Below are positions 1-32,000 of a stretch of DNA of 32,000 nt, piece by piece. Position 1 is the first letter of the stretch. The number at the start of each line of letters is the position of its first letter. The translations under genes and the position numbers were made by a program. Source of the stretch: an uncultured Lachnospiraceae bacterium (lineage in GTDB: Bacteria; Bacillota; Clostridia; Lachnospirales; Lachnospiraceae). The notes under the pieces were generated by a model. That model saw only the letters and a list, made by a program, of their open reading frames with translations, made no database searches and was not told where the DNA came from. The DNA lies in contig CAMRSM010000006.1 in the NCBI GenBank assembly GCA_947053345.1, positions 83,370 to 115,369 on the forward strand, given 5' to 3'.

Positions 1-128
1 TAGTCTGTGCCGCCGCCGTGCCGCAGATTGCGGAAACCTTTGAGCACGACGGGAAATTTTATTCAGCGAAGAAAGTAAAGAACCGCAAACGCGGCGCAAA
101 AGGGCAGAAAGCGAATCTGAACATCTAG
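1..128 (+). CDS. 3' end of an unidentified CDS (partial; continues left of the window)
   Basis: The frame starting at nt 3 stays open to TAG at 126-128 (...ETFEHDGKFYSAKKVKNRKRGAKGQKANLNI*). Third codon positions are GC-rich, like the other genes here. No family is recognisable from 41 residues. Confidence 0.3.
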   Translation, partial: VCAAAVPQIAETFEHDGKFYSAKKVKNRKRGAKGQKANLNI

Positions 129-234
129 GAGCCTTTGGCGGAGCACCGCATCCGGTGGCGGAAACATTTCCATCCGCGATTCCCTAAAAGCAGGCCAGCC
201 ATTTTCTTCCAATAGCCACAGGCTGCTTTCCATA

Positions 235-294
235 CACAAAAATGCCGTAAGATCAATGTCCGCTTGCCTTTCTTCCCGCCATTGATCTTACGGC
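235..294 (-). terminator. Rho-independent terminator downstream of the MCP gene
   Basis: 15-bp inverted repeat GCCGTAAGATCAATG (244-258) / CATTGATCTTACGGC (280-294). On the minus strand it is followed by ATTTTTGTG (235-243). It lies 42 nt after the MCP stop codon. Confidence 0.6.
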
Positions 295-336
295 CTCCCT
301 CATTCCGGCCAGTCTGCCTGCATCAGCCCGCCCCGT

Positions 337-2055
337 CTAAAGCCTTACAAAAATCGCTGTCTCTTTCTTTAAGTCCTCCGCGATCGCGCGGTTCTCGTCC
401 ATACGGCAGTTGATTTGTTCCACATCCGCCACCAGCGCCTGTGTACTGTCCGCCGCGCCGGAAACTCCCTGGACACCCCCCTCGATCGCAACCGTGATCT
501 TTCGGATGGAATCTGCAATCTGCTCCATCTCATCGCGCAGATGGTCCGTCTTATCCGTAAATTCGTTCATTGTACCTTCGATATGGGTCGCCGCTTCTTC
601 GTAGCGTTTTCCCCGCTCCACAAACTTCCCAAATTCCACAAGAATTGATTCGTTCACATAACCGATCATGCCGGAAGCACTGTCCGAAAGGTTGTGTACC
701 GCCTGGATCACAATATTGTTGATCTGTTGGATATTGTTTGCCGTCTCACGGCTTAAATCTGCCAGCTGCCGGATTTCCTCCGCGACCACGGAGAAACCGC
801 GGCCTGCCTCCCCTGCCCGCGCTGCCTCGATCGACGCATTTAAGGCCAACAGATTTGTCTGGGAGGAAATATTTAAAATATCATTGGTCAGGCTGTTGAC
901 CTGATCCACGCTCTTAGAGTCAAGGATCGCCTGCCGCAGTACTTCCCCAATCTCACGCACACGCCTATCCGTCTCCTCCATGCTGCTTTTCGCATCCGCT
1001 GCCATAGCATCGGCATCGGCGCGCATCTTCCTCGCATAATCATTGATTTCCACCGATTTGCCCGCAATACGGTTCACATTCTCCTGCACCACGGAAGCGT
1101 TGCGGTTGATGGTTCCGGTTGAGCTTGAAACCTCCTGCATGGTTGCGGAAAGCTCCTGCGTCACCGCCGAAAGATCCGTGACACTGTTATTGGAATCGTG
1201 GACGCTGGACAGCACTTCGCTTACCACCACATCCATGCGCTCTGAATTTCCCGAGATGGTTTTTAGGATCTGCTGAAGCTTATCCATAAAGGTGTTGATG
1301 CCGCCGGAAAGCGCCGCAATCTCATCGTTGTACAAAAGCGTCAGCCTCCGGGTCAGGTCGCCTTCCCCGCGCCCGATCCCCGACGTGATCTCGTTCAGTT
1401 CATTCTGTGCCGTGGAGATTGGCCTCACAACACGCACGAAGACAATGCCCACCGCCGCGATCAGCGCAAGAAGGCTAACAGCGATCGTGCAGATATTTTC
1501 GGTCAGGGATGCCTGATACACGTCATTCAGTGTCGCGCGCGCCTGCGCCGACTGCGTCGTCAGTTTATCCATCATCCCCTCCAGCCCATTCCGCATCGCG
1601 TTCCCATAATTTTCCAGATCCCCGTTCGCGATGGCATACGCTTCGGCCGTTTTCCGGTCGGCACTCTTCGCGACAAGAAAAAGGATCGCCCGCTTGAACT
1701 GCCCGTAATTTTCCTTGAGTTCTGCCATCGGCATCCCGCTCATTGTATTAAAATCATCAAGCATTTTGTCAAGCGCCTGCTCCCGCACTTTGATTTCCTC
1801 CACCACCCGGATCATCGTGTCAAAATCAACTGCGATGATGTGCGTCAAAGCCAATTTATGTATACTCTGCACCGCCTCCTCAATCTCGGAAAGCCTTTCG
1901 ATCCCGGTCATGTAATTATCCACAATATTGGATGCATTTGCATTTACATTCTTAATATTCCGAATTGCCAATAGATTGGAAATGACGGACACAATCCCAA
2001 GAATGAGCATCGGGATCACAATCATGACTTTAATGCTGCTGTGTCTTTTTTCCAT
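337..2055 (-). CDS. Methyl-accepting chemotaxis protein (N-terminal TM, helical sensor, second TM, HAMP, MA signalling domain)
   Basis: 572-aa ORF with the highly conserved MCP hairpin motif [31 protein letters not shown]. Hydrophobic segments are [20 protein letters not shown] and [20 protein letters not shown], followed by a HAMP-like stretch. RBS AGGAGG lies 7 nt upstream of the ATG. Confidence 0.95.
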
Positions 2056-2127
2056 GCTGCTTCCTCCTAACTTTAATCCCGTGCAGGATCCCTCCCGGAA
2101 GGACCCTTCTGTTTTAAGTCCCCTCCG

Positions 2128-3375
2128 TCAGTACAGCGAGGTGATCCCTTTGACCATCTCGTCCAAAATATCCTGCAAGCTCCTGCCATCCGGATTCCCT
2201 GCCGCCATAAGCTCCCCAAAATTCTGCGTCGGTGTCCAGTAACTTCCTGCGATCGACTGCAGGCTTGAAAACTCGGACTGTGCAAGGATGGCTTTGATCG
2301 CCGGAGCCGCCGCGATCTCCTCACTGGCCGATGCCCGGATATTGGAAGGTCCTTGTCCCCTGCGCTCAAAGCGAAGTGTCTGGTTTTCCTCGCTCGTTAT
2401 ATAAGCCGCCAGTTTCTGTGCCCATTTTCCCTGTTCGGAGTAAGCGTTTACACCCACCATCTTTTAACCGGCGAACGATGACATCTGCACCTGCTTTCCA
2501 CCGCAAGTGTAGGTCGGCAGCTTCGCCGCACCGTAATTCTCCCCCCAAATCTCCGCGACCAGGTTCGAATCCCACACACCGGAAACACCCGCGATTGCCG
2601 TGCCGTCCTTCACCTTATCCGCAAACAGCCCTGCCGCATCCAGCGCCCCGCTCTGCGCGACCGCGAGCATCCCCTTCGCGACATCCACACCCGTGATTTC
2701 CGTATCCGCCGCATTCCAGTTGCAGGCATTCGATACACCGTCAGGGTTTAGTCCGACCGTAAGGCCGGTCTCGCCAAAAAAGCTGTACAAATACCAGCCA
2801 GAGCTCCAGTCCATCATAAAATATTTGCCGTTCGCCGCAGCAACGCGCAGGATGCCGTCCAGCGTCTTCACATCCTCATCGCTCAGATAAGCTTTATTAT
2901 AATAAAGGAAATATCCATTGTCCGCCGTCATCGGATAGGCGTACATCACACCATTTACCGATGCTGCCTCACAGGCTGCTTCGATATTATCCGCAAGGAC
3001 TTTTGCCTGGTTCTCGACCGGGGCAAGAACCCCCGCCGCCACCATGACACGCAGCTGGTCATCCGCAAATGTAAACACATCCGGTCCGTCGTCTATGACC
3101 CCAAACAGCGCGTTCTTACAGTTGGATTCGCCCTGATACTCCACCGTAATGTCAAACTCCGCCTCCCCGGCATAACGGGCAGTAAATCCCGCAACCAGTT
3201 CATCCAAAAGTGCCGCGTCCTCCTCCGCCCCCCACAGGGTAAGCGAAACCGTCCCTTTCCCGGAAACTTCCGGCTTCCCCTGCGGCTGCTTTGCGCGGCC
3301 GTCACCGCATCCGCACAACCCGCAGACCGTCACAACACCTGCCAGCAAAATGGCAGGAAATCTGGTTTTTATCAT
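2128..3375 (-). pseudogene. Family-1 extracellular solute-binding lipoprotein (MalE/sugar-binding type) interrupted by a single in-frame TAA
   Basis: ORF 2464..3375 has a lipoprotein signal (ILLAGVVTVCGLCGCGDG) and an SBP-like body. ORF 2128..2460 is in the same frame and continues the fold (VGVNAYSEQGKWAQKLAAYITSEE...SYWTP...). The junction reads ...SSFAG-TAA-K-M-VGVNAY, so one stop codon at 2464-2466 splits a gene of about 415 codons. RBS GGAGGGGG precedes the ATG at 3375. Confidence 0.8.
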
Positions 3376-3498
3376 ACAATCCCCCTCCTATGGCTTTCAA
3401 TCTTACGGTTCTTATCCCCATGCATCCCGCAGGCCGATCCAAAACTTCCTCCCCTGCGGATGCCCGCCATCCGCCACCTGCGGATATTTACCGTTCAC

Positions 3499-3527
3499 AG
3501 TATAACATATCTGATGCGCTTTCTCAA
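3499..3527 (-). promoter_or_regulatory. Sigma-A-type promoter candidate for the SBP-MCP unit
   Basis: Minus strand reads TTGAGA (3522-3527), a 17-nt spacer, then TATACT (3499-3504), with TGT immediately upstream of the -10. This would give a leader of about 115 nt. Confidence 0.45.
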
Positions 3528-3651
3528 TATACTTTCCTGACCATATTTTTTTACTCATATTGTCAGGATATGTCCAAAAATCAATCCCCTCCTGTTCCGT
3601 AGACCACAGCCTGACGGCAGGAACATTTCTGCCATCCGCGCATAAGATACT

Positions 3652-3687
3652 ATAAAAACTGTGCCGTCTTACAGGTACGGCACAGTT
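3652..3687 (-). terminator. Orphan minus-strand intrinsic terminator-like hairpin
   Basis: 11-bp stem AACTGTGCCGT (3657-3667) / ACGGCACAGTT (3677-3687) with a 9-nt loop. On the minus strand the stem runs into TTTTTATAG. No minus-strand gene lies immediately upstream of it. Confidence 0.45.
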
Positions 3688-3762
3688 CCTGGCGCATCAA
3701 AACAGCATTGTTTTCTCTCAGAAAATGGGATATTCGTGATATAGCGCAGAAAAGAGGATACT

Positions 3763-4893
3763 ATGGAAATTTACGTTGTGAAGCCGGGGGATACGGTTGA
3801 CTCGATAGCCGCTGCGACGGGCGCGGCACTTTCCTCCATTATTTTTAACAACCAGCTGTTTTATCCTTACCGCCTTGCCGTAGGGGAAGCCCTGCTGATC
3901 TCTTATGAAGGGGATGCCGAACGCCAGGCCATTGACACCAACGGCTATGCTTACCCGCACATTGATCAGGACACCCTGCGGCAGGCACTTCCCTACATGA
4001 GCGCCCTTTCCGTCTTTTCTTACGGCTTTACCCCGGACGGCGTGCTCATCCCCCCACGCATTGATGATACTTTCCTTATCAACCTCGCGCAAAGCTATGG
4101 AACCCGGCCGGTGCTCACACTCACCCCGATCGACGCTTCCGGCACCTTCAATAACAATCTGATCACCGCGCTTGTCCACAACCCGGATGCCATCGCGCGT
4201 CTGATCGAGGCGCTCGGTGTCCAGATCACTTCACGCGGTTTCGAGGGGGTCGACATTGATTTCGAGTACATTCTTCCAAGCGACCGCGTTGCTTTCGCCG
4301 AATTTGTCGCCGCGGTGCGCCGCTCGGTCAACGCACTTGGTTTTCCCGTTTCCGTCGCGCTCGCACCAAAGACCTCCGATGACCAGAAAGGGGTTTTGTA
4401 CGAGGGGAAAGATTACGCACTGCTTGGGCAGGCAGCGGATTATGTGTTGTTGATGACGTATGAGTGGGGCTATACCTACAGCGTACCGATGGCCGTTGCC
4501 CCCATCGACAAAGTGCGCCGTGTCGTCGAATACGCCCTCACCCGCATCCCGGCAGAAAAAATCGACCTTGGCGTGCCGAATTACGGCTACGACTGGCCGC
4601 TGCCCTATGTCTCCGGCACGACCCGCGCCACCTCACTCGGCAATCTGGACGCGCGGGATCTGGCCGCCGAAAACGGCGCAGTCATTCAATTCGATGAGAC
4701 AGCCCAGTCCCCGTGGTATACCTACGAAAAGGATGGTACTGCCCATGAAGTCTGGTTCGAGGATGTCCGCAGTTACCGGGCAAAATTTTCCCTCGTGACA
4801 GAATACGGGCTCCGCGGAATCGGCTTCTGGCAGCTGATGCGCCCGAACCTTCCCGGATTCCTTCTGATGTCCGGAACTTTCTGGATCCGGTAA
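3763..4893 (+). CDS. LysM domain + glycoside hydrolase family 18 protein (YaaH/SleL-like spore peptidoglycan hydrolase)
   Basis: N-terminal LysM-like segment (YVVKPGDTVDSIAAATGAALSSIIFNNQL). GH18 catalytic motif DxDxE in GFEGVDIDFEYI and a TIM-barrel-like spacing of conserved blocks (MTYEWGY, NYGYDW). RBS AAGAGGA lies 5 nt upstream of the ATG. Confidence 0.9.
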   Translation: MEIYVVKPGDTVDSIAAATGAALSSIIFNNQLFYPYRLAVGEALLISYEGDAERQAIDTNGYAYPHIDQDTLRQALPYMSALSVFSYGFTPDGVLIPPRIDDTFLINLAQSYGTRPVLTLTPIDASGTFNNNLITALVHNPDAIARLIEALGVQITSRGFEGVDIDFEYILPSDRVAFAEFVAAVRRSVNALGFPVSVALAPKTSDDQKGVLYEGKDYALLGQAADYVLLMTYEWGYTYSVPMAVAPIDKVRRVVEYALTRIPAEKIDLGVPNYGYDWPLPYVSGTTRATSLGNLDARDLAAENGAVIQFDETAQSPWYTYEKDGTAHEVWFEDVRSYRAKFSLVTEYGLRGIGFWQLMRPNLPGFLLMSGTFWIR

Positions 4894-4968
4894 AAAGCAG
4901 AACCACAGCCCCGCGTCCCTCAAGGAAAAGGACATCCGCGACAAATGCCCGCCGGGTGTCCTGCCCTT

Positions 4969-5724
4969 TCATATCCTGGCTCTCAGTTTCAGCAAAATCT
5001 TTTTCTCCAGCCGTGATACCTGCACCTGGCTGATCCCCAGCGCCGCCGCAACCTCATTTTGGGTACGCTCCTCAAAATAGCGCATCGTGAGCAGGTTCCT
5101 CTCGGATTCCGGCAGGGTGTCAAGCAGTTCGAAGAGCAGCATATGGTCAAGCAGCTTTTCCTTCTCCGCATCGACCGCCTCCCCCATTCCGGAAAGCCTC
5201 CCGGCTGCCCCGTCCGTTCCCTGCACCACCTGATCAATCATGCAGATTTCACTGCCGTCCCCCTGATATACGGTGCGGTAGATGGAATCCACCTCCGCCC
5301 CCGCCTCCATCGCCATAACGATATCCTCGCGCTTGAGCTCGGTCGCGGCGGCGATTTCCTCCAAAGTCGCCTCCCGGCCAAGCTTGCGCTCCAAAGTCTC
5401 ACAGGCCTGACGGATTTTCCACGCGTTTTCTTTCATCGTCCGCGATACTTTCACCGGCCCGTCATCCCGCAAAAAACGCCGTATTTCCCCTGTGATCATC
5501 GGCACGGCATAGGTCGAAAACTGTACGTCATAATTTAGGTCAAACTTATCAACCGCCTTCATCAGGCCGATGCTGCCAATCTGGAAGAGATCGTCCGCCT
5601 CATAGCCCCTGCCAAGGAATCTGCGCACAATGCTCCAGACCAGCCCGATGTTTTCCGTAATCATCTGTTCCCTTGCTGCTTTATCTCCCTGTTTGCACCG
5701 CATCAGCAACAAACCCTGGTCCAC
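4969..5724 (-). CDS. sigF: Sporulation RNA polymerase sigma factor F
   Basis: Near-identical blocks to Bacillus SigF: LVWSIVRRFLGRGYEADDLFQIGSIGLMKAVDKFD, FSTYAVPMITGEIRRFLRDDGPVKVSR and GISQVQVSRLEKKIL. It is the third gene after spoIIAA/spoIIAB. GTG start is preceded by AAGGAGG with 7-nt spacing. Confidence 0.93.
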   Translation of the reverse strand: MDQGLLLMRCKQGDKAAREQMITENIGLVWSIVRRFLGRGYEADDLFQIGSIGLMKAVDKFDLNYDVQFSTYAVPMITGEIRRFLRDDGPVKVSRTMKENAWKIRQACETLERKLGREATLEEIAAATELKREDIVMAMEAGAEVDSIYRTVYQGDGSEICMIDQVVQGTDGAAGRLSGMGEAVDAEKEKLLDHMLLFELLDTLPESERNLLTMRYFEERTQNEVAAALGISQVQVSRLEKKILLKLRARI

Positions 5725-5765
5725 CGATAGCCTCCTTATTTCTTTTATGTGGAAGAACTCCCATC

Positions 5766-6341
5766 CTACTGGCCGTCACAAGCCCTGCGCGTCCCCATAT
5801 CTTCCTGTGATATTTTTTTCTTCATGCAGACGAGCGTCCCACAGTTTTTTTGCGAATATACCTCAAGTTCATCCATAAATGCCTCCATAAATGCAAAACC
5901 CATGCCGGAGCGCTCCATATCCGCCCTCGTCGTGTACATTGGCTCCATCGCGGAAAGCACATCCGCGATACCCGCGCCCCAATCCTCCACCTCAATCCAT
6001 ACCTCGTGCCCGGAAAGCCCCAAACGCATACAGATCGTGCCGTCCCCTTCCCCATAGCCGTGGATGACCGCGTTTGTCACCGCCTCTGAAACCGCCGTCT
6101 TAATGTCCGCCAGTTCCTCCAGCGTCGGGTTGAGCTGCGCCGCGTATGCCGCGGCTACCATGCGGGCAAAACTCTCATTGCGCGACTGTGCGGCAAACTG
6201 TAAACTAACCCCGTTTTCCATCCCTTTTGCGGGCTGCTCCTTTGTCCTCTGCCCCCGCGCCGCTCCGAACAGCCTGCATTTTTCCTCCGGCAATACCTGC
6301 CTTTCCCCCGCAATGCTCACAACTCCCTGAATCTGTTCCAT
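5766..6341 (-). CDS. spoIIAB: Anti-sigma F factor / serine protein kinase SpoIIAB (alternative internal start at 6221)
   Basis: From Met41 the protein matches SpoIIAB (LQFAAQSRNESFARMVAAAYAAQLNPTLEELADIKTAVSEAVTNAVIHGY; GHKL ATPase-type blocks EVEDWGAGI and ERSGMGF). The ATG at 6341 has a strong AAAGGAGGA site 10 nt upstream and starts 22 nt after the spoIIAA stop. The ATG at 6221 would give the canonical protein of about 151 aa. Confidence 0.85.
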   Translation of the reverse strand: MEQIQGVVSIAGERQVLPEEKCRLFGAARGQRTKEQPAKGMENGVSLQFAAQSRNESFARMVAAAYAAQLNPTLEELADIKTAVSEAVTNAVIHGYGEGDGTICMRLGLSGHEVWIEVEDWGAGIADVLSAMEPMYTTRADMERSGMGFAFMEAFMDELEVYSQKNCGTLVCMKKKISQEDMGTRRACDGQ

Positions 6342-6363
6342 TATGACTCATCCTCCTTTTTAG

Positions 6364-6762
6364 TCAGTTCCCGCTCGGTATATCCGCCCCCGGCATCCGT
6401 TTTTTCCCCAGTGCCGCAAGTGCTTCTTTTCTGTCCCCAAAGCGCGGCATGATCCGGTACAGCCCCGACAATGTCAAGATCCGGTCAATCTCCGCCCCAA
6501 CACCGCAGCAGGCGATATTGCCCCCCTGAAAAATCACTTTCTTGTAACGCCCCATGATCACACCGATTCCGGAACTATCCATAAAATGGATCCCCGAAAA
6601 ATCAAAGAGGAGATGCAGTGCCCCGCCCCGCTCTATCTGCTCATCCGCCTCCTGCCGCACCTGTACCGCACAGCAATGATCCAATTCCTGCACCGGCATG
6701 ATGATAAGCACCGGCCCGCACTGCTCGTACTGCGCCGCTTTTTTCGTTTCCTGCCGCTCCAT
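6364..6762 (-). CDS. spoIIAA: Anti-anti-sigma F factor SpoIIAA (STAS domain)
   Basis: STAS motif with the phosphorylatable serine context HFMDSSGIGVIMGRYKK, plus ILTLSGLYRI. Start was chosen at MERQETKK (ATG 6760-6762) behind GAAAGGAG. The longer 208-aa track ORF would overlap the upstream gene and has no protein-like N-terminus. Confidence 0.85.
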   Translation of the reverse strand: MERQETKKAAQYEQCGPVLIIMPVQELDHCCAVQVRQEADEQIERGGALHLLFDFSGIHFMDSSGIGVIMGRYKKVIFQGGNIACCGVGAEIDRILTLSGLYRIMPRFGDRKEALAALGKKRMPGADIPSGN

Positions 6763-6791
6763 ATCAAATCCACTCCTTTCTGCTTCTTTTA

Positions 6792-6808
6792 CGTCGCACC
6801 CTGTCGAA
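6792..6808. promoter_or_regulatory. Two Spo0A-box-like heptamers 10 nt apart, upstream of spoIIAA
   Basis: Plus strand has TGTCGAA (6802-6808, exact 0A-box consensus) and CGTCGCA (6792-6798, degenerate), with 10-nt start-to-start spacing. They lie 30-45 nt upstream of the spoIIAA ATG. Confidence 0.3.
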
Positions 6809-6846
6809 ACAAAAGAAAAGAGGTCAGCCCGCTGCTGTCCTCTTTT
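6808..6846 (-). terminator. Terminator-like hairpin after the zinc-ribbon/TPR gene
   Basis: Minus strand reads AAAAGAGGACAGC-AGCGG-GCTGACCTCTTTT followed by CTTTTGTTT. The stem is GAGG.CAGC / GCTG.CCTC with one A-A mismatch, and a T-rich tail follows. Confidence 0.5.
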
Positions 6847-6880
6847 CAAACGGTATCTTATTCTCTTTTCCTTCTGTTTC

Positions 6881-8302
6881 TTATTCTTCCTCCATCCCCA
6901 TCTCCCCGAGCCTTGTCCTCGCGTAGCCCGCCAGGGAAGAATCCGGGAACTGAGAGACCAGAAGCCGGTAATACTGGGCAGCCTGCTCATACGCCTCCAT
7001 CAGCTGGTAGGATTTTCCAAGGTAATAGCAGCAATAATCGTTGCGGAAACCGTAATCGTAGGATGCCTGCAGATAAATAGCCGCCTGTTCATAATCCCCG
7101 TCATCGTGCGCCTGCCGCCCAAGCGTGTAAGCAGGTTCTGCCACCCGGTCATAAATATCCCTCTGCATCTCCTGCACGAGTTTTTTCGCATCTGCATTAT
7201 CCATCCGCTCCGTATCAAGCCCGGAAAGCTTACCCGCCAGTTCCAGCAGCTCCTCCGGAGACACATCTTCCTTCACGGACACAACGAGATACTCCTGCAA
7301 TGCCAAAAACAGGTCATTGTACATCTCAACGTCGTACTCCGGTATCTCAAGCCCGGAAAGCTCCCTCTGCGTCTCCTCATATCTCGTCTTCCACAGTTCC
7401 GCTTCCTTCTCAAGCGATGTGATCGCCGCCTCCTTGATGCGTAATTCACTGCTGTAATCCAACTGGTTCTTCTCAAACTCCATGCGGATATTTTTGCGCG
7501 CCGTCGGGACGATCAGGAAAAATGTCACGAGAACCCCCAGGAGCGCCCCGATGACAAGCGCAACCCAAGCCATGACATTGGGCTTGTCCTCACTGTAATT
7601 GCCGGATGCCGCCGGGCGCAGACTTCCGATGCTTTCCACGGCCGCAAGTTCCTGCTCCCCCGACTGCGGGGCTTCTTTTTCTGTCTCCGCCTGGGCAGTG
7701 ATCTCCTTTAAATAGCGCAATGTTTTCGTATTTGCGACATCAATCTTCGCCGCGTACGTAAGCTGCTTTCTCGCCCGCTCCTTATCCCCCGTATGCAGAT
7801 ATAAAAGTGCCAAGAGCTGTCTTGCACGCAGGAAATTCGGGCTGAGGCTGACCGCCTTTTTTAGTTGGAGGATCGCCATGTCATCCCCCCCCTGCTTCGC
7901 CGATTCCAGCGCAAGGTTGTATTTCCGGATCGCCTGGTTCATCGCGTCAAATTTCGCCGGACTGTTCTGGACTTTCTCCATATACTCATCCGCCCGGTTA
8001 TCATCCGGCTGGAAATGCTTGCTGACGACCCATTCCCCCAATGCCGCAACGGTCTCACCCATCTCAAAATAGACAAGCCCCAGAAGGTTCCTCGCCACCG
8101 TATTCCGCTTATTCATCTCCAAGCTCTTTTTCAGCATCTGGACCGCGCCGCTTAAGTCCCGCACCCCCGCGCGTTCCAAGCCCTTATTATAATACAGGTT
8201 CGAGGACTGCATTATCTTTTTGTATACTGTCAGCTCCGCCCCGCAGGAATCACAGTATGTAACCGCCCCCCGGACCGCGTTGCCGCAACGTGGACATATC
8301 AT
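6881..8302 (-). CDS. Zinc-ribbon / TPR-repeat membrane protein, function unknown
   Basis: N-terminal CPRCG...CDSCG zinc ribbon, then TPR-like repeats (LGLVYFEMGETVAALGEW..., ALLYLHTGDKERARKQL). One TM helix (VMAWVALVIGALLGVLVTFFLIV), a coiled-coil-like segment and C-terminal TPR-like repeats (YYLGKSYQLMEAYEQAAQYYRLLV). RBS GAGGAA. Confidence 0.8.
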   Translation of the reverse strand: MICPRCGNAVRGAVTYCDSCGAELTVYKKIMQSSNLYYNKGLERAGVRDLSGAVQMLKKSLEMNKRNTVARNLLGLVYFEMGETVAALGEWVVSKHFQPDDNRADEYMEKVQNSPAKFDAMNQAIRKYNLALESAKQGGDDMAILQLKKAVSLSPNFLRARQLLALLYLHTGDKERARKQLTYAAKIDVANTKTLRYLKEITAQAETEKEAPQSGEQELAAVESIGSLRPAASGNYSEDKPNVMAWVALVIGALLGVLVTFFLIVPTARKNIRMEFEKNQLDYSSELRIKEAAITSLEKEAELWKTRYEETQRELSGLEIPEYDVEMYNDLFLALQEYLVVSVKEDVSPEELLELAGKLSGLDTERMDNADAKKLVQEMQRDIYDRVAEPAYTLGRQAHDDGDYEQAAIYLQASYDYGFRNDYCCYYLGKSYQLMEAYEQAAQYYRLLVSQFPDSSLAGYARTRLGEMGMEEE

Positions 8303-8339
8303 GTTCTTTCCTCATTTCCTTATCTGGTTTTCCGCCGGC

Positions 8340-8480
8340 CTACTGGTTCTTCTTGTCCTTAAGGATCTTGTCCAAAATATCCGAAATATCCGTCAGGTCA
8401 TTGTTATAAATGGCCTCCTCCGCCTCATCCACCTCAAGGCTCGGTTGGTAAGTGCTAAGTTCCTTTTCAAAATTTATCAT
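8340..8480 (-). CDS. Small acidic hypothetical protein (46 aa)
   Basis: MINFEKELSTYQPSLEVDEAEEAIYNNDLTDISDILDKILKDKKNQ, with ATG at 8478-8480 behind GAAAGGAA. The longer 74-aa version would run into the FapA terminator and promoter. The ORF lies 37 nt upstream of the zinc-ribbon gene. Support is weak because only ORF and RBS are seen. Confidence 0.4.
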   Translation of the reverse strand: MINFEKELSTYQPSLEVDEAEEAIYNNDLTDISDILDKILKDKKNQ

Positions 8481-8523
8481 CGCGCTGCCATTCCTTTCGC
8501 ATCTAAAACCAATACATTCTATA

Positions 8524-8552
8524 ACTATACCGATTCCCGCAGGAAAAATCAA
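8524..8552 (-). promoter_or_regulatory. Sigma-A-type promoter candidate for the small ORF / zinc-ribbon-TPR unit
   Basis: Minus strand reads TTGATT (8547-8552), a 17-nt spacer, then TATAGT (8524-8529). It sits directly downstream of the FapA terminator. Confidence 0.45.
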
Positions 8553-8560
8553 TACCTTCC

Positions 8561-8599
8561 GCAAAAATCGGTCGGGTAAATTTCGTATTTCCCGACCGA
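8561..8599 (-). terminator. Rho-independent terminator after the FapA gene
   Basis: Minus-strand stem TCGGTCGGG / CCCGACCGA (9 bp, 8568-8599) followed by TTTTTGC (8561-8567). It begins 18 nt after the FapA stop codon. Confidence 0.65.
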
Positions 8600-8616
8600 A
8601 TCTTTAAAAAACTGTT

Positions 8617-10020
8617 CTAATTCGAATAGAGGCGGATTTCGTTGTCCTTCGCTTTGAGCGTAACGCCGGTCAGGACTTCCCGGAACTGGTACTGCAACCC
8701 GTTGATGGAAACGCGGGTTCCCTGATAAGCACACTGGCGTATGATAACCTTCGCCTCCTGCGCCAGCGCAATCTTTTCGAGAAGCACCTGGCGTTTCTGC
8801 ATATTTGCGTTCATCTGGCTGTCAAGTGATATCTTAAAGCGGGTCACCTGCATGCGCCTCTCCTGGGAGAACGCAGATTCCACTTCTTTCTCCTTACGCG
8901 TCTGCAGCAGCGAGAGGACATGCTTCGTCTTTTCCATCTGCTCCTCTAACTCCTTGTACTCCACTTCCAGTTTCTGCATACTCCGCTGGAGCTCGTCGCT
9001 CTTGCCCGCGATCAGTTCGGACTGCACCTCCGCGACATTTCCGACCGTGGTCGCCTCAAGCGTGCGCCCGGCATACACCACACCGCCTAAGATCACGCCA
9101 TGCCGCCCTGCCACGACAATATCCTCCCCCGCCTCCACCGTACAGCTTAAGACGGAATTCGCATTGACGTTTTTCCCTGCCGTGATCTTTGTCTGCTCAA
9201 AAAATTTGCCCGAAAGCGAACCTTTGCAAGTGACGACACCCCTGCCGCCGCCCTGCATGCCGCAGGTCAGCACGATATCCTTCCCCGCGTACAGTTCACA
9301 GGCTTCCACGGAACCCTGCACGGTGAGTGTGCCGCCCGCACGGATCTTGCGCCCGCTCGTCACACTGCCGTGAACCAGAACATCCCCGTCAAAATCAATG
9401 TCGCCGGTCAGCACATCAACATCCTCGCTGATCTCAAGGAAATTCTTGATCGTAATCCTGCCATTCTCAAATTCGATCCTGCCGCTCATCGTCGCCATAT
9501 AAGAACGCTTGTCGTCCGATGTACAAAAACCCTTGCCCTTGATCTCCGGGAGTTCTTTGCCATCCTTGCCCGCAACTTCCTTCCCCGCAAGGTCATAGCC
9601 GCTCTTGCCCTTTGTGGCCGGTGTGTAGCGGGCAATGATCGCCCCTTCCTTGACCGTCGGGATATTTGTCATGGTCCGGTAATCCACTGACCCGTCCGGC
9701 AAAATCCTCGGCTTTTTATTTGTCTCCGCATCAAACAGGAAATCAAAGTGCCCGTCCTGGCCGTCCAGCGCCGGTTCCCCCACCGCCACGAGGCACTTCA
9801 CATAATACAGCTTATCAGTAAGCATCCTTTTGATGCGCTCCTCGCGCACCCCCCTTTTGATCCCGCTTTTTGCAAGTATCTGTAAAATAATATCCAAATC
9901 ATAACTCACACTCTCCGGCGGTGGACATAGATACAATTCTGCCGTCATCCAATCGTCACTGATCAATACTTTGGAGCCTTTTTCAATCCATTCAACCAAT
10001 TCTGCATTCTTCATAAGCAT
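8617..10020 (-). CDS. FapA-family (DUF342) protein
   Basis: Characteristic DUF342 layout. The N-terminal region has ISDDWMTAELYLCPPPE and GIKRGV. A long beta-helix-like repeat region follows (LTGDIDFDGDVLVHGSVTSGRKIRAGGTLTVQGSVEACELYAGKDIVLTCG...VEAGEDIVVAGRHGVILGGVVYAG). The C-terminus is coiled-coil. Confidence 0.88.
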   Translation of the reverse strand: MLMKNAELVEWIEKGSKVLISDDWMTAELYLCPPPESVSYDLDIILQILAKSGIKRGVREERIKRMLTDKLYYVKCLVAVGEPALDGQDGHFDFLFDAETNKKPRILPDGSVDYRTMTNIPTVKEGAIIARYTPATKGKSGYDLAGKEVAGKDGKELPEIKGKGFCTSDDKRSYMATMSGRIEFENGRITIKNFLEISEDVDVLTGDIDFDGDVLVHGSVTSGRKIRAGGTLTVQGSVEACELYAGKDIVLTCGMQGGGRGVVTCKGSLSGKFFEQTKITAGKNVNANSVLSCTVEAGEDIVVAGRHGVILGGVVYAGRTLEATTVGNVAEVQSELIAGKSDELQRSMQKLEVEYKELEEQMEKTKHVLSLLQTRKEKEVESAFSQERRMQVTRFKISLDSQMNANMQKRQVLLEKIALAQEAKVIIRQCAYQGTRVSINGLQYQFREVLTGVTLKAKDNEIRLYSN

Positions 10021-10183
10021 CCCCGCCTTTCTTTTGCAGCAAAGCCCATTCTTTTCCCTATTGTACTACAACCACGGAGCAATTTCCACTGTTATTTTGA
10101 ACATTTTCCGGAATTTATTCTATTTTTAGAAATTAGGTTTTCTGCGTATGGGCAAGGCAGGGAAACTGTTTATTTCCGGGGGA

Positions 10184-12874
10184 TCACCCTTTTGTAAAAT
10201 TCCCCAGCCGCTCCGTGACCTGCGCGAGCATATCCGTATATTTTGCAAGCTTTTCCCGCTCCTCGGCAAGCTTCTTCTCCGGCGCTTTGTTCACAAAATT
10301 CGGATTGGCAAGCATCCCCGAAGCGCGCTTAATTTCGCCCTCCAGCCGCGCCTTCTCCTTTGTGAGGCGCTCGGTTTCCTTTGCGATATCCACAAGGTCG
10401 GCAAACGGCATATAGATCGCTGCCTGATGGATAACCGCCGAGACGGCATCATCGTCGATCCCCGCACGGTCCGTCTGGATCTTCACCTCGCACGCGTAGG
10501 CAAGCGGTGCGAAAAATACCTTGCCCGCCGTGAAAATTCCGCGCACCTTCTCGTTCTCGGAAACAATGAAAACAGTCGCCCTGCGGGACGGCGGCACGTT
10601 CATTTCCGTGCGCACGTTGCGGATGGCCTTGACCGCTTCCTTCATCAGCTCAACGGCTTCTTCCTCGTCGGCAAAATGCTTTGTTTCCTCGTACTTCGGC
10701 CACGCGGAGATCATGATGGACTCATTCTCCTCCAGCCTGCCCTCCGCCTCTTTCAGCGTGCAGAAAATCTCCTCGGTCACAAACGGCATATACGGGTGCA
10801 GAAGCTTTAACGCCGTCGTGAGCACCTCGCGCAGCGTAAAGATCGCTGCCGTCTTTGTCGCGGCATCCTCCCCGTACAGACGCGGCTTGACCATCTCGAT
10901 ATACCAGTCGCAGAATTCCTCCCAGATAAAATCGTAAATTTTGTCCGCCGCAATCCCCAGCTCAAATCGCTCCAGATTGTCCGTCACATCGCGCACCAGC
11001 TCGTTCGCCTTCGACAGAATCCAGCGGTCCGCGCTTGTCAGCGCCTTTTCTTCCACGGCGGATACTGCCGGGGCAAGCCCCTGTTCCCTCATCTGCGCCA
11101 TATTCATCATAATGAAGCGCGACGCGTTCCATACCTTGTTGGCAAAATTCCGGCTCGCCTCCACCCGCTCCCAGTAAAAGCGCATATCGTTGCCCGGCGC
11201 ATTTCCGGTAATCAGCGTAAAGCGCAGCGCGTCCGCGCCGTACTTGTCGATCACCTCCAGCGGGTCGATGCCGTTGCCGAGCGACTTGCTCATCTTGCGC
11301 CCCTGCGAATCGCGTACCAGGCCGTGGAAGAGCACGGTTTGAAACGGCTTTTCGCCCATGTGCTCATAGCCGGAGAAAATCATGCGGATGACCCAGAAGA
11401 AAATAATGTCGTACCCGGTCACCAGCACGCTCGTCGGGTAGAAATATTCCAGTTCTTTCGTCTTCTCCGGCCAGCCGAGCGTCGAGAACGGCCACAGCGC
11501 GGAGGAGAACCAGGTGTCAAGCGTATCCTCATCCTGACGGATGTGCGCGCTGCCGCATTTCGGGCAGGTCTTCGGCGCATTTTCCGTCTTCGCCACCGTA
11601 AGCTCTCCGCAGTCGCCGCAGTAATATGCCGGGATGCGGTGTCCCCACCAGAGCTGTCTGGAAATACACCAATCCTTGATATTGTCCGTCCAGTTGTAGT
11701 AAATCTTTTCCATGCGCTCCGGGATCAGCTCGACTTCCTTGTTTTTCACTGCTTCCACCGCCGGCTTGATCAGTTCGTCCATCTTCACAAACCACTGCGG
11801 CTTAATGAGCGGCTCCACCGTCGTGCCGCAGCGGTCATGCGTGCCGACATTGTGGGAGTAATCCTCAATGCGCACTAAAAGCCCCATTGCATCAAGCTCC
11901 TTCACAATCTGCTTTCTCGCCTCATACCGGTCCAGTCCCGCGAATTTCCCGCCGTTTTTGTTGATGGTCGCATCGTCGTTCATTATGTTGATCTCCGGCA
12001 GGTTATGACGCTTTCCGACCTCGAAATCGTTCGGGTCGTGCGCCGGTGTGATCTTCACCACGCCCGTGCCGAAATCCTTCTCGACATAAGCATCCGCAAT
12101 AACCGGAATCTCCCGGTCCACAAATGGAACCTTCACCGTCTTTCCGACCAGATGCGCGTAGCGCTCATCCTCCGGATGCACTGCCACCGCCGTATCGCCG
12201 AGCATCGTCTCCGGGCGGGTCGTCGCAAACTCAAGAAATTCTTCCGTCCCGACCACCGGATATTTGATGTGCCAGAAATGGCCTGCCTGTTCCTCGTAAT
12301 TCACCTCCGCGTCGGAGATGGAAGTCCTGCAGACCGGACACCAGTTGATGATGCGGGAACCCTTGTAGATCAGGCCTTTCTCATGCATTTTGCAGAAAAC
12401 TTCCTCAACCGCCTTCGAACAGCCTTCATCCATCGTGAAGCGCTCCCTGTCCCAGTCGCAGGAGGAACCCATTTTTTTCAGCTGCTGCACGATGCGTCCG
12501 CCGTACTCTTCCTTCCACGCCCATGCGCGCTTTAAAAAGCCCTCGCGCCCAAGCTCCTTTTTGTCGATGCCCTCTTTTTTCAGATGCTCGATGATCTTGA
12601 CTTCGGTCGCGATGCTCGCGTGGTCCGTGCCCGGTTGCCAGAGCGTGTTATAGCCCTGCATCCGCTTAAAGCGCACGAGGATATCCTGCATCGTATTGTC
12701 GAGCGCATGTCCCATGTGCAGCTGCCCCGTGATGTTTGGCGGCGGGATCACAATCGTAAACGGCTTTTTTGTCTCGTCCGGTTTTGCATGGAAATATTTT
12801 CTGCTTTCCCATTTTTCGTACAGCCGGTCTTCGATGTCCTTCGGATTATAGTTTTTTGCAAGTTCTTTCTGCAT
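10184..12874 (-). CDS. valS: Valine--tRNA ligase
   Basis: 896 aa with [15 protein letters not shown] (HIGH), [11 protein letters not shown] (KMSKS), a CP1 editing region and a C-terminal coiled coil. A T-box leader lies upstream. Confidence 0.97.
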
Positions 12875-12994
12875 GTCGATACCTGTCCTTTCTTTTTTGG
12901 TCTGTGTGATAATACATCTGTGAAATCCGCGCTTTTCCTGTCCGATATGCCGGGCAGCCGTCCGCCTCTGCTGACATTCTTCCTCCGGATGCCC

Positions 12995-13327
12995 GTGTGC
13001 ATAAAAAAATCCTCCGTCACAATAAGGACGGAGGACCGTGGTACCACCTTAATTCGCAGCAAAAGCTGCCTCTTACACACTTCGCGGTTTCATCTGTCAA
13101 AGCACTTCGTTCGCAACGATCTGGCCTTGCAAATGCCGGAAAGCATTCGTCTGTAACGGGACTTCCCGTAGCACCCTACCCGGAACTTCCGCTCAGGTGC
13201 TCTGTTTGAAAGCTACCTTCCACCGTTTTTCCTGAGACAGCCTTTCAGCCCCGTGCCGTCCTCTCTGCCAGTACCCGCGGTGTACTCCTCTTTCGCGCTA
13301 CATTTTTCATGTCTGCAGATTTGATAT
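12995..13327 (-). promoter_or_regulatory. T-box leader (tRNA-sensing riboswitch) of valS
   Basis: Minus strand contains stem-I elements (GCGCGAAAGAGGAGTA, CAGAGAG) and the conserved T-box sequence AATTAAGGTGGTACCACGG (13036-13054), which overlaps the 5' side of the terminator. GGAAGGUAGC contains a candidate GUA (Val) specifier, but that assignment is tentative. Confidence 0.85.
13003..13035 (-). terminator. T-box attenuator terminator
   Basis: Stem TCCTCCGTC / GACGGAGGA (9 bp) with loop CTTATTGT, followed by seven T on the minus strand (13003-13009). Confidence 0.8.
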
Positions 13328-13333
13328 GGTACT

Positions 13334-13362
13334 ATATTAAGCAATCTTCCCTAAATTGTCAA
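13334..13362 (-). promoter_or_regulatory. Sigma-A promoter of the valS T-box leader
   Basis: Minus strand reads TTGACA (13357-13362), a 17-nt spacer, then TAATAT (13334-13339). Confidence 0.6.
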
Positions 13363-13729
13363 GGGGAAAATATCATCCGAACCGCATTTTCTGCACCGCG
13401 TCTTTTTTTGCTTGTGTCCGTTTTGCATTCTGCTCATAAAAGCATCGTTCTTTCCCAAAAACGGATGTAATATCCTTTTTGCGGAAACCGGCTTCCTTCC
13501 ACTTCCGGTGCGCCGGCCGTGGCAGCCCCACCATCAAATCCCGATTGTGATTTGATGATTTTTCAGGGGGAGTATAAATCATTATATTTTAATGATAAAG
13601 CATCCGCCACCCCCAGAATATGCAATCCATCGGTTTTGGGATGGATTTGATTGATCTTTCGGGAAATATTCCGGTACGGGCAGATGCCGAAAACTCTTTC
13701 GAATTGCCGAATGAAAATCAATATTTCTG

Positions 13730-13758
13730 TTGACAACTATAAAATATACTGTTAAAAT
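13730..13758 (+). promoter_or_regulatory. Sigma-A promoter of the MetRS-like gene leader
   Basis: TTGACA (13730-13735), 17-nt spacer ACTATAAAATATACTGT, then TAAAAT (13753-13758). Confidence 0.6.
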
Positions 13759-13785
13759 TATTCAAAATAAAAGAAGGATAAGCCC

Positions 13786-13878
13786 ATGATGAAACATTCA
13801 ATTTCCATAAACAAAATGAACCAGCGACAGCAGCTTATTGTCAAAATTGGCAATGGGCTTTTTGTGTTGTGTTCATAA
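13786..13878 (+). CDS. Candidate 30-aa leader peptide MMKHSISINKMNQRQQLIVKIGNGLFVLCS
   Basis: The ORF lies between the promoter and a strong terminator. GAAGGA sits 7 nt upstream of ATG-ATG. Three Met codons are present (codons 1, 2 and 11). It is too short for the supplied ORF track. Confidence 0.4.
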   Translation: MMKHSISINKMNQRQQLIVKIGNGLFVLCS

Positions 13879-13907
13879 CAGGTGTCTTATCCTGGTCCAT
13901 CTGAACC

Positions 13908-13953
13908 AAACGGCCAAAAGCTCGGTACGAGTTTCTGGCCGTTTTTATTTTTT
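13908..13953 (+). terminator. Intrinsic terminator (attenuator) between the leader ORF and the MetRS-like gene
   Basis: AAACGGCCAAAAGCTCG-GTA-CGAGTTTCTGGCCGTTT forms a 17-position stem with one A-C mismatch and one G-U pair. It is followed by TTATTTTTT. Confidence 0.7.
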
Positions 13954-14069
13954 ATAATGTTTTCATCTATTTCCGAGCGTGTGCAAAAAATGCTTTCTGC
14001 CGGATGTGCGTCAGGGTTTGCGGGAATAATTTTCAAACACACTCCAGGGATTCGGAAAGGAGGTATACT

Positions 14070-16145
14070 ATGCCGGAACAGTCCGAGCTTCCCCAGCAAA
14101 AAGGGAAGCAAGTGATAACTAAAATAAATAACAGAAAGGAACATGATAATATGATATGTAAGCGGTTAACATCAAAGGAACGCCCGACATTTCCTAAACG
14201 GGCAATCATTACGGCAGGTATGCCTTACGGAAATAAAAATTTACATTTTGGACATGTCGGCGGTATGTTTATCCATGCGGACATTTTCGCGCGGTTTTTA
14301 AGAGACCGAATCGGAAAAGACAATGTTATCTTTCTTTCCGGAACCGATTGTTATGGTTCCCCGATCATGGAAAGCTACCGCAAGCTGCAGGAAGCAGGGT
14401 ATGAGGGTACTTTGGAAGATTATGTACGTGCTAACCATGAGAACCAGAAAAAAACCCTGGAAAACTATGGTATCCGTCTTGATTTCTTTGGGGCATCGGC
14501 TCTGGGAGAAGCAGGTTTAATCCATAAAGAGGTCTCCGCGCAAGTGTTCCAAACTTTATACAAAAACGGATATATTAAGAAAATGTCCATGCCTCAGTTC
14601 TATGATGAAGAGAAAAAGATGTTCTTAAACGGAAGGCAGGTTACAGGGAAATGTCCCATACCGGGATGCACTTCGGAAAAAGCATACGCCGATGAGTGTT
14701 CCTTAGGACATCAGTTTTTGCCTTCGGAACTGATCAATCCCGTCAGTAGCTTATCAAACAAAAAACCTGTCCTAAGAGATGTGGAAAACTGGTATTTCGA
14801 TTTAGAATATTGCATTCCCATAGTAAAGGAATACAATGATTTCTTACGGAAAAATACAAACACGCGCAAGTATCAGTTAGAAACCGTAGAAGAATTTTTG
14901 AAAAAGCCTTCCATCTATGTACCAAAAAAATATTTCGGCGACCTGGCAGAATTGGCAGCAAAGCTGCCCCCTCACAAATTAACCAATGAGGAAAAGAAAG
15001 CGTCTGTTGTGTTTGAATTTGAAAATCTGGATGACCGCGACAGGGCTAAAAACGTATTGGAAGCAGACGGCATTCATTATACTTCCGGAAAGACACTGGT
15101 TCCCTTCCGGCTGTCCGGCAATGTAGAATGGGGTATCCCATTCCCGGAGTGTGAAGGATTAGACGATCTCACCTTTTGGGTATGGCCGGAATCGCTATGG
15201 GCACCGATTTCCTTTACTTTAGCCTATTTGAAAGAGCATGGAAAAAAAGACAACTTATCGAGGTGGTGGTATGATGAAGAATCGAAGGTTTATCAGTTTA
15301 TCGGAGAAGATAACATTTATTTCTATGCCATCGCCCAGACAGGGTTATTTACCGGATTACAGGTTCCCAAAGGGGAAGTACCGGATATGGAGACCGTATA
15401 TTTATCCCACATCATAGCCAACCGGCATTTATTGTATATGGATACAAAAGCCAGCAGCAGCTCCGAATTAAAGCCTCCTGCGGCAGATGAATTGCTAAAT
15501 TATTACACGAAAGATCAGCTGCGGATGCATTTTATGAGCCTGGGTCTGTCTTCCAAAAGTGTAGGCTTTAAACCGCAGGTATTTATGAAAGAGGAAGACC
15601 GGGTTGGTGTCGATATGGTTCTGAAAGATGGCAATTTAATCACCAATGTGTTTAACCGTCTGATCCGAACCTGCTTCTACGCGATCCAGAATAATTGTGA
15701 CGGAAAAATCCCCGAGGGCGAGGTGGGGGAAGAAATAAAACTTATGGCAGAGAAAACGGTTCTTGATTATGAGCGTTATATGTATAACCATGAGTTCCAC
15801 CGTATCTCTTATGCTTTAGATGACTTTATCCGGGGGATAAACAAGCATTGGGTAAACAATGTAAAGATTGCAGATGCCACGAATAATGCAGAATCCAGAA
15901 AACAGCTTGTTATTGATTGCTTTTATGCCTGTAAGGTTATGGCAATCCTGGTTCATCCAATTGCGCCGGAGGGATGCGAAATGTTTCGGGAATATCTAAA
16001 TTTAGGAGAAGAATTGTGGGATTGGAACCATATATTTGAGCCGGTTTCTTTTTATATTGCGGACGTAAAGAATCATAAGCTCAAGTATCTGGAGCCGAGA
16101 GTCGATTTCTTTAAAAAGCATGATTGTCAGCTGGCGGAAATGTAG
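14070..16145 (+). CDS. Methionyl-tRNA-synthetase-like class I aaRS paralog (HIGH intact, KMSKS degenerate); alternative start at 14151
   Basis: By-eye alignment to E. coli-type MetRS runs along the catalytic and anticodon-binding domains (PYGNKNLHFGH, SGTDCYGSPI, QFYDEEKKMFLNGRQVTGKCP, PVLRDVENWYFDL, YQFIGEDNIYFY). The KMSKS position reads KASSS. AAAGGAGG lies 6 nt upstream of the ATG at 14070. ATG 14151 (MICKRL) would give a MetRS-like N-terminal length. Confidence 0.88.
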   Translation: MPEQSELPQQKGKQVITKINNRKEHDNMICKRLTSKERPTFPKRAIITAGMPYGNKNLHFGHVGGMFIHADIFARFLRDRIGKDNVIFLSGTDCYGSPIMESYRKLQEAGYEGTLEDYVRANHENQKKTLENYGIRLDFFGASALGEAGLIHKEVSAQVFQTLYKNGYIKKMSMPQFYDEEKKMFLNGRQVTGKCPIPGCTSEKAYADECSLGHQFLPSELINPVSSLSNKKPVLRDVENWYFDLEYCIPIVKEYNDFLRKNTNTRKYQLETVEEFLKKPSIYVPKKYFGDLAELAAKLPPHKLTNEEKKASVVFEFENLDDRDRAKNVLEADGIHYTSGKTLVPFRLSGNVEWGIPFPECEGLDDLTFWVWPESLWAPISFTLAYLKEHGKKDNLSRWWYDEESKVYQFIGEDNIYFYAIAQTGLFTGLQVPKGEVPDMETVYLSHIIANRHLLYMDTKASSSSELKPPAADELLNYYTKDQLRMHFMSLGLSSKSVGFKPQVFMKEEDRVGVDMVLKDGNLITNVFNRLIRTCFYAIQNNCDGKIPEGEVGEEIKLMAEKTVLDYERYMYNHEFHRISYALDDFIRGINKHWVNNVKIADATNNAESRKQLVIDCFYACKVMAILVHPIAPEGCEMFREYLNLGEELWDWNHIFEPVSFYIADVKNHKLKYLEPRVDFFKKHDCQLAEM

Positions 16146-16168
16146 GCAAAAAAGGGGGCGTGTTGCAA

Positions 16169-16208
16169 GCGGGCCGGGCCGGATTTTCCGGTTCTGCCCG
16201 CTGTTTGT
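16169..16208 (+). terminator. Possible terminator after the MetRS-like gene
   Basis: GCGGGC-CGGGCCGGATTTTCCGGTTCT-GCCCGC with inner stem CCGGA/TCCGG, followed by TGTTTGT. The T-tract is weak. Confidence 0.35.
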
Positions 16209-16603
16209 ATCGTATACTTTTTCTTCCCGCAGGCCAAGATCTGATGCAATCCCTGTATTTTGTGAAAGCTTCCCTTTCAGGCAATATACGAATGATCGGT
16301 CAAAAAGCAAACCCTCCCCTTCCAGACGGATCCGGGATTGATCCCTATTGAACAGCACCGCAAAAAATCATCCGTATGTTGCTGAAAAAAGTATGATAAT
16401 ACATGAAATCAATTTCCTGTTCAAGCCATCCCGCCTTAAAATGCCATCCATATTCATGTACAGGCATAGGAAAACCCCGTTTTCTGATTTTCTACAACCT
16501 TTCGCGGGAACACCGACATCCTTATCTCCCCAAAGCCTATTTGGTATCCCCATGTGCGCAGCTTCCCAGGCAAAGCTTTCTTGATTAAAAATCCCCCATC
16601 CCA

Positions 16604-17767
16604 TCACCACGAAATCCCATGCTCCCCGGCGATCTTCCCCACCAGATCCGCATACGCGCTGTTCCCCTCCGCGATCTGGGAGAGCTCCTCCCGGCACATC
16701 GCAAGCTGCTCATTGTTAAATTCCAGCCGCTCCCGGATCTTCTGCCTGCGGATGTTCAGATGGTGGCGCACTTCCACCATCTCCTTCTCGTCAAGCAAAG
16801 CCTCCGCCTGATAGAGCCAGATCTCCGCGTCCTTGACCTCCTCTTCCAAAAGCGCGTCCATCAGCTCCCGGTTGTAATGCTCCAAAAGCTCCGTGCTTTT
16901 TTTATAGCGCCGCTCCTCATCCTTCGTATGCACATATTTCTCCCAGACTGCCGTCAGTTCCCGGTAGCTTTCCACCTGATATTTCTCGTAAGCATAATCC
17001 AGCGCGTTCGTGCAGTTCACCAGCTTAATCTTGACTTTATTTGTCAGCTGGATCACCCGGTTTAACTTGTAATCCGACTCATGCAGCACCCTGCCGCAGC
17101 GCCCTGCCGCAGCCGTGATATACGCCACGGTTCCCGCCGCAAGGGCAAGCACCAGAAGCATTGGAAGGAGCATGTCCGTCCCGGTGATCATATTCATCGC
17201 CAAAAGCGTCAGGAACAAAAATACGACCAAAAAACCTGCCCCGAAAGCCAGGTTCCTCAAAAAAATCTTCTTGTCCGCCGCGGATTCCTTTTCGTACTCG
17301 ATGACCGCGCGCTCCCCGTCCAGCTGCCTTAAATCCGAATGGATCATCTCGCGGTACTGCTCCTGCTCATAAATATTTTTCAGCGCGTCCGGTATTTCCC
17401 GCTCATAACGCTCCATCGCGCGGTACTGCTGCACCGGTACGCGGTCACTGCTGTTTTGGTATTTCACACGCTCCTTTGTCAGGTTGATGATGTTGCGCGC
17501 CGCGTCATTTAAATTCTGGCGGGCGGCAGGATCCATGCGCTCAATCTTCTGCATATCCGTAAGGTAGGAGGTCACCGCCTCGTACTCTCTCTGCGAGATG
17601 CCGGCCTGCCGTCCGAGCTCTTCCATCTGCTCACAGACCACCCCGACGATCTGTGCCGCCTCCTCCCTGCTAAGCCCTTTTTTACTGCGCTTTAACTGGC
17701 GCAGCGCCTCCTTCGCATTAAGAGCCTGCTCTTCCTGCTGCTGTTTTCTTTTTCGCCTTCTCATCAC
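16604..17767 (-). CDS. Hypothetical coiled-coil membrane protein with a central two-TM hairpin (gene 4 of the operon)
   Basis: 387 aa with a basic N-terminus (MMRRRKRKQQQ). Two hydrophobic helices are FGAGFLVVFLFLTLLAMNMI and LLPMLLVLALAAGTVAYITAAA, flanked by charged helical regions. RBS AGGAGG lies 5 nt upstream of the ATG. Confidence 0.75.
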   Translation of the reverse strand: MMRRRKRKQQQEEQALNAKEALRQLKRSKKGLSREEAAQIVGVVCEQMEELGRQAGISQREYEAVTSYLTDMQKIERMDPAARQNLNDAARNIINLTKERVKYQNSSDRVPVQQYRAMERYEREIPDALKNIYEQEQYREMIHSDLRQLDGERAVIEYEKESAADKKIFLRNLAFGAGFLVVFLFLTLLAMNMITGTDMLLPMLLVLALAAGTVAYITAAAGRCGRVLHESDYKLNRVIQLTNKVKIKLVNCTNALDYAYEKYQVESYRELTAVWEKYVHTKDEERRYKKSTELLEHYNRELMDALLEEEVKDAEIWLYQAEALLDEKEMVEVRHHLNIRRQKIRERLEFNNEQLAMCREELSQIAEGNSAYADLVGKIAGEHGISW

Positions 17768-17909
17768 AGCCTCCTATTTTGAGTCCCGCTGACTTCCCTG
17801 CCCGGCACCCCTACCGTGGAAGGGCTTTCCTTCGCCCTGCCCCTGAACCCTCTTTTGGTGCCGTCACGGGATTTTGCTGTTTTACGCGCCGTGCTAAAAT
17901 CCACATGTC

Positions 17910-18746
17910 TTACCCCGCCACCTTCCGGTACTTCTCCTTCAAACGCTCCAAAAGCGCGTCCATGCACTGATAATATTCCGCGATCCGCCCTTCCTCATGC
18001 AGCTTTTTCAGCCGTTCAAGCTCTTGAAATTCCCCCGTCTGTTCCGCGGCATTCCTCGCGGCATAAACCTCCTGCGCCACCTGTGCCGTCACCTCGCTGC
18101 GGGGCATCAGGGCTTTCAATTCCTGATCCATCCGCTCCTTCTGCCCGGAGAGCGTAAGTGCTATAAAATACTGCCGCAGTGTATCGTCAGCGCCGTTGCG
18201 CTCGTACGCATCCCGGAAATATTCCACCGCCTGGCTGATATTCCCGGCATGCATCTTCACCACACCAACGTTGTGCAAAAGGTCACCAAAGACATCGCCC
18301 GGAAGCTCCGCCAATCCCCCGGAAAGTAAGATCTCCTGGTACATCGCACCGGCCTCGCGCTCCCTGCCTTCCTCCCAGAGCTTGTCCGCCTTCCATTTTT
18401 TTCTCTCCAAAGGGCTCTTCGCATAAAACGCGTCGTAATCCTTCAAAAACGCTTTGATCTCCTGCGCGTCATAATAATCCGCACTGCAAAAACACGCGAC
18501 CATCACATCCTTCGCACCCGCGCGCGCATCGACAAGATGGCGCAGGTACTCCGCACGCTCGCCAAGCCCGAGCTCCTGACCGATGAAACGGATAAACTCC
18601 TCGGAATAAAGCTCCTCCTGAATCTCAAAGGCATTGTGGTAGAGGACATGACAAAGCTCCTCAATGCTCGAAACCCGGTCGCCGGTCGCCGCAAAAACAT
18701 AAGGCCGCCCTGCCTCCCTCCCCGCACAAAGTATCACCCTTCCCAT
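17910..18746 (-). CDS. Hypothetical helical (TPR-like) protein (gene 3 of the operon)
   Basis: Start was chosen at MGRVILCAG (ATG 18744-18746), 31 nt after the upstream stop. The longer track ORF overlaps the preceding gene. Helical repeat-like segments include AGAMYQEILLSGG and ISQAVEYFRDAYERNG. No family is recognised. Confidence 0.7.
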   Translation of the reverse strand: MGRVILCAGREAGRPYVFAATGDRVSSIEELCHVLYHNAFEIQEELYSEEFIRFIGQELGLGERAEYLRHLVDARAGAKDVMVACFCSADYYDAQEIKAFLKDYDAFYAKSPLERKKWKADKLWEEGREREAGAMYQEILLSGGLAELPGDVFGDLLHNVGVVKMHAGNISQAVEYFRDAYERNGADDTLRQYFIALTLSGQKERMDQELKALMPRSEVTAQVAQEVYAARNAAEQTGEFQELERLKKLHEEGRIAEYYQCMDALLERLKEKYRKVAG

Positions 18747-18777
18747 GTCTTTCCCCTGCCTTTCCGTATCATTTCCG

Positions 18778-20031
18778 TTACAATATCTGTTCCCAGATGC
18801 GGTGCGTCGTCCCTGCCCTGCCAAAACCGCTATCCCGAAGCTGCACCACCGGCGTGTCCCTGTCCACATAAAAAAGCCTGAGCTCCAAACGTACCGTTTT
18901 ATTTTCACGCTGCATCAGATGGTCAAGGATCATGACCTCATGCAAAGGTTCACGCCGCATGACATGGTCAACCAAAAATTCCACCTCGCTCGTATCATCA
19001 AGAACCAAGCGCAGCGACCGCTTCACCGTGCGGTAATCGCTCCCCGCCTCGGAGAGCAGGAAATACTGTTCCTTCGCATCATGGTACGCCTTGACCATAA
19101 TGTCCTCTCGCGTCATATTCTCCCCGAGAAATAAGCAGTCCTGCCCCTCAATGTGCATATGCGCCGCATAACAGGCTCCCCGCGCAAAGAGATTCTGCCC
19201 GTAAAATACTCTTCTGCCATCGCATAGTTTCTGCAGTGCCCCCATCACCCAGCCATCCAAGAAACCGGAACCCGTCACAAAAACCGAGGTAACCGGCTGG
19301 TTCGCAAGCTGCTGCTGCACCATATTGTAAAACCAGTATGCCCGGCGTTCCGCTTCCTCCCTGCATATCCCGCCGCCAAAATATTCTTCCGTCAGATCCC
19401 CATGTTTTGACATGACCGAAAGCGGCTCACGTTTTCTCGAAAAATACACGCGGTCATAATAAAAATATTCATCACCACACTCAAACAGAATGGTATCATT
19501 TTTCCAGAGTTCCTGCCGCATATTGACAATGTAGCGCATAAAGCATTCGGTGTGCGACAAGAGCAAAACCCTCTCCCTGCCGACACCCAGCCGCGCCAAA
19601 ATGTCCGTGAGCACACCACCCGCCGCAAGTGCCCCCTCCGGAAGCGTAACCGCGAGCATGGTGACGGCACTGCCACCCTGCTGCCCCATCAGGGCAAGGA
19701 TCCTCCTCAAATATTCCTCCATCAGAAATTCCGCGCGGTACGTCTCCCCTCCCAACGAGAGCTCCTCCCCGGAGAGCAGCCGCCTTAAAAGCCCGTACGC
19801 GCCAAGTGCCTCCCCCCTTGCAACAACGCGCGCCGCCTCCTTCCCGTAGAGCCATTCCCCGTCCGCAGTGCGCCTTGCAAGCACGACCGGCATCGAAAGT
19901 TCCTGCCCGTCCCTGTCGCAGCACACCGGTTCCGGTTCATTTTTCCCGGCATTGTAGCGGCTGATCAGTGCTGACTCCCAGCCCAGGTCCAACCCGTAAC
20001 AAAACACCTCTTCCAACTCTGTCTTCTCCAT
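18778..20031 (-). CDS. Divergent Hsp70/actin-fold (ASKHA-like) protein with degenerate nucleotide-binding motifs (gene 2 of the operon)
   Basis: Order and spacing of YGLDLGWES (compare DnaK IGIDLGTTNS), AVTLPEG (ITVPAYF), VLLLSHTECFMRY (LRIINEPTAAALAY), ILFECGDEYFYYD (in place of LVFDLGGGTFD) and VFVTGSGFLDGWV (VLLVGGSTRIP). A C-terminal beta-rich domain follows. Confidence 0.8.
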   Translation of the reverse strand: MEKTELEEVFCYGLDLGWESALISRYNAGKNEPEPVCCDRDGQELSMPVVLARRTADGEWLYGKEAARVVARGEALGAYGLLRRLLSGEELSLGGETYRAEFLMEEYLRRILALMGQQGGSAVTMLAVTLPEGALAAGGVLTDILARLGVGRERVLLLSHTECFMRYIVNMRQELWKNDTILFECGDEYFYYDRVYFSRKREPLSVMSKHGDLTEEYFGGGICREEAERRAYWFYNMVQQQLANQPVTSVFVTGSGFLDGWVMGALQKLCDGRRVFYGQNLFARGACYAAHMHIEGQDCLFLGENMTREDIMVKAYHDAKEQYFLLSEAGSDYRTVKRSLRLVLDDTSEVEFLVDHVMRREPLHEVMILDHLMQRENKTVRLELRLFYVDRDTPVVQLRDSGFGRAGTTHRIWEQIL

Positions 20032-20049
20032 TTCTTCCGTCCTGCTGCC

Positions 20050-23000
20050 TTACCTGCGCCCGTTGCGGATCCGGAACAGATGATCCGCCTCGTAATCCGT
20101 CCGGATATAATTTTCAAGCAGCTTCATCACAGCCTCGTCATCCTGCATCTGGCGCGCCGCAAGAATCAGGTTCAGTATATCGTAACGGCTTTTCCCGTCG
20201 TGCACCACATCGTCCGCCGACACTGCCGCCGTGCTCTCCGTGATCACCGTCTGCCCGTCCGCCTCCTCCGCTATGTAATACTGCATACTTTCCTCCCGGA
20301 ACAAAACAAAACCCGCAGTAAATATTCCATGACAGATATTTTTCATCTCGCGCTCCGAAAACTGCTCCTGATCCCCAATGCGGTAATGCAGCACGACCCG
20401 GTGCGACGGATCCGTGTGATATTCCACAAAAGTCTTGTCGTACAACTCCTCCGGCAGCTGCACAAAATCCTCAAACCGCCGGAAAAACGGGAGCAGGATG
20501 CCTTTTTTTAAGATGCCGGAAAGCTTGTACTCAAGAAATTTTTTCTGCCGTTCCGAAAGCCCCTCCTCCTGCGCATAATGTTTTAAAAGGGCCAGCGTGC
20601 AGATGTCATTTTCCTCCAGTGAGACTTCCCGCTCCATCAGCTCGAAGACCTCCGGTGAAATCATCCGGTCATTCAGCAGGAATTTATATGCATAGTAATT
20701 TAAGAATGCCCGGATCAATTTCCGGTTTGTGCCGTAGCGGTAATAACTCATAAATACGCCCTGCGCGTTCCCGGTACAGCTCTCGGAAAACAAGATCTGC
20801 CCCAGCAGGCTCTCTTCCAGGCTTTCCGTATCAAGTTCTTCCGCGTGCGCCGTCTTCCAGAGCGCGTACATCCCCTCGGTCGAACCGTGATAAAATCGGC
20901 ACAGGTAAGAAAGCAATTCCTTGTCACAGCGCCCGCACTCAAAAACATAATATGCCAGAAACAGCAAAAACGGATCCGCCTCCGGCTGCTCTGCCGCCTC
21001 GAGGCAGCGCAGTGCCAGCTTATTCAGCCACTTTACCTCAATCTCCTCCGTGCCGAAACATTGCAGGGCTTCCCTCGCGCGCCCGTCAAAACCGCGCATA
21101 ATAAAAAAATGAATGATGCGCGCCCGCTCCTTTTTTGTAAATTTTTCAAGCCGGATCTTCCGCAGGTAATGCTCAAACAGATCCCCTTCATAATTTTCGT
21201 AATAATACTCCATCAAAAAGCGGACGCAGGATTCCCGTTCTTCCTCGGATACCGCTGCATTTTCCGCCAGAAGCCTGCTCAGTTCTTCCGGCTGGCTGCC
21301 GTATTTTTGGTATTTGTTCTCCTCCTCTTTCAGATGCAGCAAAAGCGGCAGCTGTGTACAGCCGTCATCATAGCATGCCTGCAGGTTCTGCTCCTGAAAA
21401 ACAAGCGGTTCCACGGTTACATGGACATCGCCCGAACGGCTGCTCTTTAAATTGACCGCCGGATAGCAGGCTCCCTCCCCATCGACCAAAAAGACCTCCG
21501 CATCCTCGGTGTAGAGCATGATCACTGCCTCCCCGCGCACGACCGGCACATACGAGGGTTCCTCCTGCCCCGGATGGAACACTGCCACACGCGCAAATCT
21601 GCCCTGCTTTACCGAGAGCTTATGCGCGAACGCAACTTTCGGCAGGCAGGCGAGTGCCTCCTTCGGCATACCGTCCCGGTATACCTCGTTATAGATGAGC
21701 GCAAGGGAATCATTCACCGCCCCCTTCGCGATCTGCTCCCCCGCAAACGCCTCCATACCCTGCCGGTATTTCGGGTACAGTGCCGCATGCTCCGACTTAT
21801 GGCGGATCAGATCCGCATACAGCATCGCCTTTTTCCGGTCACTCAATTCGCAGCGGTAGGAAAAATATAGGAAGATGTTTGGATGGATCGGCTCCTTCTC
21901 CTCTTCCCCGCGGCAATACATATAATATTCCGGAAGCTGTGCGATTTTTAACTGGCGTGTGACCGCCCGGTGAAACCATATGTAATCGCGCGCTTCCCTG
22001 CGCCCGCTCCGTATGATCAGCGCGCACACCGCGCCAAGCAGCTCATCGTCCGGCCTGTTATGATAACAGCGCCCGAGCACCTGATACAAAAGCGGCCTAA
22101 TCCCCTTCTCCCGCTGGGCCAGATATACCACCCGGCGCGCCAGCTCCGCGTCCACACAGCCGTTGGATAGCGCCAGCTTTAACACATGCAGTTCAAATCC
22201 TCCAAGTTCTTTTAGCAGCGAGGCATCTTTGCGCAGGATACGCACCGCTTCCGCGAGCAGAAGCACATGATAGCCGTACTCCGCAGTAAATTCCCGTATC
22301 GCAAAAAACCTGTGGGCATTGTCCCTGTACTCCCCGTCAAGCAGGATAAGGCAGCGGAAAAGTTCGGGATTTTCAGGATTTTCACGGTACAATCCACGGA
22401 TTTTCTCCACGGCGGTCTTCTCGGACATCCGCTCCTTCTTCTGTATCGCCTGAAGGTAATAGAATGTACCGAGCAGTCCGGCATCCCCGGCAAATTCCTT
22501 CTCCCCAAGCAGCGAAATCCCCTCCTTCACAGCAGCATCCTTGCCTGCAAGCTGCCAGAAATATAGCTGGCAGAGCTTTCCCGCGTATCCGTCCCTCTGC
22601 GTCCCCTCCGCTCCGCGCAGGCGTAAAAGCGGCTCCTTTGCCTGTTCCGCGCAATGTTTTGCGTTCCCGTCCGCGCAATAATAGGCAAGGAATATCCGGA
22701 ACAGCTCACAGACCGCCCTCTTCCCCGCCTGCCTCTGCCGCCGCTGTTCCGCCCTGCGGTGCGGAACCACACATGTCAGCCGCGCGGCAAGTTCCTTTTT
22801 CGGAGTCAGCACACGGATCTTCGTTTCCCTTTTTCCCGCCGGGACATCCTGTACACGGACGATGAAATCAACCACGAGCCGGTCGTCCACAAAATCCCCC
22901 GCCGAAAAAGACGTTCTTGAGAGCTGGATGAAACCGGCATCGCATGCGATCTCGCCCTCCACATAACCCCAGCCGCTCTTGCATACGACAAGCTGATCCT

Positions 23001-23751
23001 GAAAATTATAGCCGCCCGCCTCATACGAAAACTCCGTTTTTTCAAGCCGCAGGTCAACCGCCGCCTTTTTTCCTGTCGCGATCAAAAACTCCTCCACCGC
23101 CTGCCCCTTACGCCCCGTCAAGGCCAGGACCCGGTGCAAAAGTTCATAGCGCTTATCATGGTAAAAAATCACGCGCGCAAAATCCCTGCCAAAAAATAAA
23201 GCTTCCGCCATGTCCGGATCTGCCTTTGCCAGACTTGCAAACTGAAACAGGTCGCGGACACTCTCCTCCCCTGCCGCAAGCGCCGGATAGTGAACCTGCA
23301 CCTCGTATGGCAGATTCTCTTCCCCCGCATCCGTCACAAAAACCAGCTTCCCCTCATAGCGGTCACCTGCACCCGCATGTTCCGCATGGAAAACAAAGGG
23401 AATCACGAACTCCTCCCCCACAAACTGTTCCTTCGGCAAAGCAAACAGCAGGCTGTCCGGAAAGATCACACCCTTCATCCTGCGACCCGCGTCATTCGTC
23501 ACGCGGATACTTCCCTCATACGCCCGCCCCGCCTCCGTGTGGATCAGCAGTTTCTCCGGCTCAATGCACAGCCTCGGCATCTGGTATTCAAACTTTTCTT
23601 TCGCTAACTGCCCGATTTTCTCTTTCAACCGATACACTCCCCGATCTTTCGTTTTCAGGCTTCCCCCTCTTTTCCTGTCCCGCTGCCGCGGCAGGATTTC
23701 TGCCTGTAAATATCCACTGTCTAGTATAACGTAATCATAGTCCAAAATCAA
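20050..23751 (-). CDS. Giant (about 1233 aa) hypothetical protein: two N-terminal beta-sandwich-like modules plus a long helical-repeat body (gene 1 of the operon)
   Basis: Uninterrupted 3.7-kb ORF with coding-like composition. The track start is TTG at 23749-23751 behind AGGAAG (8-nt spacing). The first in-frame ATG is codon 58 (MPRLCIEPEKL) and lacks a good RBS. No catalytic motif is recognised. Confidence 0.85.
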   Translation of the reverse strand: MILDYDYVILDSGYLQAEILPRQRDRKRGGSLKTKDRGVYRLKEKIGQLAKEKFEYQMPRLCIEPEKLLIHTEAGRAYEGSIRVTNDAGRRMKGVIFPDSLLFALPKEQFVGEEFVIPFVFHAEHAGAGDRYEGKLVFVTDAGEENLPYEVQVHYPALAAGEESVRDLFQFASLAKADPDMAEALFFGRDFARVIFYHDKRYELLHRVLALTGRKGQAVEEFLIATGKKAAVDLRLEKTEFSYEAGGYNFQDQLVVCKSGWGYVEGEIACDAGFIQLSRTSFSAGDFVDDRLVVDFIVRVQDVPAGKRETKIRVLTPKKELAARLTCVVPHRRAEQRRQRQAGKRAVCELFRIFLAYYCADGNAKHCAEQAKEPLLRLRGAEGTQRDGYAGKLCQLYFWQLAGKDAAVKEGISLLGEKEFAGDAGLLGTFYYLQAIQKKERMSEKTAVEKIRGLYRENPENPELFRCLILLDGEYRDNAHRFFAIREFTAEYGYHVLLLAEAVRILRKDASLLKELGGFELHVLKLALSNGCVDAELARRVVYLAQREKGIRPLLYQVLGRCYHNRPDDELLGAVCALIIRSGRREARDYIWFHRAVTRQLKIAQLPEYYMYCRGEEEKEPIHPNIFLYFSYRCELSDRKKAMLYADLIRHKSEHAALYPKYRQGMEAFAGEQIAKGAVNDSLALIYNEVYRDGMPKEALACLPKVAFAHKLSVKQGRFARVAVFHPGQEEPSYVPVVRGEAVIMLYTEDAEVFLVDGEGACYPAVNLKSSRSGDVHVTVEPLVFQEQNLQACYDDGCTQLPLLLHLKEEENKYQKYGSQPEELSRLLAENAAVSEEERESCVRFLMEYYYENYEGDLFEHYLRKIRLEKFTKKERARIIHFFIMRGFDGRAREALQCFGTEEIEVKWLNKLALRCLEAAEQPEADPFLLFLAYYVFECGRCDKELLSYLCRFYHGSTEGMYALWKTAHAEELDTESLEESLLGQILFSESCTGNAQGVFMSYYRYGTNRKLIRAFLNYYAYKFLLNDRMISPEVFELMEREVSLEENDICTLALLKHYAQEEGLSERQKKFLEYKLSGILKKGILLPFFRRFEDFVQLPEELYDKTFVEYHTDPSHRVVLHYRIGDQEQFSEREMKNICHGIFTAGFVLFREESMQYYIAEEADGQTVITESTAAVSADDVVHDGKSRYDILNLILAARQMQDDEAVMKLLENYIRTDYEADHLFRIRNGRR

Positions 23752-23804
23752 GCCGTTTTCTTCCTGCCGCGCAAAAATACCGGGGAAAAATTGCGGCTGC
23801 CACC

Positions 23805-23833
23805 TTGAAAATCCCTGACATCCGATGTATACT
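23805..23833 (+). promoter_or_regulatory. Sigma-A-type promoter candidate for the ferredoxin/FrhB-like pair
   Basis: TTGAAA (23805-23810), a 17-nt spacer, then TATACT (23828-23833). Confidence 0.5.
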
Positions 23834-23909
23834 GTTACAGAAAAACTTTATACTATCAGGAAACGATAAGCAAACTTCATGCGCAAAATGCGCGGAAACG
23901 GGGGTCAAA

Positions 23910-24149
23910 ATGCAAACAAGTCCCAGTCAGGACAAGGAGCTGCCGGTGCTCTTCGAAAAGCGCAAAAACTGCTGCGGCTGCTCCGCCTGCTACGCGGTCT
24001 GCCCAGCCAGGGCAATCCGCATGCAGCCAAACAAGGCGGGCTTTTCCTATCCAGTCATAGATAAGCAGAAATGTATCCGCTGCTATAAATGCCTTTCGGT
24101 CTGCGCATTCAAAACAGACCAGAAGAAAAAAGGATATCTCAAATCATAG
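23910..24149 (+). CDS. Small 2x[4Fe-4S] ferredoxin-domain protein
   Basis: Two cluster motifs: CCGCSACYAVCP (CxxCxxCxxxCP) and CIRCYKCLSVC (CxxCxxCxxxC). Start was chosen at MQTSPSQ (ATG 23910). The upstream part of the track ORF overlaps the promoter. Confidence 0.75.
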   Translation: MQTSPSQDKELPVLFEKRKNCCGCSACYAVCPARAIRMQPNKAGFSYPVIDKQKCIRCYKCLSVCAFKTDQKKKGYLKS

Positions 24150-24164
24150 GGAAAAGAGGCTAAT

Positions 24165-25199
24165 ATGGATCAACCAATCGTATACGCGGTAAAACATAAA
24201 AATGTGGATGTGCGCATGGCATCCCGCTCCGGCGGGATCTTCACGGCAGTCTCCGACGCGGTTCTTGAGAAGGGCGGCACTGTCTACGGGTGCATCCTAA
24301 GAGACGGGGTAAACGCCGTCCATATCCGGGCCATTTCCAAGGAGGAGCGCGACCGTATGCACGGCTCCAAATATATCCAGAGCAACATGGGGGACACTTT
24401 CCTGCAGGTGCGGGAAGATCTCGCCGCAGGCCGCAAGGTTTTATTCTCCGGTACATCCTGCCAGGTCGCAGGTTTGAAAGCGTTTCTTGGAAAAGATTAC
24501 GGGGGGCAGCTTTTCTGCCTGGACATCCTCTGCCACGGCGTACCAAGCCCGCTCGTATGGAAAAAGTATGTGCAGTGGCAGGAGGGACACTACGGCGGGA
24601 CGTGCGTGGACGCGGATTTCCGCAACAAAAAAGATTTCGGCTGGGACGAGCATGTTGAAACGCTCACGCTCCAAAAACCCGACGGCACGACGGAAACGGT
24701 CCACAGTAAAATTTTCCGCAACTTGTTCTACTCCCACAAGATCATCCGGGAAAGCTGCTATTACTGCCCATACAAGGACATCACACACCCAAGTGACATG
24801 ACCATCGGGGATTTCTGGCGGGTTGAGAAGGCGGTGTCCGGCTTTGACGACAATATGGGGGTCTCCCTCGTCCTGGTCAATACGGAACACGCAAAAGATA
24901 TGTTCGATACCGTGAAGAAAAACCTGGAGTTTTTCCCCTGCCGCATCGAGGACAGCATGCAGACCCCGCTGAAAAAACCTTTCCGGCGGCCGGAGGGGCG
25001 CGACGAATTCTGGCGGGATTTCCGGGAACAGCCGTTTGACTTCATCGCTAATAAATACGGGCACTACAGCCGGGAAAACGAACAGCGCCTCTTACGCATC
25101 GCAAAAGAGCACGCCGCCGCACCCAAAAAGCATTTTATGGGCGGATTCTTTGCAGGTCTGAAAAAGCAATTCGGGTATTCGGGGAATCGGCAGAAATAA
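24165..25199 (+). CDS. Coenzyme F420 hydrogenase/dehydrogenase beta-subunit-like (FrhB/FdhB family) protein
   Basis: Typical N-terminal block VYAVKHKN...ASRSGGIFTAVSDAVLEKGGTVYGC and C-terminal-domain block VLFSGTSCQVAGLKAFLGKDYGGQLFCLDILCHGVPSP. RBS AAGAGG lies 5 nt upstream of the ATG. Confidence 0.85.
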   Translation: MDQPIVYAVKHKNVDVRMASRSGGIFTAVSDAVLEKGGTVYGCILRDGVNAVHIRAISKEERDRMHGSKYIQSNMGDTFLQVREDLAAGRKVLFSGTSCQVAGLKAFLGKDYGGQLFCLDILCHGVPSPLVWKKYVQWQEGHYGGTCVDADFRNKKDFGWDEHVETLTLQKPDGTTETVHSKIFRNLFYSHKIIRESCYYCPYKDITHPSDMTIGDFWRVEKAVSGFDDNMGVSLVLVNTEHAKDMFDTVKKNLEFFPCRIEDSMQTPLKKPFRRPEGRDEFWRDFREQPFDFIANKYGHYSRENEQRLLRIAKEHAAAPKKHFMGGFFAGLKKQFGYSGNRQK

Positions 25200-25272
25200 G
25201 GGCTGCATGACAGAGGCTATGTTCCTGAAAATCCCCTGCATTTCCCGTTGAACCTGCTGTTGACAAAAGACA

Positions 25273-25314
25273 CAGATGAGCCGCTTGGATACACTGCCCC
25301 AAGCGGCTCATCTG
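25273..25314. repeat. Perfect 16-bp inverted repeat (probable terminator hairpin without a clear U-tract)
   Basis: CAGATGAGCCGCTTGG (25273-25288), a 10-nt loop, then CCAAGCGGCTCATCTG (25299-25314). It lies 74 nt after the FrhB-like stop codon. Confidence 0.5.
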
Positions 25315-25486
25315 CGCCTGCCCATCGCCCATTCCGGCAGGGATGGCTTAAAACCAAAACCCTCCATCATCACGGAGCTGCTTTAATTTCATAAGTTTTT
25401 ATCCCACAATATCATTTTAGAATTATCAACGATATTACTCCCAAATAATATCAACACCGAAATCCCCTCCACCGCCAAATTCCTTC

Positions 25487-25515
25487 TTTACACTATACCA
25501 TTTGCGTGTTATAAT
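25487..25515 (+). promoter_or_regulatory. Sigma-A promoter (extended -10) of the 428-aa protein / S8 protease unit
   Basis: TTTACA (25487-25492), a 17-nt spacer, then TGT-TATAAT (-10 at 25510-25515), set in an AT-rich intergenic region. Confidence 0.55.
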
Positions 25516-25575
25516 AGAACCAATTATAAGTATAGTTATGCTATGCATAAAACTTAGCATAGACAGGAGGCGGCC

Positions 25576-26862
25576 ATGATTCAGGCATACAATCATTTAT
25601 TAACTGAATATTCCTCGAATTTTTCGGCGCGCACACGTTCCGTACACAAGCCGAATGAATTAAAAGCGGTATACAGCCGGATCTTAAACATGAACCGGCA
25701 TTCCGCATATTATAAACTTGACCTCTCGAGTGAGAAGCAGCTTTTTACCCTTGCACTCAAGGACTCCTCCCTCGCGCTCGCGGATACGTTAAAAGAGCTC
25801 GGGCACGCCTTTGAGCGTCCGAGCGTGATCAATTCCGCGCATTCTTCCGATCCGGAAAGTATTTCCGCATCTCTTGTTGATGCGGAGCACACCTCGTTCC
25901 GTGAGCCGGTTTCTGTCCGCGTGAAGTCTTTGGCTACCCCTCAGGTAAATACCGGCCTCAGGGTTCTCTCCGAGGGGGAGGGACCGACCCCGGCAGCATA
26001 CCGTTTCCGCATCCAGACCGGGGAGGACAGCTATGAATTTTCCTACAATGTCAGCACGTCCTCGTCAAACCGGGAGCTGATGCACAAGCTTACAAATTTT
26101 ATCAACCGTTCGGATATCCATGTCCTCGCAAAGGTGGAGGACGACGCGGACAGCCGCACCTCCCGCATCGTGCTTACCTCGGAGGAAACCGGTCTCCCAA
26201 AAGGTCAGACAACGGCGTTCTCCATCGCGGACTCCGCGTCCGGCGGCGGGCTCGTTCCGGGGCTTGTCAGTTATTTTGGCCTCGACCATATCACACAGAA
26301 ACCAACCAACGCGAAATTTTTGCTTGACGGCAGGGAAAAGACGAGCATGAGCAACACCGTCGTCCTCAACCGCGACCTCTCGCTCACTTTCCAAAAAAAG
26401 ACCAGGCGCGAAGTGACCGTCAGTCCGGAGACCGCCGGGGAGCAGGCGATCGGGGAACTTGCAAATTTCCTGAAAAGTTATAACGCACTGTTGAATCTTT
26501 CCCGCAACGGGCTGCCCGGCAACCGCCGCTCCGCCCGCCTGCAAAACGACTTAACACGCATCCTTTCGACCGATCCGGAGGAGTTGAGCCGCTCCGGCAT
26601 CCGGCGCAATGAGGACTTCACGCTCTCCATCGACAGCCAGACGATCAAGAAACCGGAAACGATGCAGCATTTAAAGACACTTTTTGAAGAACCGGACGGC
26701 CTGTTTGCGAAACTCTCCCACAAAATGTCGGATATCTCGCTCAACCCGGTGGATTATGTTGATAAAGTGATCGTTACCTACCCGAACACCGCGAAACCCG
26801 GTTTTACGAATCCGTACCTGACCTCAATCTACAGCGGTATGATGTTCAGTTCCTACTGCTAA
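25576..26862 (+). CDS. Hypothetical 428-aa protein, no signal peptide or recognised motif
   Basis: ORF with GGAGG 6 nt upstream of the ATG. Composition is Ser/Thr/Leu-rich and coding-like. Its stop codon abuts the protease gene. Confidence 0.75.
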   Translation: MIQAYNHLLTEYSSNFSARTRSVHKPNELKAVYSRILNMNRHSAYYKLDLSSEKQLFTLALKDSSLALADTLKELGHAFERPSVINSAHSSDPESISASLVDAEHTSFREPVSVRVKSLATPQVNTGLRVLSEGEGPTPAAYRFRIQTGEDSYEFSYNVSTSSSNRELMHKLTNFINRSDIHVLAKVEDDADSRTSRIVLTSEETGLPKGQTTAFSIADSASGGGLVPGLVSYFGLDHITQKPTNAKFLLDGREKTSMSNTVVLNRDLSLTFQKKTRREVTVSPETAGEQAIGELANFLKSYNALLNLSRNGLPGNRRSARLQNDLTRILSTDPEELSRSGIRRNEDFTLSIDSQTIKKPETMQHLKTLFEEPDGLFAKLSHKMSDISLNPVDYVDKVIVTYPNTAKPGFTNPYLTSIYSGMMFSSYC

Positions 26863-26905
26863 GATGCATCCACTTGCGGACACATCTTCCCGAAAGGCGG
26901 CATTT

Positions 26906-29158
26906 ATGAAAAAAAAGAGATTCTTTCCTACAACAATGATGGCAGCATTTGTTTTGCTGCCATCATTGCTATATTACCCGGAGCGTTCCGTTTCCTGCCA
27001 GACCAGACAGGAATTTCCTGCTACCGCAGCAGCTTTTGCGGGTCTTTCTGCCGCATGTGCGGATAACGGGCAGACCGCCTTTTCCGACATCATCCTCCTG
27101 ATGCGGGAGGACACAAAACCCGCACAGGAGGCTTCCCTGTTTTGCAGGCTTCCGGAAGATTTTGTCCTCTGGCACGAAAATGGTGCGGCACTGCTCCGCG
27201 TACCGGAGGCTTCCGCGGACTTCTGGCTTGCGCGCCTTAAAGAAAACCCCCTTGTCGCGGCGGCCGACTTCGACGCGCCGTTAACCCCCCTCGCCATCTC
27301 AGAGGACGCATATTCCGATGCCCAGTGGGGATTACATAACACGGGTTCCTACAGCTATATTGCCGACATGAATACCTCCACAGTCCTTGGAACCGAGGAT
27401 ATCGACATGAATGTTTTGGAGGCATGGGACTATTATTCTTCTCTCGACTCCCCCGCCCGCGAGGTGGTGGTGGCGGTGATCGACACCGGCATCGACACAA
27501 GGCATCCGGATCTTTCCGCAAACATCTGGGTCAATCCGGGGGAAATTCCGGGAGACGGGATCGACAATGACAACAACGGCTTTATTGATGATACCGAGGG
27601 ATGGGATTTTTACAACGGGGACAACACGGTCTGTCATTACGCGGAAGACGGCATCCATACACTGGAATCGGACGATGATGACCACGGTACCCACGTTGCC
27701 GGAATCATCGCGGCCGTCAAGGACAACGGCATCGGCATCGCCGGTGTCGCGTCCTGCGCGAACATCAAGATCATGCCCCTGAAAATCCACGGCGGCGCAA
27801 AAGGCTCCGGCACGATCGCCAACGCCGTGCGGGCAATCCGCTATGCCACTGCGATGCATGCCGACATCTGTAACATCAGCTGGGGAACCTCAAAGACCAA
27901 CACTGCCCTGGAGGAGGCAATCCGTCAGTCCGATATGCTCTTTATCTGCGCGGCGGGGAATTCCGGCACAAACAATAACAGTGCCCCCGTCTACCCGGCA
28001 AATTACGGACTTCACAATGTTTTGTCGGTCACTTTCCTCGATGCCAGCGGAAACCTGTCAAGGAAGTCAAACTACGGCACCTCAACCGTCGATTTCGCAG
28101 CGCCCGGCATCCATATATTTAGCACCTGTGTCGGCGGTTACGTGTCGCTTTCGGGCTCGTCCATGGCAGCGCCGCATGTTGCAGGTGTCGCGGCACTGCT
28201 CTACTCCTTTAGCGAAAATCTCTATCCTTCCAATATCAAGGAGATCATAACGGAAACGCTCAAGCCCGTCACGGCACTCGAAGGGAAATTAAAGCATGCC
28301 GGGATGCCGGATGCTTTCGCAGCACTTCTTGCCGCTTCCTCGCTCAAGCGGGATTACACGGCACCGATGCTCTCGTTCCAGCCGGGCTTCAGCGACAGCC
28401 GCCTGACCCTGACCGTCACGGCAACCGACATCGGCGGTTCCGGCATCCGCACCATCCGCTACGCCTACGGCATCCGTGAGTTAAGTTCCTTCCGCCGGGG
28501 CACAACCGACACCGCGATCGCCCCGGGCGATACGCTTTCCTTTGCAAAGTCGGGCGACTACACTTTTTACGTCAGCGATTATGCCGGAAACGAGCGGGCG
28601 GTGATCTATCACCTCGCCGACGATACAGCCGCGCCAAAAGTCACCGCTGGTTATGACGTTGCTTACAACCGCAGTTCTTTTACTGTCTCCGTGAATGTCT
28701 CCGACGCACACAGCGGTGTCCGTACGGTAAAGTACGCATCCGGGGAGAAGGATGCCGATTATTTCCGCTCCGGCAGCCAGGGCATCCCTCTCACCCCAGA
28801 AAACGGGCTTGCCAGCTTTTCTGTCAAAAATGAAGGGATCTATACGATCTACGCCGCTGACCACCGTGGAAATAAGACTGTCCACACCATCAATCTGCGT
28901 ATTATCCCTGCGTCCTCAATGTCATTGAACGTATCAAAGAAGACGCTGACGGTGGGGGATTCGTTTTTTCTCCTCCCGAAACTCGCACCGGCACACACGA
29001 CGGACAAAGTCAAATACAGCAGTTCCAAGCCGTCGGTCTGCAAGGTTAATTCTGCCGGGAAGCTCACTGCCGTCTCGCCAGGGCGGTCAACCATCACCGC
29101 AAAGACCTCTGGCGGCATCAAGAAAAAATGTGTAGTGACTGTCAAAGCTGCCAAATAA
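26906..29158 (+). CDS. Secreted subtilisin-like serine protease (peptidase S8) with two Ig-like repeats and a C-terminal Big_2-like domain
   Basis: Signal peptide MKKKRFFPTTMMAAFVLLPS. Catalytic triad contexts are VAVIDTGID (Asp), HGTHVAGIIAA (His) and GSSMAAPHVAGVAALL (Ser), with oxyanion-hole context AAGNSG. The C-terminal LTVGDSFFLLP...STITAKTSGG segment is Big_2-like. Start 26906 follows AAAGGCGG; an in-frame ATG at 26864 has no RBS. Confidence 0.92.
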   Translation: MKKKRFFPTTMMAAFVLLPSLLYYPERSVSCQTRQEFPATAAAFAGLSAACADNGQTAFSDIILLMREDTKPAQEASLFCRLPEDFVLWHENGAALLRVPEASADFWLARLKENPLVAAADFDAPLTPLAISEDAYSDAQWGLHNTGSYSYIADMNTSTVLGTEDIDMNVLEAWDYYSSLDSPAREVVVAVIDTGIDTRHPDLSANIWVNPGEIPGDGIDNDNNGFIDDTEGWDFYNGDNTVCHYAEDGIHTLESDDDDHGTHVAGIIAAVKDNGIGIAGVASCANIKIMPLKIHGGAKGSGTIANAVRAIRYATAMHADICNISWGTSKTNTALEEAIRQSDMLFICAAGNSGTNNNSAPVYPANYGLHNVLSVTFLDASGNLSRKSNYGTSTVDFAAPGIHIFSTCVGGYVSLSGSSMAAPHVAGVAALLYSFSENLYPSNIKEIITETLKPVTALEGKLKHAGMPDAFAALLAASSLKRDYTAPMLSFQPGFSDSRLTLTVTATDIGGSGIRTIRYAYGIRELSSFRRGTTDTAIAPGDTLSFAKSGDYTFYVSDYAGNERAVIYHLADDTAAPKVTAGYDVAYNRSSFTVSVNVSDAHSGVRTVKYASGEKDADYFRSGSQGIPLTPENGLASFSVKNEGIYTIYAADHRGNKTVHTINLRIIPASSMSLNVSKKTLTVGDSFFLLPKLAPAHTTDKVKYSSSKPSVCKVNSAGKLTAVSPGRSTITAKTSGGIKKKCVVTVKAAK

Positions 29159-29175
29159 ACTTATAGGCTGCACAG

Positions 29176-29213
29176 AACGCGCCCCGGCACACAGGATGCC
29201 GGGGCGCGTTTTT
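29176..29213. terminator. Terminator hairpin shared by the convergent S8 protease and pepF genes
   Basis: AACGCGCCCCGGCA / TGCCGGGGCGCGTT forms a 14-bp GC-rich stem with a 7-nt loop. TTTTA follows on the plus strand; the T-run on the minus strand is weaker (TTCTGT). Confidence 0.7.
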
Positions 29214-29227
29214 ACCCATATTCTGTT

Positions 29228-31027
29228 TTACTCTGCGAGAAGCTGTTCCATCTCATCAATATAACCAGCAAAGACTTTCAGGGCATCCTCGATCGGCTTT
29301 GGCGTACTCATATCGACCCCGGCAATCTTAAGCAGCGAAATTGGATCCTCCGAAGATCCTCCGCTCAAAAAACGGATGTAATCCTTCACCGCGCCTTCGC
29401 CCTCCGAAAGTATCTTCTCCGACAGTGCGACCGCCGCGGAATATCCGGTTGCATACTGGTACACATAGAAATTGTAATAAAAATGCGGGATGCGCGACCA
29501 CTCCAGGTCGATCTGCGGGTCGATCACGATATCCTTCCCGAAATACAGAACAACAAGCTCGTGATATTTCTTGTTCAGCACCTCCGCCGTAAGCGCCTCG
29601 CCGCGCTCCGCCATCTCATTGATCATCATCTCGAACTCCGCGAACATCGTCTGGCGGTAGAGGGTCGTGCGGAAGCCTTCCAGCGCATGGTTCAGCAGAT
29701 ACGCGCGCTCCTTTTTGTCCGTTGTCTTTCCGAGCAGATGCTGCATCAAAAGCGCTTCATTACAGGTAGATGCCACCTCAGCGACAAAAATCTTGTAATC
29801 GGCATAAGCGACCGGCTGGCTGTTGTTTGAATACCATGAATGCAGCGCGTGTCCCATCTCGTGCGCAAGCGTGAACACACTGTCAAGATTCCCCGAATAA
29901 TTCAGGAGCACATACGGATGCACCCTCACACCCGCCGAATAAGCACCGCTGCGCTTTCCGACATTCTCATACACATCAATCCAGCGGTTCTCAAATCCCT
30001 CCCGGATATGGCTGCGGTACTCATCCCCGAGCGGAGCCAGCGCCTCGTAGACGATCTCCTTCGCCTCTTCATATGGGATCTTCTTGTCAACACCGCCCAC
30101 AATCGGCGGATAAACATCATACATATGCAATTCATCCAGCTGTAACAGCTTTTTGCGCAGGGCAATGTAGCGGTACATCTGATCCATATTGTCGTGCACC
30201 GTCCGGATAAGGTTCCTGTACACTTCCACCGGGATCTCATTTTGGAACAGCGCGCCCTCCATTGTGGAAGCATAGGAATGCTGCCTCGCGTAGAACATCT
30301 GCTGCTTGATCTGCCCGTAAAGCAGGCTCGCGCTCGTGTTCTGGAACTGGTCATACACCGAGTACAGCCCTTCAAAAGCCGCCTTCCGGACTTCCCGGTT
30401 CTCGCTTTCCATCAGCTGTCCGAAATTCCCATGTGTCAGGCGCACCTCGCCGCCCTCCCCATCCGGGACAACCGGGAACTTCATATCCGCATTGTTCAGC
30501 ACCGCAAAAGCTTCCGATGGCACATGGGAAACCTCCCTGGCATCCGCAAGGATCCTCTCCTCCGCCGCCGAGCGGGTGTGAGATTTGCACGCGAGCGTCC
30601 TTTCGATCATGCGCCTATATGGCTTTAAGGCCGGCTCCTGCTCATAGAATTTTTGGTAAGTCTCCTCCGGAATGGCCACCATCTCCGGAACCACAAAGGC
30701 ATAAGCCGCGCCGAGACGACTGTAAAAGGACATCATCTGGGCATGCATCGCCTGGTATACCGGATTGGTCGTATCCTCATCGTGCTTGCGCGCCGCATAA
30801 CCCGCGATCCGGTCAAGCAAAACGTCCATCTCGTCATTCTTTTTCAGGTAATCATACAACATTTCTGCCGAATCCCCAAGATGCCCGCGGTATTTTTCCG
30901 CGAGCGGGATCAACTCCTGCGCGGCCTTAAAATCCGCCTGCCATAGTTCATCGCCTGCATACAGATCCTCGGTCGCCCATGTGTTTTCTTTTGCGACCTC
31001 GCTTCGCTTTTTCAATTCTTCTGCCAT
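29228..31027 (-). CDS. pepF: Oligoendopeptidase F (M3B metallopeptidase)
   Basis: HEMGHALH zinc-binding motif and PepF-like length of 599 aa from MAEELKKR (ATG 31025-31027) behind TGGAGG. The 18 extra codons of the track ORF lack an RBS. Confidence 0.93.
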   Translation of the reverse strand: MAEELKKRSEVAKENTWATEDLYAGDELWQADFKAAQELIPLAEKYRGHLGDSAEMLYDYLKKNDEMDVLLDRIAGYAARKHDEDTTNPVYQAMHAQMMSFYSRLGAAYAFVVPEMVAIPEETYQKFYEQEPALKPYRRMIERTLACKSHTRSAAEERILADAREVSHVPSEAFAVLNNADMKFPVVPDGEGGEVRLTHGNFGQLMESENREVRKAAFEGLYSVYDQFQNTSASLLYGQIKQQMFYARQHSYASTMEGALFQNEIPVEVYRNLIRTVHDNMDQMYRYIALRKKLLQLDELHMYDVYPPIVGGVDKKIPYEEAKEIVYEALAPLGDEYRSHIREGFENRWIDVYENVGKRSGAYSAGVRVHPYVLLNYSGNLDSVFTLAHEMGHALHSWYSNNSQPVAYADYKIFVAEVASTCNEALLMQHLLGKTTDKKERAYLLNHALEGFRTTLYRQTMFAEFEMMINEMAERGEALTAEVLNKKYHELVVLYFGKDIVIDPQIDLEWSRIPHFYYNFYVYQYATGYSAAVALSEKILSEGEGAVKDYIRFLSGGSSEDPISLLKIAGVDMSTPKPIEDALKVFAGYIDEMEQLLAE

Positions 31028-31093
31028 TTCTTCAACCTCCAAAATTTTTTTTGCAGGGCATGTCCGAAAGCAGCGCCACAATATGGTTATACA

Positions 31094-31921
31094 TCAGCGC
31101 ACCGCCACAAACTCCCCAAATTCATCCAGATAGTATACTTTCCCCGCATCCTCCGTAAAATAAATATTTCCCGCCAGTGTCCCGTTATAAAACACATTCA
31201 GGCAATGGCATTCCTCCCCGTAAACAACGGTCTTCCAATTATCAAGCATCAGGCTGCACTCGTCAAGTGGTGCCGGCAGGCCGAGCGAAGTGTAGGAAAA
31301 CTGTTTCAACAGTTCTGCCGCCGCATCCGCAGTCATCGCATCGGATAACGTATCCTCCTTATCCGGCTGTTCCGTGTGCTCCAAAAGCCCGTCAAAATCC
31401 CTCTTTTTTCCATTCTCATAGTAATACAGTTCCCCGTCATCCCTGCGGACAAGCACATCATAACTCTGCGCCTTCCCCTCATAAGACACGTCATATCGGT
31501 AATATCTCTCACCGCCCGACACAAAATCAGAATCGGAGAGCGTAAACCGATACCCCACCTCCCAGAATACATCGGCAAGAATCTCATCCGCCTCCGCGGT
31601 GTCGATTCCCTCTGACGGCGGTACCGTCGCCTTCGGTGTCGGCGAGACAGCCTCCGTCGGATCCGGTTCCCTGGTCGGATCCGGAACATCGGTCGGTGTC
31701 ATAACCGGCGGCTCAGTCGGGGCATCCGTAGGTTCTATCGACCCGGTCGGATCCGGAACATCGGTCGGGCTTCCGGTCACACCGTCCGCCCCCGGTGTCA
31801 CCCCGCCCGGCTGTACCTGCTGTGTCGGAACCGGATTTTCCGGTTCATCCCCATCCTTCCGGAAATACAGGATTGCCAACACTATGACCGTGACCACCAA
31901 AAGCACAAGGAAAATATTCAT
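31094..31921 (-). CDS. Membrane-anchored hypothetical protein with a Pro/Thr/Asp-rich linker; may start beyond the window
   Basis: TM helix IFLVLLVVTVIVLAILYF, then a PT-rich low-complexity linker (PTDVPDPTGSIEPTDAPTEPPVMTPTDVPDPTREPDPTE), then a globular C-terminal domain. The frame stays open upstream of ATG 31921 to the window edge (Gly/Arg-rich), so the true start is uncertain. Confidence 0.7.
   Translation of the reverse strand: MNIFLVLLVVTVIVLAILYFRKDGDEPENPVPTQQVQPGGVTPGADGVTGSPTDVPDPTGSIEPTDAPTEPPVMTPTDVPDPTREPDPTEAVSPTPKATVPPSEGIDTAEADEILADVFWEVGYRFTLSDSDFVSGGERYYRYDVSYEGKAQSYDVLVRRDDGELYYYENGKKRDFDGLLEHTEQPDKEDTLSDAMTADAAAELLKQFSYTSLGLPAPLDECSLMLDNWKTVVYGEECHCLNVFYNGTLAGNIYFTEDAGKVYYLDEFGEFVAVR
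31673..31768 (-). repeat. 24-nt perfect direct repeat inside the PT-rich linker coding region
   Basis: GGTCGGATCCGGAACATCGGTCGG occurs at 31673-31696 and again at 31745-31768, a 72-nt (24-codon) offset. It encodes the repeated PTDVPDPT unit. A degenerate third copy (GTCGGATCCGG) lies at 31656-31666. Confidence 0.6.
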
Positions 31922-32000
31922 CCACTTATCCGACCCGTTGCCGTTCTTCCCCCTGCCCCCGCCGGATGTCCCCCGCGCCGCGCCGCTGCGGTTTGTGCCA

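Follow-up and report, generated by a model that had tools for sequence, protein, structure and literature searches.

The locus examined here raises the question of what a gene resembling that of methionyl-tRNA synthetase (MetRS), carried on an AT-rich island in an uncultured Lachnospiraceae bacterium, actually encodes. The stretch analysed, hereafter the window, is 32,000 nt long. In profile searches, the product of the gene at 14070-16145 matches Pfam PF09334 with 231 bits (2.8e-68) as a single-domain protein. Its full-length AF2 model (pLDDT 89.7) has the MetRS fold, with the Rossmann core, the CP domain with knuckles, the KMSKS-loop domain and the alpha-helical anticodon-binding domain of the two-knuckle enzymes of E. 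coli and P. abyssi. In Foldseek, 1qqt and 1rqg are matched at E ~1e-34, and the TM scores against MetRS, normalised to target, are 0.83-0.85 (0.83 for E. coli 1qqt). However, the scores against the NCBIfam metG equivalogs NF001100 and TIGR00398 lie below both cut-offs (246 bits versus 587 and 208 versus 336, respectively). The protein is therefore MetRS-like rather than a recognisable MetRS. No family of the GlxRS lineage (GlnRS/GluRS) was among the Pfam and NCBIfam matches. An alternative start at ATG 14151, equivalent to the start in many homologs, would give a protein of 664 aa.

Table 1. Positions of the regulatory and coding features in the window
Feature	Position	Strand	Remarks
Leader promoter	13730..13758	+	TTGACA, 17-nt spacer, extended -10 TGTTAAAAT; 11/12 consensus matches with TG
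Shine-Dalgarno of leader ORF	13773..13778	+	GAAGGA, 7 nt ahead of ATG 13786; conserved throughout the subfamily
Leader ORF	13786..13878	+	30 codons, MMKHSISINKMNQRQQLIVKIGNGLFVLCS and stop; orthologous mini-ORFs in 14 loci
Hairpin 1 (anti-antiterminator)	13817..13875	+	5' arm 13817-13843, 3' arm 13848-13875
Sensor codons	13819..13833	+	Asn-Gln-Arg-Gln-Gln, N-Q-Q-Q-Q in most relatives; within 5' arm of hairpin 1
Alternative antiterminator helix	13855..13923	+	13855-13875 pairs with 13902-13923
Intrinsic terminator, then U-tract	13908..13956	+	stem 13908-13924 / 13928-13944; inverted repeat I4
ORF	14004..16145	+	encloses the MetRS-like CDS
Shine-Dalgarno of main gene	14057..14063	+	AAGGAGG, precedes ATG 14070; relatives conserved from 14046 onward
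CDS, MetRS-derived class I aaRS-like protein	14070..16145	+	691 aa; profile searches, AF2, Foldseek
HIGH motif, intact	14244..14255	+	HFGH, residues 59-62; alignment, motif census
Zinc-knuckle region	14652..14711	+	CPIPGC...C-S-L-G-H; invariant columns, motif census
Inserted module	14907..15104	+	~66 aa, residues 280-345; absent from canonical MetRS
Pocket motif WPESLW	15183..15200	+	W = E. coli W253, then three-residue E-S-L insertion
DNIYFY	15309..15326	+	last Tyr = position of MetRS H301 and PyrN R425
KASSS replacing KMSKS	15447..15461	+	residues 460-464; aligned to E. coli K332-M-S-K335-S336

The residues that bind the adenylate (HIGH, D52 and the first Lys of KMSKS) are kept, and the equivalents of W253, A256/P257 and the invariant N391/R395 are retained in the family. 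In the pocket, the Met positions differ from those of E. coli by the changes L13 to M, Y260 to F and H301 to Y. These are exactly the positions at which the amino-acid specificity of MetRS has been re-engineered, and H301 is the ligand of the Met sulfur. The tryptophan W461 of the 'PW' motif, which in E. coli recognises the CAU anticodon, is absent in groups A and B. All 82 family proteins have WPESLW, and the Glu of its insertion is invariant. The C-terminal tRNA-binding (Trbp111-like) domain of long canonical MetRS forms is missing from the protein. According to the motif census, KASSS occurs in 80 of the 82 proteins, in which the second lysine of KMSKS is thus absent. This loss need not mean inactivity, since the MetRS-like domain of PyrN carries KFSTG and yet still makes an aminoacyl-adenylate (10.1101/2025.08.22.671884).

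Much of this had been anticipated by an earlier, sequence-only reading of the window, in which MetRS homology was traced by eye over the catalytic core, HIGH was found intact, KMSKS replaced by KASSS and about 65 residues inserted, and a divergent paralog was preferred to a housekeeping MetRS; all of these hold. The same reading gave the letters C-S-L-G-H correctly, as a replacement for CxxC in the second knuckle. Because C195, C200, C210 and H214 (691-aa numbering) are invariant in the family, the knuckle is probably retained as a Cys3-His zinc site, with metal binding predicted from these residues. The structure prediction proposed for the inserted module gave a beta-alpha-beta-beta-alpha topology with pLDDT 83-88 inside the full-length model; modelled alone, the module was poor (pLDDT 62).

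The protein is a member of a large, undescribed clade of class I synthetase-like enzymes derived from MetRS. The clade is widespread, with no fewer than 593 species genomes carrying it, most of them from Clostridia, and PGAP labels its proteins only as "class I tRNA ligase family protein". In six taxa (L066, L080, L082, L084, R. albus 7 pRUMAL02 and Monoglobus) the gene is directly adjoined by gltX, and in other loci by ileS or mnmA; these settings are translation-type operons. Some of the adjacent GluRS genes form a divergent GluRS-like clade of ~550 aa. No cupin, N-hydroxylase or natural-product-cluster neighbours were found in 80 loci, and no nitrogen-metabolism neighbours among the loci examined. 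In most hosts the GC content of the family gene tracks that of the genome, indicating a long-resident functional gene.

The regulation of the family indicates tRNA-Gln rather than tRNA-Met. Among the 80 loci fetched, nhmmer places a T-box directly upstream of the gene in 28; nine loci checked with Rfam RF00230 score 94-120 bits (cut-off 93), the T-box being immediately upstream. To read the specifiers, the register was set with the T-box of valS in the window itself, which reads GAA-G-GUA-G. This valS T-box, already recognised in the sequence-only reading, lies at 13021-13307 on the minus strand and scores 91.2 bits, just below the Rfam cut-off. The specifier is a Gln codon in 27 of the 28 family T-boxes (20 CAA and 7 CAG), and the preceding base varies. 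In L041, the ribosome-binding site of the gene lies inside the 3' arm of the T-box terminator and the ATG follows immediately. About 37 of the 80 loci are without an amino-acid-specific leader. Upstream of the window's own gene Rfam finds no T-box; its absence, as claimed earlier, is thus correct for this gene but does not extend to the family.

In the window and its closest relatives, 14 loci in all, a leader peptide stands in place of the T-box. The window leader matches no Rfam family. Its promoter is conserved in 13 related loci, and the peptides of the 14 loci have the conserved core N-Q-Q-Q-Q-L-I-V...N-G-L-F, in which synonymous CAG/CAA swaps indicate that the ORF is translated; Met codons of the leader are not conserved (for example, in L007 and L015). 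The leader RNA has a minimum free energy (MFE) of -65 kcal/mol (z = -6.0). Over the 14 sequences, the share of paired cells is 85-93% in hairpin 1, with compensatory changes, and 96% in the terminator, where five pairs have changes on both sides. For the antiterminator helix the value is 93%, versus 27-51% for slid controls, with no double compensatory changes; this helix appears in the MFE structure with the 5' arm of hairpin 1 masked and the terminator lacking its 3' arm, and likewise in the divergent L016 leader. The low-GC stretch, in which only the gene at 14070-16145 had seemed convincing, is thus not empty outside that gene: a promoter, a leader ORF and an attenuator, all conserved, occupy 13730-13956. 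The leader peptide is a second sensor, mechanistically independent of the T-box, and every amino-acid-specific regulatory signal upstream of the family, i.e. 27 of 28 T-boxes and the Gln-codon leader, reads glutamine. The common KASSS (80/82) and WPESLW (82/82) signature indicates that the T-box-controlled and the leader-controlled genes are orthologous.

The arrangement of these elements suggests how the window leader may work. Transcription would start at the 13730-13758 promoter, and a ribosome would translate the 30-codon leader. When Gln-tRNA(Gln) is scarce, the ribosome would stall at the codons at 13819-13833 and so cover hairpin 1 on its 5' side; the 3' arm (13855-13875), now released, could then pair with 13902-13923, the terminator at 13908-13944 would be pre-empted, and RNA polymerase would read into the gene. 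When Gln-tRNA is plentiful, either translation would run through to the stop codon at 13876 or the first hairpin would re-form, so that the terminator folds and transcription stops. The window leader resembles the trp, his, leu and thr leader attenuators in its short ORF, in the sensor codons in segment 1 and in the terminator, and would resemble them in stalling-dependent antitermination, with predicted 1:2, 2:3 and 3:4 helices that exclude one another. In contrast to these, it would sense Gln and control a synthetase-like gene in a Firmicute. In Firmicutes, synthetase genes are normally controlled by T-boxes.

Regarding the origin of the window copy, its island (13583-16603) has a G+C content of 0.423 versus 0.540 for the rest of the window. 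Windows of 500 nt across 13501-16500 give 0.39-0.45, with ~0.54 on both sides, and GC3 is 0.46 for the 14070-16145 gene, 0.74 for valS and 0.65 for the ORF at 20050-23751. The leader and gene together have a match in related Lachnospiraceae, at different chromosomal sites. These values confirm the sharp drop in composition noted from the letters alone, and the best reading is that the window copy sits on a recently acquired AT-rich leader-plus-gene cassette.

What, then, is the function of the protein? Since the family is switched on by uncharged tRNA-Gln, it is probably an unrecognised tRNA-Gln-charging enzyme and not a drug-resistant MetRS. The evidence leans, if only slightly, towards a product that would aminoacylate tRNA-Gln, probably directly with Gln (a 'MetRS-scaffold GlnRS'), with expression following tRNA-Gln charging. 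Both the tRNA-Gln substrate and the amino acid Gln are what we infer from sequence features. The alternative advanced in the sequence-only reading was a horizontally acquired, inhibitor-insensitive MetRS. In its favour, aaRS paralogs that are resistant are known (PMC5388404), the protein shares its fold and overall homology with MetRS, and the window copy lies on foreign-looking DNA. However, every one of the 27 T-box specifiers that could be read is a Gln codon, with no AUG among them, the conserved run of the leader is Gln while its Met codons vary, and L13, Y260, H301 and the CAU-anticodon W461 are all changed. The metG score is under half of the 587-bit cut-off, and L. phytofermentans has, at a different locus, a separately annotated MetRS (Cphy_0025) with its own T-box. 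This alternative is therefore very improbable. Its companion, a neofunctionalised aaRS-like enzyme, pointed in the right direction.

A tRNA-Gln-specific glutamyl-tRNA synthetase, analogous to Helicobacter GluRS2, would load Glu onto tRNA-Gln for amidation by GatCAB, and tRNA-Gln-responsive regulation fits it equally. The recurrent adjacency of GluRS, including the divergent ~550-aa clade, could mean a division of labour, and binding of a Glu-adenylate analogue by a domain of MetRS fold is known (PyrN-C, PDB 9l8v). In PyrN, however, the gamma-carboxylate of Glu is held by two arginines, one of them R425, where the family has Tyr and Phe. With these residues and the invariant Glu of WPESLW, there would be no obvious counter-charge for the gamma-carboxylate, and the uncharged Tyr in place of the PyrN Arg at the H301 position favours Gln over Glu. 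We consider this alternative unlikely. Genes for biosynthesis and transport can be under T-box control too, so tRNA-Gln-responsive expression alone is no proof of a tRNA substrate. A further alternative is a T-box-controlled enzyme that forms an adenylate independently of tRNA, such as an AsnA-like amide synthetase making Gln or another Gln-related ligase, with the anticodon-domain fold serving only as a scaffold, as in hydrazine synthetases. Examples of aaRS cores acting without tRNA are AsnA (a relative of AspRS) and the MetRS-like parts of hydrazine synthetases, and both W461 and the second lysine of KMSKS are gone. Such an enzyme is distinctly unlikely given the gltX, ileS and mnmA neighbours, the lack of nitrogen-metabolism, cupin or N-hydroxylase genes in the neighbourhoods, and the retention of the whole anticodon-binding domain with invariant N391/R395 equivalents; moreover, Gln synthesis needs activation of the gamma-carboxylate, which is not known for a MetRS fold. 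Finally, the enzyme might substitute for the tRNA-dependent amidotransferase by adenylating the side chain of Glu on tRNA-Gln to yield Gln. The tRNA-Gln link, the GluRS adjacency and the use of ATP would agree with this, but there is no glutaminase partner and the chemistry is without precedent in the MetRS fold. Judging from the established mechanism, a T-box can distinguish only an acylated from a free tRNA 3' end, and the step from Glu-tRNA-Gln to Gln-tRNA-Gln would go unreported. We give this last alternative very little credence.

Among known systems, GlnRS and GluRS2 are likewise class I enzymes, and charging of tRNA-Gln is the function proposed for the family; they differ in belonging to the GlxRS lineage (class Ib), with another anticodon-binding domain and no specific sequence relationship. 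The MetRS-like domains of the hydrazine synthetases PyrN, Spb40 and Tri28 (PDB 9l8v/9vq4) have also lost the second KMSKS lysine, with adenylation retained, and demonstrate that the scaffold can be re-specified to Glu, Gly, Ser, Ala or Tyr. These domains, however, work without tRNA, have a cupin as a fused or separate partner and lie in natural-product clusters, and the similarity of the family to them is much weaker (2.5e-15) than to true MetRS (1.9e-70). A second synthetase gene induced only when its cognate tRNA is uncharged is familiar from T-box-controlled auxiliary paralogs, such as thrZ and tyrZ of B. subtilis. Another is lysK, encoding the class I LysRS of Bacillus cereus (PMC2916919). 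Those paralogs charge the tRNA of their own family, whereas here the regulation (Gln, not tRNA-Met) and the protein family (MetRS) disagree.

The set of aminoacyl-tRNA synthetases is regarded as essentially closed, and past exceptions (class I LysRS, SepRS and PylRS) changed the understanding of the origin of the genetic code. The clade may represent a third, independent route to Gln-tRNA(Gln), i.e. a bona fide GlnRS derived from MetRS rather than GluRS, which would be housekeeping in some lineages of Clostridia (for example, gltX-linked Oscillospiraceae and Monoglobus) and a portable, self-regulated cassette elsewhere, sometimes joined by a divergent GluRS as a transferable 'direct pathway' module. 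We regard this broader scenario as possible but somewhat doubtful. The Gln-codon leader would be a rare case of trp-style attenuation of a synthetase-like gene in Firmicutes, and since T-box and leader peptide are interchangeable for one gene, the family amounts to a natural experiment. If the proposed function is true, GlnRS and ND-GluRS/GatCAB would be joined by a further route to Gln-tRNA(Gln), and a synthetase would be revealed that can switch both amino acid and tRNA identity. Hundreds of Clostridia from gut and rumen would have the annotation of this gene corrected, and the finding would bear on narrow-spectrum inhibitors of MetRS, GlnRS or GatCAB against gut anaerobes.

The MetRS-like protein encoded in the window (691 aa) belongs to a so far undescribed family that derives from MetRS and is very likely controlled through tRNA-Gln. 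A word-indexed protein search found over 100 clusters that are 75-91% identical to it; the sole name that any of them carries is 'class I tRNA ligase family protein', given for Lachnospiraceae. An exhaustive search of cluster representatives recovered full-length relatives, aligned in a single stretch, down to about 30% identity; canonical MetRSs rank next, at about 160 bits and split in two stretches. The window protein is in Pfam PF09334 (231 bits) and scores 246 bits against the NCBIfam metG equivalog, below half of the cut-off of 587. With each GTDB species represented by one genome, a scan found relatives encoded in at least 593 genomes, the listed hosts being Lachnospiraceae, Clostridium, Oscillospiraceae, Erysipelotrichaceae, Peptostreptococcales and single MAGs labelled Spirochaetales and Sumerlaeota. 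A 42%-identical member is also present in the actinobacterium Collinsella aerofaciens (Coriobacteriia; locus L089, 7001-9151), where it adjoins queA/queH and an RsmB-type methyltransferase gene; the family has thus crossed between phyla. A literature search found no description of the clade. Published surveys describe Firmicutes as mixed with respect to GlnRS/GatCAB, with no mention of the clade or of any synthetase-gene Gln T-box (PMC2494555, PMC3927822, PMC5388404). L. phytofermentans, in which the family gene lies downstream of gap-pgk-tpi, has a separate MetRS: Cphy_0025 of strain ISDg, annotated as methionyl-tRNA synthetase, adjoins an aminopeptidase at 40.5 kb and has its own T-box (40126-40381), the beginning of which coincides with a cluster of mapped transcription starts (PMC5171806 supplements).

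The motifs that the sequence-only reading had picked out (an intact HIGH in the form HFGH, KASSS, C-S-L-G-H, FRLSGN and the insertion) are all present in the window protein (see table), and many homologs use a start equivalent to ATG 14151. Among the family proteins of the fetched loci, KASSS is found in 80 of 82 and WPESLW in every one. The alignment splits the relatives into two groups. Group A, which contains the window protein and comes from Lachnospiraceae, Ruminococcus and other Bacillota, always has K-A-[S/A]-S-S at the KMSKS position and C-x-L-G-H as the second knuckle; group B, about 30% identical to the window protein and from Gram-negative-type MAGs, retains KMSKS and CxxC. Both groups have the inserted module, the WPESL pocket motif and an FH to FY change, and both have lost the 'PW' anticodon motif. 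Group B (proteins P0152, P0165, P0183 and P0184; loci L085-L087, where no informative neighbours were found) may represent an intermediate stage or another non-Met synthetase. The second zinc knuckle had been listed as a departure from MetRS; C195, C200, C210 and H214 are invariant in the family alignment, which suggests a metal site probably kept as Cys3-His rather than a lost knuckle.

Features of the window and of the family gene's protein product
Feature	Position	Strand	Remark
spoIIAA/spoIIAB/sigF-like module	4969-6990	-	STAS domain, HATPase_c_2 anti-sigma kinase, sigma-70 family factor
valS T-box	13021-13307	-	specifier GUA
Leader promoter, near-consensus	13730-13758		TTGACA, 17 nt, TGTTAAAAT
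Shine-Dalgarno sequence	between leader promoter and leader ORF
Leader ORF, 30 codons	13786-13878		MMKHSISINKMNQRQQLIVKIGNGLFVLCS
Strong intrinsic terminator	13908-13956
ORF of the family gene	14004..16145	+	ATG 14070 preceded by strong RBS
RBS AAGGAGG	14057-14063	+	before ATG 14070
HFGH	residues 59-62
CPIPGC and C-S-L-G-H			both present
Insertion, about 66 residues	residues 280-345
FRLSGN			present
DNIYFY			present
KASSS	residues 460-464

As the sequence-only reading had stated, no T-box precedes the family gene of the window in an Rfam search; T-boxes do precede homologs elsewhere. Rfam T-boxes at 106-120 bits lie directly 5′ of the gene in L. phytofermentans, C. sartagoforme, Anaerosporobacter, Fusibacter and a Clostridium MAG, and an nhmmer profile built from them found 28 such leaders among 80 loci. 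The specifier register was calibrated on the T-box of the neighbouring valS, which reads GAA-G-GUA-G and must encode Val; this T-box scores 91.2 bits, slightly less than the Rfam gathering score of 93 bits, so default annotation pipelines would miss it. In the calibrated register the specifier is CAA in 20 leaders and CAG in three; four further leaders, which are divergent and whose loop is shorter by one base, also read CAG, and only the T-box of L060 has no assigned codon. An alternative ACA register is excluded, because the base 5′ of the codon is A or G while the codon is constantly Gln. At L041 the RBS of the gene lies inside the T-box terminator and the start codon follows immediately, so coupling of the T-box to the gene is direct. 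Gln specifiers are among the rarest known (TBDB).

Homologs below about 70% identity are without the leader type of the window. Comparison with a homolog at another chromosomal site shows two conserved blocks, the gene (14046-16144) and about 240 nt upstream (13713-13951). In 14 loci the core of the leader ORF is conserved as N-Q-Q-Q-Q-L-I-V...N-G-L-F, and CAG and CAA replace each other synonymously. Matches of the leader to known RNA families are at chance level by Rfam gathering and E-value thresholds. The whole leader folds at -65 kcal/mol (z = -6.0 against shuffled controls) into a long hairpin 1, with the Asn/Gln codon run in its 5′ arm (13817-13843), followed by the terminator. Across the 14 leaders these two structures are 92.5% paired, compared with 35-46% in slid controls, and nine pairs are changed on both sides, a number matched by none of 500 shuffles. 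With the 5′ arm taken away and the 3′ arm of the terminator absent, 13855-13875 pairs in silico with 13902-13923, the 5′ arm of the terminator, and the divergent leader of L016 folds into the same alternative helix. This antiterminator is 93% paired across the 14 leaders (27-51% in slid controls); since its variation is one-sided only, it is compatible with the data and not proven by covariation. Locus L008 has an inserted (GCAAA)n tandem repeat (about 5545-5590) that sits after the leader promoter and before the leader RBS.

In these predicted folds, the geometry of the leader matches a classical attenuation model. If a ribosome stalled while a Gln codon occupied its A site, it would cover the 5′ arm of hairpin 1; a ribosome at the stop codon (13876) would cover segment 2, and without translation hairpin 1 would form; folding of the terminator would be prevented only in the case of stalling on a Gln codon. 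The SD region of the leader (13775-13782) can also pair with a conserved CUUAUCCU element (13888-13895) that follows the leader stop codon and precedes the terminator, with 78.5% of cells paired (38-56% in slid controls), a value reached by 53 of 500 shuffles; such pairing might allow only the first ribosome to translate the leader. Taken together, the T-box specifiers and the codon run of the leader indicate that tRNA-Gln is monitored by two sensors of unrelated mechanism, one a riboswitch that binds tRNA and the other a run of codons that is translated. Of the two options named in the sequence-only reading, a horizontally acquired, inhibitor-insensitive MetRS is very unlikely, and a neofunctionalised aaRS-like enzyme is nearer the mark.

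The gene neighbourhood is variable: all-vs-all clustering of flanking ORFs gave patchy neighbours only and no operon partner common to all loci. At loci without T-box or leader, the family gene is mostly close behind a co-directional gene. The GluRS gene gltX is directly upstream at L066, L080, L084 and in Monoglobus, upstream with one small ORF between on R. albus 7 pRUMAL02, and downstream at L082; ileS is upstream at L047 and L048. At two Oscillospiraceae/Ruminiclostridium loci mnmA follows the family gene after about 55 nt (L074, 7887-8774; L076, 7049-8116). Its product is the enzyme that 2-thiolates U34 in tRNA-Gln, -Glu and -Lys. Members of a divergent GluRS-like clade, about 550 aa long, adjoin the family gene at L066 (4288-5943), L082 (7986-9617), L088 (R. 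albus 7 pRUMAL02, 131-1789) and L090 (Monoglobus, 4241-5887). Identity is 46-57% among the first three copies and 33-38% between them and canonical gltX; the Monoglobus copy was placed in the clade by its length only. PGAP names the R. albus copy merely 'glutamate--tRNA ligase family protein'. The two genes could form a module, possibly of a discriminating GluRS plus the new enzyme. No tRNA-Gln genes were found in 60 loci or in the window, and neither GatA, GatB nor GlnRS turned up when about 1 Mb of flanking DNA was scanned for their motifs. The flanks of related loci also carry a c-di-GMP-I riboswitch (L025, 11312-11394) and a cobalamin riboswitch (L044, 4724-4874), neither related to the family gene.

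The sharp drop in composition noticed at 13583-16603 is confirmed by calculation: G+C is 0.423 there and 0.540 in the remainder of the window (0.39-0.45 in 500-nt windows between 13501 and 16500, about 0.54 either side), and GC3 is 0.46 in the family gene compared with 0.74 in valS and 0.65 in the large convergent ORF. In most hosts the G+C of the gene follows that of the flanks, with a median difference of +0.018 over genes spanning 28% to 57% G+C; this indicates long residence. In the subfamily with the Gln leader, the gene is found at differing chromosomal sites and is far AT-richer than its surroundings (G+C difference -0.12 in the window, -0.15 at L011, -0.11 at L018 and -0.08 at L001). 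The stretches homologous between hosts are exactly 13711-13956 and 14045-16158, and leader and gene together thus act like a cassette that can be transferred. The island ends in the window were found to be free of mobility repeats, integrase and transposase, and the one direct repeat (D1, 22 nt, 77%) seems fortuitous. The phage collection gave only weak partial matches to enterobacterial-type MetRS genes (identity below 34%, with no more than 37% of the query covered); plasmid matches are megaplasmids or mislabelled chromosome pieces. Two ORFs ending the convergent operon (16604-18908, minus strand; 387 and 332 aa) have no Pfam match; the 387-aa product has abundant coiled-coil-like sequence and a hydrophobic central segment.

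The AlphaFold2 model of the window protein (pLDDT 89.7, pTM 0.91) has MetRSs of E. coli, P. abyssi and others as best PDB matches (highest target-normalised TM 0.85). The insertion is a beta-alpha-beta-beta-alpha module in this model; predicted alone, it is poorly defined (pLDDT 62). In a profile alignment to E. coli MetRS, the family retains HIGH, D52, W253, A256/P257, N391 and R395. It differs by L13 to M, Y260 to F, H301 to Y and K335 to S, by three residues (E-S-L) inserted after W253, and by loss of W461. Positions 13, 260 and 301 are, judging by PDB entry titles, those altered in engineered MetRS variants with new amino-acid specificity.

The structural matches include a MetRS-like domain from PyrN, a hydrazine synthetase (PDB 9l8v), in which KFSTG replaces KMSKS and glutamyl-adenylate is still formed (10.1101/2025.08.22.671884); by analogy, KASSS does not imply a dead enzyme. 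PyrN binds the gamma-carboxylate of Glu through Arg390 and Arg425 (10.1101/2025.08.22.671884), and Arg425 sits four residues past the 'DN' motif, at the H301 position. Since the family has an uncharged Tyr there, the comparison would speak for a neutral side chain, for example Gln, rather than for Glu, a point that bears on one of the two main rivals, a GluRS2-like enzyme making Glu-tRNA-Gln. The other is a Gln-related ligase independent of tRNA. We consider it probable that the family enzyme acts on tRNA-Gln, and lean slightly towards the joint claim that it charges this tRNA directly with Gln and that the window gene has a stalling-dependent attenuator. It is very likely that expression of the family gene responds to the charging of tRNA-Gln.

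Follow-up and report, generated by a model that had tools for sequence, protein, structure and literature searches.

Our analyses indicate that the leader preceding a MetRS-like gene of an uncultured Lachnospiraceae bacterium is most probably a classical ribosome-mediated transcription attenuator of the trp/his/pheM type, in which glutamine codons act as the control codons. The gene lies in a stretch of 32,000 nucleotides, here called the window. The preliminary description of this DNA had proposed the methionine codons of the leader peptide as the sensed codons; the comparisons below show that the sensed codon is most likely Gln and not Met.

The promoter, the 30-codon ORF with its ribosome binding site, the hairpin of 17 positions with its U-tract and the Shine-Dalgarno (SD) sequence of the structural gene, all named in the preliminary description, are present in the sequence (Table 1). 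For the last of these only the placement changed, to 14056-14063 instead of 14057-14064, with the start codon at 14070 and not at 14071. The promoter has a 17-nt spacer and a TG extension at 13750-13751, which gives an extended -10 element (TGtTAAAAT, 13750-13758). It scored 11 out of 12 and was the top promoter-like site in 12500-17000, and transcription would start near 13765, approximately 7 nt past the -10 box. Among the aligned loci, conservation of the leader begins at the -35 box, and the pattern TTGAC...CTGnTAnAAT is retained in most of the 43 loci aligned. The terminator reaches -22.2 kcal/mol in the window. It contains a single A.C mismatch (13917/13935) that is present, among the aligned leaders, in the window only; this mismatch is perhaps the reason why the 13908-13944 hairpin was absent from the list of a simple terminator scan. 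Rfam searches of the whole window (gathering threshold) and of 12800-14250 (E <= 10) gave nothing credible in the leader, only noise. The earlier view that the leader holds no T-box agrees with this, as no T-box match appeared in 13700-14070 even at E <= 10, although orthologous genes do carry Gln T-boxes. The sole real Rfam match in the scans of the window was the T-box of valS, on the opposite strand.

Table 1. Features of the leader region and of the regulated gene (positions count from the first letter of the window)
Feature	Position	Strand	Details
T-box of valS	13307-13021	-	91.2 bits, slightly below the gathering score
Promoter, sigma-70-type	13730-13758	+	-35 TTGACA 13730-13735; -10 TAAAAT 13753-13758
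Leader SD	13773-13778	+	GAAGGA; spans 13773-13785 together with segment A
Segment A	13775-13785	+	Leader SD region; pairs with segment B
Leader ORF	13786-13878	+	30 codons and stop; ATG 13786, TAA 13876-13878; predicted peptide MMKHSISINKMNQRQQLIVKIGNGLFVLCS
Segment 1	13816-13843	+	Forms the 5' side of hairpin 1:2 in the MFE fold and in the RNAalifold consensus
Control codons (Gln run)	13822-13833	+	CAG CGA CAG CAG (Q R Q Q), codons 13-16
Segment 2	13848-13876	+	Pairs with segment 1, or with segment 3 via 13855-13875
Segment B	13881-13893	+	Past the leader stop codon; complementary to segment A
Segment 3	13902-13924	+	Terminator 5' arm 13908-13924 and TGAAC 13902-13906
Terminator hairpin	13908-13924 / 13928-13944	+	17-position stem, 3-nt loop; 29 nt past the leader ORF
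Segment 4	13928-13944	+	Terminator 3' arm, followed by the U-tract
U-tract	13942-13953	+	After the terminator stem; TTTTTATTTTTT to 13953
SD of the regulated gene	14056-14063	+	AAAGGAGG, ahead of ATG 14070
MetRS-like gene, class I tRNA-ligase family	14070-16145	+	ATG 14070; 691 aa

The distribution of the leader was followed in two sets of sequences, comprising 80 loci from species-representative genomes and 80 further loci from a metagenome scan. The genome loci come from Acetatifactor and other Lachnospiraceae with 80 to 93% protein identity, along with one group at 67 to 68%, Vallitalea at 59% and Oscillospiraceae at approximately 51%. Using blastn, the leader was found in 44 of the 80 genome loci at 74 to 89% DNA identity, with matches that begin at the -35 box and end with the U-tract. 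With nhmmer, it was found in 67 loci altogether over the genome and metagenome sets. The cultured Acetatifactor muris DSM 23669 (L021) is one of the carriers. These 67 loci contain 56 distinct leader sequences, which together with the window make up the 57 distinct leaders of our final alignment (A3), so that the small ORF and the hairpin proved to be conserved in related loci, well beyond what chance would give. The spacer between the terminator and the SD of the gene varies between loci in both length and sequence.

The leader unit was always located immediately upstream of the same MetRS-like gene, while the flanking genes are not conserved across loci. Among the other loci compared, valS adjoins in L011 and L160 only, and the 387-aa ORF downstream in the window was found in none. 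Because leader and gene are kept together while their neighbors differ, we conclude that the two act as one unit. The synteny comparison of the loci gave no operon hint to function from the neighboring genes.

Several features of the alignment point to translation of the leader. The ORF is open in all 57 distinct leaders, with a length of 29 to 35 codons. Indels within it measure 3, 3, 6, 9, 15 and 15 nt, all of them multiples of three. The stop codon interchanges among TAA, TGA and TAG, and is displaced in two leaders, by one and by four codons. The first seven or so residues of the peptide vary freely, as do positions 21, 22, 27 and 29 (residue 27 being G, V, E, R, A or W, and residue 29 being C, R, G or S). 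Judged by these comparisons, the leader ORF is a translated one. Across 13810-13876, codon position 3 is not more variable than positions 1 and 2, and there is therefore a constraint at the RNA level in addition to that of the reading frame.

A conserved and structured leader could also be read in two quite different ways. The first is a protein- or ligand-binding structured RNA, that is a new riboswitch, in which the ORF is incidental. It would suit the conservation at the nucleotide level and the folding of the transcript 13765-14075, which has a z of -3.3 relative to dinucleotide shuffles. It is nevertheless extremely improbable, since the frame is kept through six independent indels, stop codons and Gln codons are exchanged for synonymous ones, and Rfam at E <= 10 returned noise only. 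The second is a functional 30-aa peptide (a small protein or a RiPP-like precursor) or an independent small-RNA gene, with the terminator setting the stoichiometry. We regard this as very unlikely, even though the unit has a strong promoter and an SD of its own, a conserved ORF and an efficient-looking terminator. Synonymous sites show as much conservation as non-synonymous sites, the N-terminus is variable, and the 5' arm of the terminator is complementary to the 3' part of the ORF in 96% of alignment cells. The unit is also invariably upstream of the same gene, being replaced elsewhere by a T-box or by nothing, and the promoter scan listed no promoter-like site between the terminator and the MetRS-like gene.

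Two structures, the 1:2 hairpin and the terminator (3:4), are common to the MFE fold and the RNAalifold consensus, the latter having recovered them independently. A closing helix between segments A and B completes this OFF structure. The 1:2 hairpin has -27.6 kcal/mol in the window and -23.5 +/- 2.9 kcal/mol over the 57 leaders, as compared to -22.7 +/- 2.2 kcal/mol for the 3:4 terminator and -20.4 +/- 2.2 kcal/mol for the 2:3 helix over the same set. When segment 2 was shuffled, the 2:3 value was -10.9 kcal/mol (mean z = -3.4). Helices 1:2, 2:3 and 3:4 are mutually exclusive and are balanced in stability over the 57 leaders. The OFF structure is 89.1% paired on the final alignment versus 36 to 44% with the partners slid, and 16 of its pairs change on both sides, a value reached by 0 to 3 of 500 shuffles. 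The 2:3 helix is 96.1% paired in the 57 leaders versus 24 to 52% with the partners slid.

Covariation had been put forward in the preliminary description as a check, and it gave different answers for the different helices. It was positive for the terminator, which is 95.4% paired with 5 compensatory pairs in the 57 leaders, and for the A:B helices, which are 66 to 82% paired with 8 pairs that change on both sides. In the divergent leaders L115-L121, the A:B complementarity is kept with other sequence (GGGAGC / GTTCCC). It was negative for the 2:3 antiterminator, where almost no compensatory change was seen in the 57 leaders (2 pairs, not above shuffles). Segment 2 is under three constraints, having two pairing partners as well as a coding function.

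Full-length constrained MFE folds cannot discriminate between the models, as the terminator is always present in them, and regulation must therefore be kinetic. Transcripts ended at 13927 were used instead. When a ribosome was masked over 13810-13846 on such a transcript, which places a Gln codon in the A site, 13855-13875 paired with 13902-13923. In the window, this antiterminator comprises 19 bp with -17.8 to -20.6 kcal/mol and takes up 14 of the 17 nt of the terminator 5' arm. The last Gln codon ends 10 nt ahead of the end of segment 1. The 8-bp pairing of GGGCTTTT (13855-13862) with AAAAGCTC (13916-13923) in the preliminary description does exist, and forms the core of this conserved helix. 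The first of these two sequences is nearly invariant across leaders and encodes the residues GLF of the peptide. The masked folds also upheld the earlier idea that a ribosome at the stop codon masks the antiterminator, in that segment 2 was covered and the terminator stayed. They spoke against its counterpart, in which a ribosome at the early Met codons frees the antiterminator: with the mask placed over codons 1-2 or over Met-11, a hairpin at 13832-13859 remained intact and sequestered the antiterminator strand. The assignment to the class of ribosome-mediated attenuators was sustained by the ORF that is open in 57 of 57 leaders, the frame-keeping indels, the stop codon swaps and the 2:3 helix that is 96% paired. 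The terminator scan picked out the inner hairpin 13832-13859, which has TTTTT behind it, as terminator-like, and together with this U-run the hairpin is a plausible candidate for an RNA polymerase pause site, as in the trp leader.

A mechanism can be proposed from these pairings. The leader ORF would be translated while RNA polymerase advances, and the polymerase probably pauses at 13832-13859 and the U-run behind it. When Gln-tRNA(Gln) is plentiful, the ribosome would reach the TAA at 13876 and cover segment 2, upon which the 13908-13944 terminator would form and transcription would stop near 13950. If no ribosome is loaded, segments 1 and 2 would pair with each other and the terminator would form again. 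When Gln-tRNA(Gln) is scarce, the ribosome would stall on codons 13-16 (13822-13833) and cover segment 1, leaving segment 2 free; 13855-13875 and 13902-13923 could then pair, and the polymerase would read on into the MetRS-like gene. The A:B helix, formed by the leader SD and the sequence past the stop codon, probably limits re-initiation on completed leaders. Timing, pausing, the response to tRNA-Gln charging and the role of the enzyme are all inferred here.

The codon census speaks for glutamine. The sole invariant codon feature of the peptide is N-Q-Q-Q-Q-L, and the family consensus of the control run is CAG CAA CAG CAG (QQQQ). This consensus was found in 43 of the 57 leaders, CAG CAG CAA CAG in five, CAG CAA CAA CAG in three and a run with five Gln codons in two, so that 53 of the 57 leaders have four or five Gln codons with CAA and CAG exchanged for one another. 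A single non-Gln codon is present in the remaining four, namely CAG CGA CAG CAG in three (the window, L052 and L028) and CAG CAA CAG CTG in one. Changes within the run are thus nearly all synonymous (CAA<->CAG, in 8 leaders) or consist of an extra Gln codon. The run is kept even in the most divergent leaders (MVYLSDSKAIMNQQQQLIVNPDNGLFGMRS, MGYISKNMTNMNQQQQLSIKFDSRLFELCS). With QRQQ, the window has just three Gln codons, one fewer than the four of the family. Part of the conservation of the run is structural, since the same nucleotides belong to helix 1:2.

The Met codons do not show such a pattern. In the reading of the preliminary description, a stall at Met codons 1, 2 and 11, caused by a shortage of Met-tRNA or by inhibition of MetRS, would induce a MetRS paralog. 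The downstream protein does belong to the MetRS superfamily, and Met is found at consensus positions 8 and 11 in most leaders. Yet in the first alignment the tandem ATG-ATG was present in the window and in 7 of 42 other leaders, a minority, and in several leaders an I, T, S, R, G or L stands in the place of Met-8 or Met-11. Masking of codons 1-2 or of codon 11 leaves the 13832-13859 hairpin in place to block the antiterminator strand. The T-boxes of the orthologs read CAA or CAG, and an AUG near their specifier loop varies to ACG, UCG or GUG. Finally, the protein scores far under the MetRS cut-offs, and the residues aligned with the Met-contacting ones are replaced. We therefore hold attenuation by Met codons to be highly improbable.

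An arrest peptide is a slightly stronger contender, and still a very unlikely one. In this case a small molecule, or a drug directed at the ribosome, would cause the conserved C-terminal sequence NQQQQLIVK-DNGLF-LCS to arrest translation, and the stall would govern the same terminator, as in leaders of the erm/cat/vmlR type or of the TnaC/SpeFL type. Conservation is high over the C-terminal two thirds of the peptide, and the leader and gene lie in a low-GC stretch (approximately 43% over 13000-16000 versus approximately 54% across the window) with a variable genomic context, both of which are frequent for acquired resistance genes. Leaders of the erm, cat and vmlR type likewise place an ORF and a terminator before a horizontally mobile gene, with ribosome stalling setting the read-through. 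They differ in that arrest is drug-dependent and occurs at a peptide motif, without a run of a single codon and without a tRNA-sensing equivalent in orthologs, and no evidence for a drug signal on the leader of the window was found. The conserved residues are those whose nucleotides are needed for 1:2 and 2:3 pairing (GLF is encoded by GGGCTTTT), and residues outside the pairing constraints (27 and 29) change freely. The need of these nucleotides to pair already accounts for the conserved residues, so arrest mediated by the peptide is unnecessary as an explanation. The tRNA-sensing T-box on orthologs further argues for tRNA charging as the physiological signal.

These T-boxes provided an independent view of the signal. 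In orthologs at 55 to 75% identity, the leader ORF is absent and its place immediately before the gene is taken by a complete T-box. Against a gathering score of 93, the Rfam scores were 103.9 to 126.2 bits in L048-L051, L055 and L057, and 100 to 111 bits in L098, L139 and L141. A profile made from six of these T-boxes retrieved approximately 30 more loci, bringing the orthologous genes with a T-box to approximately 36 in all. When Stem I was aligned, the eight nucleotides on the 3' side of the specifier loop were GAA-N-CAA-G in most loci and GAA-N-CAG-G in ten (L087, L089, L098, L139, L141, L143, L144, L146-L148), where the N beside the specifier is A, C or G. The T-box of valS in the window served as a reference: its sequence GAAGGUAG aligns to the same loop positions, and positions 5-7 are GUA (Val). 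Since the valS T-box gives Val at these positions, the CAA or CAG found there in the orthologs is read as the specifier, and by this alignment the T-box specifier on orthologs of the MetRS-like gene is Gln. Further T-box loci named as having a Gln specifier are L081 and L125.

Other placements of the specifier were rejected. With the codon taken directly after GAA, as in the layout of glyQS T-boxes, the amino acid changes between orthologs (Pro, Ala or Thr). AAG (Lys) alternates with AGG, which results in a mix of Lys and Arg, and has no conserved purine after it. AUG (Met) lies partly in a helix and is not conserved, being ACG in L145, UCG in L156 and GUG in L137. The comparison of the discriminator (UGGU or UGGC versus position 73 of tRNA-Gln) involved a single tRNA-Gln (L079), which has A73. 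Published surveys likewise find few T-boxes of this kind. Gln specifiers are among the least common in TBDB (PMC7778990). Wels et al. reported that GlnRS was missing from all analysed genomes but one and that the amidotransferase genes were without a T-box (PMC2494555).

The Gln T-box (RF00230) of the orthologs and the proposed Gln-codon attenuator of the window share the gene family, the position upstream of the gene, the terminator/antiterminator output and the inferred tRNA-Gln signal. They differ in how this signal is received, as the T-box senses uncharged tRNA directly by RNA and without translation, whereas the leader of the window has no T-box features and would act via the ribosome. 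T-box and leader-peptide attenuator replace one another on orthologous genes, and provide a clean natural example of such an exchange. The Oscillospiraceae homologs (approximately 51% identity) and approximately 25 metagenome loci have a plain promoter only, with neither leader ORF nor T-box, and regulation is lost altogether in some lineages.

In the pheST operon of E. coli with its pheM leader, and in the trp, his, leu and thr leaders of Proteobacteria, a translated run of control codons, mutually exclusive 1:2, 2:3 and 3:4 helices and a terminator before the structural gene form the attenuator. The leader described here differs from these in its Gln codons, in its Firmicute host (Lachnospiraceae) and in an extra helix, A:B, that sequesters the SD. 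As for pheST, the regulated gene is of the aminoacyl-tRNA synthetase type (a comparison also made in PMC1262725); unlike pheST, the enzyme of the window is a diverged MetRS-like protein. For Streptomyces, Seliverstov et al. (2005, PMC1262725) predicted classical attenuators ahead of trpS and leuS. As in the window, comparative genomics there points to a leader-peptide attenuator on a single aminoacyl-tRNA synthetase gene outside the Proteobacteria, but the hosts are Actinobacteria and the codons are those for Trp or Leu, as opposed to a Firmicute and Gln codons. The same authors stated that aminoacyl-tRNA synthetase genes of Firmicutes are T-box regulated 'and none by classical attenuation' (PMC1262725). 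The leader of the window is an exception to this statement, in that it places a classical attenuator on an aminoacyl-tRNA synthetase-like gene of a Firmicute, where T-box control alone was thought to operate. A Gln-codon attenuator was not found in the searched literature, as far as which shows the present leader-peptide attenuator is apparently the first of its kind.

The regulated protein has the MetRS-type catalytic domain tRNA-synt_1g (Pfam, 2.8e-68), and its gene has a second in-frame ATG at 14151. It scored far under the cut-off of all NCBIfam MetRS models, with 245.8 bits versus 587 for the best model (NF001100) and 208 versus 336 for TIGR00398. In the PDB profile alignment, the best solved relative was the MetRS of Pyrococcus abyssi (1rqg). 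The class I motifs are present: HIGH takes the form HFGH, and the KMSKS-type loop, which is KFSTS in the P. abyssi enzyme, is matched by KASSS. A profile alignment with MetRS chains of E. coli, which compares sequence only, shows a 3-residue insertion; W253 is kept, and Y260 is replaced by F, H301 by Y and W305 by E or Q. We take these four positions to be residues of the methionine pocket in E. coli MetRS.

Our view of the substrate was drawn from the regulation and from the pocket substitutions only. Control codons usually match the substrate of the enzyme. Two unrelated devices, the Gln-specifier T-box and the Gln-codon leader, both appear to read the status of tRNA-Gln, and the residues aligned to the Met-contacting ones are replaced across the family; for these reasons it is probably tRNA-Gln, and not methionine, that the enzyme serves. 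That it is a MetRS-derived class I synthetase acting on tRNA-Gln is a more specific proposal, which we put forward tentatively and with the odds somewhat against it. Under this proposal, it could be a previously unrecognized glutaminyl-tRNA synthetase or another enzyme that charges tRNA-Gln, and as such could be distinct from both the GluRS-derived GlnRS and the GatCAB route. The side chains of Met and Gln are nearly isosteric, which would make a switch of specificity chemically plausible. No MetRS-like enzyme tied to tRNA-Gln was found in the searched literature.

To a widespread family, which NCBI records name no more precisely than 'class I tRNA ligase family protein', both devices assign tRNA-Gln as opposed to tRNA-Met. 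An unannotated paralog thereby becomes a candidate, open to direct testing, for a new way of making Gln-tRNA(Gln). The family is large, with 6013 proteins at E <= 1e-20, and occurs in Lachnospiraceae, Oscillospiraceae, Vallitalea, Cellulosilyticaceae and Clostridium-labelled MAGs. Among the matches listed, the two hits with a source name are both called 'class I tRNA ligase family protein'.

A second tRNA-charging sensor is predicted close to the leader of the MetRS-like gene (promoter, 30-codon ORF with a Gln-codon run, and terminator). The MetRS-like gene is transcribed divergently from valS, which is preceded by a full-length T-box leader with a Val specifier loop (GAA-G-GUA-G). This T-box was absent from the default search because its score falls just below the Rfam gathering score of 93. 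The two genes would each have a separate sensor of tRNA charging, differing in kind.

Features of the window around the leader and the MetRS-like gene
Feature	Position	Strand	Remark
Full-length T-box leader, upstream of valS	13021-13307	minus	91.2 bits, Rfam T-box model
valS	10184-12874	minus	
Promoter-like site near valS T-box	13362-13334	minus	
Terminator-like hairpin near valS T-box	13037-13008	minus	
DUF5716 and DUF5717 proteins	within 17910-23751 / 8617-10020	minus	417 aa and 1233 aa
FapA-domain protein	within 17910-23751 / 8617-10020	minus	
Two ORFs	within 17910-23751 / 8617-10020	minus	387 aa and 332 aa; no family match

The GC content of positions 13001-16000 is 42-44%, compared with 52-57% in the flanks, and this low-GC stretch lines up with the intergenic region, the leader and the MetRS-like gene. 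Related loci show no synteny, and this and the GC drop together suggest that the leader and its gene were gained or relocated as a single cassette. None of the other neighbour genes surveyed, in the two minus-strand stretches at 17910-23751 and 8617-10020, looks tied in function to the leader.

In the more distant orthologue loci a Gln-specifier T-box takes the place of the leader ORF, and the specifier was compared with the T-box bulge in nine T-boxes for which the Rfam alignment was inspected (three CAG, six CAA). All three CAG-specifier T-boxes (L098, L139 and L141) carry the bulge UGGC, while UGGU is found in five of the six with a CAA specifier (within L048-L057), the exception being L048. 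This pairing suggests that the hosts differ in tRNA-Gln isoacceptors or discriminator bases. The sole tRNA-Gln(UUG) gene seen, located in L079 on the complement of 3308-3382, carries A73. In four of the T-box loci, L048-L051, the terminator 3' arm (CAAGGGGTG) is followed by TTTTTT and then immediately by ATG. Since this arm holds the only SD-like sequence immediately ahead of the gene (L048 3960-4003 is one example), the T-box may gate translation initiation in addition to termination. A DUF3800-XI RNA motif (RF02975, 54.3 bits) lies at 35-83 of the metagenome contig L098, some 1.1 kb upstream of its T-box, and is unrelated to the leader finding.

Two natural variants of the leader were also observed. 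One related locus (L151, about 600-684) retains the promoter and SD of the leader but has neither its ORF nor its terminator, and the gene start follows directly, so that this locus is possibly a constitutive deletion derivative. In the other variant, seen at the loci L020 and L106 (3343-4082), about 470 nt separate the end of the leader element from the upstream ATG of the gene, far more than in the window.

The upstream ATG in the window opens a 27-residue N-terminal extension (MPEQSELPQQKGKQVITKINNRKEHDN, encoded by 14070-14150), which is conserved across the orthologues preceded by a leader ORF and precedes a MICKRL... start. The latter matches the start used by the T-box clade (MISKRL...), and the annotation of many database homologues begins at this second ATG, giving 664 aa rather than 691 aa.

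Follow-up and report, generated by a model that had tools for sequence, protein, structure and literature searches.

Organization of the four-gene cluster

The window analysed here is a 32,000-nucleotide stretch of a contig assigned to an uncultured Lachnospiraceae bacterium (GCA_947053345.1, contig CAMRSM010000006.1). A previous reading made from the letters alone (hereafter the sequence-only reading) described four co-directional open reading frames in this window with gaps of 18, 31 and 142 nt. These ORFs lie on the minus strand, and the gaps were reproduced with the start codons chosen in that reading, the third gap being 142–145 nt depending on the start of the membrane protein. The genes and their upstream signals are as follows.

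23629–23907, minus: upstream intergenic region, common to a divergent ferredoxin/FrhB-like gene pair
23751–23723, minus: sigma-70-like promoter candidate TTGATT-17-TATACT, upstream of the giant gene
20050–23751, minus: ORF of the giant protein, 1233 aa from TTG at 23751 (start of the sequence-only reading)
20050–23628, minus: giant scaffold protein, 1192 aa (DUF5717_N and DUF5717; AF2 model)
18778–20031, minus: ORF of the Hsp70-like protein, a lidless degenerate Hsp70 homologue of 417 aa (Pfam, AF2, Foldseek)
17910–18908, minus: ORF of the TPR partner, 278 aa from ATG at 18746
17910–18746, minus: TPR partner, 278 aa (profile against PDB, Pfam, N-terminus conservation)
16604–17767, minus: ORF of the membrane protein, 387 aa from GTG (start of the sequence-only reading)
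16604–17764, minus: membrane anchor, 386 aa (hydrophobicity, conserved motifs, public gene call)

Two of the protein lengths given in that reading were corrected. The giant protein most likely starts at TTG 23628 and thus comprises 1192 aa instead of 1233 aa; this codon is preceded by a GGGGAG ribosome-binding site 8 nt upstream, the Pfam match begins at it, the public gene calls give 1192 aa, and homologues start with MKEKIxQ. The TTG at 23751, which would give the protein 41 extra residues, falls within the −35-like hexamer. The membrane protein has 386 aa in public calls, starting with ATG at 17764, instead of 387 aa. The stated absence of an internal terminator was upheld, as no convincing one was found in the region, where the intragenic candidates are weak and the terminator-like sites number 12, compared with 13.4 expected from shuffled sequence. 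In a promoter scan of 65 homologous loci, SigA-like matches at 10 or more of 12 positions were found in 45% of the upstream regions and in 9% of shuffled ones, and matches to the SigE, SigK, SigF and SigG consensus sequences were not enriched.

Conservation and genomic context

The gene-neighbourhood check proposed with the sequence-only reading came out positive: the same order and tight spacing recur across Lachnospiraceae, pointing to one dedicated module. This order was found in about 70 of 80 Lachnospiraceae species genomes, with median intergenic gaps across loci of 20, 17.5 and 43.5 nt, and the cluster proteins show 23–77% identity across dozens of species-level genomes. The TPR gene directly follows the Hsp70-like gene in 78 of 80 species-level genomes, and the giant gene precedes the latter in 72 of 80 (65 of the 69 in which at least 3.8 kb of upstream sequence is present). 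The membrane gene lies downstream in 51 of the 64 loci with enough downstream sequence. Since it is missing from the other 13 and the giant gene is non-adjacent in a few genomes (L007, L062/L063), the four parts are not strictly inseparable.

Each of the four proteins has hundreds of homologues, and all four diverge fast relative to valS, showing 27–40% identity where valS keeps 71–75%. A plasmid search returned no copies of the cluster, and the apparent "phage" matches were traced to mislabelled bacterial scaffolds, with no copies in genuine phages. The cluster appears to be specific to Lachnospiraceae and part of their core genome.

In other genomes, the neighbours are purA/purB/purF, infC-rplT, rarA and similar housekeeping genes. 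In the window, valS with its own T-box leader lies between the cluster and a spoIIA-like operon, and such a spoIIAA/spoIIAB/sigF-like operon is found a few genes from the cluster both here and at about 10 related loci. A GH18+LysM gene is also close to the cluster in the window. Catonella morbi has the four-gene cluster complete, and a Butyrivibrio MAG has the first three genes or more, its contig ending inside the fourth. Spore formation is common among the host genera; Catonella morbi and Butyrivibrio are described as non-spore-forming. A literature search on the four proteins found nothing on any of them.

The giant DUF5717 protein

All four proteins had been called unassignable, a description that holds for the TPR and membrane proteins, which belong to no named family, but not for the giant, which carries DUF5717_N and DUF5717 (688.8 and 314.7 bits against a gathering cut-off of 25; E 1e-206 and 8e-94 by Pfam), nor for the 417-aa protein, which carries DUF5716_C. 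The AF2 model of the giant (pLDDT 86) contains four beta modules and two TPR-like solenoids, which bears out the two beta-sandwich modules and long helical-repeat body of the sequence-only reading and adds two further beta modules.

22765–23571, minus: two ASH/MSP-like beta-sandwiches (residues 20–124 and 193–288) with a helical insert (127–184) (AF2, Foldseek)
21631–22752, minus: first TPR-like alpha-solenoid, residues 293–666 (AF2, Foldseek)
21406–21627, minus: third beta module, residues 668–741 (AF2, conservation)
20437–21393, minus: second alpha-solenoid, residues 746–1064 (AF2, Foldseek)
20077–20433, minus: fourth beta module (1066–1136) and C-terminal helices (1148–1184), residues 1066–1184 (AF2)

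The helical insert at residues 127–184 is the best-conserved segment of the protein. Foldseek matched the N-terminal beta-sandwiches to ciliary central-pair ASH proteins, CEP192 SPD-2 and 2qsv with E values of 2e-6 to 4e-4, matches with low TM-scores obtained by searching these domains within the larger model rather than singly. The solenoids matched Ctr9, Ski3, IFT-A and Prp6 (E 1e-5 to 4e-4), again with low TM-scores. The structure search matched only repeat, beta-sandwich and solenoid folds, with no enzyme fold. The residues conserved in at least 90% of homologues are mostly hydrophobic, aromatic or glycine, and the few that are charged or polar do not make up any catalytic site that can be recognised.

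A lidless Hsp70 homologue

The 417-aa protein matches DUF5716_C over residues 126–415 (249.8 bits against a cut-off of 34.7, E 4e-74 by Pfam) and belongs to a family for which at least 584 clusters (50% identity) were retrieved at E ≤ 1e-30, the members being about 410–445 aa long. Sequence profiles miss its relationship to Hsp70: Pfam HSP70 gave no match at E ≤ 0.1, DnaK appeared at E 0.19–0.29 against the PDB, and the hhalign probability was 6%. The AF2 model (pLDDT 89), in turn, matched DnaK, BiP, Hsc70 and Ssz1 in Foldseek with E values down to 4e-18; the best 50 matches are all Hsp70s, and nearly all the alignments span about 500–560 columns, covering both the nucleotide-binding domain (NBD) and the beta subdomain of the substrate-binding domain (SBD-beta). 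The Hsp70/actin-fold motif order that had been noticed in the sequence is therefore borne out, together with an SBD-beta that had gone unmentioned. On the strength of this predicted model, the protein can be called a genuine structural homologue of Hsp70, complete with NBD, linker and SBD-beta. An actin/MreB-type cytoskeletal identity was rejected, the fold matches being Hsp70s.

19144–20004, minus: actin-fold nucleotide-binding domain, residues 10–296, with motifs collinear with those of DnaK
18781–19143, minus: hydrophobic linker (CLFL) and eight-stranded SBD-beta with an RDxGFG motif, residues 297–417 (AF2)

Compared with DnaK, the NBD is about 76 residues short at subdomain IIB, while the other motifs match in order and spacing. 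The position of DnaK K70 is occupied by Leu in the window protein and by L/V/I in 67 of 75 family members; the lysine at this position (K71 in Hsc70) is essential for ATP hydrolysis. No Thr is found among the common residues of the family at the DnaK T11/T12 positions, and the GGGT loop of DnaK (G196–G198/T199) has become (D/N/G)(E/D)(E/D)G. The equivalents of DnaK D8 and D194 are largely kept (D15 and D/E184 in 67 of 75 members each), and the glycines of the adenosine motif do not vary in the family, so that nucleotide binding and even slow hydrolysis are possible. From these motif losses, we infer that the protein probably does not hydrolyse ATP. The helical lid is missing, as the protein ends right after the eighth beta strand of the AF2 model; the C-terminus is RIWEQIL in a beta strand (RIWEQ(I/x)(L/I) in the family), with no acidic tail. 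No DnaJ or GrpE domain was found in the four cluster proteins or in their recurrent neighbours.

The TPR partner and its natural fusions

The family profile of the 278-aa protein matched consensus TPR proteins in the PDB with E 3e-19, and Pfam TPR_2 was found in 14 of 29 family members, the window protein alone falling below the Pfam cut-offs. The match places a central TPR at residues ~105–195.

18162–18434, minus: central TPR of the partner, residues ~105–195 (profile match)

The earlier description of a helical, TPR-like protein thus applies to this central region, whereas the N-terminal ~100 residues form a separate conserved domain; the C-terminus is helical. The N-terminus is invariant, MG(K/R)(L/V)I(L)C. 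Among the best 150 family representatives, seven are Hsp70-like::TPR fusions of about 700 aa with linkers of 11–18 residues, and the TPR profile matched residues 434–707 of one of them (P0082) with E 4e-59 by hhalign. The fusions represent one or more lineages found on many independent contigs; on a 102-kb contig, the fusion lies in the usual context, with a DUF5717 giant on one side and a homologue of the membrane protein on the other. Two fusion proteins have another residue in place of Cys7, which is invariant elsewhere. Such natural fusion supports a physical link between the Hsp70-like and TPR proteins.

The membrane protein

Hydrophobic spans occur only in the fourth protein of the cluster, and no signal peptides or transmembrane segments were found in the giant, Hsp70-like and TPR proteins. 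The proposed central transmembrane hairpin was recovered as one hydrophobic span of ~55 residues with two helices and basic flanks, lying between long helical, charged regions.

17084–17251, minus: predicted transmembrane hairpin, residues ~173–228 (hydrophobic span)

Both flanks of the hairpin are basic, suggesting that both ends of the protein are probably cytoplasmic. The conserved motifs are NRAIxLxNKVKIKYVN and KEMVEVRHxLNxRRQKLRER.

A proposed membrane-tethered complex

None of the four proteins carries a catalytic or transport signature by Pfam, PADLOC, fold search or conservation, as had been observed from the sequence, and the predicted folds agree with the description of the set as a scaffold, an ATPase-fold module, an adaptor and a membrane anchor. 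The most likely product of the cluster is a protein complex tethered to the membrane, and not an enzyme pathway. Of the "cytoskeletal or chaperone-like assembly" suggested previously, the chaperone-like half is the better suggestion in view of the Hsp70 fold.

We tentatively favour, as a plausible reading that is still short of probable, a dedicated cytoplasmic scaffold complex that is tethered to the membrane and includes the Hsp70-like and TPR proteins as a non-hydrolysing adaptor pair. That the four proteins form one complex, and which of them binds which, we infer from the features described above. At its core would be the lidless Hsp70 homologue, which, having lost the canonical ATP-hydrolysis machinery, may join the neighbouring gene's TPR product to serve as a stable clamp or adaptor, by analogy with Ssz1, the non-hydrolysing Hsp70 of the eukaryotic ribosome-associated complex (RAC). 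This pair would bind, position or assemble the 1192-aa non-enzymatic scaffold, and the putative hairpin/coiled-coil protein would hold the assembly at the cytoplasmic face of the membrane. The N-terminus of the TPR protein, MGKLILC, may occupy or extend the SBD-beta of the Hsp70-like protein as a pseudo-substrate, since it presumably resembles the DnaK substrate peptide NRLLLTG. This idea rests on that resemblance together with the short fusion linkers, and the replacement of Cys7 counts against it. In a bolder version, which we regard as doubtful, the cluster would be a family-wide membrane-organising or cytoskeleton-like machine, in which the lidless pseudo-Hsp70 and the TPR protein would assemble the scaffold on the cytoplasmic membrane or release it from there; this would also be the first Hsp70-TPR partnership native to bacteria.

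Alternative explanations

A dedicated ATP-driven chaperone, in which the Hsp70-like protein and a TPR co-chaperone fold or assemble giant or membrane-associated clients by nucleotide cycles, would resemble HscA/HscB acting on IscU. The Hsp70 architecture with its hydrophobic interdomain linker and SBD-beta, the conserved D15, D/E184 and adenosine-motif glycines, the tight linkage to a very large multi-domain protein as a possible client, and the weak likeness of the TPR profile to the Hsp70/Hsp90 co-chaperones Tom70, CHIP, Sti1 and Tah1 (E 0.005–0.013) all fit this explanation. However, the catalytic lysine is missing throughout the family and the two phosphate loops have lost their threonines and glycines, subdomain IIB, which holds the nucleotide and carries the exchange-factor site, is largely missing along with the lid, no J-domain or GrpE-like gene accompanies the cluster, and an acidic EEVD-type tail for a TPR clamp is absent, making such a chaperone unlikely, if still worth entertaining. 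Less probable again is a machine devoted to sporulation or to cell-envelope morphogenesis, made in the sporulating cell and active at the forespore or septal membrane, a link that had been guessed at from the neighbourhood. The nearby spoIIA-like operon and GH18+LysM gene and the many spore-forming host genera speak for it, but valS with its T-box leader intervenes before that operon, the neighbours at most loci are other housekeeping genes, the enriched upstream sites are SigA-like rather than of the sporulation sigma factors, and the two non-spore-forming hosts carry the cluster, so that the link was not upheld.

An anti-phage or conflict system, with the degenerate Hsp70-like NBD/SBD and helical repeats serving as a CnuD-like sensor, is very improbable. 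Published CoCoNuT systems do pair degenerate Hsp70-like units with HEAT-like repeats and coiled coils (PMC11090510), and the fast divergence of the four proteins relative to valS would suit a conflict role. However, PADLOC gave only one weak match below threshold, between the TPR region and DrmC (E 0.005), which was put down to similarity among TPR repeats, and Pfam and fold searches found no McrB GTPase, McrC/DUF2357, nuclease or other effector domain. The synteny among housekeeping genes is stable across the family, plasmids and genuine phages lack the cluster, and it is a single-copy, core-genome feature with apparently vertical divergence. Chance proximity of unrelated hypothetical genes, or wrongly called ORFs, has only the absence of functional annotation in its favour; this explanation is effectively refuted by conservation and fusion, as each protein has its many homologues, both modelled proteins gave confident models, order and spacing are kept down to ~25% identity, and two of the genes occur fused.

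Significance

Lachnospiraceae are among the most abundant human and animal gut bacteria, and about 7 kb of their conserved core genome lies here without functional annotation. If the favoured membrane-tethered scaffold reading is true, the 417-aa protein would represent a new branch of the Hsp70 superfamily, one that has neither lid nor subdomain IIB nor catalytic lysine and that escapes sequence profiles. It would also be a bacterial case of hard-wiring to a TPR partner, a combination generally considered eukaryotic. The giant membrane-tethered non-enzymatic scaffold would hint at unexplored cell organisation in anaerobes. DUF5716, DUF5717 and two families without a Pfam entry gain structural annotation and a testable hypothesis.

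Comparison with known systems

The predicted beta-sandwich/alpha-solenoid architecture of the giant is elsewhere characteristic of coat, adaptor and ciliary scaffolds in eukaryotes. Its modules resemble, in fold class, eukaryotic ASH/MSP and TPR-solenoid scaffolds (central-pair proteins, CEP192; Ctr9, Ski3, IFT-A), but the query-normalised TM-scores are at most 0.13 and the identities 5–14%; the likeness is one of generic fold class, and nothing indicates a common origin or the same function.

In E. coli, the Hsp70 paralogue HscC is encoded beside membrane-anchored, coiled-coil DjlB/DjlC. The cluster likewise places the gene of an Hsp70 relative near that of a membrane-anchored partner; however, neither a J-domain nor an HPD motif is present in its membrane protein, and HscC hydrolyses ATP and has a lid. 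CnuD of Type III CoCoNuT systems is an Hsp70-like NBD/SBD protein with degenerate ATPase motifs, accompanied by helical repeats and coiled-coil proteins (PMC11090510). The cluster, likened to it by that published description, differs in its stable core-genome context and in having no McrB-type GTPase, DUF2357 or nuclease.

The eukaryotic co-chaperones Hop/Sti1, CHIP, Tom70 and Tah1 share with the cluster the pairing of a TPR protein with an Hsp70-type protein and the weak profile similarity given above. However, the similarity to consensus or designed TPRs is far stronger, indicating no specific tie to co-chaperone TPRs, and TPRs of the Hop/CHIP type clamp the acidic EEVD tail of Hsp70, whereas the cluster protein ends in a beta strand. 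In the fungal RAC (Ssz1–Zuo1), Ssz1, an atypical Hsp70 whose substrate-binding domain is truncated, serves as a permanent structural partner and does not cycle as a chaperone, its SBD holding a segment of the partner as a pseudo-substrate, and Ssz1 chains (6sr6, 5mb9, 7x3k) are among the Foldseek matches of the 417-aa protein. The cluster differs in being bacterial, with a membrane anchor and a giant scaffold, in having a TPR protein rather than a J-protein as the partner, and in that nothing points to ribosomes; the likeness is a functional analogy, with no evidence of orthology.

With DnaK/HscA/HscC, the 417-aa protein shares the collinear NBD motifs GxDLG and (N/T)E, the acidic residue at the D194 position, TGxGF (corresponding to GGxT), GA at the NBD end, the hydrophobic linker and, with its DxG motif, an SBD-beta of eight strands. 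In contrast to this common architecture, the identity is 11–15%, a relationship invisible to sequence profiles, and the catalytic lysine, phosphate-loop threonines, most of IIB, the lid and the C-terminal tail of canonical Hsp70s have gone; in place of J-protein/GrpE partner genes, the cluster carries a TPR protein, a giant scaffold and a membrane protein.

Gene Organization and Conservation

In the sequence-only reading, the cluster was described as an operon of four co-directional ORFs separated by 18, 31 and 142 nt, and the ORF listing of the window matches this arrangement:

20050–23751, minus strand, giant protein as first read
18778–20031, minus strand, Hsp70-like protein
17910–18746 (from ATG), minus strand, TPR protein
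16604–17767, minus strand, membrane protein as first read

Two of the sizes were revised. The giant protein, first read as 1233 aa, most likely starts at the TTG at 23628 and has 1192 aa, because this TTG is preceded by a GGGGAG ribosome-binding site 8 nt 5′, the Pfam match and the homologue N-termini (MKEKIxQ...) start there, the identical protein in public gene calls has 1192 aa, and a −35-like hexamer (TTGATT-17-TATACT) begins with the TTG at 23751. The membrane protein, first given as 387 aa, has 386 aa in the public call from ATG at 17764. A plausible ribosome-binding site precedes each of the four genes. The absence of an internal terminator also held, in that the region 13000–24300 contains 12 terminator-like sites vs. 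13.4 in shuffled sequence, with no strong terminator inside the cluster among them. Identical proteins are found in one Lachnospiraceae MAG, all four named ‘hypothetical protein’. The cluster is preceded by a 280-nt region and then a divergent ferredoxin/FrhB-like pair. Across 65 loci, SigA-type promoter matches occur 5′ of the giant gene in 45% (vs. 9% shuffled), while sporulation-sigma consensus matches are not enriched; the SigA-type enrichment weakly suggests vegetative expression.

The neighbourhood was surveyed with one genome per species, giving 80 loci, and those whose record names a genus are all Lachnospiraceae (three genera verified in taxonomy). The TPR gene directly follows the Hsp70-like gene in 78 of the 80 loci, the giant precedes the Hsp70-like gene in 72 of 80 (65 of the 69 with at least 3.8 kb upstream), and the membrane gene comes next in 51 of the 64 loci having sufficient downstream sequence. 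The median spacings are 20, 17.5 and 43.5 nt, and protein identities are as low as 22–30%. Co-occurrence and order thus recur as one conserved gene set, as had been proposed, and chance juxtaposition of the four genes is effectively excluded. No further gene is consistently conserved across the 80 loci. The recurrent neighbours, named by inspecting representative sequences (three confirmed by one contig's look-up), are valS (31 loci), a class I/II aminotransferase, purA, purB, purF, purC, infC-rplT, proB and rarA.

Natural Hsp70-like::TPR fusions of ~700 aa, with linkers of 11–18 residues, were found in 7 of the 150 best representatives of the Hsp70-like family. In one member, P0082, hhalign places the TPR profile on residues 434–707 (E 4e-59). 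The fusion lineage occurs in many independent assemblies, and one 102-kb contig has the fusion flanked by a DUF5717 giant on one side and a membrane-protein homologue (E 1e-84) on the other, in a cluster adjoining purA, the aminotransferase and valS. These fusions are the strongest evidence for a probable physical link between the Hsp70-like and TPR proteins. The exceptions among the loci set the rank of linkage, with Hsp70-like and TPR genes tightest, the giant second and the membrane anchor third: the membrane gene is not adjacent in 13 of 64 (L011, L012, L015, L019, L020, L025, L048, L059, L060, L066, L070, L079 and L080), and the giant is not adjacent in L007 and L062/L063, where its site is taken by other genes.

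At several of the 13 loci, valS directly follows the TPR gene. L007 and L062/L063 (the latter Clostridium sp. CAG:590 and a related MAG) keep the other three genes of the cluster; the upstream gene encodes a 1856-aa BspA-type LRR surface protein in L062 and a DUF4015 glycosyl-hydrolase-like protein in L007.

A mobile-element origin was ruled out by plasmid and phage-record evidence. No plasmid matched the cluster, and all five matches named ‘Bacteriophage sp.’ are to faecal scaffolds with the UNVERIFIED tag; both of those examined carry the whole cluster. These two, MT835486.1 (L081) and MT835719.1 (L082), are labelled ‘UNVERIFIED: Bacteriophage sp.’, come from human faecal samples and contain all four genes, with rarA and valS also on MT835486.1; they are bacterial chromosomal fragments, not phages.

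The Hsp70-like Protein

The 417-aa protein matches Pfam DUF5716_C (4e-74) over residues 126–415. Its AF2 model is confident (pLDDT 89, pTM 0.86), and the 50 best Foldseek matches are all Hsp70s (DnaK, BiP, Hsc70, Ssb, mortalin, Hsp110 and the atypical Ssz1), with E-values down to 4e-18 at 11–15% identity; with ~500–560 columns, nearly all alignments extend over the nucleotide-binding domain as well as the beta substrate-binding domain (SBD). In contrast to this predicted fold, which places the protein in the Hsp70 superfamily, sequence methods miss the kinship: Pfam HSP70 does not match, neither the single sequence nor the family profile finds anything significant in the PDB (DnaK at E 0.19 with the profile), and hhalign against DnaK gives a probability of 6%, although the alignment is sensible. 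The Hsp70 motif order noticed earlier was borne out, being collinear with DnaK and similarly spaced: GxDLG, xLLxxL, TE, F(D/E)xxxE, TGxGF, GQNL...GA, the CLFL linker and RDxGFG.

The family is large, with 1427 representatives (50%-identity clusters from an exhaustive profile search) at E ≤ 1e-3 and 584 at E ≤ 1e-30. Among 75 members, the position of the catalytic K70 is occupied by L, V or I, Thr is not among the common residues at the positions of DnaK T11/T12, and the GGGT loop is replaced. The acidic residues equivalent to D8 and D194 are each retained in 67 of the 75, and little or no variation is seen in the adenosine-motif glycines, RRVFxGQNL and DxGFG. The protein is ~76 residues short in the stretch from the second phosphate motif to the adenosine motif, the site of subdomain IIB in DnaK, and in the AF2 model it ends in a beta strand right after the eighth SBD strand, with neither helical lid nor acidic tail. 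It departs from a canonical Hsp70 in catalytic residues, lid, sequence-level membership and J/NEF partners. In Hsp70 enzymology, loss of the catalytic lysine abolishes hydrolysis, so the protein would be a non-hydrolysing or very slow clamp, for which nucleotide binding is still conceivable. In one family member, P0188 (691 aa), the Hsp70-like domains are followed by a tail of ~270 residues of acidic, low-complexity sequence rich in Asp, Glu and Ser instead of a TPR fusion.

The Giant Protein

Pfam assigns the giant protein to DUF5717_N (1e-206) and DUF5717 (8e-94); NCBIfam, PADLOC and PDB sequence searches, with the single sequence and the family profile, gave no match. The AF2 model, built from 19 homologues, is confident (pLDDT 86) and divides as follows:

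residues 20–124, beta-sandwich 1
residues 127–184, helical insert
residues 193–288, beta-sandwich 2
residues 293–666, alpha-solenoid 1
residues 668–741, beta module 3
residues 746–1064, alpha-solenoid 2
residues 1066–1136, beta module 4
residues 1148–1184, C-terminal helices

The two N-terminal beta-sandwiches and long helical repeats read earlier are thus present in the model, which adds beta modules 3 and 4. Foldseek relates the sandwiches to ASH/MSP-type domains (ciliary central-pair proteins, CEP192 SPD-2, 2qsv) and the solenoids to the TPR scaffolds Ctr9, Ski3, IFT-A and Prp6, with E-values of 2e-6 to 4e-4 and low TM-scores, and only fold classes are held in common with these scaffolds. 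The helical insert between the sandwiches is the most conserved segment. An enzyme, e.g., an (alpha/alpha)-toroid plus beta-sandwich glycosidase or lyase, was ruled out, since no enzyme fold occurs among the 50 best Foldseek matches listed and no catalytic constellation is recognisable among the few conserved charged or polar residues of 62 homologues, in which the residues kept in 90% or more are for the most part hydrophobic, aromatic or glycine. From the model, the giant protein is read as a non-enzymatic scaffold.

The TPR and Membrane Proteins

The 278-aa protein alone falls below Pfam cut-offs. A 29-member family profile matches consensus TPR proteins at 3e-19 over residues ~105–195, and Hsp70/Hsp90 co-chaperone TPRs weakly (E 0.005–0.013); Pfam TPR_2 is found in 14 of the 29 members. 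The earlier TPR-like description therefore applies to residues ~105–195, whereas a distinct conserved domain makes up the first ~100. Its N-terminus is near-invariant in 76 homologues (M1, G2, K/R3, hydrophobic 4, I/L5, C7, G9, P15), with C7 in 75 of 76.

The 386-aa membrane protein has no Pfam, NCBIfam or PDB relative by single sequence or family profile. It contains one ~55-residue hydrophobic span with basic residues on either flank, which is interpreted as a pair of helices joined by a very short turn, in agreement with the transmembrane hairpin proposed before; no hydrophobic span is found in the other three proteins. The positive-inside rule would put the two long, charged helical arms in the cytoplasm. 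Two motifs that come after the hairpin are kept in the family, NRAIxLxNKVKIKYVN and KEMVEVRHxLNxRRQKLRER. VMA21 and keratin matches were dismissed as transmembrane/coiled-coil composition. A J-domain was ruled out in both the TPR and membrane proteins, with no HPD motif and no DnaJ match.

Genomic Neighbourhood

Around the cluster, the window contains the following features:

4969–6990, minus strand, with 6881–8302 and 8617–10020, spoIIA-like block
13021–13307, minus strand, T-box leader of valS (91.2 bits vs. Rfam gathering 93, E 2.8e-20)
14004–16145, plus strand, MetRS-like gene, 713 aa (246 bits vs. MetRS equivalog cut-off 587)
23908–25199, plus strand, small 4Fe-4S ferredoxin ORF, then FrhB/FdhB-like gene, divergent from the cluster
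25576–29158, plus strand, weakly FliD-like 428-aa protein and S8 subtilase with Big_2 domains
31094–31921, 275-aa ORF with no family

At gathering thresholds Rfam matches nothing in the window, the valS T-box scoring just below. As valS has this leader of its own, with a terminator hairpin at 13037–13008, it is predicted to be a transcription unit separate from the cluster. Between them lies the MetRS-like gene, convergent with the cluster, in a low-GC island (13000–16400; 0.42–0.44 vs. ~0.54 elsewhere). Its upstream region yielded no T-box leader. With its low GC content and no equivalent at any of the 80 related loci, the gene may be a MetRS paralogue gained by horizontal transfer.

The spoIIA-like block comprises a spoIIAA-like STAS protein, a spoIIAB-like HATPase_c_2 protein and a SigF-like sigma factor (306 bits vs. 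cut-off 311; it passes the SigB/F/G subfamily model), preceded by a zinc-ribbon/TPR protein and, in the window, also by a FapA-like protein. The block of valS, zinc-ribbon/TPR, STAS, kinase and sigma genes is syntenic in ~10 related loci. The FliD-like and S8 subtilase genes are kept only in the four closest relatives (L001–L004), with pepF and the 275-aa ORF, and the ferredoxin/FrhB-like pair is not among the recurrent neighbours. A functional tie of the cluster to valS, the spoIIA-like operon, or the S8 peptidase, FliD-like or FrhB-like genes was rejected as not conserved across loci.

Proposed Function and Alternatives

The gene set is tightly spaced, conserved and cytoplasmic, and consists of a giant scaffold, a lidless Hsp70 homologue, a TPR partner and a hairpin-anchored protein. 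The four proteins may assemble as one complex on the inner membrane face, in which the Hsp70-like/TPR pair would be a stable adaptor or clamp for the giant scaffold, by analogy with Ssz1, a non-hydrolysing, permanent subunit of the ribosome-associated complex (RAC). In the fusions, the TPR-protein N-terminus is only 11–18 residues from the C-terminal SBD strand. Given these short linkers and the resemblance of this N-terminus, MG(K/R)LILCxG, to the classical DnaK-binding peptide NRLLLTG, it could act as a pseudo-substrate that fills or extends the SBD. The scaffold/clamp model is the favoured reading, put forward tentatively and with a fair share of doubt.

An active ATP-cycling chaperone dedicated to the giant would be in keeping with the preserved Hsp70 architecture and acidic residues. 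However, the lysine, phosphate loops, subdomain IIB and lid are all missing, and neither the cluster nor its recurrent neighbours include a J-protein or exchange-factor gene, making this reading unlikely. The sporulation or envelope machine guessed in the sequence-only reading draws on the nearby spoIIA-like operon, which is present in a subset of loci only; this operon lies beyond valS and its T-box, no sporulation promoter signal was seen, and the cluster occurs in genera described as non-sporulating, so the guess did not survive and such a role is improbable. A defence system like CoCoNuT is suggested by analogy with the published degenerate Hsp70-like NBD/SBD plus helical repeats of CnuD (PMC11090510), but the cluster has no GTPase or nuclease partner, PADLOC gives no relevant match and the core-genome context is stable, leaving this reading highly improbable.

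Comparison with Known Systems

NCBIfam and PADLOC returned nothing meaningful for any of the four proteins. The earlier label ‘unassignable’ goes too far, since two of the four proteins match DUF5717 and DUF5716_C; the TPR and membrane proteins have no family. No study of these genes was found in literature on DUF5716, DUF5717 or Hsp70/TPR in Lachnospiraceae; a 2014 Lachnospiraceae phylogenomics paper contains generic TPR clusters only. In CoCoNuT, CnuD combines a degenerate Hsp70-like NBD/SBD with helical repeats (PMC11090510). The pair in the cluster recalls the Hsp70–TPR pairing of eukaryotic Hop, CHIP and Tom70; however, the EEVD tail that defines their partner Hsp70s is absent from the Hsp70-like protein. 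Its closest functional analogue appears to be Ssz1 in RAC. With a modest probability the cluster encodes a distinct cell-biological machine; it is best described as a real, conserved, uncharacterised module, a variant within atypical Hsp70 assemblies.
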